From: Balanoglossus misakiensis
Taxonomy: Eukaryota > Animalia > Hemichordata
Assembly: GCA_040954595.2 (NCBI GenBank)
Contig: CM082598.2
Location: 2,232,001-2,296,000, forward strand
DNA length: 64,000 bases
Reading direction: 5' to 3'
The stretch's first letter is position 1; every line of letters starts with the position of its first letter. A program made the translations under genes and the position numbers. Of this stretch, positions 1-64,000 are shown in pieces. A model generated the notes under the pieces. That model was not told where the DNA came from. It did not search any database and saw only the letters and a list, made by a program, of their open reading frames with translations.

Positions 1-426
1 TTGTGAGATCTCTTGAGACTTCAATGAGTAATTACCTTGGCAATGGGTTGCTAGCCAGGTGATTCAAGTCAAACTTTACATGACACTCAAATAGCTGCAC
101 AATTCAACAAAAATTACAACTTTGTGTCGTTTAACACAGTGGGCCATAAGTCCTGTCCTGTCAATCTGTATAAACTGTCTAGCCACACGCAATCTTGCAG
201 GGTTTTGTGTAATTCAGAAAATGGCCGGTCAACATTCTTACCAGACATAGGCACTCCTGACATGGGTCTTCATTAGAGATCCACGTATCACCTTCATCAT
301 AGATCACACCGTCCACTTCACAGGTTTCTGGGAAAAGGATGAAAGATAAAAAATATTGATAAGTTGCTGCTAATTTTGCATTTTATAAACACCAAGTGTC
401 AGTCAGTCAGTCAGTCAGTCAGTCAG

Positions 427-494
<68 letters not shown>

Positions 495-2597
495 CCAACC
501 AGCAGGACTTATTTCATGGCCAGCTCTACCACTACTGAACTGCTCAATGATGTTTCATGTATAAGAACAAAGTGATATAGATCAGATGATGTTTCAATAC
601 CTTGTAGACAAACAGGACAACATCCTCCAAGTTCAGACACAGGATTGGAACACAAGGCTGGTGGACAGGCAACTTGTTGGCAGTTGACATCACCACTCTG
701 GTCAAATATAACAGAGACAGAAATGACTATGAATGTTTGAAATGAATGTTCTTAGGTCAGTGAGTATAGATCACTTTGCATTCACAGAATAGAGGTCCAA
801 CCTTACCACAGAAAACAAAGGGTTTATACTGAAACATGGTGTTGAAAGGGTTAAAAAGTAACTTACCAGACACTGGCAGATATAACATGGCTGCCTAGGA
901 TCTTCAAATTGTTCCCCATCTCTGTATCTTTCTCCAATGAACTCACACTCTGTGTACAAGAAATAAAACCCACTCAAATGAGACAATATATTAAAACATA
1001 TAACTCTCTGGATATAAGAAATAACACTGGCTCAAAATATGTCTACAATGAAGAAAAAATCATGAGCACTGGTAAGCTAGAAAACACCAAAAGTACATAC
1101 ATGTACCGGTACATGGACCAGGTACTGACTTGTCTCTTATTTCTACGGCCAGTGGCAATTTCAACTGTTACTGAATGTCTGACATTTCGAAACATCATTA
1201 GCTGACTAGAGGCAATTGTCTTTTTAACCCTTTCACCACCATTTCAGTCCAAACCCGTTGTTTTCTATGGTAAGGTTGCACCTAGGGGTGAAGAGGTTAA
1301 GGTGTGGAGACAGTTCAACTTACCTTCACAGGTTGGGCATCCACACTGATCAACGGCTGGGTTGTTACAACTTGGGACACGACACGTCTGTCTGATACAA
1401 TCTACATTACCATCCTGTGAGAAATACATTTCAGTTAGAACACAGATTTTTACAACCCAATCAAACCGTTACATTCCACATAATGGATGAGCATGCATAC
1501 ACACAAACAAGTTAAGGCAACAAGAGAATTCATATTTGTCCTCAAATTTCCAAGATAGCTACTTCAGTTTGGGAAGTCTTAATGTTTATTTATGTACAGG
1601 ACATTACAACAAAACTATTTGCTGACTTTCAACGGTTACAGTGAATACATGTACTCACAAGACATCGGCATAGTCTACATTGGTTAGTTGGATCAGGAAA
1701 CATTTCTGAACTTCGGAATGTTCTGCCATCGTAAAGACAATCTGCAAATGATACATCAGAGTGAGTGAGAATTTTTTCACATCAGTTATGGCTTTCCATG
1801 AACTTGCTCTTCTCGTGTTGTGTGTTGATATGTATGATGTATAAATGTTCACTTCGACTGCCTTCAGGATTATTCACAAAGGTCCAAATTTAAATTCTGT
1901 CTCTGACCATTTCAAAAATCACTTCAATCAATGTTACTTGGCACATGTATCAAGAGAATCTCATGCACTAACCTGTACATTCCGGACAGCACTGGCCCTG
2001 TACTGGATGAGAACATGATATTCTCGGACATTCCCTGTTGACGCAATCCCACTCTCCACTGACGCATGTGCATTCCTGGCATGGATCTGGATTCAACACT
2101 GGAAGACATTCATCTGGAAGAAAATGTACACAACACATAAATTCTAGGAATCCTCAACTCAACACTATCACAAACAGTTGGGTCTCCCAGCCCTTAGGTG
2201 GATATTGGTTATGAAATTACAAATCAAATCACATTTTACAGGATTCAAACCCAAGTATACCTACCAACAGTTTTTACCCCCCCCCCCCCTCCCCATTTCC
2301 CTGTACAGCGGTTCAACTTCACCATTGAAAACTATGGATTTGGGCTAATCCATGGTGATGAAAGGGTTAAGACAGCTATGAATATCACAGACTCACCTGG
2401 ACATTCTGGACAACATTCTCCAAGTTTTCTAACCGGATTGGCACAGGTGACAGGTGGGCACGGTACGTGGGCACAGCCAACACTTCCATCCTGTCAAATT
2501 AAACGGCAATATATTTTCACATACACAACATCAAACTCTCTATCTCTCTATCTATCTATCTATCTATCTATCTTTTATCTATCTGTCTGTCTATCTG

Positions 2598-2639
<42 letters not shown>

Positions 2640-2640
2640 C

Positions 2641-2696
<56 letters not shown>

Positions 2697-5600
2697 GTAT
2701 GTATGTCTTGTCTGTCTGTCTGCGTCTCCCTCCCACCCTCGCCCCTCCCTCCATAAAACCTACTCACCACACACTGGCATCTACTACAAGGATCATTTGG
2801 TTCCATAAAACTCTCCCTGTTCTTGTAATTGCTATTTAAATAGAAACAATCTGAAATGAAAAAAAGAGAAAAATCATGTCAATAATGTAACTTACACACT
2901 GATTCCATACTGGTGAACTTCAATATTTACATCATGCAAAACTGAATATCAGGAACAGTTTTTGGAAATTCTTTGGACTATCTCATGCATTTTGAACATT
3001 ATTGACCAATTTAGTTTCAGGCTCGTTATGGCTAACCTACCTTGACAAACAGGACAGCTACATGCATCACGAACAGGATCTGAACATTGTGCTCGTGGGC
3101 AGGTCTTGGTCACACAGTTGATGTTACCATTCTGTGTGTAAAAAAAAGAAATGTCTTTTTAACATTTAAAATGTCGTGAAAAGCACATCTGTAGATGAAG
3201 GTAAATATCATCTTTGCAGATTCATAAATGTTTTGTCCAAGAGCACTCAAGAACTCACCCAGCATCTGCAAGTTTGGCAGTCATCATCAGGGTTGGTAAA
3301 AGTCTGTCCATTAGGATAACTCTGCCCTTGGTACAGACAGTCTAAAAACAGAAAAAAAATTTGAATTATTATAATAATAATGTATTATCTGTACAATCTG
3401 GGTGCTTCGTAAAGCAGTGAAGCAAAGCATGTATATGTTTAAAATTTTCTTGCAGATATTTGAAATTTTGTTTGATGATTAATGAATTAGACTACCTTAC
3501 CATAGCAGGTGTGACAACCACAGTTATCCACAGCAGGGTCAGTGCACTGGACAGGATTACATGTAATCTGTTCACACACCACACTTCCACTCTAAAACAG
3601 AAAATGTAAAGTACTTTTAAAATCTTGGCACTGAATTACATAATAATGAGAACAAAGTAATTACAGAAATATTGATGCTAGATGTAGCATGCTTTTCAGT
3701 CTATTCTTGCGGCAGCAGTTTGATCAGAGAAATTTAATAAATCACTAAACTACACAACTGTGATTCCAATCCAGTACAAAATATATGGCACCATTTTTTT
3801 CAAGTATTCCGACACAGCAAAACATTCCATCACCGAAACATTTCGAACTGACAAATCATTAAATAAAGGAGCCAAAATACAGAGGAAAATGTATATAATC
3901 AAAAGTATTAGAGTGTGTATCTTACATCACATGTACAAGTCTTGCACTGGTCAGTTGGATCACTAAATGTCTGACCACTGGCCACTCTTCGACCTTCATA
4001 GACACAGGCCTCACATACTGGACAACAGTCACCTGGCCTGGTAATCGGGTGAGTACATGCAACATCATCACATTCTATGTCTCTGCATTCTACATAGCCA
4101 TCCTGAAAAATAAAAGAATGTTTTTTTAATATCTCTGGTTCTTGATCTCTACACCATATATCCTATACTCATTGTACCAACCATGAGAAGGCCATGACAT
4201 TATGAAATACATATGGGTACATCGCAAACCTTACCTCACATGAGCATTCTTTACAGCGTTCCCTTGGATCAGTAAAAGTCTCTCCAGTGTCATAGCTCAC
4301 ACCATTGTATGTGCATCCTGAATTCAAAACAGATCAACACAATGTAATTTGTAGTCAAAGACATTATTCCCAAATCAAACATCAGACAGGGTTAGCTTGC
4401 TTTTTTCGAAACACCTGACATCAGCTTCTTGGACTTTTTGTCAGAAGTTCATCTTTCTTTCATGGACTTGACTTTGTTTAATTATGTGTTGAATGGCTGA
4501 ACTGTGCTGTATTGTTCTGTGTTAGTTAATTATTACAGCTAGCAATTTGAATGTGTTATTTTACCTTCCAGCTAAGAAACATAGATTGGTATGATTGTGA
4601 TTATAAAGCTATGTGTATTAAAGTAACCTACTTACCATCACACATGTCACAACACGGCCCACGTCTTGGATTGGGACAAGCAACTGGTGGACAGCGTTTC
4701 CGGCTACATGTGACTAACCCATCCACACACATGCACTCTTCGCAATGGTTTATAGGATTTTCAAATCTCTCTCTGTTGTCATAGCGCTGTCCCTGATATT
4801 CGCAATCATCCTCTGTCAACAAAAACAAACAATGGAACCATGTGTACAAAAAACAAATAGACAGGAGACTTCAATTGTTTTGGGCTTTCTTGTGTTTCTG
4901 AAATCAGTCATCACCAACTGCGAAGTCGCGGGAGATTTTCCAAACATACGGTAAGTGGATATAATATATCAGTGTGTTACCATGGTGAAAAGGCTACGGG
5001 GTTTCCCTACCTGAGCACCGAGGGCAACACTCCCCTTCTGGTGTGACAAAATCCTTACAACTTAACGAAGGGCACTCAATTTGTTGGCAGTCTACGTTTC
5101 CATCCTGTTGGAAAAAGAAAACCACTGGAATAAGCCTTGGAAAAGATAACAGCATGGATATATGTCAGATTTGAGTGTATACCTACAAAAACATATTTAA
5201 GTTCTAAGGGATGTAGCTCATCTTTTGGAGTACACGGAATACAACAAAGTTACTATTCACAGCATGACACAAACTGTTTTATTCCTGAGTATTTTACCGG
5301 GACAAAACCAGGACTGGCTTGGAAAATGTAGACGGCTCTCACCTCGCAAATACACTCATGGCAGTTATTGAGCGGATCTCTGAACCTCTGTCCATTTCTG
5401 AAGAGCCGTCTATCATACAAGCAGTTGTCACAACTGGAACAACAGTCACCAGCCATCCGGGCAGGGTGTCGACAGGGTGAGATGGGGCAGTCTTTGTTGC
5501 GACATCGCACTCGGGTGTCCTGTGAAAGATCAACACAAATCACCTGTTTACAAGTTTAACTTTTTCAACACCATAGTCAGCTTGTTGTCATCTTTCAAAA

Positions 5601-8600
5601 AATTTAAGGGACAAAGTTTCTCTCTCGCTGCCCTTTTTCCATTAATTATGTTGATAACAAGACACCATTTATGTTAATGTACATGTGTATATGTAGTGAA
5701 TGACGTTCAACCACAAACAACTCCCATCCCGCTTGTATGATATACAAGTTTTTCCACTCTCCTGTCTATAAGAGGGATGGAAGTTGTGTGTGGTTGAACA
5801 TTTATTCACTATATATCCACATGTAGAATAACAAACGGTGTCTTGTATCAAATATAATTAATGGAAAAAAAGGCAGCGAGAGAGAGACTTTGTCCCTTTA
5901 ACCCCACGTAACTTTTTCCACTTACCGTACAGGTGCAAATAGCACATGGATCAGCTAGGGATTCCCAGACCTCGCCTTCAGAATGCTCTTGACCATCTGC
6001 CATGCAAACGTCACATTCTGGACAACACATGTCTGGTTTCTGGACAGGATTACGACACTGTAGTGGAGGGCAGGCTTCAGTCTGACAGGTCACTGTACCA
6101 TCCTTTCACAGAATAAGATAAAAAGTAACTTTAAGTTAGTGTTCAGTTCTTTTTTTGTCTGTGTGAGGATCTATACAGTATTCCAACTTCTGACATTGCT
6201 ATTCTGTGACAACTATCTTCTTGGTCAACTCTTAATACCCAGAACTGATGCTTTAATAAATTGTTTGCTTCACAGACTATTTCATCATTCTCACTCACTC
6301 ACTCACTCACTCACTCACTCACTCACTCACTCACTCACTCAGTAAATCTCAATCAACCAACCAACCAACCAATCAATGACCTCTCTATTTCTACTCTCTC
6401 TCACTACCTTCTCACTATCACTCAATCAATCAATCAATTAGCCAACCAGCCAATCATCCAACTAACCAGCCAACCAACCAACCAACCAATCACCTCTCCC
6501 TCTCTATGCCTACTTAATACTGCTTACCACACATGTGCAGAAATTACAGATATCACCATCATCTGGCCGAAAGACTGCACCATTTCTGTAGTTCCTTCTG
6601 TCATATTCACAAATATCACAGACAGGACAGCAGACGTCAGCTAGTCTCCCAGGATGCATACAGTCTGGGTTGCAGTCAAGATCCAAACGTCTGCAATCTA
6701 CCTGAGTATTCTGTAATCATGAAGAAATAAAGATTATTATAAAAACAAATGTTTCTGTTTGTTATCTCTTTTTTTCAACATGACCAAACTTTTCAGGACA
6801 GATCTTGCGTCTGAGAGCAATGTGTAGAGCCTCTATAGTGTCTGATCTCACATTATTATTTTATCATCCAAACAAACACAACAATGTATAACCTACCAGA
6901 CATGTGCATTCCAGACAGGGCGACCTGGGATCTGTGAAAGTCTCTCCATTTTCATATTCCTGGCCATCATATATACAATCTGAAAATAAAGTAATTAACT
7001 TTTTAATACTAGAAAAAGCCACTTCTGGAGTCAATTGATTGATATAGCCACGGAGTAGGAGCATTCATAGCCAAGAGCTGTAGCAATTTTATGTGCTTGT
7101 CACTAGACAAAAAAATCATTGTATTGTCAGCACATAAGTATTATCTATACAGACCTTCACAAATAGGACAGCAAGTTCCTGGTATGTAGACAGGATTGGT
7201 ACATCCCAGCTGTGGACAATCTATATCGATGCACTCCACAGAACCATCTCTACATATGCAGTTTTTACACTTATTTTCACCATTTACATATCCTCCGTTT
7301 GGATATTCTTGGCCTTCATACAGACAGCCTGTAAACACCAACAGAAAAATGTCACCATTGACCAAGTTTAACCCTTTCACCATCATGGTCCAGTCCAAAT
7401 CAATTGTTTTCTATGGCAGAGTTGGACCTTTCTAAAAGGAACTAGGGTGAACGGGTTAAAGAACAATTTAATTACATGTACATTCATCCTTATCAACATT
7501 CCCATCCAGTTTCAATGATTCAAAATCTGGCATAGTCCAGAAAAAAATATTTTCCTTCAACCTCAAGACGATTAAGCCAGCCATATTCAGCAAAAAGGTT
7601 GTACCGACAACTACATGTAATATCATTTGTATTTGAAGAACAGTTAGCAAGTGATGGCGTGATCATTTGAATTGAACAACTGTTCAGTTTAGGCACAAGA
7701 AAATACAGCAGTCTCATAACATAACAGACTGTAGGAAGACAAATTTTAACAGCATATATTGCAAGCTGATTTCCATCACTCTTTCAGACAGTTTCACAGT
7801 TCTGACAAGTTTGACGGTACATTTCAAGATAGACATACCATCACATAGAGGACAACACACATCAGGTTTGGTGATTGGATGACTGCAGGTCTGTGTACAC
7901 CGTTCACTTTCACAATTAATCTGTCCTTCCCGACAGCGACAGATGTCACAATCCTCATCCAAAGGTTTCCACTCTGCATTGTGTTCATATCTCCGCCCTG
8001 CGCTGTCAACACAGCCTGCAAAGTACAAGATAAAAGTGTGTGTACATTATACAAGAAATTAAAAAAAATGTACTATCATACTAACTGCACGATCTTGCGA
8101 GACATATAAAAATTGTGAATTTTGCACCATTTGCAGACTAATTACCTTTGCATACAGGGCAACATGATCCCTCTACAGACTCCGTCTCAATACAGTCGAT
8201 TCTGGGACATTCTTCACGCTGGCAGATAATCTTACCATCCCGACAGACACACTGGTTGCATTCGTCACCACCAGCAGCAAATGTCAAGCCGTTTCTGATG
8301 AACTGGTCATTGTAGGAACAATCTGTAGATGGACGCAAGAATTGACATTAAATGAGTATATAGGTACATGTATATATAAATTTGAAGTGACCATATACCG
8401 GTATGTATACCTTTAAAGGGCAGCGGACGTCACGACGTGTTTGTTTGTTTACAATTCATCCACAAATCCCCTAAATTAGATCATTCTTAGAATGAACGAA
8501 GCAGCCAATCATAGCAAAGACTGGGCATGACAGCAACTGAAGATCCAAGTAGTAGGTCGTGGCGACTGCAGTGGGGTTTGCGCTGGTATAGGAGGACATA

Positions 8601-10681
8601 TTCTCATCAAGGAGGACACCCATGTGGTGCGACGCCGCCTCCCTTTAAGGTACTGAACAATAGCCATAGAAATTTCACACCACTTAATAAATCCCAGGGG
8701 TCAATAAATGCCTTCACTGACCTGTACAGGGGGAGCAACACTGTCCAGCTCTGAGGGCACCATGTGTGCAGGTGATCGTACATGGCACAATATCCACACA
8801 CTCGGTGTCGCCATGGTGACAGGTACACTGCTTGCATCCATCAGCACTTCTCCACGTATCTCCTGTTCTGTATTCTTCTCCGCCGTACAAACACTCTGTA
8901 TGAAGGAATTTCACAAATACAATGCACTATACTAGAAACTGCCTCCTGTAATCTACAATGGGCTTGAGTAGCCACTGTGAATGTTTTCGATCTATACAGT
9001 CACATATTGAAGCATTTTAGGAATTAAAACCAGGAACAGAACACCAGAGTGCTATTCAAAATTCAATTATTCAATAGTCATGGTGTATGACAACATGCCA
9101 CAATGATAAACTGACTTACTATCTGAGCAAACTTCACAACAAGCTCCAAGAGGTTTGACAGGGTTCGAACAAGGAACTTCTGGACATGAAATGGGGTTAC
9201 ATCTCACTATGCTCATCTGAAAGCAGAAACAAAATCCATATCATAAAAAAACACTGTTACGCAATGATTCCGACAGTGAATCTACCAGGAAATCAAAATC
9301 AAACCAGGTGTACTTACTGCACATGAGCAACGGAGGCAAGGATTGGTTGATGGAGTAAAGAAGTCCCCGTTATCGAACATCCGATCATCGTACTCACATC
9401 CTGTGGGGAAAATAGCACAGAGAACCTAAATCTACGCTTTTGGTGATTTTCCAATACAGGCCAAGCACATTACCCTATACATTTTATCAATCAAGCAAAA
9501 GATATGCGACTTGCAGCATTTATTAACCTACGGTAGCTGCCACAGCAACATAAGACAAAATTATTCTCATCTGGTGCAATCTGATTAAAATCAGATGTAG
9601 GGTTCAGCGACGTCTCTTACTTATGCTGCGCGGTACCGTGAAGTGACCATCATAAGAGAATACCGGGCTGTGCAAGTCGAAGCCTCACCCTACATCTGAT
9701 TTTAATCAGATTGCATCTGGTGAAGTTTGATTCCTAAGAATTCATGTAATCCAAGCCAAGCTTTCATTGAATCATTACATGTATTTTCATGGTACTCTGA
9801 TGCAATTTTAATATACATTATGCACATAGTTCAAATAAATTACCAGGACAAAGATCAGCTTACCATCTCTACATCTAGCACAGCACTCCCCTTCGGGGAT
9901 ATACTGATTAAGACAAGACAATACAGGGCAGTCTTCAGGACCTTGACATTGGACGGTGCCACGAACACACACACAGACCGTACAGTGATCCAGCTGGTAG
10001 CGCTCTCTGTCGCCTAGCAACCGCCCTTGATATTCACAGCCTAAAAGCATGCATGGTAGAAAGCTATAGCAGTGCAGTTTTTGTGTGAAAATATTTTTGG
10101 CGCATTTTGCTTTGTGATGTGTCTATCTTGCTATCTTGATCACAGCTATTTCAAATGTTGATGTGTTGTGACCATATAGTACCTCCCTTTAATAGTTAAT
10201 GATCTGTAAAAACTTGTGGGGAAAGGAGTCTTAAAATCACGAAAAAATATTGACCAATTTATGCAGAATCATTCATTTTGAAAGTTTGAGTCTAAACTTG
10301 GAAAATTCAGAAAAATGCAAACAAAAAATCTTCGCTGTGAGCAAGATAGCAAGATTGCTGAATTTTGCACTTCAGACAGCATAAAATCCAACTACATGTA
10401 CAGCAAATGCAAATACTCTATGCAACACCAATTGTGATCAAACTTGTGCAGTAAACAACACAATGTGCTTTCACATATTAAAACAGGCGTGTGACAATTC
10501 ATTTTCAGAATGTGCATAGTGATATGTAGTGAACAGTCATTAAAAATTCTACAGCCAACTTGTGCATTTAGAAAACCAATAACTTTCCATCTGCAGCAAG
10601 AAAACACTGATAAAGCAACTCTGATTTTGCTCTGTGAGTCTCTCTCTCTCTCTCTCGACATAGCTCATTTCACAATCACCC

Positions 10682-10765
<84 letters not shown>

Positions 10766-13700
10766 CCACCACCACCACCACCACCATCATCACCAAGACG
10801 ACCATCATCACAACCACCACTATCATCACTTGGCCTTACCTCCTCCACATCTAGGACAGCATTCCCCATCAGGTATTCTTGGATTCTCACAATCCACAGG
10901 GGGACAATCAATACCTCTACACATCACGTTACCATTCTAAGAAAGAAATCCAAAAATGTAACGTCAGACATCATAAACTGTCACTAGAAAATCTACACAG
11001 AAAGTGATGTACCATAAACATATCCGAAACTTACCAAACAAGCACAGGTTTGACAGCGTTCATCAAATGGGTTGAATTCTTCACCATTTCTAATTTCCCT
11101 CCCAAGATAGAAACAATCTGAAGTAATAAAATCAATGAATAAAACATTAATTCAAAACAAACCTAACAGAAAACAAGGCATTAATAATTGTGGTCATATT
11201 AATATGAAAGTGAAAATTATACAGTGTCTATCACTGGTAAGGTTGGACCTCTTAACAGGTAACTTGGGGTGAGAGGATTAAAGTTAATATTGTGATCAAG
11301 GTTTTGACAGAGTATACAATATATAAACAGCTGTAATTCAATTTCATAAAATCATATATCACTCACCACTACATATAGGACAGCATTCACCCTCGGGTTT
11401 ATACGGATGTGTGCACAACGTCTCAACACACGGCACTGCTCTGCAAGACACTTCTTGGTCAACCTGAAGGACAAACACAAGAATGTTACAAATCACTATC
11501 TAAAATCAGTATCAAAAAAGGTCAACTTTCTCACACTCTTGGCCGCTGAGAGTGTGGAATCGATAGAGGGATCGCCAGAAATGAACACCTGATCTGTACT
11601 GTACTCACCTCACATGTACATGTTGTACATCTGTCTCTCTGCCACCTTGATCCAACTCTGTGTCTATCGCCATTGTCATCAATACAATCTGTAAAAGTTA
11701 CAAATACACTCATCTTGCATCGTACATTGATGAACATTCTTTTCAAGTGTCAACAAGAACATGCAAAATAAATGATTGTCTCTGAAAAGAGAAACTTACA
11801 AAACACAAAAGTGAAAACCAAAATAATATCAGAATATGAAAAGAATAATCTGTAAAATAATCATACCTGTTGATTGACATTCAATGACCTCTCCTGTAAG
11901 GCCATCGTACCATTGAATCGTGCACTGTCCGCAATTATTGACCCGACACAAAGCACTGGGATTGCTCTCACATATTTCACCATGGCAAAGATCGTCAGGG
12001 CAACCCACAGGCAGCAGCCATATTGGACACTCGCAGTAGTGGCGGATTTCAAAACAGAATCTGCAGGGTACAAGAGAGTGTTCACTTGTCAAAGTCAGTA
12101 CAATGAATGCCCGTTCAACAAACCAGACTTTTTCACAATTGATATTTCTAAATAATGCAATACACACAATATTTTTTTGAAGGAGAGACATCATTGCAAG
12201 TCAGTCTGTCAATCAGCGAGTCAGACAATCAGGGCAGTTTATCTATTTTCAGTGTATAGTTTTTCTGGCTAGGGATTACTTCTGGTCAGACCCTTAAACT
12301 TAACTCTCCCATGGTGGCAGACTGCCACTAAGTCTTCAACTGACTCACCTTTCATCAGGTGTGATGGGAAGCCACAGATTCTCCTCCGTCACTGACGAAT
12401 GCCTCGGAACGAAACTATCAGTCACCGGATGTTCCCGCAGCCAGGCCCCTTCCACTACCCGGATCAACTGCACCTGGTTGTTCCGGGTCAGCCAGTTCTT
12501 GGTCAGCCACCATTCCGGCAGAGGCGAGATCCCTTGGCAGATTCTGTTGATATTAATCAGTTGATCGTCGGTGGCGTTGAGAAGTTCTACGAAAACCTTG
12601 TGGAAGTACAGCAGGTAATACGAGCCGTTGAAGAACGCATTGCAGTGGTATTTGTCGAACCCGTCACGCGTAAACCCGAACGCATCGCGATTTTCACGAT
12701 CCAAACCATACTTGTCCAGACCATAATGGTTATATCCAGCTGAATCAAAGTATTCACTTTCATCAACACCTGGTTGATAGACCCCATCTCTTGTGAATCC
12801 AAACGGAGTAACTCCTGATTGGTCGAAACCGTAACGATTGTAACCCGATATGTCGTAGCCATAGACGTCGAATCCATCACGGTTTAGATCATCGGTGTTG
12901 TAGCCATGAACGTCATATCCACTGTCGTCAAAACCGTTTCTTCTGTAGCCCTCGCGATTATACCCATTGAGATCATAAATACCACGGGTATCCGGAAGCC
13001 CATTTCTGTTGTAGCCATGCACGTTGTAACCATAGCGATCATATCCTTCTGAATCATAACCATGGCGATCATACCCTTCTTCATCAATCGGGAAACTCCT
13101 ACTTTCAATGTTACAGATGACTCCTTCAGTAGGGAATACGTATTCCACACACATCTGGTCCTGGTTTTCCAAGACTTCATCCGGGGTCGTTTGCCACGGT
13201 GACATGTGAGTGTACCGGAGGGATGCCGGATACCGGGAAATTCCGTGAGGATTCCGCTGCTGCCAGATGTCCCAAATCATGTCGATGAAGGCAAAGTGGG
13301 AGAGGAAGATCGGATCGTATGGACTATAGGGCGTGGCCATGTGACCTCCGACCCACAAGTGGAAGAGTCCGGAAGCCGCTTCCAGCTGCAACCGGAATTC
13401 TTCGTACGACGGTTCATTGATGATGAACTGGAAGTTGACAGCGTCAGGAAGTTGGATGTCGCTGTTGAATTTCCTCCTAAGGCAAGGCCCCCAGTTTTCT
13501 GGCCAGTGCTCTTTGAAAGGATGATGAAGAACACAGTCTGTACCGGAAGCACCATCGCCGCCGAAGTAGTTCGCCTGCCACGCTACGGATGAATCCATCG
13601 CTCCGGCATCTATGGCCCAGTCAAAGTACGGAATAGCAATGCCACAGTCGATTTCCTGAAGCTCCATCTCCACAGCTCTCAAGAAGTACCGATGCCATGG

Positions 13701-16700
13701 AAGGAATGACTCACTTCCGTACGCCTGTGGGATGCTCTCCGCATGCTGATTGGCAAAGTAGTGCCAGGTGGACGGGTTACCAGTATGCAAATGAAGAGAC
13801 TTGATCGCGTTCTGGTAGCGCTTCATCTCGTCGGGTGTCAAATCGCGGATTTCGCGTCTCTTGATGATGCCGTCGCAGGCGCATTGAACTGATCCCGCCT
13901 GGGTGCAGGTACACTGCTGGCAGCCGAATTGGAAAGTCTGTCCTATGCGATACCTGCGTCCGTTGAATTCGCATCCACAGACGTCATCGCACTGGACTTC
14001 CTCGCACCGTTTCCCGAGAGAGAACTTCAGAACTTCACGTCGGCTACCACTGCCTTCTTCCATCGCTTGGCAGTCCATCATATTCATCGCCCGACACTCA
14101 TAAACATAACCAACGTTCAATCCCAAATAGTCGTATCCATGCCGATTCACGCCATTGCAGTCAAACTCTGCACGGTTGTAACCCTCTTGATCGTACCCAA
14201 ACTTGTCGTAGACAGTGATTCCGTCGAACTCACCGATCCTATTGTATCCTGTGATGTTAAACCCGGTAATACAGTGGTATCCCAGACCATCATAGCCTTG
14301 TCTGTCACATCCATTTCTATCGAAACCATCTTGATCATACTCTGAATAAACCAAATCCCCATTCAGAGCCTGCGCGTCAACATGACTCAATCCTTCTTCG
14401 TTGAAGCCATCAACATTAAAGCCATACCTGAAACGACAAAGATTATATTGCAATACTATTATTATACACAAAATTTATTTTACAGGTAATCAAACAATAA
14501 CTCCTAAAAAATTAAACAGTTGCTTGTAATGTTATTATTACGAACACAATTTATTTTACTAGTAATCAAACAATAACTTATAAAATATGAAACGGTTGCT
14601 ATTTCATCCATGTGTTCAAACTTGTACATACCTATCAAAACCATTCACATCGTAGCCGATAACACCATCTGGGTTTGAAGGGGTCCTCCAGCAGCAAGCT
14701 CCGATCATACAACTCCGCTGACATTCCCCGTACGAGGCGAATCTGTTCGCATTGCCGTGGCAACCACTGTAAAGAAACTGCTCGCACTCCATGGCGGCCA
14801 TGTTGAAATACCACTGCATGGTCTCAGAACCGCAGTCAGAGTTGCCACTGTCGCGAGGGAGTGTACACACATCAAACTGCTTCTTCTCACAGTTTTTTCC
14901 TAAAAACACAAATCCCAGTAAATGTTTAATCTAAGAACATTTCAATGCATGACTTCAGGAGTATGTCGTTTCTAACTACAGTACACATCTGAACTAATGT
15001 CCATTCAAAACTGCAAGCATTTAATGGATGACTGACTCAGTATACACTCTTAGCCCATATGACTTGCCACTTACTCAACAAACTCACTGGTGACTCAAGA
15101 AAATTATCCACAATACATGCCAAAGTATAGGGCTAACTCAGAGAAATTTTTAAGAAATCCTAAAATTGACTCGGAACTTTTAAAAATTATGTTTGTTAAA
15201 GGGCACAGTGAATTGACTGTGTTGTTTCTAACAGTACACATCTGAGTTAAATTTCTATTTAGAACTGCAAATTTTTCAATGGATAACTGTGTTGTTTATA
15301 ATGACAGTACGCATCTCTTTCCACTGTTCATCTCTGTCTGAATCTAAGGCCCGACTGGGTCCCATACTTTGTTAACATCACCAGTTACTTGCCTGTATAT
15401 GGAGGTACACAATCACAAGTATAGAGTTGTGGTTCATTTGGCCAGTTGGACTCTGCTCTGCAGGTACCTCCATTTTGACAAGGATTGTTGGAACACGGAT
15501 CTGAAAGAAGATGTAATAAATATCACAATAAATGAAGATAACAGAAAATAAATCTCAAAAAAGGCAGACAGTACATGTGACAAACTGTATCGTAAAAATC
15601 AGTTGTTATCTTAGTGGTATACATATATATGACATTATAAGAAATAAACTGGCAACTATTCACTGCACAGCAATAATTTTTGAACAAGACCACAGACTTG
15701 TTGGACAGCCCCATTGATACATGTCTGGAAAGAACTTCTCTATCACTAAGACATATTTTCGGATATTTCAATGCATACATGTACAGTCTTAGGGAAAACA
15801 AAATGTTACTAGGAATACACTTACCAGTTGGAAATTCACAATCAACCTCTTTGTCATCATAAACCCACTTAGCCTTGCATTCCTGACAGAAGTCGATGAA
15901 ACATGTGGCATCTGGAAAGCCTGGACACTCCTCAACTTCGCACGGATTTTCCGGGCACTCCACCAGGGTCTCCTCGCACACGCAGTAATCCAGGATCTTC
16001 TCCACTTCCAGGCAGAACCTCTGGGAAGCCGACTGCTCCGGATACTGGGTGACTTCCCGCACCACCGACACCGGAACACCCTTGGGATTCAGGATCCAGA
16101 CTTGCTCGTACCAGGACACTGGAAGAGGTTGCAGCTCCACGCAAGTTCTGGGAATACTCATCAGGAAGTTCTTATTCTGTCGATACAAAATCTCCTGTAC
16201 CCTATATGCAGTCTTTATGATGTGCGGACCATTGAAGGAATAACTACAGTATTCCTCATCATGCATTTCCATGTTGTACCCATATCGATCAAACCCTTCT
16301 GGGTTCAACCCTCGTCTATCAAGGCAATAGTAATTAAATCCATTTTCACTGTAAAAGCCACTGTTGTCTGGGTTACCGTCGATGTCAAAACCAGCACTGT
16401 CAAATCCTCTCCTGTCGTAACCTTGGTAGGTGTAACCATAGCGATCATAACCGGTCCTGTCATATCCTTGTATTGTGAAACCATCTCTGTTATAACCTGA
16501 TTAATTTACAAAACAACAAAAAGGCTCTTGTTATAAATAATATTAGTAACAACATTTCAACATCAACACACTAGTACAGTTGCATCTGGTATTTATCTGA
16601 AAACACAGCGTTGAGTAATTGTTTAGTTTTGTAAGTTGTCACAAACTGATAGTAATGAAAACGTCATGAATTCATTGATATAATGTACTGGTACATAGAT

Positions 16701-19700
16701 ACCCCATTCACTTCCAAAATATGCAGAACTTACCATCTTGACTGTAACCATATCTGTTATATCCCAATCTGTCATAGCCAGCCCTGTTATAACCATGTTC
16801 ATCAAACCCATCAAACGAATACACATTTCTGTCATCAAGCTCTCCTCTGAGATCATATCCCTGCATATCATATCCAAATCTGTAAACAGATACAGAGCAT
16901 GTATATGAAGATATAAGACTTAAAAATTACGATCGAACTTATTGTTTTATAGCCAAATCTGTGAATTAAAACCTAGCGATTGTACCCCAACAACAATATT
17001 AAATGCCAGTGAAAACTAATGCTTTTACAGTATACAATATATCCATACATATTCTTACCCGTCATAGCCTTGTCTGTTAAATCCCTGCATATCAAAACCT
17101 TGGTGATCATACCCATCTTCACCGAACACAAATGCGGTGCCGTTGCATGGATCGCCGAAACTTGGCAGAATATACGTGACACACAGCTGCTGTTCCAAGT
17201 TGAAGACGTCTTCCGGGCGAATGTTAAACGGGACCATCGGTATGGACTTCATGAAGTCAGGGAAGTTCTGGAGGTTGCCGTTCTTATTCTGCCATCGCCA
17301 GTAGAGCATGTCGATGTAAGAGTGGAGAGCGAAAAATAACGGATCGTACGTACTGCCCGACGTTGCCATGTCACCGCCCACAAATTCATGGAAATACGAA
17401 ACGTACAACTGCAAGCATCGGCTCATCTCGTTGAAATCGTCGCTGCTGAGAGCAACGTAAAAGTCGACCATCGACGGAAGCTGTATGTTCGGATTCAGAT
17501 TCCGTCTCAGACACGGCTTCCAGGGTTCAGCTCCTTGGAACGGGAAATCCGGAACGCATCCACCGCGCCCGTCGCCGCCGAAATAATTCGCCTGCCAAAT
17601 AACGGCGTCAGACATATTCCCGACGTCGGTCGTGAAGTCGAAGTACGGTAGAGTGACAGCACAGTCGATCTCCTGCAGTTGTTGCTCGACTCGTCTGAGG
17701 AAGATTCGATGCCAGGGCAGATACATGGGACCGTTTGCGTGCATCACGTGACGCATGTACAGATTGTGCAACTCTTCCCACAGGTTTCCATAGTGACTGC
17801 TCTGCAGTTTCCGGACAGCCGACTGGAATCGTTCGATTTCCACTCTGGTCATGTCGCGAATCTCCTTCCTCACGGTCAGAGTGTCGCACCTGAAATGAAA
17901 TCCATTTCACAAATTAAAACATGACCACTGCATCAGGAATTACACATTATTATTGCATACTTACCAGCAGTGTGCCCTCAAAGCCCATGCACCACTGACT
18001 CAACAAACTCACTGATGACTCACGAAAATCATCCACAATACATGCAGAGGTACAGGGCTGACTCAATGAAATTTCTAGAAATCTTCAAAGTTACTCAAAG
18101 CTTATCAAAATTATGTTTGTTAGAGGGCACACTGCAAAAGTTACCAGTACACCTTACATCTCTGTATTTGGTTTAACCCCTTTGTTTAAAATAGGAAGAC
18201 CAGACATACTTACTAGAAATGAGGATGCAAGCTATACATGCTCACACACGCAGGAAATAAACATTTTTTGCCTCCATCTCCTATGCACTATTACACATCT
18301 TAAATACAGTAGCCGTCTGATCTCACTAGCCAATACAAAACAATACAACGCAAGCTCTTCTACACTTACCGACACACTATGTTGCCATCAGCTTGGCATG
18401 TACATTCCTGACAATTAGTTCGAAATCTGTCTCCCGCTCGATAGATCTGACTTCCAAAGATACATCCGGAGGGCAACCCACACACTCCGTCTCGACATCC
18501 CTGTCCCGGAAGGAAAGATACCACTTCCTGTCTCTTATCCGTAGTCTCTGTAATTTCCATCAGTCTCTTGCATTCGTGTATGCTCTGGATCTGTGCAGTT
18601 TCACCGAAAAAAGAAAAGTCATTGTCAATGATGCAGTCATAGGTAATCATGAGGGAATAATAGATGCACAGACAGACAGAGACAAATCTATTGGGCCCCA
18701 TGGACTTCATCCCCAGAGACTAAAACGACTGATTTTTTAAATACAAATAAAAGAAAGGAATAATATGCCAACATATGATAAAAACATTATTTCCAGTTGA
18801 ACATTATTTCTTGTGCTAATTTAAAAATAAACATGACAATAATAAGTGGACTATTTCGACCGACTGACTTGACACTGAAGACTTTGTCTGCGCAGTGCCC
18901 AGCTACGTGAACCAAAATTCACACAAGATGAGGAAAAAAATCTTTATAATTTACCTCACATTTGAATCCAGGTTCAAGCACTCTGAATGACAAGAAAGTC
19001 AGACCAGGACTTGTTCTTGTGTACGTACGCTGACAACATGCACCGATTACACACTTTTCTTCACAGCGTCTCTTAGACTCAAAATTATTATCATTTCCTC
19101 CACATCCTGAAAAGAGAAACATCCATAAGTGAAAACGTCAAAACAGAAATTGTTGCATAAAATTAATGGTTTCAGTTTTACCAAACTGAAAGCCCCAATT
19201 CTAGTTTCATACAAAGCTTGACTTGTATTACTTAAAGGGACAAAGTCTCTCTCTCGCTACCCTTTTCCCATTAATTATGTTTGATACAAGACACCATTTA
19301 TGTTAAGGTACCCTTGTATATGTAGTGAATGAACGCTCAACCACACACAACTTCCATCTCTGTTATAGACACGAGAGTGCAAAAACTCGCCAAAATGAAT
19401 AATCGTTCTTTACCATTTATTCATTTTGGGCGAGTTTTTACTCTCATATCATACAAGTGGGATGGATGTTGTGTATGGTTGAACGTTGATTCACTATATA
19501 TCCACCTGTAGAATAACATAAACGGTGTGTTGTATCAAATATAATTAATGGAAAAGGGGCAGCGAGAGAGAGACTTTGTCCCTTTAAGTTGGCTAGCAAC
19601 CTTTGGTACAGTATTTGACAAAGTTTCGTGAGATATCACAATGAGAGGAAAGTCATCTATTAGCCATTACCTGAAAACAGGAACTGTTCACATCTCTGTG

Positions 19701-22700
19701 TGTACGGATTGTAGTGGTGTCTCTGAAGGGATTCCCCACACGTACCAAACTCCGCCGGCTGGGTACATACATTCACGTTTGCCTCACAGTTCGGACCTTC
19801 CTGACCATCTGGACAGATGCAGGTGAAGTTATTATATCCGGGATATCCGACACATCTGGCGTTGGACGGACAGGGGTTGGATACGCACGGATCTAGGCAT
19901 TCCGGTCTGTCTTGGTAAATCTGGCATTTGGCAACACCGGACTGGGAAAAAAAACACAATGAAAGAAGTATAAGTGTCAAATATACACAATGATTTCTTT
20001 TTGAAATGATGGATGTTTTTCGGAAGTTCAGAGTGCAATAAAAGAAGTGTGGATCTGAACAATGCAATGATGATAAGAGTAATGTGTTCATTTATGAATG
20101 AATGAATGAATGAATGAATGAATGAATGAATGAATGAATGAATGAATGAATGAATGAAGTTTAAATTTGTCACTACCTGACAGACACATCTCCTACACGG
20201 ATCCACTTCCCAGCTTTCCTCATCTTTGTAGTCTTTTCCATTGTATTCACACACTTCCAGACGTACACACTCGCATCCTTCCAGGTAGCTAACTTTGCGA
20301 TCCATCTCAGCCATCTACAACAAAACAAAGCAAGGGTCAGAAACGTCAGTTCTTGTAAAATGTGTGGTACAGCTTGTTTACCCAACAGCAGGTGACTTCA
20401 CAATGATGACAAGGTTGGTACATTTAAAACCAAAACATACAAAGTTTTGCTGAAAAAATGAACAACTTCACCTACCTGTACTTTCATCATGTTCATCATG
20501 TTTGTCAGCTGGGAAACCATGTCCTCCAAAAGTACCACTCTCTGGGCGTCAGTGTTATCGGGAGCATCTGACTGTGGCAACTCTGTAAATACACAGAATT
20601 TGTTCAAAAGCTGTTAGTTGTATACACTCATTGAAAATCTATGCGCTATGTTCACTGTACAGAACTTCACATATTTATTTTCTTTCACTGCTCGCCACTC
20701 AACTTTCCAATATACGTGTAATATGCCGGCCAATTGTGAAATTCTCTCGGTGTTTGTTTTGCGTGCATTCCCACACAAACAATAAATACACACAGAGTTC
20801 TGTGAATGAAGAGTCTGTGTGTTTTTCATCTAAGCAGCGAGGCCACCCACTTCGGCTGAGCTGTCGCTTTTCTGCGTACACTCCCGATACGGATGACTGG
20901 TTTTCAAAAGTCCTGCCAACTACTTAACAAGGGGCTTAGTATTATTGCAAATTGCTGACAACCACTTTAGGGTCAATTTATCCTGCCCTGGTTTCAAATT
21001 TTGCTGAGTCGAACACTGGATGAAATCACAACCATTCAGCACTGGTTTCAAATACTGATTAAAGTCCAACAGAAGTCCACCAGTCCAGTCTCTATAGTGT
21101 GGGGTTTCCGGTGGTGGGTTTGTTCGTGTTCTTAACAATGCTGACCAGTTTCAGAAAATTGGCCACCCATGATTATCACCAGACGGTTGACTCACATCCC
21201 CACACTGTCTAAACCAGACACCAAGGGACTGAGAATACTGTTCAGAGTGCAGAGGTGGCCAGTTTTAGAGACTGGAGGTGCTTAGTATAGACAGGTTTCC
21301 AGATTAGTTGTTCGGTTTAGACAGGTTTTACTGTACATCTACACAGTAAAACACCCATTGCGAATCTCGCCATCAAAATCAGACATACAGACACAGGTAC
21401 AATAGACAGGCTTCCCAAACAAAAGTGGTAAACACTGGGCTAACCCATTCTTAATTCATTGTTAGCTAATATCAGAAAATAACTCTTGATCAGTAAAGTA
21501 CAGCGAGTGGGGAATACATCCTTGCCATTGTAACTTCATACATCCAGAGTTCTGGTGTGACGACCTTGTCTGTTAAGATACTCATGGTTGTCAAGGAGAC
21601 ACCTGGCTATCATCAGACAGCAAGTCCAGGATAACAGACACTGTTTACATCAGCTCTGTCCTGGTAACTCTATGACACTGCACTGCAACTACTATAACTT
21701 TTCCCACATTCTTTCTCAAATGTTGTCATCAAATTGGAAAGAATTGATGCACAAGGGTAGACGACTGTTGCGAAAATCAACCAGATTTACACTGTATGTC
21801 TCACAGATCAACTGATGTGACAGATTTTAAAAATTCACCCATGATGATTTGGCAGAAAAACAACAAGTGCACCGTTCCACTTCAATGAAATCTACATCAG
21901 GTGCCTGCACTCATACGTATACATAATATACACAAAAGCACTCGACTATGAACTGTTTATTTACAAATCCATGTTTCAGTGAGGCTTTGTTGTACACCCA
22001 TGATAAACCACAAATTAAAATCCCTGATCCGTGTCCAGTCGAGCTTGCATGTCTGACCGGAGACACAGATCAGATGATAAATTACAAAGAGCATGAAATT
22101 AACTAGACTTTAGTAAGATTTAGTCTTCTCATGAGTAGTCTAGTATCTAGCCGTGTTTTGTTCGCTTAGCTTCCAAAACTAGTTTTCGGAAGCAAAGCAC
22201 ATGAGCAAAGCACAAATCACAGAAAGCTCATACAAGTGCCATCTACCACAGATAGGTAGCAAATCTTTAGACTTAACTAAAACTACCAGAATCGAGAAAT
22301 CGCTATCAATCTCACCTTGGATGTTACCCTTGGACGTAACTTGATGGCCGGTTTCTGCAACCTCCTGCTGGGGAACTAACGTGGCTTGGCCTTCGAGTTC
22401 AACACTCTCATCTTCTGTAATTAAATCCAAAAAGATTTTTGAGATTGAATTTCACTGTTGAGATATCTCCACCTTGAAGTGGAATCACGCAAAATACAGC
22501 AATGCCAACAAGTGTTAGGGTATCTTGACTCTATGAGGAATGTTAATGCACACTTCGATACGAACATGAAATTTGTCTCTTTCGATCCAGACAATTAAGC
22601 GGAGAGTCGCTTGAACCTCAAGTCTATTATTGTCATCTTCATGACAGCATATTTTAGTGCATCACAGTTTGTTAAGGACAGATAATACACATGTACGACC

Positions 22701-25700
22701 GAATAGCACGCTGATTTCAAATTTTTCGATGCGATGTACATAAATTTACATGTCAACCATGCCAACCAGAGTTTAACAATATAGACGCCAGTCTGTCTTT
22801 GTTTATACCAAACATGCTCACACTGCTGAACTTTCAAAGTTAATGACGGTTGAATCATATACTGACTATACACAGCAAACTCTGTGTGATGACACAGTAT
22901 TTCTGTCTTTAGTAAGATGCTTGGAAACATCTGTTGCGAATCAGAAGTAACAATTAGAAGTTAACATCAGCTCTCTCTCTCTGTTTCAGGTCGGTTTAAT
23001 ATCTTTAACAAGGTCAAAGTGCAAAGGTGGTGGAGGTTAATAGCTGGTCTGCCCAGCACAGAAAATCCAGGGATCCTTTTTGTGATGACAAACTGCAGGT
23101 ACAGTATCTGATGATGATACACTCCTATACAGATCAAGTGGTCTTTTCCAATAAGCTAACGCTTGGCTAGCAATTGGCCCACTTTTGGCCAATTGTCCAT
23201 TTTATCAGAAGCCTAATTTAGCCTATGCGGTTCTATGTCAACGGGATGGGGGAAAGGTGTTCGGTATAGACAGGTTTCCCGATTAGACAGGGTTCGGTTT
23301 AGACAGGTTTTACTGTATGTCAAATAAAGATTTTCTGAACCATTGAACGCAAGATTTTACGGGCTGACTGAAATCAAGTCACCTAGACATTCTGTAAGTT
23401 GTTAACCCTGGACTACCTAATGGTTCCTGCAATCCATGGTTGTACAATTAAATTAGATTATGGGCAGATCAGATGACAAACAAGGGAATTCCTTCAAGGC
23501 ATATATGTACCATGCTGTGTTTCCTTGAGGCAACAGTCATGTATCTAACATCCTACAGCATACAGACTTCCAGAACAGATCTACTTCACTGATAGATACA
23601 GTGAAGACTACAGCAAAGTTTCCAACTGGGTTAGTTCTACGCTAACCCAAGGCCGGGTTCCCATATTATGCAATTAACAATTTATACAGTACAGTTTCAT
23701 TAAGAGTAGAAGTCAACCGGTTATAAACTGCAACAGTGTGTACCCTCAAATCTACCCTATCAACATACAATAATGAAATACTGAGAAGACGCGTTTGAAA
23801 TCTACGCCAATGTTCTGCTGCCGTGCTTTGTCTACATTGTAAGACTTCTCCATGTACAACGGAATGATAGAAACAGCTGGACATATACAAAGAAAAGCTG
23901 GTTCTCATTACAAGTAGAGTAATACAGCTACTTTTGAAATGTTATATTACCCTAGACCCCATTGATGCACAGCATTACCATACCTCATACACAAGGGGCA
24001 AGGCCAGCCAAAGTCTACTATCTAGCTGTATTCTGTCTGCTTCTTAATTTCAGAAGCAAAGTGGATAAAACACGGATAGGTGATAGACTATGCCAACCAG
24101 GACACTAAGGAAGATATTTATTTCAAAACAGTCAATTAACCATCCTTATGGCGGCATCAAAATACAATGAGATGGGTACCATATTCAGTTAAACAGATCT
24201 CAACTTTTGAGGTCAAACGTGACAGCAGTCCTGATCTTTTTTACTGCCTTTTGGTTATTTGAAGTTTGTCTTCCCAAAAAAAAAGAAAGATCACGGAATA
24301 CAAACTATAAAGAAAGAAGTGTCAACCAACAGTAAACATACTTGATTTACAAATGGATAGATTTCAACCGTACAACACTTTCTTCTCATCCAAAAATCCT
24401 ACAGAATTCATGAATTGGAAATGTTCAACAAGTATTTCTGCACTAAGTCATAATGAAGAGATCCATTGCTTGTGAAACATTCTTAACCATGGCAACAGGA
24501 CATCTGCTTATACAATTTTTATAAGTTCACATCTGCAAAAACACTCCAGGGATGTGCAGTTTCCCACAAGAACTTGACAGAGAATGGTACACATGTCCGT
24601 TCACGTACACAGCAAATGAGTATACCATGACGGTCAAGTTCATAAACTAATCCACATGCAAGGGTCCCCTTTGTATCATTCAATGCCGGAACTGTACGCC
24701 AGGCACTCCGGAAATATCCCTATTTAAGTTTCCGGGCACACACCGGAGAAATATGAGGCCAGTTAGTCCTGTAACTAAAGCTGGCACCATATGGAGCGGG
24801 TATGGAACGGCCAGACTTGCTGACACAGGAGTCAAACCAGACTTATATATTGTTTTCGGAAATGTGACAACTTAACAAAGCAAACTTGACCTCACCAGGG
24901 GACTTAAATACTTGTATGGAAAATGCACAATGTCCAACACAGAATGGAGTTTCTGCAAGGAACTTCGCTTGGTCTATGTCCAGACTCTAGCTCTCTCATC
25001 AGAACAGTGCCCTGAATGAACTTTTATCCGAATACCCTGGGCACGCCACTGGACTCATGCAAGAAACCACAACTTCACTTGTGGGCTGACTGGCTACATC
25101 GTCATAAACCGTTATTTTTGAGTGGAAGTTTCCAAGACAATGTTTCTGCGTGGCTACTCAGAGCCAAGAAAACACAGGATAGATTCCAGACGACAAACGA
25201 ACTTTAAACAGTGTGTCTCTTCGGCCACTTTTATAGATTGCTTACTAACCTCAGTGCATTTCCTAAACCAAATTTAGGTCAAACAGTCACTAAAAGATTC
25301 ACTCCTAAATGATGTTTGCATGAGATGGTCGCTGACTAAATGTCTCGGGGGCAGGAGGCCATTTTCCCGGCTATCAGGCAACTGACAAAAGTCACCTTCA
25401 ATTTGATTTAAAATGCATCACACCAAATCTAATATAAACAGACCTAGCCCAAATTTTATCATCACCACCACCACCACCAACACTATCACTATCACTATCA
25501 TCATCATCATCATCACCACTACCATCATCTTCATCAATGAAGCCTTAATTTTTTCATATTCTTTTGATAACTGGGCTCTGCAAATCTGTAGAAACCAGTG
25601 TAAAGAATCACTGGACTACAATTACACAAGACAGATTCTAGGCAGCCAAACCATGACATCTGACATGCCTGTAGCATTTTCACATGAATTACGCTCTAAC

Positions 25701-28700
25701 CCAGTAAACTGAACTGACTTGATGACATTTCTTATCAACAAACTCAAGACACACTAGATCCACTTCTGAAAGGTTAGCCAAGTTTATCTACACTAGTCTG
25801 CAAATTACAAATTAAGAGGGTTTTACCCTTTTTTTATCTTATCTTCAGTAAACTAACAAGGATATTCTGCCCTTATTGATTGCATCATCTAGAAAGAACA
25901 CTTGATGTATTACAGCAGTTCTAATACAGCTGATTCGTATGCGCACCCCACCGGGAATCAGTTCCAAAAAATGATGCCCGCTCACTTCATGTTCTTATGC
26001 ATGGCTACGGATGAGGTGTGTTACAAAACACATGTTGACTGGCTTTTTTGGGCAATAGCATACGTCTTTCACCTCTCAGGACTGTGAGTCACACCCCCCC
26101 CCCCCCAAAAAAAAGACTGTTTCGCTCGGCCTTCGGCCTCGGGAAACAGTCTGTTTTTGGGGGTGACTCACAATCCCTCGGGGTGGTAACAGATGTATGC
26201 TGTTGCCCTCATGGCCAGTCAATATGTGTATATACTATACTGTGTGCAACCATTGGTTCATTACTGAACAGATGACTAGCTCATGAATAAATAGTGAGGT
26301 ACTCACCCTGACTTTGTTGACAGGACCACGGTACTTGAGCCAGAGCCTCTGGATAGATCCATGCTTCTTGTAACCATCCCTAGAAACCACAGAAAGAGAA
26401 TGCAGAGTTTTAAATCAACTGTCACTAAAATCTGAATGCATAATGCATAAGACTTAATAGGGAAAACCACTTTCATTTACACATTGTTTATTCAGTTTAA
26501 AAACCCGGACAATTAGGATTATACTCTTTCATGGCTTAATGGAAACTAAGTGAGATTAAGTGTGAAATCACAAAGTGGGGTTTGTTGATGTTTCCACACC
26601 ATTTCATGGGCACTAATTAACCTGAACAAGCAGAGACACCTTTGGCAATGCAACAAGTGATGCTAAATAAAAGGGATAAATATTTTGCTAGTGAAAACAA
26701 ACAGGTACAGTTAATCCTCTGTAATACACATTGACATTTGTCTTTTTCAAAATGAATTTAAACGCTGTCACTTTGATTCAGCATCATGCTTTTATAGCCT
26801 TTTATAGTCAAACCTGTGTTAGTGGCCACCTCTATATAATGAAAACCTGTCTATAACGACCACTTTGTGTACAGTGACTGTGCCAATTACATGTACAGTC
26901 AAACCACTGGCCACTATAGAAAGGTTTGACTGTACATTAATTGACCTATCTATAAAGACCACCTGTCTATAAAGGCCAGTTTAGGAAAGTCCCTTGACTG
27001 GCTGTTATAGACAGGTTCTTAGTGTATAAACTAAAATTCCTTTTTAATCAAATTCTTACACACACTTACCGTAAATCGATCCTTTCCTTGCGGAGTCTGA
27101 CCAAGATATATCCTTGTATCTTCGGGAAAGTTCAGCTCAATTTTCCTTGGCAGTTTCTCTTCCAGATTGATATCACAATCAGAATAAAGTTTCACTCGAT
27201 CACCTTCAACAACCAGCAAAGTTCTTGTCCATTTTCGGTGATTGATTGTCGGAACTTCAAACACTGTTTCACGAATTTCAAACGATTCCTGTGACCGATA
27301 CTGCAGAATCAGCTTTTTCTGAGGTATGTCCGACACCAATGAGAATAATAATTCCGAGTTATTTCCGGACAAAATATGTAATAGTGACCCGACAGAACTT
27401 TTGGATTGCTTCGCGTGGTAGTATAACGACAAAGCTCCATCTGTGACATCATCCCCGAACTCTCCGACCTCTGACCCGGGCAGGGTTATGACATTTGCAT
27501 ATGACCTGAAGCGCCACACATCAGAATGTTCATCTTTGCCCTGAGTTTTTGTGATTCCCTTGATTGTCTGATCCGATTTCAAAGACTGCAGCAAGTCCAG
27601 TCCTGCAATCAAATAAAATTAGAGAAAGTTTATTCAACTGGCCAAGTCGCACATAAATTCCCCTTCCCAAACTTTATGAAACAATTGAAATGTTACTTTT
27701 GACCAATCACAAACTGATGTTTAGGATGCCACTTTTGATTGGTTGAAAGTGGTCACCTGACCCATCAAATAACTTGACACAATTACAATTTACACAATCA
27801 AAGTATCCAATGGAGTTTTGTCATTTGGAATGTTCGGGTGGTCATCAACTGATCATCAAATAATCTCTCAGAGATTAGTGAAATACTTTATAGCACCACT
27901 AGCACAAGTAACTTTTAATAGTCAAGCTGAATTGTCACTTTTACAAGTTGTTTTTAAAAAGACCTTCAACTTGGCTGAAGTCAGAGTTCTGATGTCCAAC
28001 GTCATCCAAAATTCCAAGATTAAGGAGAATCTTAAGTGGTCCACGTACATGTACTTGAACTTGGTCAAAAATGTCTTTAGTAGGTACACATAAGCAGTAT
28101 TACAAACAATTAGTGAAAAATACATTTCATAAAGATTGACATTATACATTAGTACCGGGAGCAAAATCACTTTCCCACTACTTTCAGGATGAATTTAATG
28201 TTACTATGATTTTCAAGGACTTTCTATGAGTACTAAAAGTAATTTTAAATGTCAAAACTTTCTACTTTACAAAGCGTTAACTGCTTAGTCTCATCATGGG
28301 TGGCACCACCCATGTACATTTCAAAATCTGTTTCAAAGTTTTCAAGTTTCAAATTGCAGTCACCTGAAATTTACATATGCCCATATATAATGTTCTATAG
28401 ACGCTCTTTTTTTTCAAGTGGGCACCCACTGAAAATCTATGATTGGCCAGATCTATAGTTTCCATGGTAACTATAGGTAAATCTCCATTCGAATAAATGC
28501 GTAGAAAATGTACACTTGCAACATACACAGTACTGCTGTCTATGTTGGCAATTAAACGTGCCAAGTCTGTCAAATGGACTGTGACCCTGGCAAACGGCGA
28601 TCCTTCAAAATCTGATTGAATGAAAGTATTTTGTTTACGCTTCATTATAGTGGCACAGCGACACAAAAGCACCGGGGGAAATCTCTGTTCTGACGGACAA

Positions 28701-29016
28701 AAGCCAGCGCTGCCACAATCGATCTCTTTCAGAGGGAGTTCCACGGACAATCGTGGTGATTACACCAGGGCAAAGGGGGTCATGTAAACGGTGGACGAAG
28801 GGTGAAAATGTCAAACCGGGAGCATTGCATGCAGTTGTCTCCGCTCATCATCGAGTGAGATGACGATGACAATATTTATATTATAGTACACACAGCCCAG
28901 GTCAGATCTGAACCCCAGCACTTACCTCGACTGTCACCAGTCGCAAAACTGCCTAGATTCAAACCCAGCAGCAAAAACAGCAATTCGATCGCCGCAGAAA
29001 ACCTGGACATCATCAT
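1..29016 (-). CDS. Kielin/chordin-like secreted protein with an inserted duplicated EGF-Kunitz-tyrosinase-like cassette; multi-exon, 3' end beyond the window start
   Basis: First coding exon 28926-29016 reads MMMSRFSAAIELLFLLLGLNLGSFATGDSR (signal peptide) followed by a GTAAG donor. It splices in phase to TSPN exons 27070-27602 and 26307-26379, coiled-coil/VWC exons at ~20177-20582, the cassette exons, and ~30 small Cys-rich VWC exons down to ~242. TSPN plus many VWC repeats is the described Kielin layout. Confidence 0.85.
242..11687 (-). CDS. Array of at least 21 VWC (chordin-type cysteine-rich) repeats of the Kielin-like gene, in ~30 short exons
   Basis: Repeated C-x-Y-x-G-x2-Y-x2-G...DPCxxCxC...C...CCPxC motifs in minus-strand exons bounded by GT/AG, e.g. 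~4636-4812, ~7839-8014, ~8146-8322, ~8722-8895, ~9864-10041. Repeat count made by eye. Confidence 0.9.
397..500 (+). repeat. (GTCA)n/(ATCA)n microsatellite
   Basis: Seen directly. Confidence 0.95.
1225..1300. mobile_element. ~75-90 bp piggyBac-like MITE (TTAACCC...GGTTAA), dispersed family
   Basis: TTAACCCTTTCACCACCAT...GGTTGGACCT...GGGTGAAAGGGTTAA. Related copies at ~790-855, ~7368-7458, ~11230-11281, ~33760-33803, ~53611-53690 and ~57390-57477. TTAA plus CCC termini is the piggyBac signature. Confidence 0.6.
2540..2720 (+). repeat. (CTAT)n/(CTGT)n microsatellite
   Basis: Seen directly. Confidence 0.95.
5604..5901. mobile_element. Non-autonomous TIR element (Kolobok-like MITE), copy 1
   Basis: ~60-bp imperfect terminal inverted repeats GGGACAAAGT(CT)nCGCTGCC...CCATTAATTAT, flanked by TTAA. 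A second copy lies at 19232-19587. Confidence 0.75.
6288..6495 (+). repeat. (CACT)n and (CCAA/TCAA)n simple repeats
   Basis: Seen directly. Confidence 0.9.
8413..8648. mobile_element. TTAA-flanked TIR element (Kolobok-like, different family)
   Basis: TTAA-AGGGCAGCGGACGTC ... GACGCCGCCTCCCT-TTAA imperfect inverted termini. Confidence 0.5.
9577..9713. mobile_element. 137-bp MITE with 9-bp target site duplication (Mutator-like)
   Basis: Perfect terminal inverted repeat CAATCTGATTAAAATCAGATGTAGGG, flanked by the direct repeat CATCTGGTG at 9568-9576 and 9714-9722. Confidence 0.8.
10126..10355. mobile_element. Inverted-repeat element (unclassified MITE)
   Basis: ATCTTGCTATCTTGATCACAGC at the left and GCTGTGAGCAAGATAGCAAGAT at the right. 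Confidence 0.5.
10682..10830 (+). repeat. (CAT)n/(CAC)n trinucleotide microsatellite, intronic
   Basis: Seen directly, just past the exon donor at ~10838. Confidence 0.95.
12349..14427 (-). CDS. 2079-bp exon: GYD repeats, VWC-like domain, tyrosinase-like domain 2, GYD repeats, Cys/Trp-rich domain
   Basis: The 708-aa ORF contains KRREIRDLT, FLPWHR, IPYFDW, FHLWVGGHM and YDPIFLSH (type-3 copper/tyrosinase fold motifs). AG acceptor at 14428-14429 and GTGAGT donor at 12343-12348. Confidence 0.9.
14630..14899 (-). CDS. Kunitz/BPTI domain 2 exon
   Basis: CTLPRDSG...C...WYFN....CEQFLYSGCHGNANRFASYGECQRSC matches the Kunitz consensus. Confidence 0.9.
15393..15500 (-). CDS. EGF-like exon of cassette 2
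   Basis: Translates DPCSNNPCQNGGTCRAESNWPNEPQLYTCDCVPPYTG and continues as KNCE in the next exon; requires a GC donor. Confidence 0.85.
15826..16879 (-). CDS. GYD-repeat and Cys-rich exons of cassette 1 (~16735-16879 and ~15826-16496)
   Basis: GYDxxGYDxx repeats followed by CSYSFNG...PLPVSW...FCLE...CPENPC, homologous to the matching part of cassette 2. Confidence 0.8.
17059..17889 (-). CDS. Tyrosinase-like domain 1 exon
   Basis: RKEIRDMT, YLPWHR, LPYFDF, FHEFVGGDM and YDPLFFALHSYID motifs; canonical splice sites. Confidence 0.9.
17968..18134. mobile_element. ~165-bp hAT-like MITE (CAGTGTGCCCTC...GAGGGCACACTG)
   Basis: Terminal inverted repeats are present. Family copies at ~15038-15210, 33002-33160, ~48020-48128 (partial) and ~51411-51460 (partial). 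Confidence 0.75.
18955..19941 (-). CDS. EGF and Kunitz domain 1 exons of cassette 1 (~19671-19941 and ~18955-19106)
   Basis: DPCVSNPCPSNARC...CICPDGQEGPNCE followed by CTQPAEFGTC...CEQFLFSG|CGGNDNNFESKRRCEEKC. Confidence 0.85.
19232..19587. mobile_element. Kolobok-like MITE, copy 2
   Basis: TTAA-AGGGACAAAGT ... ACTTTGTCCCT-TTAA; internal sequence homologous to 5604-5901. Confidence 0.78.
20093..20157 (+). repeat. (GAAT)n microsatellite
   Basis: Seen directly. Confidence 0.95.
26084..26172. repeat. Hairpin within an unclassified interspersed repeat
   Basis: TGTGAGTCAC-Cn-An-GACTGTTTC...GAAACAGTC-Tn-Gn-GTGACTCACA inverted repeat around a GCCTTCGGC core. Confidence 0.6.
26307..27602 (-). CDS. 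TSPN/Laminin-G-like N-terminal domain exons (27070-27602, 26307-26379)
   Basis: LDLLQSL start, KWTRTLLVVEGDRVKLYSDC, IYLGQ and FTGWLQ are typical of thrombospondin N-terminal (TSPN) domains as in NELL and Kielin. Confidence 0.8.
28458..28471. promoter_or_regulatory. RFX X-box-like motif GTTTCCATGGTAAC
   Basis: Matches the RFX X-box consensus and sits inside a 24-bp near-palindrome (28453-28476) in intron 1 of the Kielin-like gene. Confidence 0.4.
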
Positions 29017-29729
29017 ATTCCATTCATTAATATACTAAGTCTGGCAAGTGCATAGGGGAAGCATAGACAACCGTTGCTGCTGGCCTGATCGTAAATCAAC
29101 CAAGGTCGGAGACCAAACTCCAGGCGAGGAATTCAGCGCTGAAGGAGTTCGCCCAAGGTCGGTCAAAACTTTCCCCCAGTGATCGACGCGATGCTGAGAT
29201 TAACCAGAGTGTCCGATCGCAGTGTGGAAAGGTAAATTTAGCCAATGGTGGTGCAGGATCGACTCTTAATCCTGCAGGGAAATGGCCATTCCTGAAAGAA
29301 ACGGTAGATCCTTGGGCAAACTTTGGTAATCCCTTGTCAAATATCCTGGCTCCACTAGCTGTGGGAACTGGAAGACTGCGAAACAGTTTGTGACAGTCGA
29401 CACCCCAGGACTCCTTCACGATCGTCGCCAGGAACACACAGAAGACAGTACGATCTTGGCTGGAGTACTACCGTTCAGTTTGTTGATATTTGCTGGGTGA
29501 CCTCATGACCCGCAACCCTCTTCGAGAAATGGACCAGTCCATTCAAACAGGCAGGGGATCTACCTCAATTACTTCTGATACACACAAAAACTGCTTTCCT
29601 GACAAGGATACGACTAAACTCTGACACCGACTACCACTTGTTACCAAGCTCCGAATTATTGTCTTTTCCGCCGATGAAACTTTATTACGGAAATAACAAC
29701 AAGAAGCGCCATTTTGCCAGTGGTCAAGC

Positions 29730-29940
29730 ATCCCCTGTTATAATAAGCCCGGATATGAAGACGCACTGCCCTGATAAGGTCAATTCCCTGTGAAAAGTAA
29801 ACTTTTTGACACCTCTACGGTGACAATTGTTCCAATAATGCAGAGCGTAACTTGACCAATCACAAGTGCGGATTCACGTCCACCCGCGTCAGTCTCAGAT
29901 GTGTGGAGAGTAACTGACCAATCAGAACGAATTGGCCAAA
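29730..29940. promoter_or_regulatory. Putative divergent promoter region between the Kielin-like and MPPED-like genes
   Basis: CpG-richer segment with GACCAATCA boxes at ~29854 and ~29916, ATTGG at ~29931, and a TATA-like TTATATAA at ~29737. It lies between oppositely oriented start codons at 29016(-) and 30800(+). Confidence 0.45.
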
Positions 29941-30579
29941 GATGACGATCGATCTGCCACTGCCAGTCGGGGCATCCTATCTAAACTGATTCTCCACACT
30001 GCAATTTCTAATTTTAGCTGGGTTGCAGAAACTCCGATCAATGCTACTTACATTTCAAAACTTTGAGCATAAAACGGGACGATATGACAGTATTGGAAAA
30101 ATAAATAAACTTCTGTGGAGGGCCACACAAAAACAAAAGAAACCTCATTTTGGCCGAAGGTGGCGACATGATATAGGTGGGCGTGACTGTGTTTATTTCG
30201 TGAATGAACGCCATGAATCAGCGATCTTATTTGGCGATGACTAACTAATTCGGTCATCTGCTGTCTGATAACGAATCTGGGAGAAACACTGTTGTAATTA
30301 ACAGTTAGAACCACGTCCAAACGAACGGTAAGTTGACCGGCGCGTCTTAGATCAAGTGTTTGAACCCAAGTCCACGGCACGCCAAACTAAATCAACATCG
30401 AACCGATTTCCCTTTTTGTGAAATCGACAACTCGATCCTGTGGCCCGTAGAAAGGTTGAGGGGGTGGGGGTTAGCTTAGATGCGACACAGAACCCCCCGA
30501 TCGCTTAGCAACCTTACGATCTAATCGGTATGCACAATGAAAGCAAAAGCGAAATGGACGTAAGGGTTTGATTATGGTT

Positions 30580-30593
30580 GTATCCATGGTTAC
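30580..30593. promoter_or_regulatory. RFX X-box-like motif GTATCCATGGTTAC
   Basis: X-box consensus match ~210 bp upstream of the MPPED-like ATG. Confidence 0.4.
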
Positions 30594-30799
30594 GAGGTGC
30601 TTGGACAAGTGATTACTCCGAGTTCGACGCATTTTACCTGCCAAAGCTCTTCATTTGTATCAAGCTGATGTTGATCGATCTTCGATGAGATCAATTGCAG
30701 ACCATCCTCCAATCTGGTCATCATCTACTACAGATAATCAATTTCTGTAAGGGATAACTCACCATTCCCTTTCTCCTACAAACTGACTCCCAGATTCAA

Positions 30800-32651
30800 A
30801 TGATGGCAGATTCTCTCAACAAGATGACAGACACACAGCCTCACAAAGCTGATAGCAGCCCTACTACAGTGAGCGTACATCCAGAAACTCATCATCCAAC
30901 AAAACTATGGAGCAAGATGAAAGTGAAATCTACAGTGACAGAAGTTGCTCCAATCTCATTTGACACACCCAAACCAGATGGTTGGTATCTCACACAGTAT
31001 TTTCAAGTCTGAAGAAATATACCAAGCCCCAAAGCTGACAAATGACAATTAAGTACCGGCTGGCGGAAAAGAAAATCTTTCAAACATTGTAAAATTAACT
31101 GACAGGTTACAGAAATGTTGTTTACTATATCCATCTTTTGTCTATTTGTTGACACTGACAGGACATACAAGATTTGTTTGTATATCGGACACACACTCGT
31201 TAACTGATAAAATGCCTCCCCTACCCGATGGTGATGTACTGATACATGCTGGAGATTTTACCAATCAGGGTTTCCCTACAGAGGTGGAGAAATTTAATGA
31301 ATGGCTTGGTGAGTAGAGAAAAAGACGCGACAATATTAATCATGGCATATTCCTGATTGTGGGGTTGGGTTTGCGGAATTTTGCACAATAGGAATATTGA
31401 GCTAAATTATACCAATGAGGCCTATGGGGAATTAACTACTGATCTTGAGCCATAAGATAGATTTGACAATAAGATGCTTTGGTAACCATGAAACTGTGGG
31501 TTAGCCTAACATTGAAAATGTCTCTGTTTATTTTTCTGTACAGGAACCGTGCCTTTCAAACACAAGATTGTCATAGCTGGCAACCATGAGCTGTCATTCG
31601 ACCCTGTTACAATATCAACATGGCGTATATTTGACAAATTTGACAAAAGTGAACTGGAAGATATTCATCTGAAACTGACGAACTGTGTTTATTTGAAAGA
31701 TGATGAGACCAATGTGCTGGGATTCCGGATCTATGGCTCGCCCTGGTAAGTTTAGGATTATGATATGTTAAAACAACTATGTTCAACTTGGCAATATTAC
31801 AACAATTTCTCGGTAAAGCCTGCAGCTTCAGTAAAAACATACTGGATAGATGATCTATTCTTTTAAGACTGCCTTGCTACACACAACTTTTCCTCTACTG
31901 ATAAATGTTCTTGTTGTCTAGGCAACCAGAATTCTTTGACTGGGGCTTTAATCTTCCCAGAGGCCAGCCAATGTTGGATGTATGGAACCAGATTCCTGAA
32001 GGAATTGATGTCTTAATCACCCATGGACCACCAATCGGTGAGGTTTTGTTCTATTTGTTACTTATTCATGTAATTATTTAAAGAAAGAAAGACAAAGGAA
32101 GAAAGTAAAAGGAGAAACAGACTTACACTACTAACAGAATGTGCTCAATATGATATTTTTAAAGGTCATGGAGATCAGACTTCATCGGAGGAGAGAGCTG
32201 GTTGTGTGGAATTACTCAATACAATACAGAAACGAGTCAAACCAAAATATCATGTATTTGGGCATATACATGAAGGTAAGCCAAGATGTAAATGTCCTAG
32301 GTCAGTTGACGACACATCAGTGCCAAAATCACAAAGATTAGAATCTGAGTTTTGTTGGATTAGTACATCATGGTGAATTGGCTATTCTGTATAGGCAAGT
32401 TCAGTTACAGATGGCAGGTGACATTACATCAATCCAGTTATTGGATCTATTAATCATGGTGGTGAATGGGTTAAAATACAGCATTCATGTTTTTTTCCCT
32501 AATTCACATTTTGATTATCTCAATTTTATTTTTTTCAGGGTATGGTATCACAACTGACGGCTATACAACCTACATCAATGCATCTATATGCACGCTCGGA
32601 TACAAACCGATCAACAAACCCGTTATCTTTGATTTACCAAATCCAGTGTGA
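30800..32651 (+). CDS. MPPED2: Metallophosphoesterase MPPED1/MPPED2 (239FB)-like; exons 30800-30980, 31162-31308, 31544-31745, 31922-32037, 32165-32275, 32539-32651
   Basis: Spliced translation gives RFVCISDTH, DVLIHAGDFT, VIAGNHE, IYGSPWQP, VLITHGPP, HVFGHIHEGYG and TYINAS. All introns are GT-AG and phase-consistent. MPPED1 versus MPPED2 cannot be resolved, so the symbol marks the family only. Confidence 0.92.
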
Positions 32652-33001
32652 TGATAGTGACTGCTTGTACATTTTCCGTGCTCTTCTTGAAACAAACTTT
32701 ATTTCTGGAGATTAAAAGTTCTCCTAACAAATGTCAGGGATTTTATAAAAGTCATGCTATACTCATATCATTTACAACTTATGAAAACTGTAAAACTTAT
32801 GTACTGGATGATTGTATATTTTTGAATGTAACTGTTCTTTTGAAACATTGTATTTATGTGCATAAAGTTTTTTTTTGCATGCAGTCAAATATATACTGCA
32901 CAGAACCTTATTAACATTTTAGAATGTCCTCACTCATAACACCTTATAATGGGAATGGTTTGATACGGTCGGTATATGGCATCTTACACGTAATTCATGT
33001 G

Positions 33002-33160
33002 TAGTGTGCCCTCTCACAACCAAAACTTTGAGTCAAATTTAGGATTTATAAAAAATTCTCTGAGTCAGCCCTTATATACCTTTGCATGTATTGTGGATAA
33101 TTTTCTAGAGTCACAGTGAGTTTGTTGAGTCAGTGGTGCATGGGCTTAGAGGGCACACTG
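33002..33160. mobile_element. hAT-like MITE with intact 8-bp target site duplication
   Basis: TTCATGTG at 32994-33001 and 33161-33168 flanks (T)AGTGTGCCCTCT...AGAGGGCACACTG. Confidence 0.85.
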
Positions 33161-34276
33161 TTCATGTGTATTTTTTTTTCCCAAGGTGCACTGGATTTCA
33201 AACCTTATTTCCTGTAGAACAAGGACACAACCTGTCAGCCATATGTACTAAGCCACAGTGCACGTAGTCCTACCCTTTGTACATACATGGCAACATGCCA
33301 AGTACCCCAAAAGTGAAACATGACTAAAATTTAAACTTGAGCAAGTTCAGCAGTTGAGAAGTGCGAACGTTACTTATTTCCAAATTGGATAAAATGCCAT
33401 TCCTAGTTGCAATAATAACAGTTAATAGCTTTAAATGAGAGGTGAAATGCAGTATGTCAGGTGAAATGCAGTATGGTCGATTTCTCTATGTCGTAGTCAA
33501 AATGTACATGATGCAAGGACGTGCTGATAGGGGTGTTGAAGTCCAGTTCTGACAAATATGGTAGTACTTATTTATATTTCACCCATAGGCAGCCAATCAT
33601 ACATCAACAGTTACTTCATGAATATTTATATTTCTGTCATAGCCAATCGAAACATCGACAATTACTTCAATCATGATTATTGATATCGACAGATAATCAA
33701 TTTCAGCTGACTTGATCAGCCCACAAGAGAATTTATACAATTCTTAGGGATTCTAATAATAAAGTTGGACCGGCACACTGGTTTCCGGGGGTGAAAGGGT
33801 TAAAGCCATAGGTCCAGTGATATCACTCCAATTTTAACTCTTCACTTAAAATGTGTATAATTTACAACACTGCATTTACCATGATTAATTTTTTTATGGA
33901 TAGAGTGTATTTTGAGTATACTTTTAATTAAATTGATTACTTTATATATATCTTTTTGTTTCCGCACGTCATTTCTTGCCCCTCCAAACTCTTAGAATGA
34001 TTACATCCCCCCCCCAAAAAAATGGTCAAACCTAGCGAACTGTCATTAAAAATTTAGTACGTATAGATAGATAGATAGATAGATAGATAGTATTTAAACA
34101 AAACTACCTCGACTAGCAGCCCACATATCCACAGACAAGCATAGGTGGCAGACGTTTATCTCGTTGCGGACGTTCATCTTGTTGCGCAGTTAAAATTGCG
34201 TTTGTTTAGCTCGCTAACAAAGTCTAGTGGACTTGTTTGGAAATGTCTGAGAATTTGTCTGCTCACATAAAACAAC

Positions 34277-37200
34277 ATGTCAAACATAAATCCATTTCTT
34301 GGTCTGATCCAAGACATACATTCGAAAACGGATAGCACAGAAGACAGCCAGGTAAAGGCATTACTGCATGACAATCAAATTCCAAAGAGAGAACGTGAAT
34401 CTCTAAAAGACATATCAGCAGTGCTTCTGAAGCTGAAAGAGCGGGGCCTTATATCAGAAGATGATGTTGGTCTCCTAAAGGATCTGTTCGGGACGATTAG
34501 ACGTCACGATCTTGTGAAGTTGGTAGAAAAATATGAAGAAGACCGCCGTAAAACTTTACAAGGAGCTAGAAATGAGGAGGATCAGGAGACAGGTACAGGT
34601 AGGTACATGAATTATCAATATATGATATTCTACTCAACATTGATATTGGTCAGAAGAAAATATAAAGAAATATCACTACACCCACTATTGGCAGTCATTG
34701 AAAAATCAGTACAGCAAATTGTTAAAAATTTGAAAACTTTCAAGTAGAAAAAAATCATGAGACAGTCACGGGATTCATCATCATGTGATTCTGGTGCATT
34801 GTATGTAAATTAAGTGACTGTTGGTGTGACAAAGGTTATGTACACTCTGATGATGTGATATCAGCACAAATGCATATAGATAGCAAATTAGAGATACTAA
34901 AGGAAATGTAAAAATTTTCTACAAAACATTTATTTACTTAAAACAGTGTTTGAAATTCAGGTTAGGTATTGAGTTTTTCATTACAGCAGCAATATTTGGT
35001 AATGCTTTTTTTGGACAAGTTACGCAATGTGAAAATAACTGTTTATTTTGTACAAAAATACCAGTAGCTACAGACAATATTGTGAGTTTCCCATTGTTTC
35101 TCAATTATTAAAACTAACCAAAAACCACATCAGATCTTTAAAGGAAATGTTGCCTAAATGTTTCTATATACCCATGTCATCTATACCTTAGTATTTTAAC
35201 ATGAATTAGGCTCATAGAATATCAAACAGAGTGTAACATAACTATTAAATTCATTCAAAGGATTACCAAGAACTCTCAATAAAATGCACAACAATTAATG
35301 CAATTAACATACTCCCCCACTTGACTTTAATGACAAACAGCTAAAAATTGCAAATAGTTTTAAGGCATGTCTAACAAGAGTTATTTTCCCAGCATAACTG
35401 AATACTAGTACTACACTGATAATTGAGGAGAAACTTTTTTCTTTTGCTGCCAATTTTGGCAAGGGACCAAAATATTCATTAAAAACAATCCAGGGCTCTC
35501 TGAATTTGCATTAATAAATGCCCTTTCTGCCGTCACTCTAGGTGTTCGTACTGCTGCCAGCTTGTCAACAAATGAAGCGGTTATAAGTTTATCACCTTCT
35601 GGCATTTCAGGTAAGATTTTTCGAGATCCCTGATATTATACAAGGCGATTGTAATTAAGTAAATATGGACTGTTTCAATTTCATGATGGGGTTACACGCA
35701 TTTCTGTCAATATATGCTTGTGTCTGTGCACAAATAGTTCAAGCTTTGGCGACAAAAAAAGATTGCCAGTATCTTTGATTCAGATGATCCATGGCATCTA
35801 CATGTGTTCCGGTATGAAGACACTTAATACAACATGAACATACAGTTGCCTCTTTTGATATTGTGAAAATTTCATGTCGCGAAAATTACCCGTTTTACAG
35901 TATTTAAACAACGGCAATTGCACTGAAGTAATGTTCTAATTATTCTTGTCATATTCTTACCCTAGGCACCACTACTACTAAGAGTTTTGTTATAAACCTA
36001 AACATGACAGAGTCATCATCAGGTGCCATGTTATCAGTTCCTGACAGTGCAGGTAAATATATCCGGGAGGAACTAGCCATTAAACCATTATGAAAACTAT
36101 TGTACAGAAATTGTTTATGTTGTAATTCTGTAAGTTTAAATTAAAGATGCCCATGTGTTTCCCCTTTCAGAAACCCAAAGTGTGACAATTAGGGCTTGTT
36201 CTGCACAGCAACAGGTTGCCATTGAGAATCAAGATTTACTTAGTAAGTACATTACAAGATGTGTAGTACATGTACATGTACAAATGAATGAAACTTTACT
36301 TGTAAAATTGTAACTATTAAAATTTTGTGGTAAATTATGTTGCCAATGTTATTGTTCAATACAAATGAAAATTAGTAGCTGTGGGTGACTTTTGCATATT
36401 TTATATCAGGCCTTCTTCTTAAACTAATTTTAATAATGTGATAAATTCACAGATTGGCAAAAACTCCTAGCTGACAGATATAAAGAGTATGCAGAATTCC
36501 TTCCGCTGCCTTGGTGGGATGGTACAGAGACATTCACGATGGAAGATGTCTATGTTGATTTGGAACTACAAACAACTGGGAAACAAAGAACACCAATATC
36601 CAGAGAGCAGATGTTTGCTGATGAAAAATCTCCAATACTAATAGAAGGTGACCCTGGGTATGGCAAAACTACTTTCTGTAAAAAGATAGCGTATGATTGG
36701 GCAAAGGTTAAACCAGAATTTCTAAGTAATTTCAAGTTATTGTTTTTTTTGGAGTTAAAAGAGATACACTCCTATCACAAGGAAAAGAATAATAGATCCA
36801 TTAGGTTTGAAGATGTACTTTCTGATTTGGTCTTTAAACATCGGGTAAATACAGGTGATTTGGGGAACTTTATCAACGATAATCAGTCACAGATATGTTT
36901 AATCTTTGATGGTCTAGACGAACTTTCAGTGGATGATTTTCCTGATTATTTTAAAGATATATTGAAAGGCAATACATTGAAAGATTGCACTGTCATTGTC
37001 ACCTCACGAAAAATTCGTGAAAAAAATCCCAACCAGAGATACAATAAACAAATTGTTATAAAAGACTTTGACGAAAACAATGTTGAGAAAATTATAGAAA
37101 AACATTTTTCAGCAGCATGTGAATTTTTGGAGGATACTAGACAAATGTATGATTCATGCAAACATCAGTTACTTGAAGAAATGCGAACTGGTAGGACAAA

Positions 37201-40200
37201 TTTAATGAACTTAATGAAAGGCCCTCTGTATGTCATTTTGGTATGTGATATTTGCATTCAATCCAACAAGTTACCTAAAACCATGACTGAACTGTATCAA
37301 CAGATTGTTGACTACGTGATGGAAAGGTACTGTTTAAAATATGAGGTAGATAACAGTTTAGTTCAGGACGATTTACTTTACCTAAGTGAAGTTGCATACA
37401 AGTCGCTCAAGGAAAGGAGTTATGAAATGCATTTCAGTGATGAAGATAAAGAACGTAACCAACGTCTGCATAAGTTGGGTTTCTTGACGATAATTCCACA
37501 GCGTGTAAAGTCATCTGCTCATCACAGATACATGTTTCATCATCAAACGTTTTATGAATTTTTTGCGGCAAAGTACATTGCTAATCTTTGCCGAAAGGAA
37601 CCAGATAAGTTTGCCGACATTGTATCAAGCTGCTTCTTATTCACCAGAGCAGATTTCTTTGAAGAAAGTAATGTTCCTAGATTTACAGCAGGTATTTTAA
37701 AAGACAATGTGAGTGAAATGTTTACTATCTTGAAAAGACGTGGGAAAGTATTTAATGTTTCATTAGAAGAAGCACTTAGGGAAGGGGAATTTTTTTCAGA
37801 AGTGTTATTAATGAAGCCAAGCGGATTGTATCAAGAAGCAGATCTATTATATGAAAGTGGGTGTACCAATAAGTCAGCAATAGATAGCTGTGCGCAAATA
37901 TTAACCAACATAAAGATTGACTTATTGGAAAGTGATAGGGGTACTGGGATAGAGCACCACAAACGCATACTGGAATCGCACAATCTAAGTACAGAAGCAA
38001 CAATCTGGGTATTTTGTAGTATCACTAAATTTTCATATGAAGTAATGTATGACACATTGAAGTCTGCCAGAAACAGAGGAACAGTTGTGCTGGTCATAGA
38101 CTGTGAATTTGAAAGTCATGTTGTTCAACTGCGAAACCTCACAAATGTACTTCCTGGAACGATTACCGTATTCAATAATGTGCTGTGTGAGAAATCCAGT
38201 ACTGATGAGTTTAGTGAAGTTCTCAAGACTTGTCATTCACTACGAGGGGTGTCTGTCGATTTTTATGATACCAGCAGAACCTGGATGATGTCAGTATCAA
38301 TTACAAAACTGAATAAGGTTGGTTCAAGATCTGACAGAATGTCAAATATGGAAATGACTGTCGCATTTGATCCCAGCAGACAAGTCGTAGGAGACGATAT
38401 CACGAATACACTCTCACTTCTCGCAAGAAGTATACATATCAAAAAGTTAACAGTCATTTGCACATCCAGTATCTCTGCGGATGATGGATTAGACAACAAG
38501 ACTGACAAAATGGGCCAAGCTGTTTGTAATATTGTATCTGTGGTTAAACCTAAAACAGTTGCCATTTTGGGATTACCTATGGGTTCTTTAGAATATCTGC
38601 GGAAAGCATCTGCACAAATTATTGAATGCAAGGAAATACGTTCAGCTAATGAAGTGGAAATTACTTATTTGGATAGGGAGGTACGTCAGTTTAAGGCCAC
38701 ACAACTTGATATAACAGCTACATTTGGAAAGTTCACTACCTCTTTCAAAATAAACCATATGGATTTTACATTAGGCGATCTGTGTCAGTTACTATCCGAG
38801 ACTCATTCGCTTGAAAAAGGAGACATTTATTTTGATATTCTAATTGATTCCAGTTTCAAAAATGAAAACACAGATTCTGACATCCAGCATATGCTTGACA
38901 GGATGACATCAGTGAGTATTGACGAACTGAGGCTCAGCATTTCCAACAGCTCTCACACGGGTAGTATTGATTTTCTTATAGAAAGGGTGTTAGAGAGGCT
39001 GTTAAATGTTACCATAAAAGTTCTTATAATTGAAGGTGTATCTTTTGGTAGCATAGGTGAGATTAGGCATATACACACACAAGTCTTTAAACACCAGGTA
39101 ATGGCAAAAGTCAATGAAATTAAGCTTGTCTATGTTGAAGAGGGGATTGCTAAATTGAAAGAAGTTAACATTAAATATAAGGCCAAACGTGCAAAGCGCC
39201 AATCAAACAGATTGCTGCAAGGCATGCAGTCTTCAAATACTGCATGTATATTAGAGAACGATCAGTGTGAAAGTGCTGATAAAAATCTTTCAGTTAACTC
39301 ATACATTGAAAAACTGAAAAGTATATGTTATTTTACCAATTTTGATGTTGACTTGCGTGACCTTTTTGACTTTCTGTTAGAAGTACATCCTGGTTGTAAA
39401 GATGCACCAACTTTTGGTATTTCGATAAAGTGTGATTTTGAAAACACTGAAATTGATAGCCTAATCAACAAGACGCTTGCTAGGATAGACTCAATCAATA
39501 TCAACCACATCGAATTGAAATGTTCCAATGTAACTGACTCACTTGATAATTCTTCTAGACTAGTTAAAGTTGCTGAGACTTTGTCTCTGATATCTTATAC
39601 ACAACTAATTATTAGAGGATTAACTCATGGTCAATTCAAGATGTTCAATAATATGTTAAGACTACTGAAACAGCAAGCCTTGCGGTCACTCAATAGAATA
39701 TACATATACCTTTTAGAGGATTATCAATATAAAGTGAATAATGTAAATTTTATAGTTACATCAGTGTATGAGAACCTGACCATAACATATTGTTTTATAA
39801 GTATGGATGTTGACTTATGTGACCTTTTTGACTTTCTGTCAGAAGTACATCCTGGTTGTAAAGATGCACCAACTTTTAATATGTCGATAAAGTGTGATTT
39901 TGACAACACTGAAATTGATAGCCTAATCAACAAGATGCTTGCTAGGATGGACTCAATCAATATCAACTGCATCGAATTGAAATGTTCCAATGTAACTGAC
40001 TCACTTGATAATTCTTCTAGACTAGTTAAAGTTGCTGAGACTTTGTCGCTGATATATTATACACACCTAGCTATTGGAGGATTAAATCATGGTCAATTGA
40101 AGATCATCCATAATATGCTTAAACAACTTACAAAGCAAGTCTTGCAGTCACCAAACAGAACATACATTACCCTTTTAGAGGACAATGAGTGTCAATGGAA

Positions 40201-43200
40201 TGATGCAAATCTCATAGTCAAATCAAACCACAAGAATCTGACAGTAGGAATTAGTTTTACGAGTATGGATGTTGACTTGCGTGACCTTTTTGACTTTCTG
40301 TCAGAAGTATATCATGGTTGTAAAGATGCACCAACTTTTGATATTGAGATAAAGTGTGATTTTGACAACACTGAAATTGATAGCCTAATCAACAAGATGC
40401 TTGCTAGGATGGAGTCAATCAATATTGAGGAGATCGAATTGAAATGTTCCAATTTAACTGACTCACTTGATAATTCTTCTAGACTAGTTAAAGTTGCTGA
40501 GGCTTTGTCCCTGATATCTTATACACGACTAATTATTAGAGGATTAACTAAAGAAAATTTGCAGATCATCCATAATATGCTTAAACAACTTAAAAATCAA
40601 GTCTTGCAGTCACCAAACAGAACATACATATACCTTTTAGAGGACAATAAGTGTCAAGGGTATGATGCAAATCTCAGAGTCAAATCAAACCACAAGAACC
40701 TGACCGTAAGACTTTGTTTTACGAGTATGGATGTTGACTTGCGTGAAATTTTTGACTTTCTGTCAGAAGTACATCCTGGTTGTAAAGCTGCACCAACTTT
40801 TGATATTTCGATAAAGTGTGATTTTGACAACACTGAAATTGATAGCCTAATCAACAAGATGCTTGCTAGGATGGACTCAATCAATATCAACTGCATCGAA
40901 TTGAAATGTTCCAATGTAACTGACTCACTTGATAATTCTTCTAGACTAGTTAAAGTTGCTGAGGCTTTGTCCCTGATATCTTATACACGACTAATTATTA
41001 GAGGATTAACTAAAGAAAATTTGCAGATCATCCATAATATGCTTAAACAACTTAAAAATCAAGTCTTGCAGTCACCAAACAGAACATACATATACCTTTT
41101 AGAGGACAATAAGTGTCAATGGAATGATGCAAATCTCAGAGTCAAATCAAACCACAAGAACCTGACCGTAAGACTTTGTTTTACGAGTATGGATGTTGAC
41201 TTGCGTGAAATTTTTGACTTTCTGTCAGAAGTACATCCTGGTTGTAAAGCTGCACCAACTTTTGATATTTCGATAAAGTGTGATTTTGACAACACTGAAA
41301 TTGATAGCCTAATCAACAAGATGCTTGCTAGGATGGAGTCAATCAATATTGAGGAGATCGAATTGAAATGTTCCAATTTAACTGACTCACTTGATAATTC
41401 TTCTAGACTAGTTAAAGTTGCTGAGGCTTTGTCCCTGATATCTTATACACGACTAATTATTAGAGGATTAACTAAAGAAAATTTGCAGATCATCCATAAT
41501 ATGCTTAAACAACTTAAAAATCAAGTCTTGCAGTCACCAAACAGAACATACATATACCTTTTAGAGGACAATAAGTGTCAATGGAATGATGCAAATCTCA
41601 GAGTCAAATCAAACCACAAGAACCTGACCGTAAGACTTTGTTTTACGAGTATGGATGTTGACTTGCGTGACCTTTTTGACTTTCTGTCAGAAGTATATCA
41701 TGGTTGTAAAGCTGCACCAACTTTTGATATTTCGATAAAGTGTGATTTTGACAACACTGAAATTGATAGCCTAATCAACAAGATGCTTGCTAGGATGGAG
41801 TCAATCAATATTGAGGAGATCGAATTGAAATGTTCCAATTTAACTGACTCACTTGATAATTCTTCGAGACTAGTTAAAGTTGCTGAGGCTTTGTCCCTGA
41901 TATCTTATACACGACTAATTATTAGAGGATTAACTAAAGAAAATTTGCAGATCATCCATAATATGCTTAAACAACTTAAAAATCAAGTCTTGCAGTCACC
42001 AAACAGAACATACATATACCTTTTAGAGGACAATAAGTGTCAATGGAATGATGCAAATCTCAGAGTCAAATCAAACCACAAGAATCTGACAGTAGGAATT
42101 AGTTTTACGAGTATGGATGTTGACTTGCGTGACCTTTTTGACTTTCTGTCAGAAGTATATCATGGTTGTAAAGATGCACCAACTTTTGATATTGAGATAA
42201 AGTGTGATTTTGACAACACTGAAATTGATAGCCTAATCAACAAGATGCTTGCTAGGATGGAGTCAATCAATATTGAGGAGATCGAATTGAAATGTTCCAA
42301 TTTAACTGACTCACTTGATAATTCTTCGAGACTAGTTAAAGTTGCTGAGGCTTTGTCCCTGATATCTTATACACGACTAATTATTAGAGGATTAACTAAA
42401 GAAAATTTGCAGATCATCCATAATATGCTTAAACAACTTAAAAATCAAGTCTTGCAGTCACCAAACAGAACATACATATACCTTTTAGAGGACAATAAGT
42501 GTCAATGGAATGATGCAAATCTCAGAGTCAAATCAAACCACAAGAACCTGACCGTAAGACTTTGTTTTACGAGTATGGATGTTGACTTGCGTGAAATTTT
42601 TGACTTTCTGTCAGAAGTACATCCTGGTTGTAAAGCTGCACCAACTTTTGATATTTCGATAAAGTGTGATTTTGACAACACTGAAATTGATAGCCTAATC
42701 AACAAGATGCTTGCTAGGATGGAGTCAATCAATATTGAGGAGATCGAATTGAAATGTTCCAATTTAACTGACTCACTTGATAATTCTTCGAGACTAGTTA
42801 AAGTTGCTGAGGCTTTGTCCCTGATATCTTATACACGACTAATTATTAGAGGATTAACTAAAGAAAATTTGCAGATCATCCATAATATGCTTAAACAACT
42901 TAAAAATCAAGTCTTGCAGTCACCAAACAGAACATACATATACCTTTTAGAGGACAATAAGTGTCAATGGAATGATGCAAATCTCAGAGTCAAATCAAAC
43001 CACAAGAACCTGACCGTAAGACTTTGTTTTACGAGTATGGATGTTGACTTGCGTGACCTTTTTGACTTTCTGTCAGAAGTATATCATGGTTGTAAAGCTG
43101 CACCAACTTTTGATATTTCGATAAAGTGTGATTTTGACAACACTGAAATTGATAGCCTAATCAACAAGATGCTTGCTAGGATGGAGTCAATCAATATTGA

Positions 43201-45682
43201 GGAGATCGAATTGAAATGTTCCAATTTAACTGACTCACTTGATAATTCTTCGAGACTAGTTAAAGTTGCTGAGGCTTTGTCCCTGATATCTTATACACGA
43301 CTAATTATTAGAGGATTAACTAAAGAAAATTTGCAGATCATCCATAATATGCTTAAACAACTTAAAAATCAAGTCTTGCAGTCACCAAACAGAACATACA
43401 TATACCTTTTAGAGGACAATAAGTGTCAATGGAATGATGCAAATCTCAGAGTCAAATCAAACCACAAGAATCTGACAGTAGGAATTAGTTTTACGAGTAT
43501 GGATGTTGACTTGCGTGACCTTTTTGACTTTCTGTCAGAAGTATATCATGGTTGTAAAGATGCACCAACTTTTGATATTGAGATAAAGTGTGATTTTGAC
43601 AACACTGAAATTGATAGCCTAATCAACAAGATGCTTGCTAGGATGGAGTCAATCAATATTGAGGAGATCGAATTGAAATGTTCCAATTTAACTGACTCAC
43701 TTGATAATTCTTCGAGACTAGTTAAAGTTGCTGAGGCTTTGTCCCTGATATCTTATACACGACTAATTATTAGAGGATTAACTAAAGAAAATTTGCAGAT
43801 CATCCATAATATGCTTAAACAACTTAAAAATCAAGTCTTGCAGTCACCAAACAGAACATACATATACCTTTTAGAGGACAATAAGTGTCAATGGAATGAT
43901 GCAAATCTCAGAGTCAAATCAAACCACAAGAATCTGACAGTAGGAATTAGTTTTACGAGTATGGATGTTGACTTGCGTGACCTTTTTGACTTTCTGTCAG
44001 AAGTATATCATGGTTGTAAAGATGCACCAACTTTTGATATTGAGATAAAGTGTGATTTTGACAACACTGAAATTGATAGCCTAATCAACAAGATGCTTGC
44101 TAGGATGGAGTCAATCAATATTGAGGAGATCGAATTGAAATGTTCCAATGTAACTGACTCACTTGATAATTCTTCTAGACTAGTTAAAGTTGCTGAGGCT
44201 TTGTCCCTGATATCTTATACACGACTAATTATTAGAGGATTAACTAAAGAAAATTTGCAGATCATCCATAATATGCTTAAACAACTTAAAAATCAAGTCT
44301 TGCAGTCACCAAACAGAACATACATATACCTTTTAGAGGACAATAAGTGTCAATGGAATGATGCAAATCTCAGAGTCAAATCAAACCACAAGAACCTGAC
44401 CGTAATACTTTTTTTTACGAGTATGGATGTTGACTTGCGTGAAATTTTTGACTTTCTGTCAGAAGTACATCCTGGTTGTAAAGCTGCACCAACTTTTGAT
44501 ATTTCGATAAAGTGTGATTTTGACAACACTGAAATTGATAGCCTAATCAACAAGATGCTTGCTAGGATGGAGTCAATCAATATTGAGGAGATCGAATTGA
44601 AATGTTCCAATTTAACTGACTCACTTGATAATTCTTCTAGACTAGTTAAAGTTGCTGAGGCTTTGTCCCTGATATCTTATACACGACTAATTATTAGAGG
44701 ATTAACTAAAGAAAATTTGCAGATCATCCATAATATGCTTAAACAACTTAAAAATCAAGTCTTGCAGTCACCAAACAGAACATACATATACCTTTTAGAG
44801 GACAATAAGTGTCAATGGTATGATGCAAATCTCAGAGTCAAATCAAACCACAAGAACCTGACCGTAAGACTTTGTTTTACGAGTATGGATGTTGACTTGC
44901 GTGAAATTTTTGACTTTCTGTCAGAAGTACATCCTGGTTGTAAAGCTGCACCAACTTTTGATATTTCGATAAAGTGTGATTTTGACAACACTGAAATTGA
45001 TAGCCTAATCAACAAGATGCTTGCTAGGATGGAGTCAATCAATATTGAGGAGATCGAATTGAAATGTTCCAATTTAACTGACTCACTTGATAATTCTTCT
45101 AGACTAGTTAAAGTTGCTGAGGCTTTGTCCCTGATATCTTATACATACCTAGCTATTAGAGGATTAAATCATGGTCAATTGAAGATCATCCATAATATGC
45201 TTAAACAACTTAAAAATCAAGTCTTGCAGTCACCAAACAGAACATACATATACCTTTTAGAGGACAATGAGTGTCAATGGAATGATGCAAATCTCAGAGT
45301 CAAATCAAACCACAAGAACCTGACCGTAAGACTTTGTTTTACGAGTATGGATGTTGACTTGCGTGAAATTTTTGACTTTCTGTCAGAAGTACATCCTGGT
45401 TGTAAAGCTGCACCAACTTTTGATATTTCGATAAAGTGTGATTTTGACAACACTGAAATTGATAGCCTAATCAACAAGATGCTTGCTAGGATGGAGTCAA
45501 TCAATATTGAGGAGATCGAATTGAAATGTTCCAATGTAACTGACTCACTTGATAATTCTTCTAGACTAGTTAAAGTTGCTGAGGCTTTGTCCCCGATATC
45601 TTATACACGACTAATTATCAGAGGATTACCTGATGACAAATTAAAGGAAATCAATATGATGATAAAAGTTAAGAAAAAGTAA
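34277..45682 (+). CDS. DED-NACHT NLR-type protein with a C-terminal 154-aa tandem repeat array; exons 34277-34598, 35542-35610, 35966-36052, 36171-36242, 36453-45682 (~3259 aa)
   Basis: Exon 1 is DED-like (LLKLKERGLISEDDVGLLKDLFGTIRRHDL, with RxDL motif). The last exon has the pre-NACHT PLPW, Walker A GDPGYGKTT, Walker B LIFDGLDE, VIVTSR, GPLY and winged-helix FHHQTFYEFFAA. All four introns are GT-AG, phase 1. Confidence 0.9.
39344..45630 (+). repeat. Coding tandem repeat, 462-bp (154-aa) unit, 14 copies (last one partial)
   Basis: GATGTTGACTT recurs at 39344, 39806, 40268, 40730, 41192, 41654, 42116, 42578, 43040, 43502, 43964, 44426, 44888 and 45350, an exact 462-bp spacing with an open frame throughout. 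Confidence 0.98.
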
Positions 45683-46337
45683 ACCTTGCAGTCTCAAAAA
45701 GATAAATGTATAATACTTTGAGGGGAAGATGAGTATGAAATTTGTGATACAACTTTCAGAGTCAAATCACCACACAGATAACTTACAATGATATGTTATC
45801 TTGCAAATACTCTCAATGCACAGGGTCCTGGCAAAAATACAGCCGTTTTGAACTTTTGATGCTATAGAAAACACATCATGTTGATGTCTTAATTGTGCAA
45901 CCTATGTGACTTAACTATCAGAGGTAAACAAACTGGCAGCATTGCATGGCCAAACATTTTCCACTTAGTATATTGAATAGCAGTATAACACCTACCGGGT
46001 ATAAGAAATATGCACTGCCTATCTCTGACTTTTTTGCATGTTTTAGGGTTACTGTTAAAGTCGTTTTATAAGACGCACCTTTTATGAGTGACAGTGTGTG
46101 CCGAAAAGGGGGTGCGACTTATAATACCGATGTTCTGTTGTATCCATTTTCTGAAAATCTCCTCCCACACAAGTCATTCAAAGGGTGCGACTTATAAAAT
46201 GACTTTAAAATTGCCTCTCCAGTTAAGACTTGTTTAATAAGTAGAAACCAATATCTTATTGTGGTTACTGGATTTCATTACAGTTATATTTGTTACAAGT
46301 GAGTGATTCAACTAAACTTGTCTTATACATAGCAGTT

Positions 46338-46485
46338 AACATATCTCTTCTGAATTCAACCACCTACCGGTACTTCTAACTTATTTACTGGCTACTTTAG
46401 AGAGTTCCTTGCTATAGCAGGGAACTCTAAAGTAGCCAGTAAATAAGTTAGAAGTAGGTGGTTGAATCCAGAACAGATATGTGTT
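46338..46485. repeat. ~145-bp near-perfect palindrome downstream of the NLR stop codon
   Basis: TTCAACCACCTAC..TACTTCTAACTTATTTACTGGCTACTTTAGAG pairs with CTCTAAAGTAGCCAGTAAATAAGTTAGAAGTAGGTGGTTGAA around the centre GCTATAGC. Confidence 0.9.
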
Positions 46486-46787
46486 GGAGAGGAATTAAGG
46501 GAATGGCTAATAGAGGGTTACTTTTTGAGAAAAATGAAACATAGGTAATTATTTTTGCTGGCTACTTGGCTCGTCTACACCCTTGTTTGTCTGAGTATGC
46601 ATGTTAGTTTCCCAGTCATCCCCAGTGTTGTTTGATATGTAATTCTGCAAAACGGCCTTCAGATCAAAGTATTTTGTTGATGTGATTGGTGTGGTTAGTT
46701 GTGACTAAGTCTCACGCTGTGGTGATCATCATGCTGATGTCTGATGATTGTCACATCGTGAAACTCACAGGTCACAATCACACACAC

Positions 46788-46813
46788 ATGCATACACACA
46801 CATACACACACAC

Positions 46814-46844
<31 letters not shown>

Positions 46845-46865
46845 CGTTAGTGCATGTGTGTGCAT
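46788..46865 (+). repeat. (CA)n/(TG)n microsatellite
   Basis: Seen directly. Confidence 0.9.
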
Positions 46866-49622
46866 ATGTGTACCTGGTAAGTCACTAATTATGTCTACAA
46901 AATACAGACACTTAGCCATAGAATAAAACACCACACTCAGTATATGAGTGAATTTTACAGTATACAAATGCGTTTTTTAAGTTTGTGTGTCTATGTATAT
47001 TAAAATGCACTAGTATGTGCATGTACTATGTAGATATTAATTCTATTCTGAACTTTTTTCCTTGTTTTGATTTTCTTGCTTAGTATTGCCATGCCTGGGG
47101 TTGCTGTTGCAAGAATACTTTACTATTGAGTCCTTTAGGGACATGTTTGTCAATACAGAATTTTTTTAAACTTTATAACTGTATGTATATTATAACTGAA
47201 TGTATACTACCATCTTACATTTGTATTTAAAGTTCTAATGCAATTTTCAAATACGACTTTGGATATATTGTATCCTCACACAGAAATTTGCATTTGGGTT
47301 AACTGTTGAATATGTATTGGCAATTTGATCATATTATCAACTGAGTTGTCTATGTGACCCACATGGAAACTTCTGGTGGTTATATTTTGACATGCATCTT
47401 TAAATGGACATTGAAGATGCCTGAGCAATTCCTCATTGTGTATATGAATAAGCTGATACATACTTGGAGTTAGCAAATCACATTATTAAAATCACAGGTA
47501 GTTTTGAAATTCCCCTGATTTGAAATATACTCTGTATATCAATTATCAGTGTGTCAATCCTACACAAGCACCCTGACCCTTCAGTTCAAAGGATTAAAAT
47601 TTCACACGAAGTTGAAAGTTATTGTAATCGTAAATCAAGACATTGTGAATTGTATCATTACTTTTCTTGCATGATGTATTTTGGATTGATATCGTCTCAT
47701 ATTTCTGTGCACAATGTGTGCATAAACAGCTGATGTATTCATTATATTCATTGTAAATGGAAAGTTGTAATAAAGATTATTATTGACTTCCTACAAAATC
47801 TGTGTTGAAGGAGTGTTGTTCACGTATGCTAATTAAATCATTTGTATGATCAACTTATTAGTAATTTACCTTTGATTTTGAAGAAAAATTAACAAAAATG
47901 TGAAGAAATAGCCCCAGTGATTCCAGCAGATCCAAACAAAGGTCTTACCTGGAAATGCACATACACACACTTCATTCTTATTCCAACCATGATGACTATT
48001 TGACCTTTTATTTGAGTTCTTACTCAAAGTCAGCCCTATACCTTTGCAAGTAGTGTAGATAATTTTCTTGAGTCACCAGTGAGTTTGATGAGTCAATGGC
48101 GAGTCATATCGGCTTAGAGGGCACACTGGGGTGAAGATCCATGAATTCACGGAAGTCTTACCTGGAAATGCATGTACACAAACTTCATTCTTATTCCAAA
48201 CCATGATGACTTTTTGACTTCATACTTGTATATTTCCCTCTGCTGCAAATAATAAATACAAAGAAATCATGGTTCGAAACTTTTTTCTCAGATTCTTGTA
48301 TTTTTAACATCAGTGTATTTGATTACCTATCACTGAGGGCGCACTTTTCAGAGGGCCCGCAGATCCCAGCCATAAACAATAGCTGAAACCTAGAAATGAA
48401 ATCACCATGCCACAACCAAAACCACGTGTGAAAAACTGCCATAGAAATGTGCATATACCGGGGTAGGCCTATAGTACACATGCGCCAAGTCGAAGAAAAA
48501 GTAAAGCAAAAATTAGATGAATTCAAAGTTGAAATGGTATGGACCATCTCCAAGCATGACGGACACCGAATTGTTTATCGACACATTCTTTATTCAAACT
48601 GTACATAGGTTTCATGTTATATTTCTGCTTTTCAAAACATGCTAAAATATGCAACACATTCAGGGCCTATATAATCTATTATTTACACCACAAAACTTAC
48701 ATTACCAAGAAGTAAATAAAAAGGCCAGGCAAACAGATTTTTATCATGGTCGTTATATGAATAAAATTCCAAGGGCTAAACCAAAAAGAAAAAAAATATC
48801 CACTTCATCAGAAGCAAGTAAAAATACATGTACATTACACATGTAGATTAAGCAACAATTTCTAGTCAACCATCCAATCAGAATCTGTGTTACATGATCA
48901 AAAACGACTGCTACATATTGTTTAACTACAACATAAAGAACTGTGTTTTTTTCACATAATTTTGATACATTTTTGAATACAATGCAGCATTCATAGTCTT
49001 CATTTTTGGCTTTGTGATTCCCTCCTCTTCATTTATGTTTTTCTTGCTCCGACTCTCAAGGAAAACTCTTTGACACAGACAAAGCCTATATACACACACT
49101 TCATAACCTGCAATCCAATCCATATAGCATTCTGCATGAATTTGTTGTCTCTTTCAAGGATTGTTCTTGAACCTCCAAGGATATTTACATCAAACATCTC
49201 TTTCAACCAATCAGCATACAGTATGCAAGCCACAATGCATACAATGATAATATAAAACATACAGTATATAAATTTTTAGCATTCATGATTATTATCTTTA
49301 CATGAAAAACAGGCCTTCATAAACATAATTTTAATTCTTCTCAGAAATGAGCCTGTTTCTGGACGTGGCTGCAAGTATTCTTGCTTTACAAAGCGATTAT
49401 TGAACACAGCTTCAGGAAAAGAACATGACTTAGTCCACTTCTTAAATATCTTATCTGATTCGTCTTGATTTTTGTCAATTTCCTTTCCCTCTGGAACCAA
49501 CAACGCTGGACACTTAATGCATAAATGATCAAGGCAGTTAAGATTTAGAAGCAAAACAAACATGAGCTGCATAGATCCACTTCAAAGACACTGGTCCAAT
49601 AATTTGATTGTAGATGTGAAAA

Positions 49623-52600
49623 CTATGACAACATTGTGTTGAGGAACTCGTCATAACATATTCTTCCATCCAAATTTTTATCAAACTCAGCCAGGAGGTG
49701 GTAAAGATCTTCCTCGGATGCCACAATGCTGTTGTCTAATAAGATCTGTCTGAATTCAGCCGCATCTAAGTAGCCTTCGTTAGCAATGTCGGATTTCTTG
49801 AAACTTCTTCTCAAAGTCTTCCAGTCTGTCAGTAACTGATGGTTGAGAAAAATGCAAAGAATATTATCATGTCCACTTTAAGGGAAGATGCTATTGACAA
49901 CCTTCTTAAAGTCTTTAAGTCTGTCAATAGCTGATGGTTGAGAAAAACGCAAAGAATATTACGGCTCACAAAGGATTAATGTTAACTCAGCACCTGGTTC
50001 AGAGTAGACCACGACATGTATAGTCTCAATATATGACTTGCAAGAACAGCATGAGACTATGGTATATTAGCCTAGTATCTAGTAGACTCTCTCACACCCC
50101 CTCTCGTCGTCCATGCAGGCTTATGGACTGATTGCATGTGTGGGAAGGTTCGCCACACAGCACCATATGGGGCTTTTCCTTTGCTAAACAGTTGAGGGCG
50201 CATCAGGGATGGGCCTTGTAGCGAACCGTGGGCTGTGAGAGAGTCTAAGTATCCAGATGAGTGTTGTGAGCTTTGCTTCCAAAACTAGTTTGGTAACAAA
50301 ACAGACAACACACAACTAGATTCTAGACTAATCGTGTACCTACCTTCTTCTTGACTCTACCAATCACAGCACCAAGAGTTGCTGACTTGTCAGAATCAAA
50401 TGTGTGCTGTTATCAAATACAGAAATAAATGTTTATGATTTAACAAAGTGGTTAAAACTATTGACTACTGCTTGTCTTGCTTGGTCTTGAGTGACACGTT
50501 GCTCTGCCTCATTTCAGCCAAAAACTTGGCACTGTCCTAAGCTTGACCAAAAACTGGACAATATCCAAATCCTTTCAATGCTTAGCATAAAACTAAAATC
50601 TTCACCAACATCAAGAAATATGGTTCAATACAATAAAAGAAAAATCTGAAGAATACAGAATGAAAAAAATGAAAATATGTTCAAACTTACTTTTTCCATT
50701 TTTCCTGGTATGTCAGATTTGTGCACATTGTGAGACATCTTTTCTGGCTGGGTGTACAGTTCTAAAAACTGCATGTAATGGAAACTGTAAAGAGAACATC
50801 ACAACCATTATAATTCCACTAACTCTACCACCCTCATTTCCCTCTAAAGAGGTCCGACCTCACCACAGAAAACAGTAGATTTGGACCAAAGCATTGTAGT
50901 CAAAGGGTTAAAACAGTTATGTGAAGAAAGGACAACTTTCATTTCCAGTGATACAGTACAGATCAGAACTCGTTTCCAAAATGTGTCAGCTCAGGGCTAA
51001 CTCAAGGTTAGCCTGGGTTAGCAAATATAGCACTTCATTGTCACATCTCTTTAGCATTAAAAACAACAGCCCAGGCTATATACATCAGGCTACATACTAA
51101 AGTAATAATCATCATGTTGATCCCCAGTGTTCTGTTTACAAAGAGTGTCATCTTGCAACCCCAAAAATCAACAATATATGAATTTAGGATTCTGAGTAAA
51201 TAAATTATTGTGTTTATATTAATATTGGCAGAGTACTTACTGTCCATCAATGTTCAAATCAAAACGACTGCAGAGTTTATCAACTTCACCCGATGTCACA
51301 GGAAACTTCAGTGATTGTAAGACAGCCTGTGATGAAAGTTACAAAATAATGGTTAGTCCACCTCAAGCATGGACAAAACTATCTTCCTGTAAGCATGTGG
51401 GTCAGGGGATCAGTGTGCCCTCTAACAAACATAACTTTTAAAAGCTTTGAGTCAATTTGAAGAGATCATTTTTAAACAGATTTCACATACATGTAGCAAG
51501 AAAATTTAATAAAATAATGAATAAATAAAATATCTTCAACAAACCTTGATCTCTGTCCTCGTCACAGTAGCATATCCATTGGGATCGAGAATTCTAAACT
51601 GTTTCTTCAACTCATTCCAGTGTTTCACCACCTATCAGCAAAATAAAACAGAGAATTCAGTAAACATATAGCTGTATCTTCACATTTTCTCGATAATATC
51701 ATATGGTGAAGTCAGCTACAAATATGGGTCCCATGCGACACAGTCAAAGAAGGTGTATAGTGTAACTGCTACAATGTGCATCAGCTGGCAATATTCCATT
51801 AATTTTAAACAAATCATGAAATTACTTTTTATCATTATGAATGACTGGCTGTTTTGCTGGTAATCATTTTGTCATATAGGTCGATGAAAGTACCGGGTAT
51901 ATAATCTATGACAATATGGTTATATTTCTCTTCTACAAATGTAAATCATTGATCATCTTCACATCAAAAACTCTGAATATATAACTGTAATGTCTTACAT
52001 GTGGTCTCAATCTCTCCAGTACATTATCTGTCGGAGGGCTGAACTGATCTGTTGGTGATAACCTTCTCATTTTCTTCTCTAACCGAGCTCTTTCTTTCCT
52101 CTCTTTTTCTAACCGACTTTTCTCCTGCAGTTCTTTCACTCTCTGTTTCTGTGCCTGTTGCGCCCTCCTCATTTGATCAATCAAGTCACCTGTGTCTTCT
52201 GTTAAACAAAAAGTAGAATAAATAGATTCGTTAAATTTATGACCTCCAAAACTGAAGTCAGCCATAAGACGGGTATTATAAATATAACTCCTGTACACCT
52301 ATGATTGGCAGTGAAATGCACCTTTGATGTTACAGCTATAATATCAACATACATTACAGAAAACAGTTTCGGCTAGAACAGGGTCTATGACTCCATGGGG
52401 ATAAACAGCTATATGCATATATATACCACTGTTACAACCATCTGACTGATACAGGGGGGTGGGAGTTTTCTTGTGTGTACATTTGAAAGTTAAATTTCCA
52501 TACACTGTGTTTGCCAGGTTAGAAGCAAACCAACAGTAATATGTCTTCTACTCACCCATAGGCAGCTTTCCTTCAATGGACGGTGGTTCTGATTTAAACT

Positions 52601-55600
52601 GTGTGAAGTGAACATAGATTTCACTAAAATGGACAATGCCGTCTTTGCTGACTTGTAACGTGGACCACAGATCGTCTAACTCTTGCATGTTAAGCATGAT
52701 TCCAAGCCTACAGAGAATAAATCAGAGAAAAAATTAGCTGTACTCAAATAATTGTACATTGAAGAAGTTTGAATTATGCAGTAAACTGTGTAATTTCTGT
52801 GTTTCCACAAAAAAAATGGAGAACTGTTTTGAAACACACACACAATAAAATTATTTCAATGACTTACTCTGACAGCCATTTGTGAAACTGTGGTTTTGAT
52901 AGTCTTCCAACTGCTTTCCTGTCAATTTTGTGATACGCCTTCTGAGCGGAATGGAACTGAGTCTTGAGAATGTCTCGAATGGCGTCTTCCAGCTGTAAAG
53001 CCGTACGGGAAAAAAGGAATGATTAATTACATAAATATAAAGCAAGAAAGATCTGGCAAAATGTTCAACTAGTTTAATAGTCAGACTCAAGTTATGAAAG
53101 GATACTTTTAAACAAATTCATTCCAGAATCGTTAAGCCTCAGGAAATGTTAAACTGATAAATACTTACCATTTTTCTTGGCCTGTTTCTTAAAGGATAAG
53201 TTTTCTCCTCTTCTACAATGAGTCCAGCTTTCTTGGCCTCCTTCTCCCACATTTTCTCAAATTCCGGAGGTGTGACCGGGATCGGTTGTTGCGTTTTCAC
53301 TTCTGCCACCGGTAGTACCTCTTCTGGTTTAGGAGTCACCACCACCATCTCCTCCACTGCTGCTGTGTGGGGGCGTTCTTTGGGTGTCCTTACTTGAGGT
53401 GTGGCAATCGTCTGAACTCCAATCAGTATCCATGGTCTGTTGGATAATATACAGAAAAATACAGTAAATTGTGATTTTCATTCAATGGAAACATGAGCCA
53501 AATACCAATTTCTCATACCTCAATATCACACAGCAAATAAATACTGTTTTATTCTGCTGGACAGACTTTTATGATAGACCATATTACATTTGTATTATGA
53601 GACTTGCATTTATCCCTTTCACCACCATGGTTTGGCCCAAACTTATTATTTTCAATGATAAGGTTGGACCTCTAAAGAGGGATCTTTGGGTGATATGACA
53701 TATATGACATTGAGAAGTTTATTATGTACAACCACTGCAACCTCAGTGACATTAAGAGAAGTGGCAATTAGTAAGTGTTATCTATAAATACCTTTTCCTA
53801 TTGAACAGCGCCAAGAACTTTTCGTAAGAGACCAGGCCATCACCTTCCAGACCAATCTCATCCAACAGCTGCGAAAACTGGAAGTCTGAAACTTTGGTGT
53901 CAAATATCCTATCGATGGTGTCTCTCAGTTGTCTTTGTGTTATCAAACCAAGATTGTGTTTGTCTAGATTCCTGCAAAGAGAAAGGAAATGTTTTGAGCA
54001 ATTTGTTTTTTATTCTCAGAAGTTTTAGGACTTCACATGATGAATTTACAACTTGTGAGTGTGTTTTCTTTTCTTTGCAGACTTACCTAAGAGCTGAAAG
54101 CAATCGTAGAAACTCCTTATGGAAATACTCCACAAGCTTAGCTTCAACGTCAGTGGCATGGAGATACCCAGCTGGAGTGCTTACCCTTGTGTTGAATCTG
54201 GGATGGAATCAAATATGAATTTAATTAGTCTGTGGAAACTGGTGAACTATCATTTGGCAACTATTAACACTGCAAGAAGATAACAATATTACCAGTATGT
54301 TTTAATTACCTGTGATTTGGGTCTGATATGATTTTATTGGCCAGATCTCTGTCCGCTCGAGACATGAACCTCAGTAGTAATTCCTTGTAGTTGACTTTCC
54401 CATCTGGTTGTCTAACACCACACCTGAAGGATAGAGAATATTTTTTGAATGATCAGAAATGAATCCTGAACATATCAACTTTGCTTGATCACTGCTGAAG
54501 AACTTGTCACATCAGTGCAGCAAGGTCATATTTACATGACTACCAAAAATGATTTTCAAAACAACTGGCGTTTTATCAGAAAGAAACATAATCATGTACA
54601 AACAAACAAATTTCTTAAAAGAAAACATTTTTTTGATTGAGGAAGTTGCCTACCAGATATTAGCTCCCCTATTGAGTAATTATAGATGAAATATGTCTCA
54701 TAAAATTGATTGATATGTGTACACTTACCTTTCCAGGAAATATTCGCAATCAATCGCTGTCATTGGGAAGTCGTACTCCAACATGACATTACGGAAATCG
54801 GGTCTTGAAATGAAACCATCACCGTTTGGATCAAAGTGTTCAAAGCCCATCCTTAGTGCATGGAAATTGTGCTCAAACTGTTAGAAATAAGAAGAGATTC
54901 AGAATTTATTAGTTGGTGATTACCACATAAAGAAATTTCCTATTCTGCACGCAAATTACAAGTTCACGTAATAAAACCTTTCTCACTCTCCGTCTGTCTG
55001 TCTGTCTGTCTCTCTCTCTCTGTTTCTCTCTCTGTCTGTCTCTTTCTCTCTGACCAAAATATCATGTATGTGAGTTGAGCTATGACAACAAGTTAAACAC
55101 AAATCTAACAAAAATAGCCTGTTAATGCAAACTAAAAATATCCAAAAGTTGGTTACTGTGCCTCTGAAACTTTTTAACACTGAGGTCTCTGTCAAAAGTC
55201 CTCACCTTACGAATTATAAACGACACAATATCGAGAGACGGTTGCCTTGGTCCGTTTGTGATTTCCTCTTTCTTTTCCACTTCCGGTTCCGCAGCCTCAA
55301 CTTCCTCTCCTTCCTGAGTGTTTTCCGTCATTTCTTCCGGAATGTTTGGCTGCGGGAAAATATCACAATCATGAAAATTATGGAATATTGGTGGTTTACA
55401 AAAAATATGACTGTGTTGTATTGATGTGATTTTCTATAATCTCGCTCTCTCTCTCTCTTGTGATTGTTGAGTATTACACTTGGCAGTGAGAACACAACCA
55501 ACCCTTATCTACACTACTACAGACAAGTTCACTTACCACCCAGCTTGTCTTGGGATATCGCCTGCTCTGTCTGCTGGAGTGACGTCCCGGACTGGAAATT

Positions 55601-58600
55601 CTGACATGAGGTCTGCCATGTTCGTCTAATCCAAACTGTGTAAAGAAGGAACTGCTGGAGATTGCGCCTGCATTTTCCAAGTCAAATCTACAAAGAAAAA
55701 AAAATACCCATGAGTTGTGGGGATGTACTACATGTACCTTCTCAGGTCGAAACCACTATACATGTACCATCAACTGTCTGCTTGCATGTATATCTGGTTG
55801 CCTTTACCAATGTGTCTCTCTGTCTATTAGTAACTGCATAGTCTGTTTTTCAAGATCTCTCGCTCGCTCTCTCTCTCTCTCTTTCTCTCTCACTCTCTCT
55901 CATCTCTCTCTCTCTCTGAACCCCCACTCTCTCACTCTGTTTATGTTTCATATACTGTCTGTCAACACAGATCTTTTCATCCACATACCTGTCCCACAGT
56001 TTCTGAAATTCATCATCATCCAGCCTGACTCCTAAACTTAAGACCATCTCTCTGAGTTGTGGTGGTACTATCAAACCATTTGGCTCAAAACAAACACTTG
56101 AGAGGTGGCGCCGTATGTTGAAGCTTCTGTGGATTGGAAAATAATGAAGGGTCACACAAACAGTCAACACTAGCATGTAAATAAATAAAAGCCTTCGGAG
56201 TGAGAATTCAATGATGTATGATGTTGTCTGACTTTCAAAAGCAAAAGAAAGTTCAAGACAAAAGTTCCACTTAAGCATGGAAGTAAAAGGTAGGTGTTGT
56301 CTAGTCTGTGGTTATGGATTCTTAGAAACAATTGCTAGCAAGCATAGTAGGTGCAGCATCCAACTGGACTGGCTCAGTGGTGAATGGCCCAGTGGTAACT
56401 ACAATGAAACCTATCATTACGGACACACCTCTCTAATCAGAAACACCTCTCTATTAAGGACAGATTTTCCAAGACAAAAGTCGTGGCTTGAATAGAATAT
56501 TACCTGCATATTAAGGACACCTAAGGACATATCTGGTATCCCCAGAGGTGTCCTTAATAGGCAGGTTTAACTGTACTACGTACAACTCACCCCTCGTATA
56601 TCTTCTGTTTCAACAATGCAATGGCAAACGCGGCACTGGCATACTCTCGATGTGTTTCTCGTAAGACGTTTTTATCTCGTAAGGATTCCTCTGGGTGGAG
56701 TCGTTTGCGCTCGGCTGACAACTCCTTCTTGGCAGCGGGACTGAGCCATTCTCTCTGTACTACCTGCAAAAACAGAATCAGTGCATCTTTGAAGGGAAAG
56801 TTCGTCATACAGAATCTGATGTTTCAAGTATTCATTTTACACTGGATAACGTGAGCTTATGTGTGATTTGTATCATATATTAAAAGCGATACAACAATGA
56901 CATCATATACAACTTACCTCATTCTCTCGAAATCTCCCAACAAAGTCATCAAAAGAGATTGCTTCTGATTTGTCAAGTCCAATCCTAGTGTAGATAAAAA
57001 GACAGACATGGTAAGAAATCATAACAGTCAAAATCACATTAACACTACCACTACATCAGACAAAAGCAAACTGTTGTGTAAAGCTGAAAGTTTGTCATCT
57101 TTGTTACCTTGCCAGTAGTTTGTGCTGTTGATCCGGAGTCAGATAACCACAGAGATGATAGATAATTCTTGACAGAGCTATCCTGGAGACAGTTCCTTTG
57201 CCTTGTGGATCATTGGCTCGGAAGAGTTGTTTGAGTCCAAAGTAACCGTTGGTTAGTTTTTCCTTGACTAGTTCATAGAGCTGTGGAATGAAAGAGCACA
57301 GAAATATGGATGAGTTGTCAGTACTCAAATATCGAGAGTTTTATAATGCAGATAAAACAATTCCTAGATTCAAATACAATTTCTCACAGTCCCTTTCAGC
57401 AAAATGGAATAGTTCAATTCCATTGCTTTCAATGGTAAGGATGGACCAAAACACAGGAATGTGGGGGTGAAAGGGGTGGATGTAAGACAACTGGAGGAGT
57501 TCAACGGGAGTTCAACTAAGTTACTCCACAAAAAAATCAAACCACAAGCAAACAACACACCATAAGGTCACACAGGTGTTTTGATAGCCTCCAAATCCAG
57601 CATTAAAAACCCAAGGAAATTAGCACATTCAGCTCTTATAAACGAACTCATAAACACGTCTTTAATGATACAATGAAATAACAATGGATCAATACAACAA
57701 TTAAAGTCCTTGGATTTACTCCCCTGGCTAAGTCGAAACAACTTTATATTGTTATAGTGATGTCTTTTATGTTAGGTAAGCATGTGATTATACAATAAAA
57801 TATCCTCTGTGGACTTAATTAAAAAATACAAAACTCACCAAGTAGTTTTGATATTTTACCCTAGTTTACAAATTAAACATTATTTTTGTAACCATGTTGG
57901 AGAAGACAACGAAGATGATGAAACTAAATGTGTCAAATAATTAAGGGCACAACTAATTATGAAGACAGAGTCTTAACACTTTAGTGCAAGTACTGAAATA
58001 GTACTTTAAATAGGTGTTTTTGAATTGTAAAAACTGTCACTGGCCAGCAAATACTATCCCATCCAGGTGTTTCTGAAATGTAGTTACCAACCAACTCATC
58101 TACATGTCCACCGATGTTTTTATCACTTTATGATAGTAAACACAGATACAATCCAAAGTAGCTGGGCATTTCAACCTGTGGCTTAGAATCTCTCCTTTGC
58201 TGTCACATGAATCAAACAGGTGGTTATATGTGGTGATAGTTGTGGCCAGATGTGATATCTGATGCAGGTATGTACGTTTGATCGTTTGATAAAGTGTGCG
58301 ACAGCTAGGGCTTCAATAAATAGTGTACAGCCCAGGAGACATAATTGCAAACCAATACACACATGAATACCTGTGTTGCCATTCTTAACAGTTCTGTCAA
58401 TACCGCAGTGACCAAGATTATTTTTACCCTTCAGGGAATGCATTTTTGCTGTTATTTAAAAATGAACTGCTCTGTATTCAAATACTGTGATCCCCCCTGA
58501 AGGAATATGATTTTAGCCTAATTTATACACTGTACAGAACATGCAGAAGTGGAGGGACAAAGTTACTTGGAAGAGCCACTTGAATTTGATACTTGCACTT

Positions 58601-61600
58601 AAACATAGCAACCACTGCCTACTAGTTAACCAATCAGGAAGCAGTTATTTGTTTACATTGGTTACCACTAGGAAGCAACTGTGTGAAGCATGTATCACCT
58701 ATCATTGCCTGTGGTATGTGTTTTTACAAATCCATTACCCACGTTGACATTCCCCGCGTAAATGGGAATTTACAATCCACTATTCAGAATTAAAAGCCTT
58801 CCAGCAGTTGACCTCGTCCTCCAGAAAAACTGAGACTTTGCCCAAACATGATTCTTCAGCTCATAACATGAAACACAGTGACAGATGATGAGTGTTTTTT
58901 CCGATACACTCCAGCAGAACCTGTCTAAACCAAAACACCAAAGGGACTGAAGAAACTATATGGTTAATCCCTCAGACATTAGACAAACATAGTATAGCTC
59001 CATAACTATGCCACTTTGTTACACACAGTGCATTAAACTCCACTCTAATAACGTTTTAAAATTCCAATCCTTCAAGAGTGCAAATGCAGAAAATATGTCC
59101 AGACTTCAACACACTTGAGAACGTTCATTGATCTAGTTGGCTTGTTACAGTGTACATAGTAACAATCTATGTTCTCCATGCATTAAAGCAGTTTGCGTCA
59201 CTATATCTACAAATGAAATTTACAGACATGCTTCGGTGCCTGCCTTGCAACCTTGAGAAACCATGTACATGTACATGTACCACAAAACTATTTGGAAACT
59301 AGAAGAACCATTTTCTTCTGTCATTGGCCATCACAGACACAGCAGTTAACACAAGAACGTTACTCTTATCTTGACAAGATGTGTTGTATACTATAAAACA
59401 CACGGTGTACATGCAGGCAGCTCAACACATCCCTGAGACAGTCTGTCGTGAGACTGTCACAAAGGTGTAAGCTTGTCTGTGTATACAGACTCCAATATTA
59501 TTCACCACGTTTCACAATAGCACAGTACTATAAACAGATAATTAACTTTCATGGACCATGTGCAGGCATGTGATATTACACCAGCCATACACACTGGCAA
59601 TATTACACACTGCATTAACCACACACATTACACATTCCCACCGCCCCGATGACCTGGCCAACGGGTCACCAAGCAACCGTAACATTTTGTGTTGACTGCA
59701 TGGTTGCCATGGCAGACCATTTCTCATGCACGGTGAGAGGGATAATTGGAATTTGGATTCATGAAAGTGTTGTGAAAAATTGCTTTAAATGATTGACTTT
59801 TAACCTCAAAGCAATGAAGAGGAACTTCATTATTTTCTGGTACCAGGCTAGGCAAGTGTATCATGCCAACCAGGGTTATACAGTCAAACCTGTTGAAATT
59901 GGACACCAAAGGGAAGAAATTGTTCAGTTTGCAGAGATGTTTGGTTTATATAGGTTCTTTAACATGTAGTTTTATACAAAAAGAAATGGGAAATGTGGTA
60001 TTGACAGGTTTCTGGATAAGACAGATTTGGAGAGGTTTTACTGTACATTTATAACTTCGGATACATGTATAACCCTAGCATTGGAATGTCGAACGAAAAT
60101 ACTAATAGGGCCATCCAAAGCACACAGGGGTCTTATGGGAGCACGATACTTATGACCATAAGACCCCTTTCTGCTTGGGATGCCCCAATTTGTAGTGAAT
60201 ATTTCGATGCTTACCTCATCAGCTCCATATTTATTCCTTGCAATGACATCCAAGTCAATGGCCCCAGCTGTTTTGGCTCTTTTATCATAGGGTTTCTGTA
60301 AATGAACTGAAAAATTTCCTATTTTAATTTCATGTATATACAACATGATCATACAATGCCTAGTACCCCACCGTCAACAAGTTTTGTGAATACAAATAAT
60401 TTCCTCTCTGTACATAGAAATTCTTCCAAAAATAAACTTACACCACACCCCTTTTAGTCCCTAACAGGAAACTTAAGCATTCAATGTGAGCATGTTTTTA
60501 TGTTCGCAGTTTATATTTCATTACATTGAATAATTAATTTTAATTATCACTTGTATTTTTCAAGTCTCCATGACAACAGTTATCACTCAGACTTCCTCAA
60601 CTAAATTATTTACTTGCAATGCAGTTAAATAATTTATAAAGAATGATATATTAACAGAAGTCAGTCCTAAAATTGTAGAAATTTGCACATTTTTACGTAG
60701 GTTTCTAGTCTGATACCAAGTTATCACAGACATAAAATTTACATCATTCACGTTTCAATGTTCATGGGTGTACGTCCCCTTCGTCAAAATATATGACGAG
60801 GCGCCATTCCTGAAGTGTATAAAAACCTGATCATCTTACACGTAAGTGCAGTTTACCTACTGTGCTGGACATTCAGTGAATTAGCCAGTATTCAAAGGCC
60901 ACTGACAATACACCGAGTATTGATGGACAAACAGCGGCGCCCATTGTTGCCATGCATGTGCAAACATTCACAAGTTAACAATAGCTCATCGGGCATCACA
61001 TTGAAGGGGGGCCATTTACTTCTGGTCTTTGAAGTGTGTAAAATATCACCACTGAATACTGCACCAGGACCATTAAACCACTAAATAAAGTATTTACAAT
61101 GTAGTCACCTGTGCACTATATGACCTCAAATTTTACTACTGACTTCAGACTACACCTCTGAGATCGCTTGTAAACTATTGGCTTTATACACTTGGCTCAA
61201 GGACATTTATTTCCATGCCATATTTGTATTTCATGAATAAGTATCATGGCACTAGGCAAATACTATTCAGGACAAACTGTTCACAAATTCAGAGTGGGAT
61301 TCTTTTTTATAGTTTTTTACTTGTAGGTTATTATCTTACATTTGTATTTTATTTTGCTTGATATGACCATAGAGCTACCATAGACTTATGCTGAAGATTA
61401 GGCTCATATAATAGAAATACATTTTATTGGTGACTGACCAAAACTGCTTATCCAATTTGTGCCCTTGGTCTGCATGTGGTAAATTTGACCACCCTGACAT
61501 TTTCACTTAATTACTATTGTCTGATAAACCAACCAATGAACCAACAACAAACGAACCAACCAATCAACCGACCAACCAACTGGTCCATCCATGTGTTGGT

Positions 61601-62765
61601 TACAACATATGAAAATCAGAATGCAATTATTGGCCACTCTAACTAATCCCTTCATTATTTACAAACCAACACAACACAGGTCAACCAAACACACTTACTT
61701 TATCGTTGACCTTACCTTAGCTACAGGGGCAAAGTTTGTATTTGTTGAAAAACTGGCTGAACTTCACTGCACTGAGGCAGTAATGGAAGTAGAGTGTATT
61801 GGCAGTGCAAGAGACTTCATGGGAACTAAACTATTTTGAGTAATGTGTGTTGATAGATTCTTAATGGACACCTTGATGTTGATAAAAGGGTTGGTGTGTT
61901 TGATTGAGTTCCATGTTCAATAACAATATGGATTATAGTACAAATAAGCAGGTTAATAATCTTTTAATTAAATCTATTAATATTATTGTTATAAATCATG
62001 TCAAGTAATATTAGTTCCCCTGACATTAGCAAAAACATTGAGTCTATCAATAGATAATTAGGTATTTATTTTTATCAACTTGCTAGACTAAGTAAGGTTA
62101 TTCTATTGTGTCCAATTAATTAGTGACTGACGATTATGACACTCTATTGTTACCAGATTGTCACCTAGTATAAGTAAACATAGCAGTCTAGTGATTTATA
62201 AAACAATACAGTGGTAAATGGAGTCTAATTTACTGTCAACTGTTACTTCAAATAAATAGTGTATACACATTCCAGTCGGTTTATATCAAAACCACGAAGG
62301 GGTGCTACCGTGATCCGTGATCAATGCAGCAACGGTGTTTACATTTAGGAATTGAAACGGACAAGGTGTTTCCGTTTCAGGGGCCGGTTGGGACTACTTG
62401 TACTAGAGGAAGATCTCGCATGTAAACTCACCTGGTGGCCATGTCAGCAGTCTTGAGTGTCTAAATCTTGTGTCTTCGTTACTGTTGTCGCCGGTCGGGC
62501 TTCCCCTTCGAAGCGGAGGTAAGTTGGATCTATCGAGTCCCAGTTCCACGTTACCGTCCTGGTCGGCATCGACCGACACAAACGTATGCATTCGCGGTCC
62601 GAGCCCGAGCGAAGAAGTAGCCGATCCGCGGGACGTCCCTCGGATTTTAAGCGCATTCTTGTCGCCCATACGCGACATTGGGTGCTCGATCACCGGCAAA
62701 TTGTTCCGCCGGTTCGTCACAGACATCGCAGATGTGGCCCTTGGAGTCACCAGTCCTGTCGCCAT
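49623..62765 (-). CDS. EFCAB6: EF-hand calcium-binding domain-containing protein 6 (EFCAB6)-like, ~20 exons
   Basis: AACATGG start at 62765 (MATGLVTPR...). Repeated EF-hand pairs: LKQLFRANDPQGKGTVSR, FEHFDPNGDGFISRPDFR, FKKSDIANEGYLDAAEFRQIL...LLAEFDKNLDGRICYDEFL. Stop codon at 49623-49625. The 5' exon structure is uncertain. Confidence 0.75.
59879..60045. mobile_element. Tc1/mariner-pogo-like MITE (TA-CAGTCAAACC...GGTTTTACTG-TA), dispersed family
   Basis: CAGT termini with TA duplication. Related copies or fragments at ~21200-21335, ~23266-23316, ~26804-27020 and ~56399-56576. Confidence 0.65.
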
Positions 62766-63701
62766 GTTGCCAAACTCGGTTGACACAAACCTTGTTTTTG
62801 CGACAGGTGCACGGAAGATCGGGGCTTTGCGCCTTCAAGAAAACCACTCTATGACTAACCGGAGATCGCCTTGCGAAGCAGCCACCAAGATCGCTGTTTA
62901 CGTTTGTCTAAATTTTGCAATAAACTGGTGTAAACATTATTATAAACTCCCGGGATTGTCTCACTTTGATGCGAGTTGAAGTTGAGGTAAGTGCCCTTTG
63001 ACAGGACTATTCCATTCATGATGGGACCGGTGGCGCCGAAGGGCGGGGACGTTGCGAACAATTTCTACATGATTTTGTCGATTTCAAATGGGAAAAATAT
63101 CCGAAAAGATCTTTAAAATGTTTTGCTTTGATACTTCAAAAGCTCATGTCACTCTGATGTTAATATTTTGTTCAAAATTAAATCGATAGAGTACCCCCTC
63201 GACAAACGACCTACCCACAGTCTGCGTTAATAATGGTCTCTTTGCCTAGATACAAGTAGCGCGTGTACCTGTAACAGTCTAGCAACCAAAAGGACACGGT
63301 CAGGTAACCCTATTTGCATATCCTTTTATGGGCAATTTATTGCCTTTTATGGACGGATTCGTGAGCGTGGCAGGTCGTTCACACGTGGTTCAGGTTGTGG
63401 CAAAATGATGGGCACCACTGCCTCACAAATTGACAATATTAAAGCTAAGACATGTTTCAGTTTTACAATAAACACGACGGGGCGGGCGTACAAAGTTTGT
63501 GGTCAGAAAAAAACTACGTGAAAGTAATATGCTTACCTGACGCACACATCCAACATGTCTGTTTCTTGAGTACATACTGTCGTTGTCACTACTGTTCCAA
63601 ATCCAAGGCAAGAACTTGCAATAGCTGAGCGACGTCCAACAGCTGTATTTCCTTATAGGCAGATGACGTTGGGAACAAAAGTCTTTCGCGTATCAGCATA
63701 T

Positions 63702-63763
63702 TCTCGGTTACCCAGACTCCTTTGGCGATAGCCCGCACGAAGGAGTCTGGGTTACCGAGACTA
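63702..63763. repeat. Short hairpin element
   Basis: TCTCGGTTACCCAGACTCCTT ... AAGGAGTCTGGGTTACCGAGA, a ~21-bp stem with one mismatch. Confidence 0.8.
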
Positions 63764-64000
63764 GTATGAGCATAGCATCCATTAATATTGGGATTTTTTC
63801 CGGGACGGTGATGAAGATGGGTCCGCATCCACAACCAGCCTACATTTATCCACATTCCTCTGTTCCTCCTTGGCAACTGTGCATCTAGTAGGAAAGCGAC
63901 ATACAAAACGGGCCATTATGCATTTTCTCTCGGCGTCTAACTGGAGATAAATAACAAAAACTGCCACTTTTGACACGCGTACAGCAGACGACACTATTCG

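What the first reader, a model, noticed from the sequence alone, without database searches (positions are those of the whole stretch)
34277..45682. DED-NACHT NLR whose sensor region is a 154-aa super-repeat array (14 copies) instead of canonical LRRs
Seen: a 9.2-kb exon encodes a NACHT domain followed by ~2100 aa of 462-bp repeats with no indels or stops. Established: animal NLR C-termini are usually 20-30-aa LRRs, while highly conserved internal repeats are a hallmark of fungal NLRs such as the Podospora HET-E/HNWD WD40 proteins. Inference: each unit looks like four beta-alpha segments (FDISIKC, IEEIELKC, YTRLIIRG, LTVRLCF) plus two extra strands (RTYIYL, ANLRVK), without a regular LxxLxLxxN. 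This suggests a very divergent LRR-like or new solenoid unit. I do not recognise it as a named family. With the DED, it could couple a variable sensor to caspase-8/FADD-type signalling.
Basis: partly seen in the sequence, partly recalled or inferred. Interest (0 to 1): 0.9.

Follow-up and report, generated by a model that had tools for sequence, protein, structure and literature searches.

The report
Acorn-worm-type NLR with giant repeat sensor
An intact immune-receptor-type gene, closest to those of acorn worms, ends in 14 near-identical 154-residue blocks that match no catalogued family and differ most on one predicted surface, so it likely reshuffles a binding face the way fungal non-self receptors do, though its expression and target are untested.

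Summary
A DED exon (34277-34592) and a 9.2-kb open exon (36453-45682) encode NACHT plus 14 gap-free 462-bp units; read depth fits the assembled copy number. The unit is older than the array. About 1.7 diverged copies precede it, and about three diverged copies occur in a Ptychodera flava DED-NACHT protein; the NACHT falls in a hemichordate clade. AlphaFold (pLDDT 86) gives six strands and four helices per unit: a beta/alpha repeat with an inserted hairpin. It has no LxxLxLxxN motif and no Pfam LRR hit, and only weak matches to RI-type LRRs (Z 7-8, rmsd 6-9 A). Units are recombinant mosaics. Amino-acid changes are enriched 2-5-fold on the predicted exposed sheet face, also in a second haplotype whose NACHT shows no difference. 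This matches the fungal high-internal-conservation (HIC) NLR regime. That regime is not fungus-specific: it is reported for animals, and a sea-star NLR among my hits has a longer near-identical LRR array. What is new is the unit and its single-exon amplification. Expression, ligand and DED partner are untested. Verdict: new variant of a known kind.

The parts
34277..34592 (+). Exon 1: ATG and death effector domain (DED), phase-1 donor
   Evidence: Pfam DED E 5.7e-16; GT donor; an alternative donor lies 6 nt further on (sequence)
35542..35610 (+). Predicted Ser/Thr-rich linker micro-exon (69 nt)
   Evidence: AG/GT ends, frame kept; no RNA support
35966..36052 (+). Predicted linker micro-exon (87 nt)
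   Evidence: AG/GT ends, frame kept; lies in the stretch skipped or replaced in other contigs, 35762-36433
36171..36242 (+). Predicted linker micro-exon (72 nt)
   Evidence: AG/GT ends, frame kept; lies in the same skipped stretch
36453..45682 (+). Coding part of the 9230-nt exon: NACHT, helical domains and the whole sensor region, to the stop
   Evidence: ORF; AG acceptor
36632..37114 (+). NACHT NTPase with intact Walker A (GDPGYGKT) and Walker B (LIFDGLDE)
   Evidence: Pfam E 1.3e-20; motifs; invariant or near-invariant in 6 hemichordate relatives
37115..37876 (+). HD1, winged helix and HD2 region (boundaries inferred)
   Evidence: Aligns with relatives; Pfam NLRC4_HD2 weak (E 8e-4) in relative P0003
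37877..38392 (+). Degenerate beta/alpha-patterned region before the old units (not folded here)
   Evidence: Sequence pattern only; no Pfam hit
38393..39187 (+). About 1.7 old, diverged copies of the unit (about 24-30% identical to the young units)
   Evidence: HMM 71.6 bits vs best shuffle 8.3; tblastn; alignment
39227..45682 (+). Young array: 14 units of 462 bp / 154 aa (beta4-beta5-beta6-alpha-beta1-alpha-beta2-alpha-beta3-alpha); end units most diverged; last helix followed by the stop
38873..39337 (+). Sensor stretch where a second haplotype in the same sample differs strongly (15 of 227 nt; a replaced stretch of about 42 nt at 39219-39259)

Best explanation
This is an intact DED-NACHT (NLR-type) gene of a hemichordate-type family whose C-terminus is 14 near-identical, mosaic copies of an older 154-residue block, predicted to fold as an LRR-like beta/alpha solenoid with an extra hairpin, and it likely works as a non-self sensor whose exposed sheet face is diversified by recombination between units. 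Shown: open frame, intact P-loop motifs, older diverged copies of the block in this gene and in a Ptychodera relative, mosaic units, and changes enriched on the non-core strand positions. Predicted: the fold. Inferred from known NLRs: the solenoid holds the NACHT inactive, ligand on the sheet face releases it, the NACHT oligomerises, and clustered DEDs recruit a DED-bearing caspase or adaptor. Inferred from fungal HIC NLRs: unequal crossover and gene conversion homogenise the units and reshuffle the variant strand residues into new alleles.
For: Family: the top hits are Ptychodera and Glandiceps DED-NACHT proteins (E 3e-107 to 7e-47). The NACHT sits in a 9-row clade (98/96) with them; 7 of the 8 other rows are named Ptychodera or Glandiceps, and P0100 was not looked up. 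Unit age: P0001 has about three copies at a period near 158 aa (E 1.8e-22). Fold: 2-unit model with an 8-row alignment, pLDDT 86, pTM 0.82; 3-unit single-sequence model, pLDDT 73, same elements. Best VIA rows are mostly RI-type LRR proteins: NLRP2 Z 7.9, NLRP3 7.2, RI 7.0; NLRP14 7.8. Recombination: 322 of 595 informative site pairs fail the four-gamete test, Rm at least 4, and there is an exact 1142-bp duplication at a 3-unit offset. Exposed face, with classes set from homologue hydrophobicity and not from the variation: in units 1-12, Nd/N is 0.25 exposed vs 0.05 buried vs 0.09 elsewhere, and exceeds the unit-wide synonymous rate of 0.10 (p 0.007, 0.0006, 0.007). Second haplotype: 21 of 23 changed codons alter the residue, 10 of those 21 at exposed positions (p about 0.002) and 1 at a buried one, while 36449-37118 and 37184-38599 are single contigs without differences in run X1.
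Against: No expression evidence either way. Unit-wide dN/dS is about 1.05-1.25 and not significantly above 1 (p 0.36-0.53), so relaxed selection fits the unit as a whole. Counted as variable codons instead of nucleotide steps, the exposed-face enrichment is only a trend (10 of 31 vs 2 of 17, p 0.11). Synonymous change is also somewhat raised at exposed codons (3 of 22 sites). Sites are not independent because units recombine. The N/S excess in the second haplotype is borderline (p 0.06-0.15 for 2-3 synonymous of 27 changes, 0.30 if 4), and 6 rows of that table were not shown. LRR matches are under Z 8 with rmsd mostly 6-9 A. Foldseek gives TM at most 0.31 for the better model, with APOBEC3G and TIM barrels on top, so LRR ancestry is not proven. 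I could not inspect coordinates, so 'exposed' and the hairpin topology are inferred.
Confidence: 0.66

Rival explanations
1. Near-neutral expansion: the array is an unstable coding VNTR that grew by unequal crossover in a gene under relaxed selection. It need not improve sensing, and the allele may be weakly functional or silent.
For: Unit-wide dN/dS near 1. The closest relatives manage with about 1-3 units. The core units are very young, with two identical pairs among 13. Codon-count enrichment is not significant.
Against: No stop or frameshift in 9.2 kb, including end units only 64-73% identical to the core. Buried strand positions change least (Nd/N 0.03-0.05 in units 2-11 and 1-12). Multi-nucleotide codon swaps fall mostly at exposed sites (8 of 11 in units 1-12, pattern-defined classes). 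The second haplotype diverges in the sensor but not in the NACHT.
Confidence: 0.17
2. The units are separate compact domains on a string (hairpin plus three or four beta-alpha turns, STAS-like topology), not one continuous solenoid. The array would bind a repetitive ligand by avidity or act as repeated bait.
For: Eight STAS/SpoIIAA-type chains align to beta5-beta6-alpha-beta1-alpha-beta2-alpha-beta3 at rmsd 3.0-4.1 A over 81-102 residues (Z 5.1-6.1). Whole-model LRR fits are poor (rmsd mostly 6-9 A).
Against: pTM 0.82 for two units and 0.67 for three implies a defined packing between units. No low-confidence linker segment appears in either model. LRR chains align across both units (model range about 7-308). 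Z near 6 is within the background for beta/alpha folds.
Confidence: 0.12
3. The array length is an assembly artefact; the real gene has a few units like its relatives.
For: No laid contig spans the array, and the runs come from one sample.
Against: Depth per copy matches the flanks in two runs. 11 of 13 full units are distinct proteins. The longest exact repeat is 1142 bp.
Confidence: 0.05

Closest known systems
Ptychodera flava XP_070576686.1 (P0001) and related hemichordate DED-NACHT models (Glandiceps talaboti XP_077991374.1; P0003, P0004)
   Same: DED-NACHT, about 36-41% identity over the NACHT region. P0001 carries about three copies of the same unit; P0002-P0004 show weak traces (E 5e-4 to 1e-3 among 240 proteins). 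No Pfam LRR hit in any of the four.
   Different: Their units are old and diverged (31% at best between copies) and few. None of them carries a young array. All are uncharacterised database models.
Podospora HNWD NLRs (HET-E, HET-D, HET-R) and other fungal HIC NLRs (PMC4986451, PMC13449251; passages read)
   Same: NACHT plus a near-identical repeat sensor, repeat shuffling, and variation focused on the binding face.
   Different: Those use WD40, ANK, TPR or HEAT units and HET-type effectors. This gene uses a 154-aa beta/alpha unit and a DED. Repeat-number polymorphism and formal positive selection are shown there, not here.
Animal NLRs with near-identical LRR arrays, e.g. Asterias rubens XP_033646264.1 (P0167) and unnamed P0087
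   Same: Very long sensor arrays with high internal identity. P0167: 56-aa LRR pairs, 85-92% over about 2,600 aa. P0087: a 266-aa LRR super-repeat up to 97%.
   Different: Their units are recognisable LRRs (Pfam LRR_6 for P0087; LxxLxLxxN/C motifs in P0167), and P0167 lies in another NACHT clade. The unit here has no LRR motif and has an added hairpin.
RI-type LRR domains of NLRP2, NLRP3, NLRC4 and ribonuclease inhibitor
   Same: Predicted beta/alpha rungs of about 27-33 residues with LxxLxL-like strands; best structural rows.
   Different: No Asn ladder motif, six strands for four helices, and rmsd mostly 6-9 A, which suggests a different curvature or twist.

Membership tests
Animal NLR (effector-NACHT-LRR) | NACHT NTPase with Walker A and B | tested here: met
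   Pfam NACHT E 1.3e-20; motifs intact
Animal NLR (effector-NACHT-LRR) | N-terminal death-fold effector | tested here: met
   Pfam DED E 5.7e-16. Joining to the NACHT exon is predicted from splice signals and from relatives' architecture.
Animal NLR (effector-NACHT-LRR) | C-terminal LRR by sequence (LxxLxLxxN/C, Pfam LRR) | tested here: not met
   No motif match in the unit; no Pfam LRR hit; no PDB sequence hit to E 10
Animal NLR (effector-NACHT-LRR) | C-terminal LRR by fold | tested here: inconclusive
   LRR proteins rank at or near the top but at Z 7-7.9, rmsd mostly 6-9 A; Foldseek TM 0.28-0.42 for the top LRR rows and at most 0.31
Animal NLR (effector-NACHT-LRR) | Ligand-triggered oligomerisation and signalling | not testable with these tools
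   Needs bench work
HIC NLR (HNWD-like regime) | Repeats over 85% identical over at least 100 aa (criterion of PMC4986451) | tested here: met
   Up to 100% at offset 154; 1576 windows of 100 aa reach 85%
HIC NLR (HNWD-like regime) | Repeat shuffling / concerted evolution | tested here: met
   322 of 595 site pairs incompatible, Rm at least 4; diverged end units
HIC NLR (HNWD-like regime) | Diversifying selection at binding-face codons | tested here: inconclusive
   Step counts significant for units 1-12 and 0-12, codon counts not; no recombination-aware model; one full haplotype only
HIC NLR (HNWD-like regime) | Repeat-number polymorphism between alleles | not testable with these tools
   Contigs collapse the array
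STAS/SpoIIAA domain | Hairpin plus beta-alpha superhelix fold as a separate domain | tested here: inconclusive
   Z 5.1-6.1, rmsd 3.0-4.1 A, 81-102 residues, 6-12% identity; no Pfam STAS hit

The most novel reading that the evidence does not exclude
Hemichordates have their own uncatalogued solenoid sensor class: a 154-158-aa, six-strand module whose inserted hairpin changes LRR geometry enough to allow about 95 strands in one chain. This gene is a single-exon, recombination-driven, highly polymorphic receptor built from it, an animal counterpart of fungal het genes that could serve allorecognition or parasite tracking.
Probability: 0.3. Interest if true: 0.8.

Novelty: new variant of a known kind. 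Interest (0 to 1): 0.58.

Why it matters
Invertebrate deuterostome NLRs often lack a recognisable sensor domain in annotation. This gene makes one such sensor readable: the young array defines the unit, and the unit then explains the unannotated C-terminus of at least one Ptychodera protein. It holds old and new copies in one exon, so the switch from low to high internal conservation can be studied directly. A published HIC survey kept only ANK, TPR, WD40 and LRR proteins with units of 21-100 (PMC13449251 passage), so it would miss this class. A confident model without a close structural match is also a candidate new repeat scaffold.

Tried and rejected
No whole genome is held, so paralogues outside the window were not searched. 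Inside the window tblastn finds no second NLR piece. The run search listed no RNA holder. The word-based search with the sensor region alone found nothing among 7997 candidates of 30-1693 aa; it also missed P0001, so it is insensitive. The search of longer proteins (2185-5000 aa) gave 15 hits, none with the unit; lengths 1687-2184 were not covered by the word searches. The all-representatives search was dominated by NACHT matches, 150 of 3060 listed, so it does not test the unit alone. ESM Atlas: all scores were under 0.9; nematode FTH/FBA_2 clusters at 0.76-0.77 are a lead only, and the second Atlas query did not complete. Pfam hits of the whole ORF to bPH_8, DUF5339, DUF4312 and cwf21 are sums of repeated weak matches with no stretch passing alone; rejected. 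APOBEC3G Foldseek hits have rmsd about 14-16 A and TM about 0.2, and the unit shows no HxE...PCxxC pattern by eye (motif recalled); rejected. hhalign of A2 against P0002 and P0167 aligned only the N-terminal overhang of P0001, so it is uninformative. Run X2 differences near GATC insertions and strand switches look like ligation chimeras and were not used on their own. No complex was predicted because no native DED partner is available. Eight literature searches listed no paper on this unit or on hemichordate NLR sensors; I saw mostly listings, and the library lacks most subscription papers. Supplements of PMC13449251 (Figs S14-S15), not seen, may list animal HIC NLRs.
Full report
Observation. 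The finding is real. One frame is open from 36437 to 45682 and holds a gap-free 462-bp array. Read from strand beta4 at 39227 it has 14 units up to the stop. Pfam confirms DED and NACHT and finds no LRR. Splice signals give a five-exon, 3257-aa model; the three linker micro-exons are predicted only. Depth of collapsed array contigs, divided by their k-mer multiplicity in the window, is 42 and 59 against about 45-53 in run X1 and 118 against about 110-121 in run X2. So the copy number is roughly right. The three runs are one sample, possibly the assembled one, and no piece spans the array.

Family. The six best relatives are DED-NACHT models of the acorn worms Ptychodera flava and Glandiceps talaboti. 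In a tree of 29 NACHT regions (P0007 dropped for short coverage) the window's protein lies in a 9-row clade (98/96) with such proteins. The source is therefore probably a hemichordate; this is an inference. DED-NACHT is known from amphioxus, sea urchin and Nematostella, where direct caspase recruitment was proposed (PMC2575513, passages). Death-fold effectors are widespread in animal NLRs (PMC3879445, passages).

The unit is older than the array. A profile of the young units finds about 1.7 diverged copies just upstream (71.6 bits against a best of 8.3 in 500 shuffles). It finds about three copies in P. flava P0001. A wider profile that includes those copies gives weak traces in P0002-P0004 (E 5e-4 to 1e-3) and nothing under E 0.07 in the other 236 of 240 proteins. 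So one block of an existing hemichordate sensor was amplified recently, inside one exon.

Fold. Two AlphaFold models agree (pLDDT 73 and 86): six strands and four helices per unit, with two strands joined by a short turn. Three strands show a minimal LxxLxL-type pattern, but LxxLxLxxN is absent. VIA-align ranks RI-type LRR proteins at or near the top, at Z 7-7.9 and rmsd mostly 6-9 A; the hairpin-plus-three-turn part overlays STAS domains at about 3-4 A. Foldseek finds nothing above TM 0.31 for the better model. I read this as an LRR-like beta/alpha solenoid with an inserted hairpin. It is not a plain multiple of a known LRR class, and common ancestry with LRRs is likely but unproven.

How the array evolves. 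Units are mosaics of variant blocks: 322 of 595 site pairs fail the four-gamete test, Rm is at least 4, and a 1142-bp exact duplication sits at a three-unit offset. End units are the most diverged. Unit-wide dN/dS is about 1.05-1.25, not significantly above 1. I classed strand positions first by pattern, after seeing the variation, and then independently from hydrophobicity in the old and Ptychodera copies. With the independent classes, non-synonymous steps per site in units 1-12 are 0.25 exposed, 0.05 buried and 0.09 elsewhere, against a synonymous rate of 0.10 (p at most 0.007). In the core units 2-11 the exposed-vs-buried test is borderline (p 0.052). Counted as variable codons it is only a trend (10 of 31 vs 2 of 17, p 0.11). 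A second haplotype in the same sample differs at 23 listed codons of the old-unit and linker region, 21 of them changing the residue (6 rows not shown). Ten of the 21 are at exposed positions (p about 0.002, with approximate coverage bounds). The NACHT region shows no difference in run X1. NACHT depth equals flank depth there, which favours an allele over a paralogue.

Mechanism. Most likely (0.66) this is a polymorphic non-self sensor. By analogy with known NLRs (established knowledge, not tested), the solenoid restrains the NACHT, ligand on the sheet face releases it, and oligomerised DEDs recruit a DED-caspase or adaptor. Unequal crossover and conversion would generate new faces. Rivals are near-neutral expansion (0.17), separate domains on a string (0.12) and an assembly artefact (0.05).

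Comparison and novelty. It works like a fungal HIC NLR (PMC4986451, passages) and meets the identity and shuffling criteria. The regime is not fungus-specific: PMC13449251 (section 12 read; other passages) reports it in animals. 25 of my 240 fetched proteins meet the criterion, 14 of them LRR-type by eye. They include Asterias rubens XP_033646264.1 with about 2,600 aa of 56-aa LRR pairs and unnamed P0087 with a 266-aa LRR super-repeat. Two unchecked notes of this scan describe similar exposed-strand variation in animal NLR exon arrays; I treat them as leads only. What remains new is the uncatalogued 154-aa module, its single-exon amplification beside its own older copies, and the sensor-restricted allelic divergence. 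Eight searches listed no paper on it. Verdict: new variant of a known kind, interest 0.58.

Noticed in passing
window 12345-27618, minus strand: A large multi-exon gene with two tyrosinase domains (Pfam E 5e-28 and 6e-24), a weak VWC hit, EGF-, Kunitz- and TSPN-like exons by eye, and many G[YF]DxxG repeats.
   Followed up: no
window 35762-36433 and 34811-35538: Contigs of the same sample skip or replace 672 and 728 bp of intron. The first stretch holds two predicted phase-1 micro-exons, so the second haplotype may have a shorter DED-NACHT linker in frame.
   Followed up: partly
window 39690-39790: One X1 contig leaves the window sequence for about 100 nt over strands beta4-beta6 of the first unit and then fits the array again; possibly another allele variant.
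   Followed up: no
window 35842-35905 and about 46050-46500: Short high-copy interspersed elements (summed depth in the thousands) in the intron and downstream of the stop.
   Followed up: no
P0167 (Asterias rubens XP_033646264.1), aa about 1400-4000: Sea-star NLR with about 45 near-identical 56-aa LRR pairs that vary at strand positions; a good HIC case in its own right.
   Followed up: partly
P0087 (unnamed), aa about 1200-3200: NACHT protein with a 266-270-aa super-repeat of LRRs plus a non-LRR insert, up to 97% identical between copies.
   Followed up: partly
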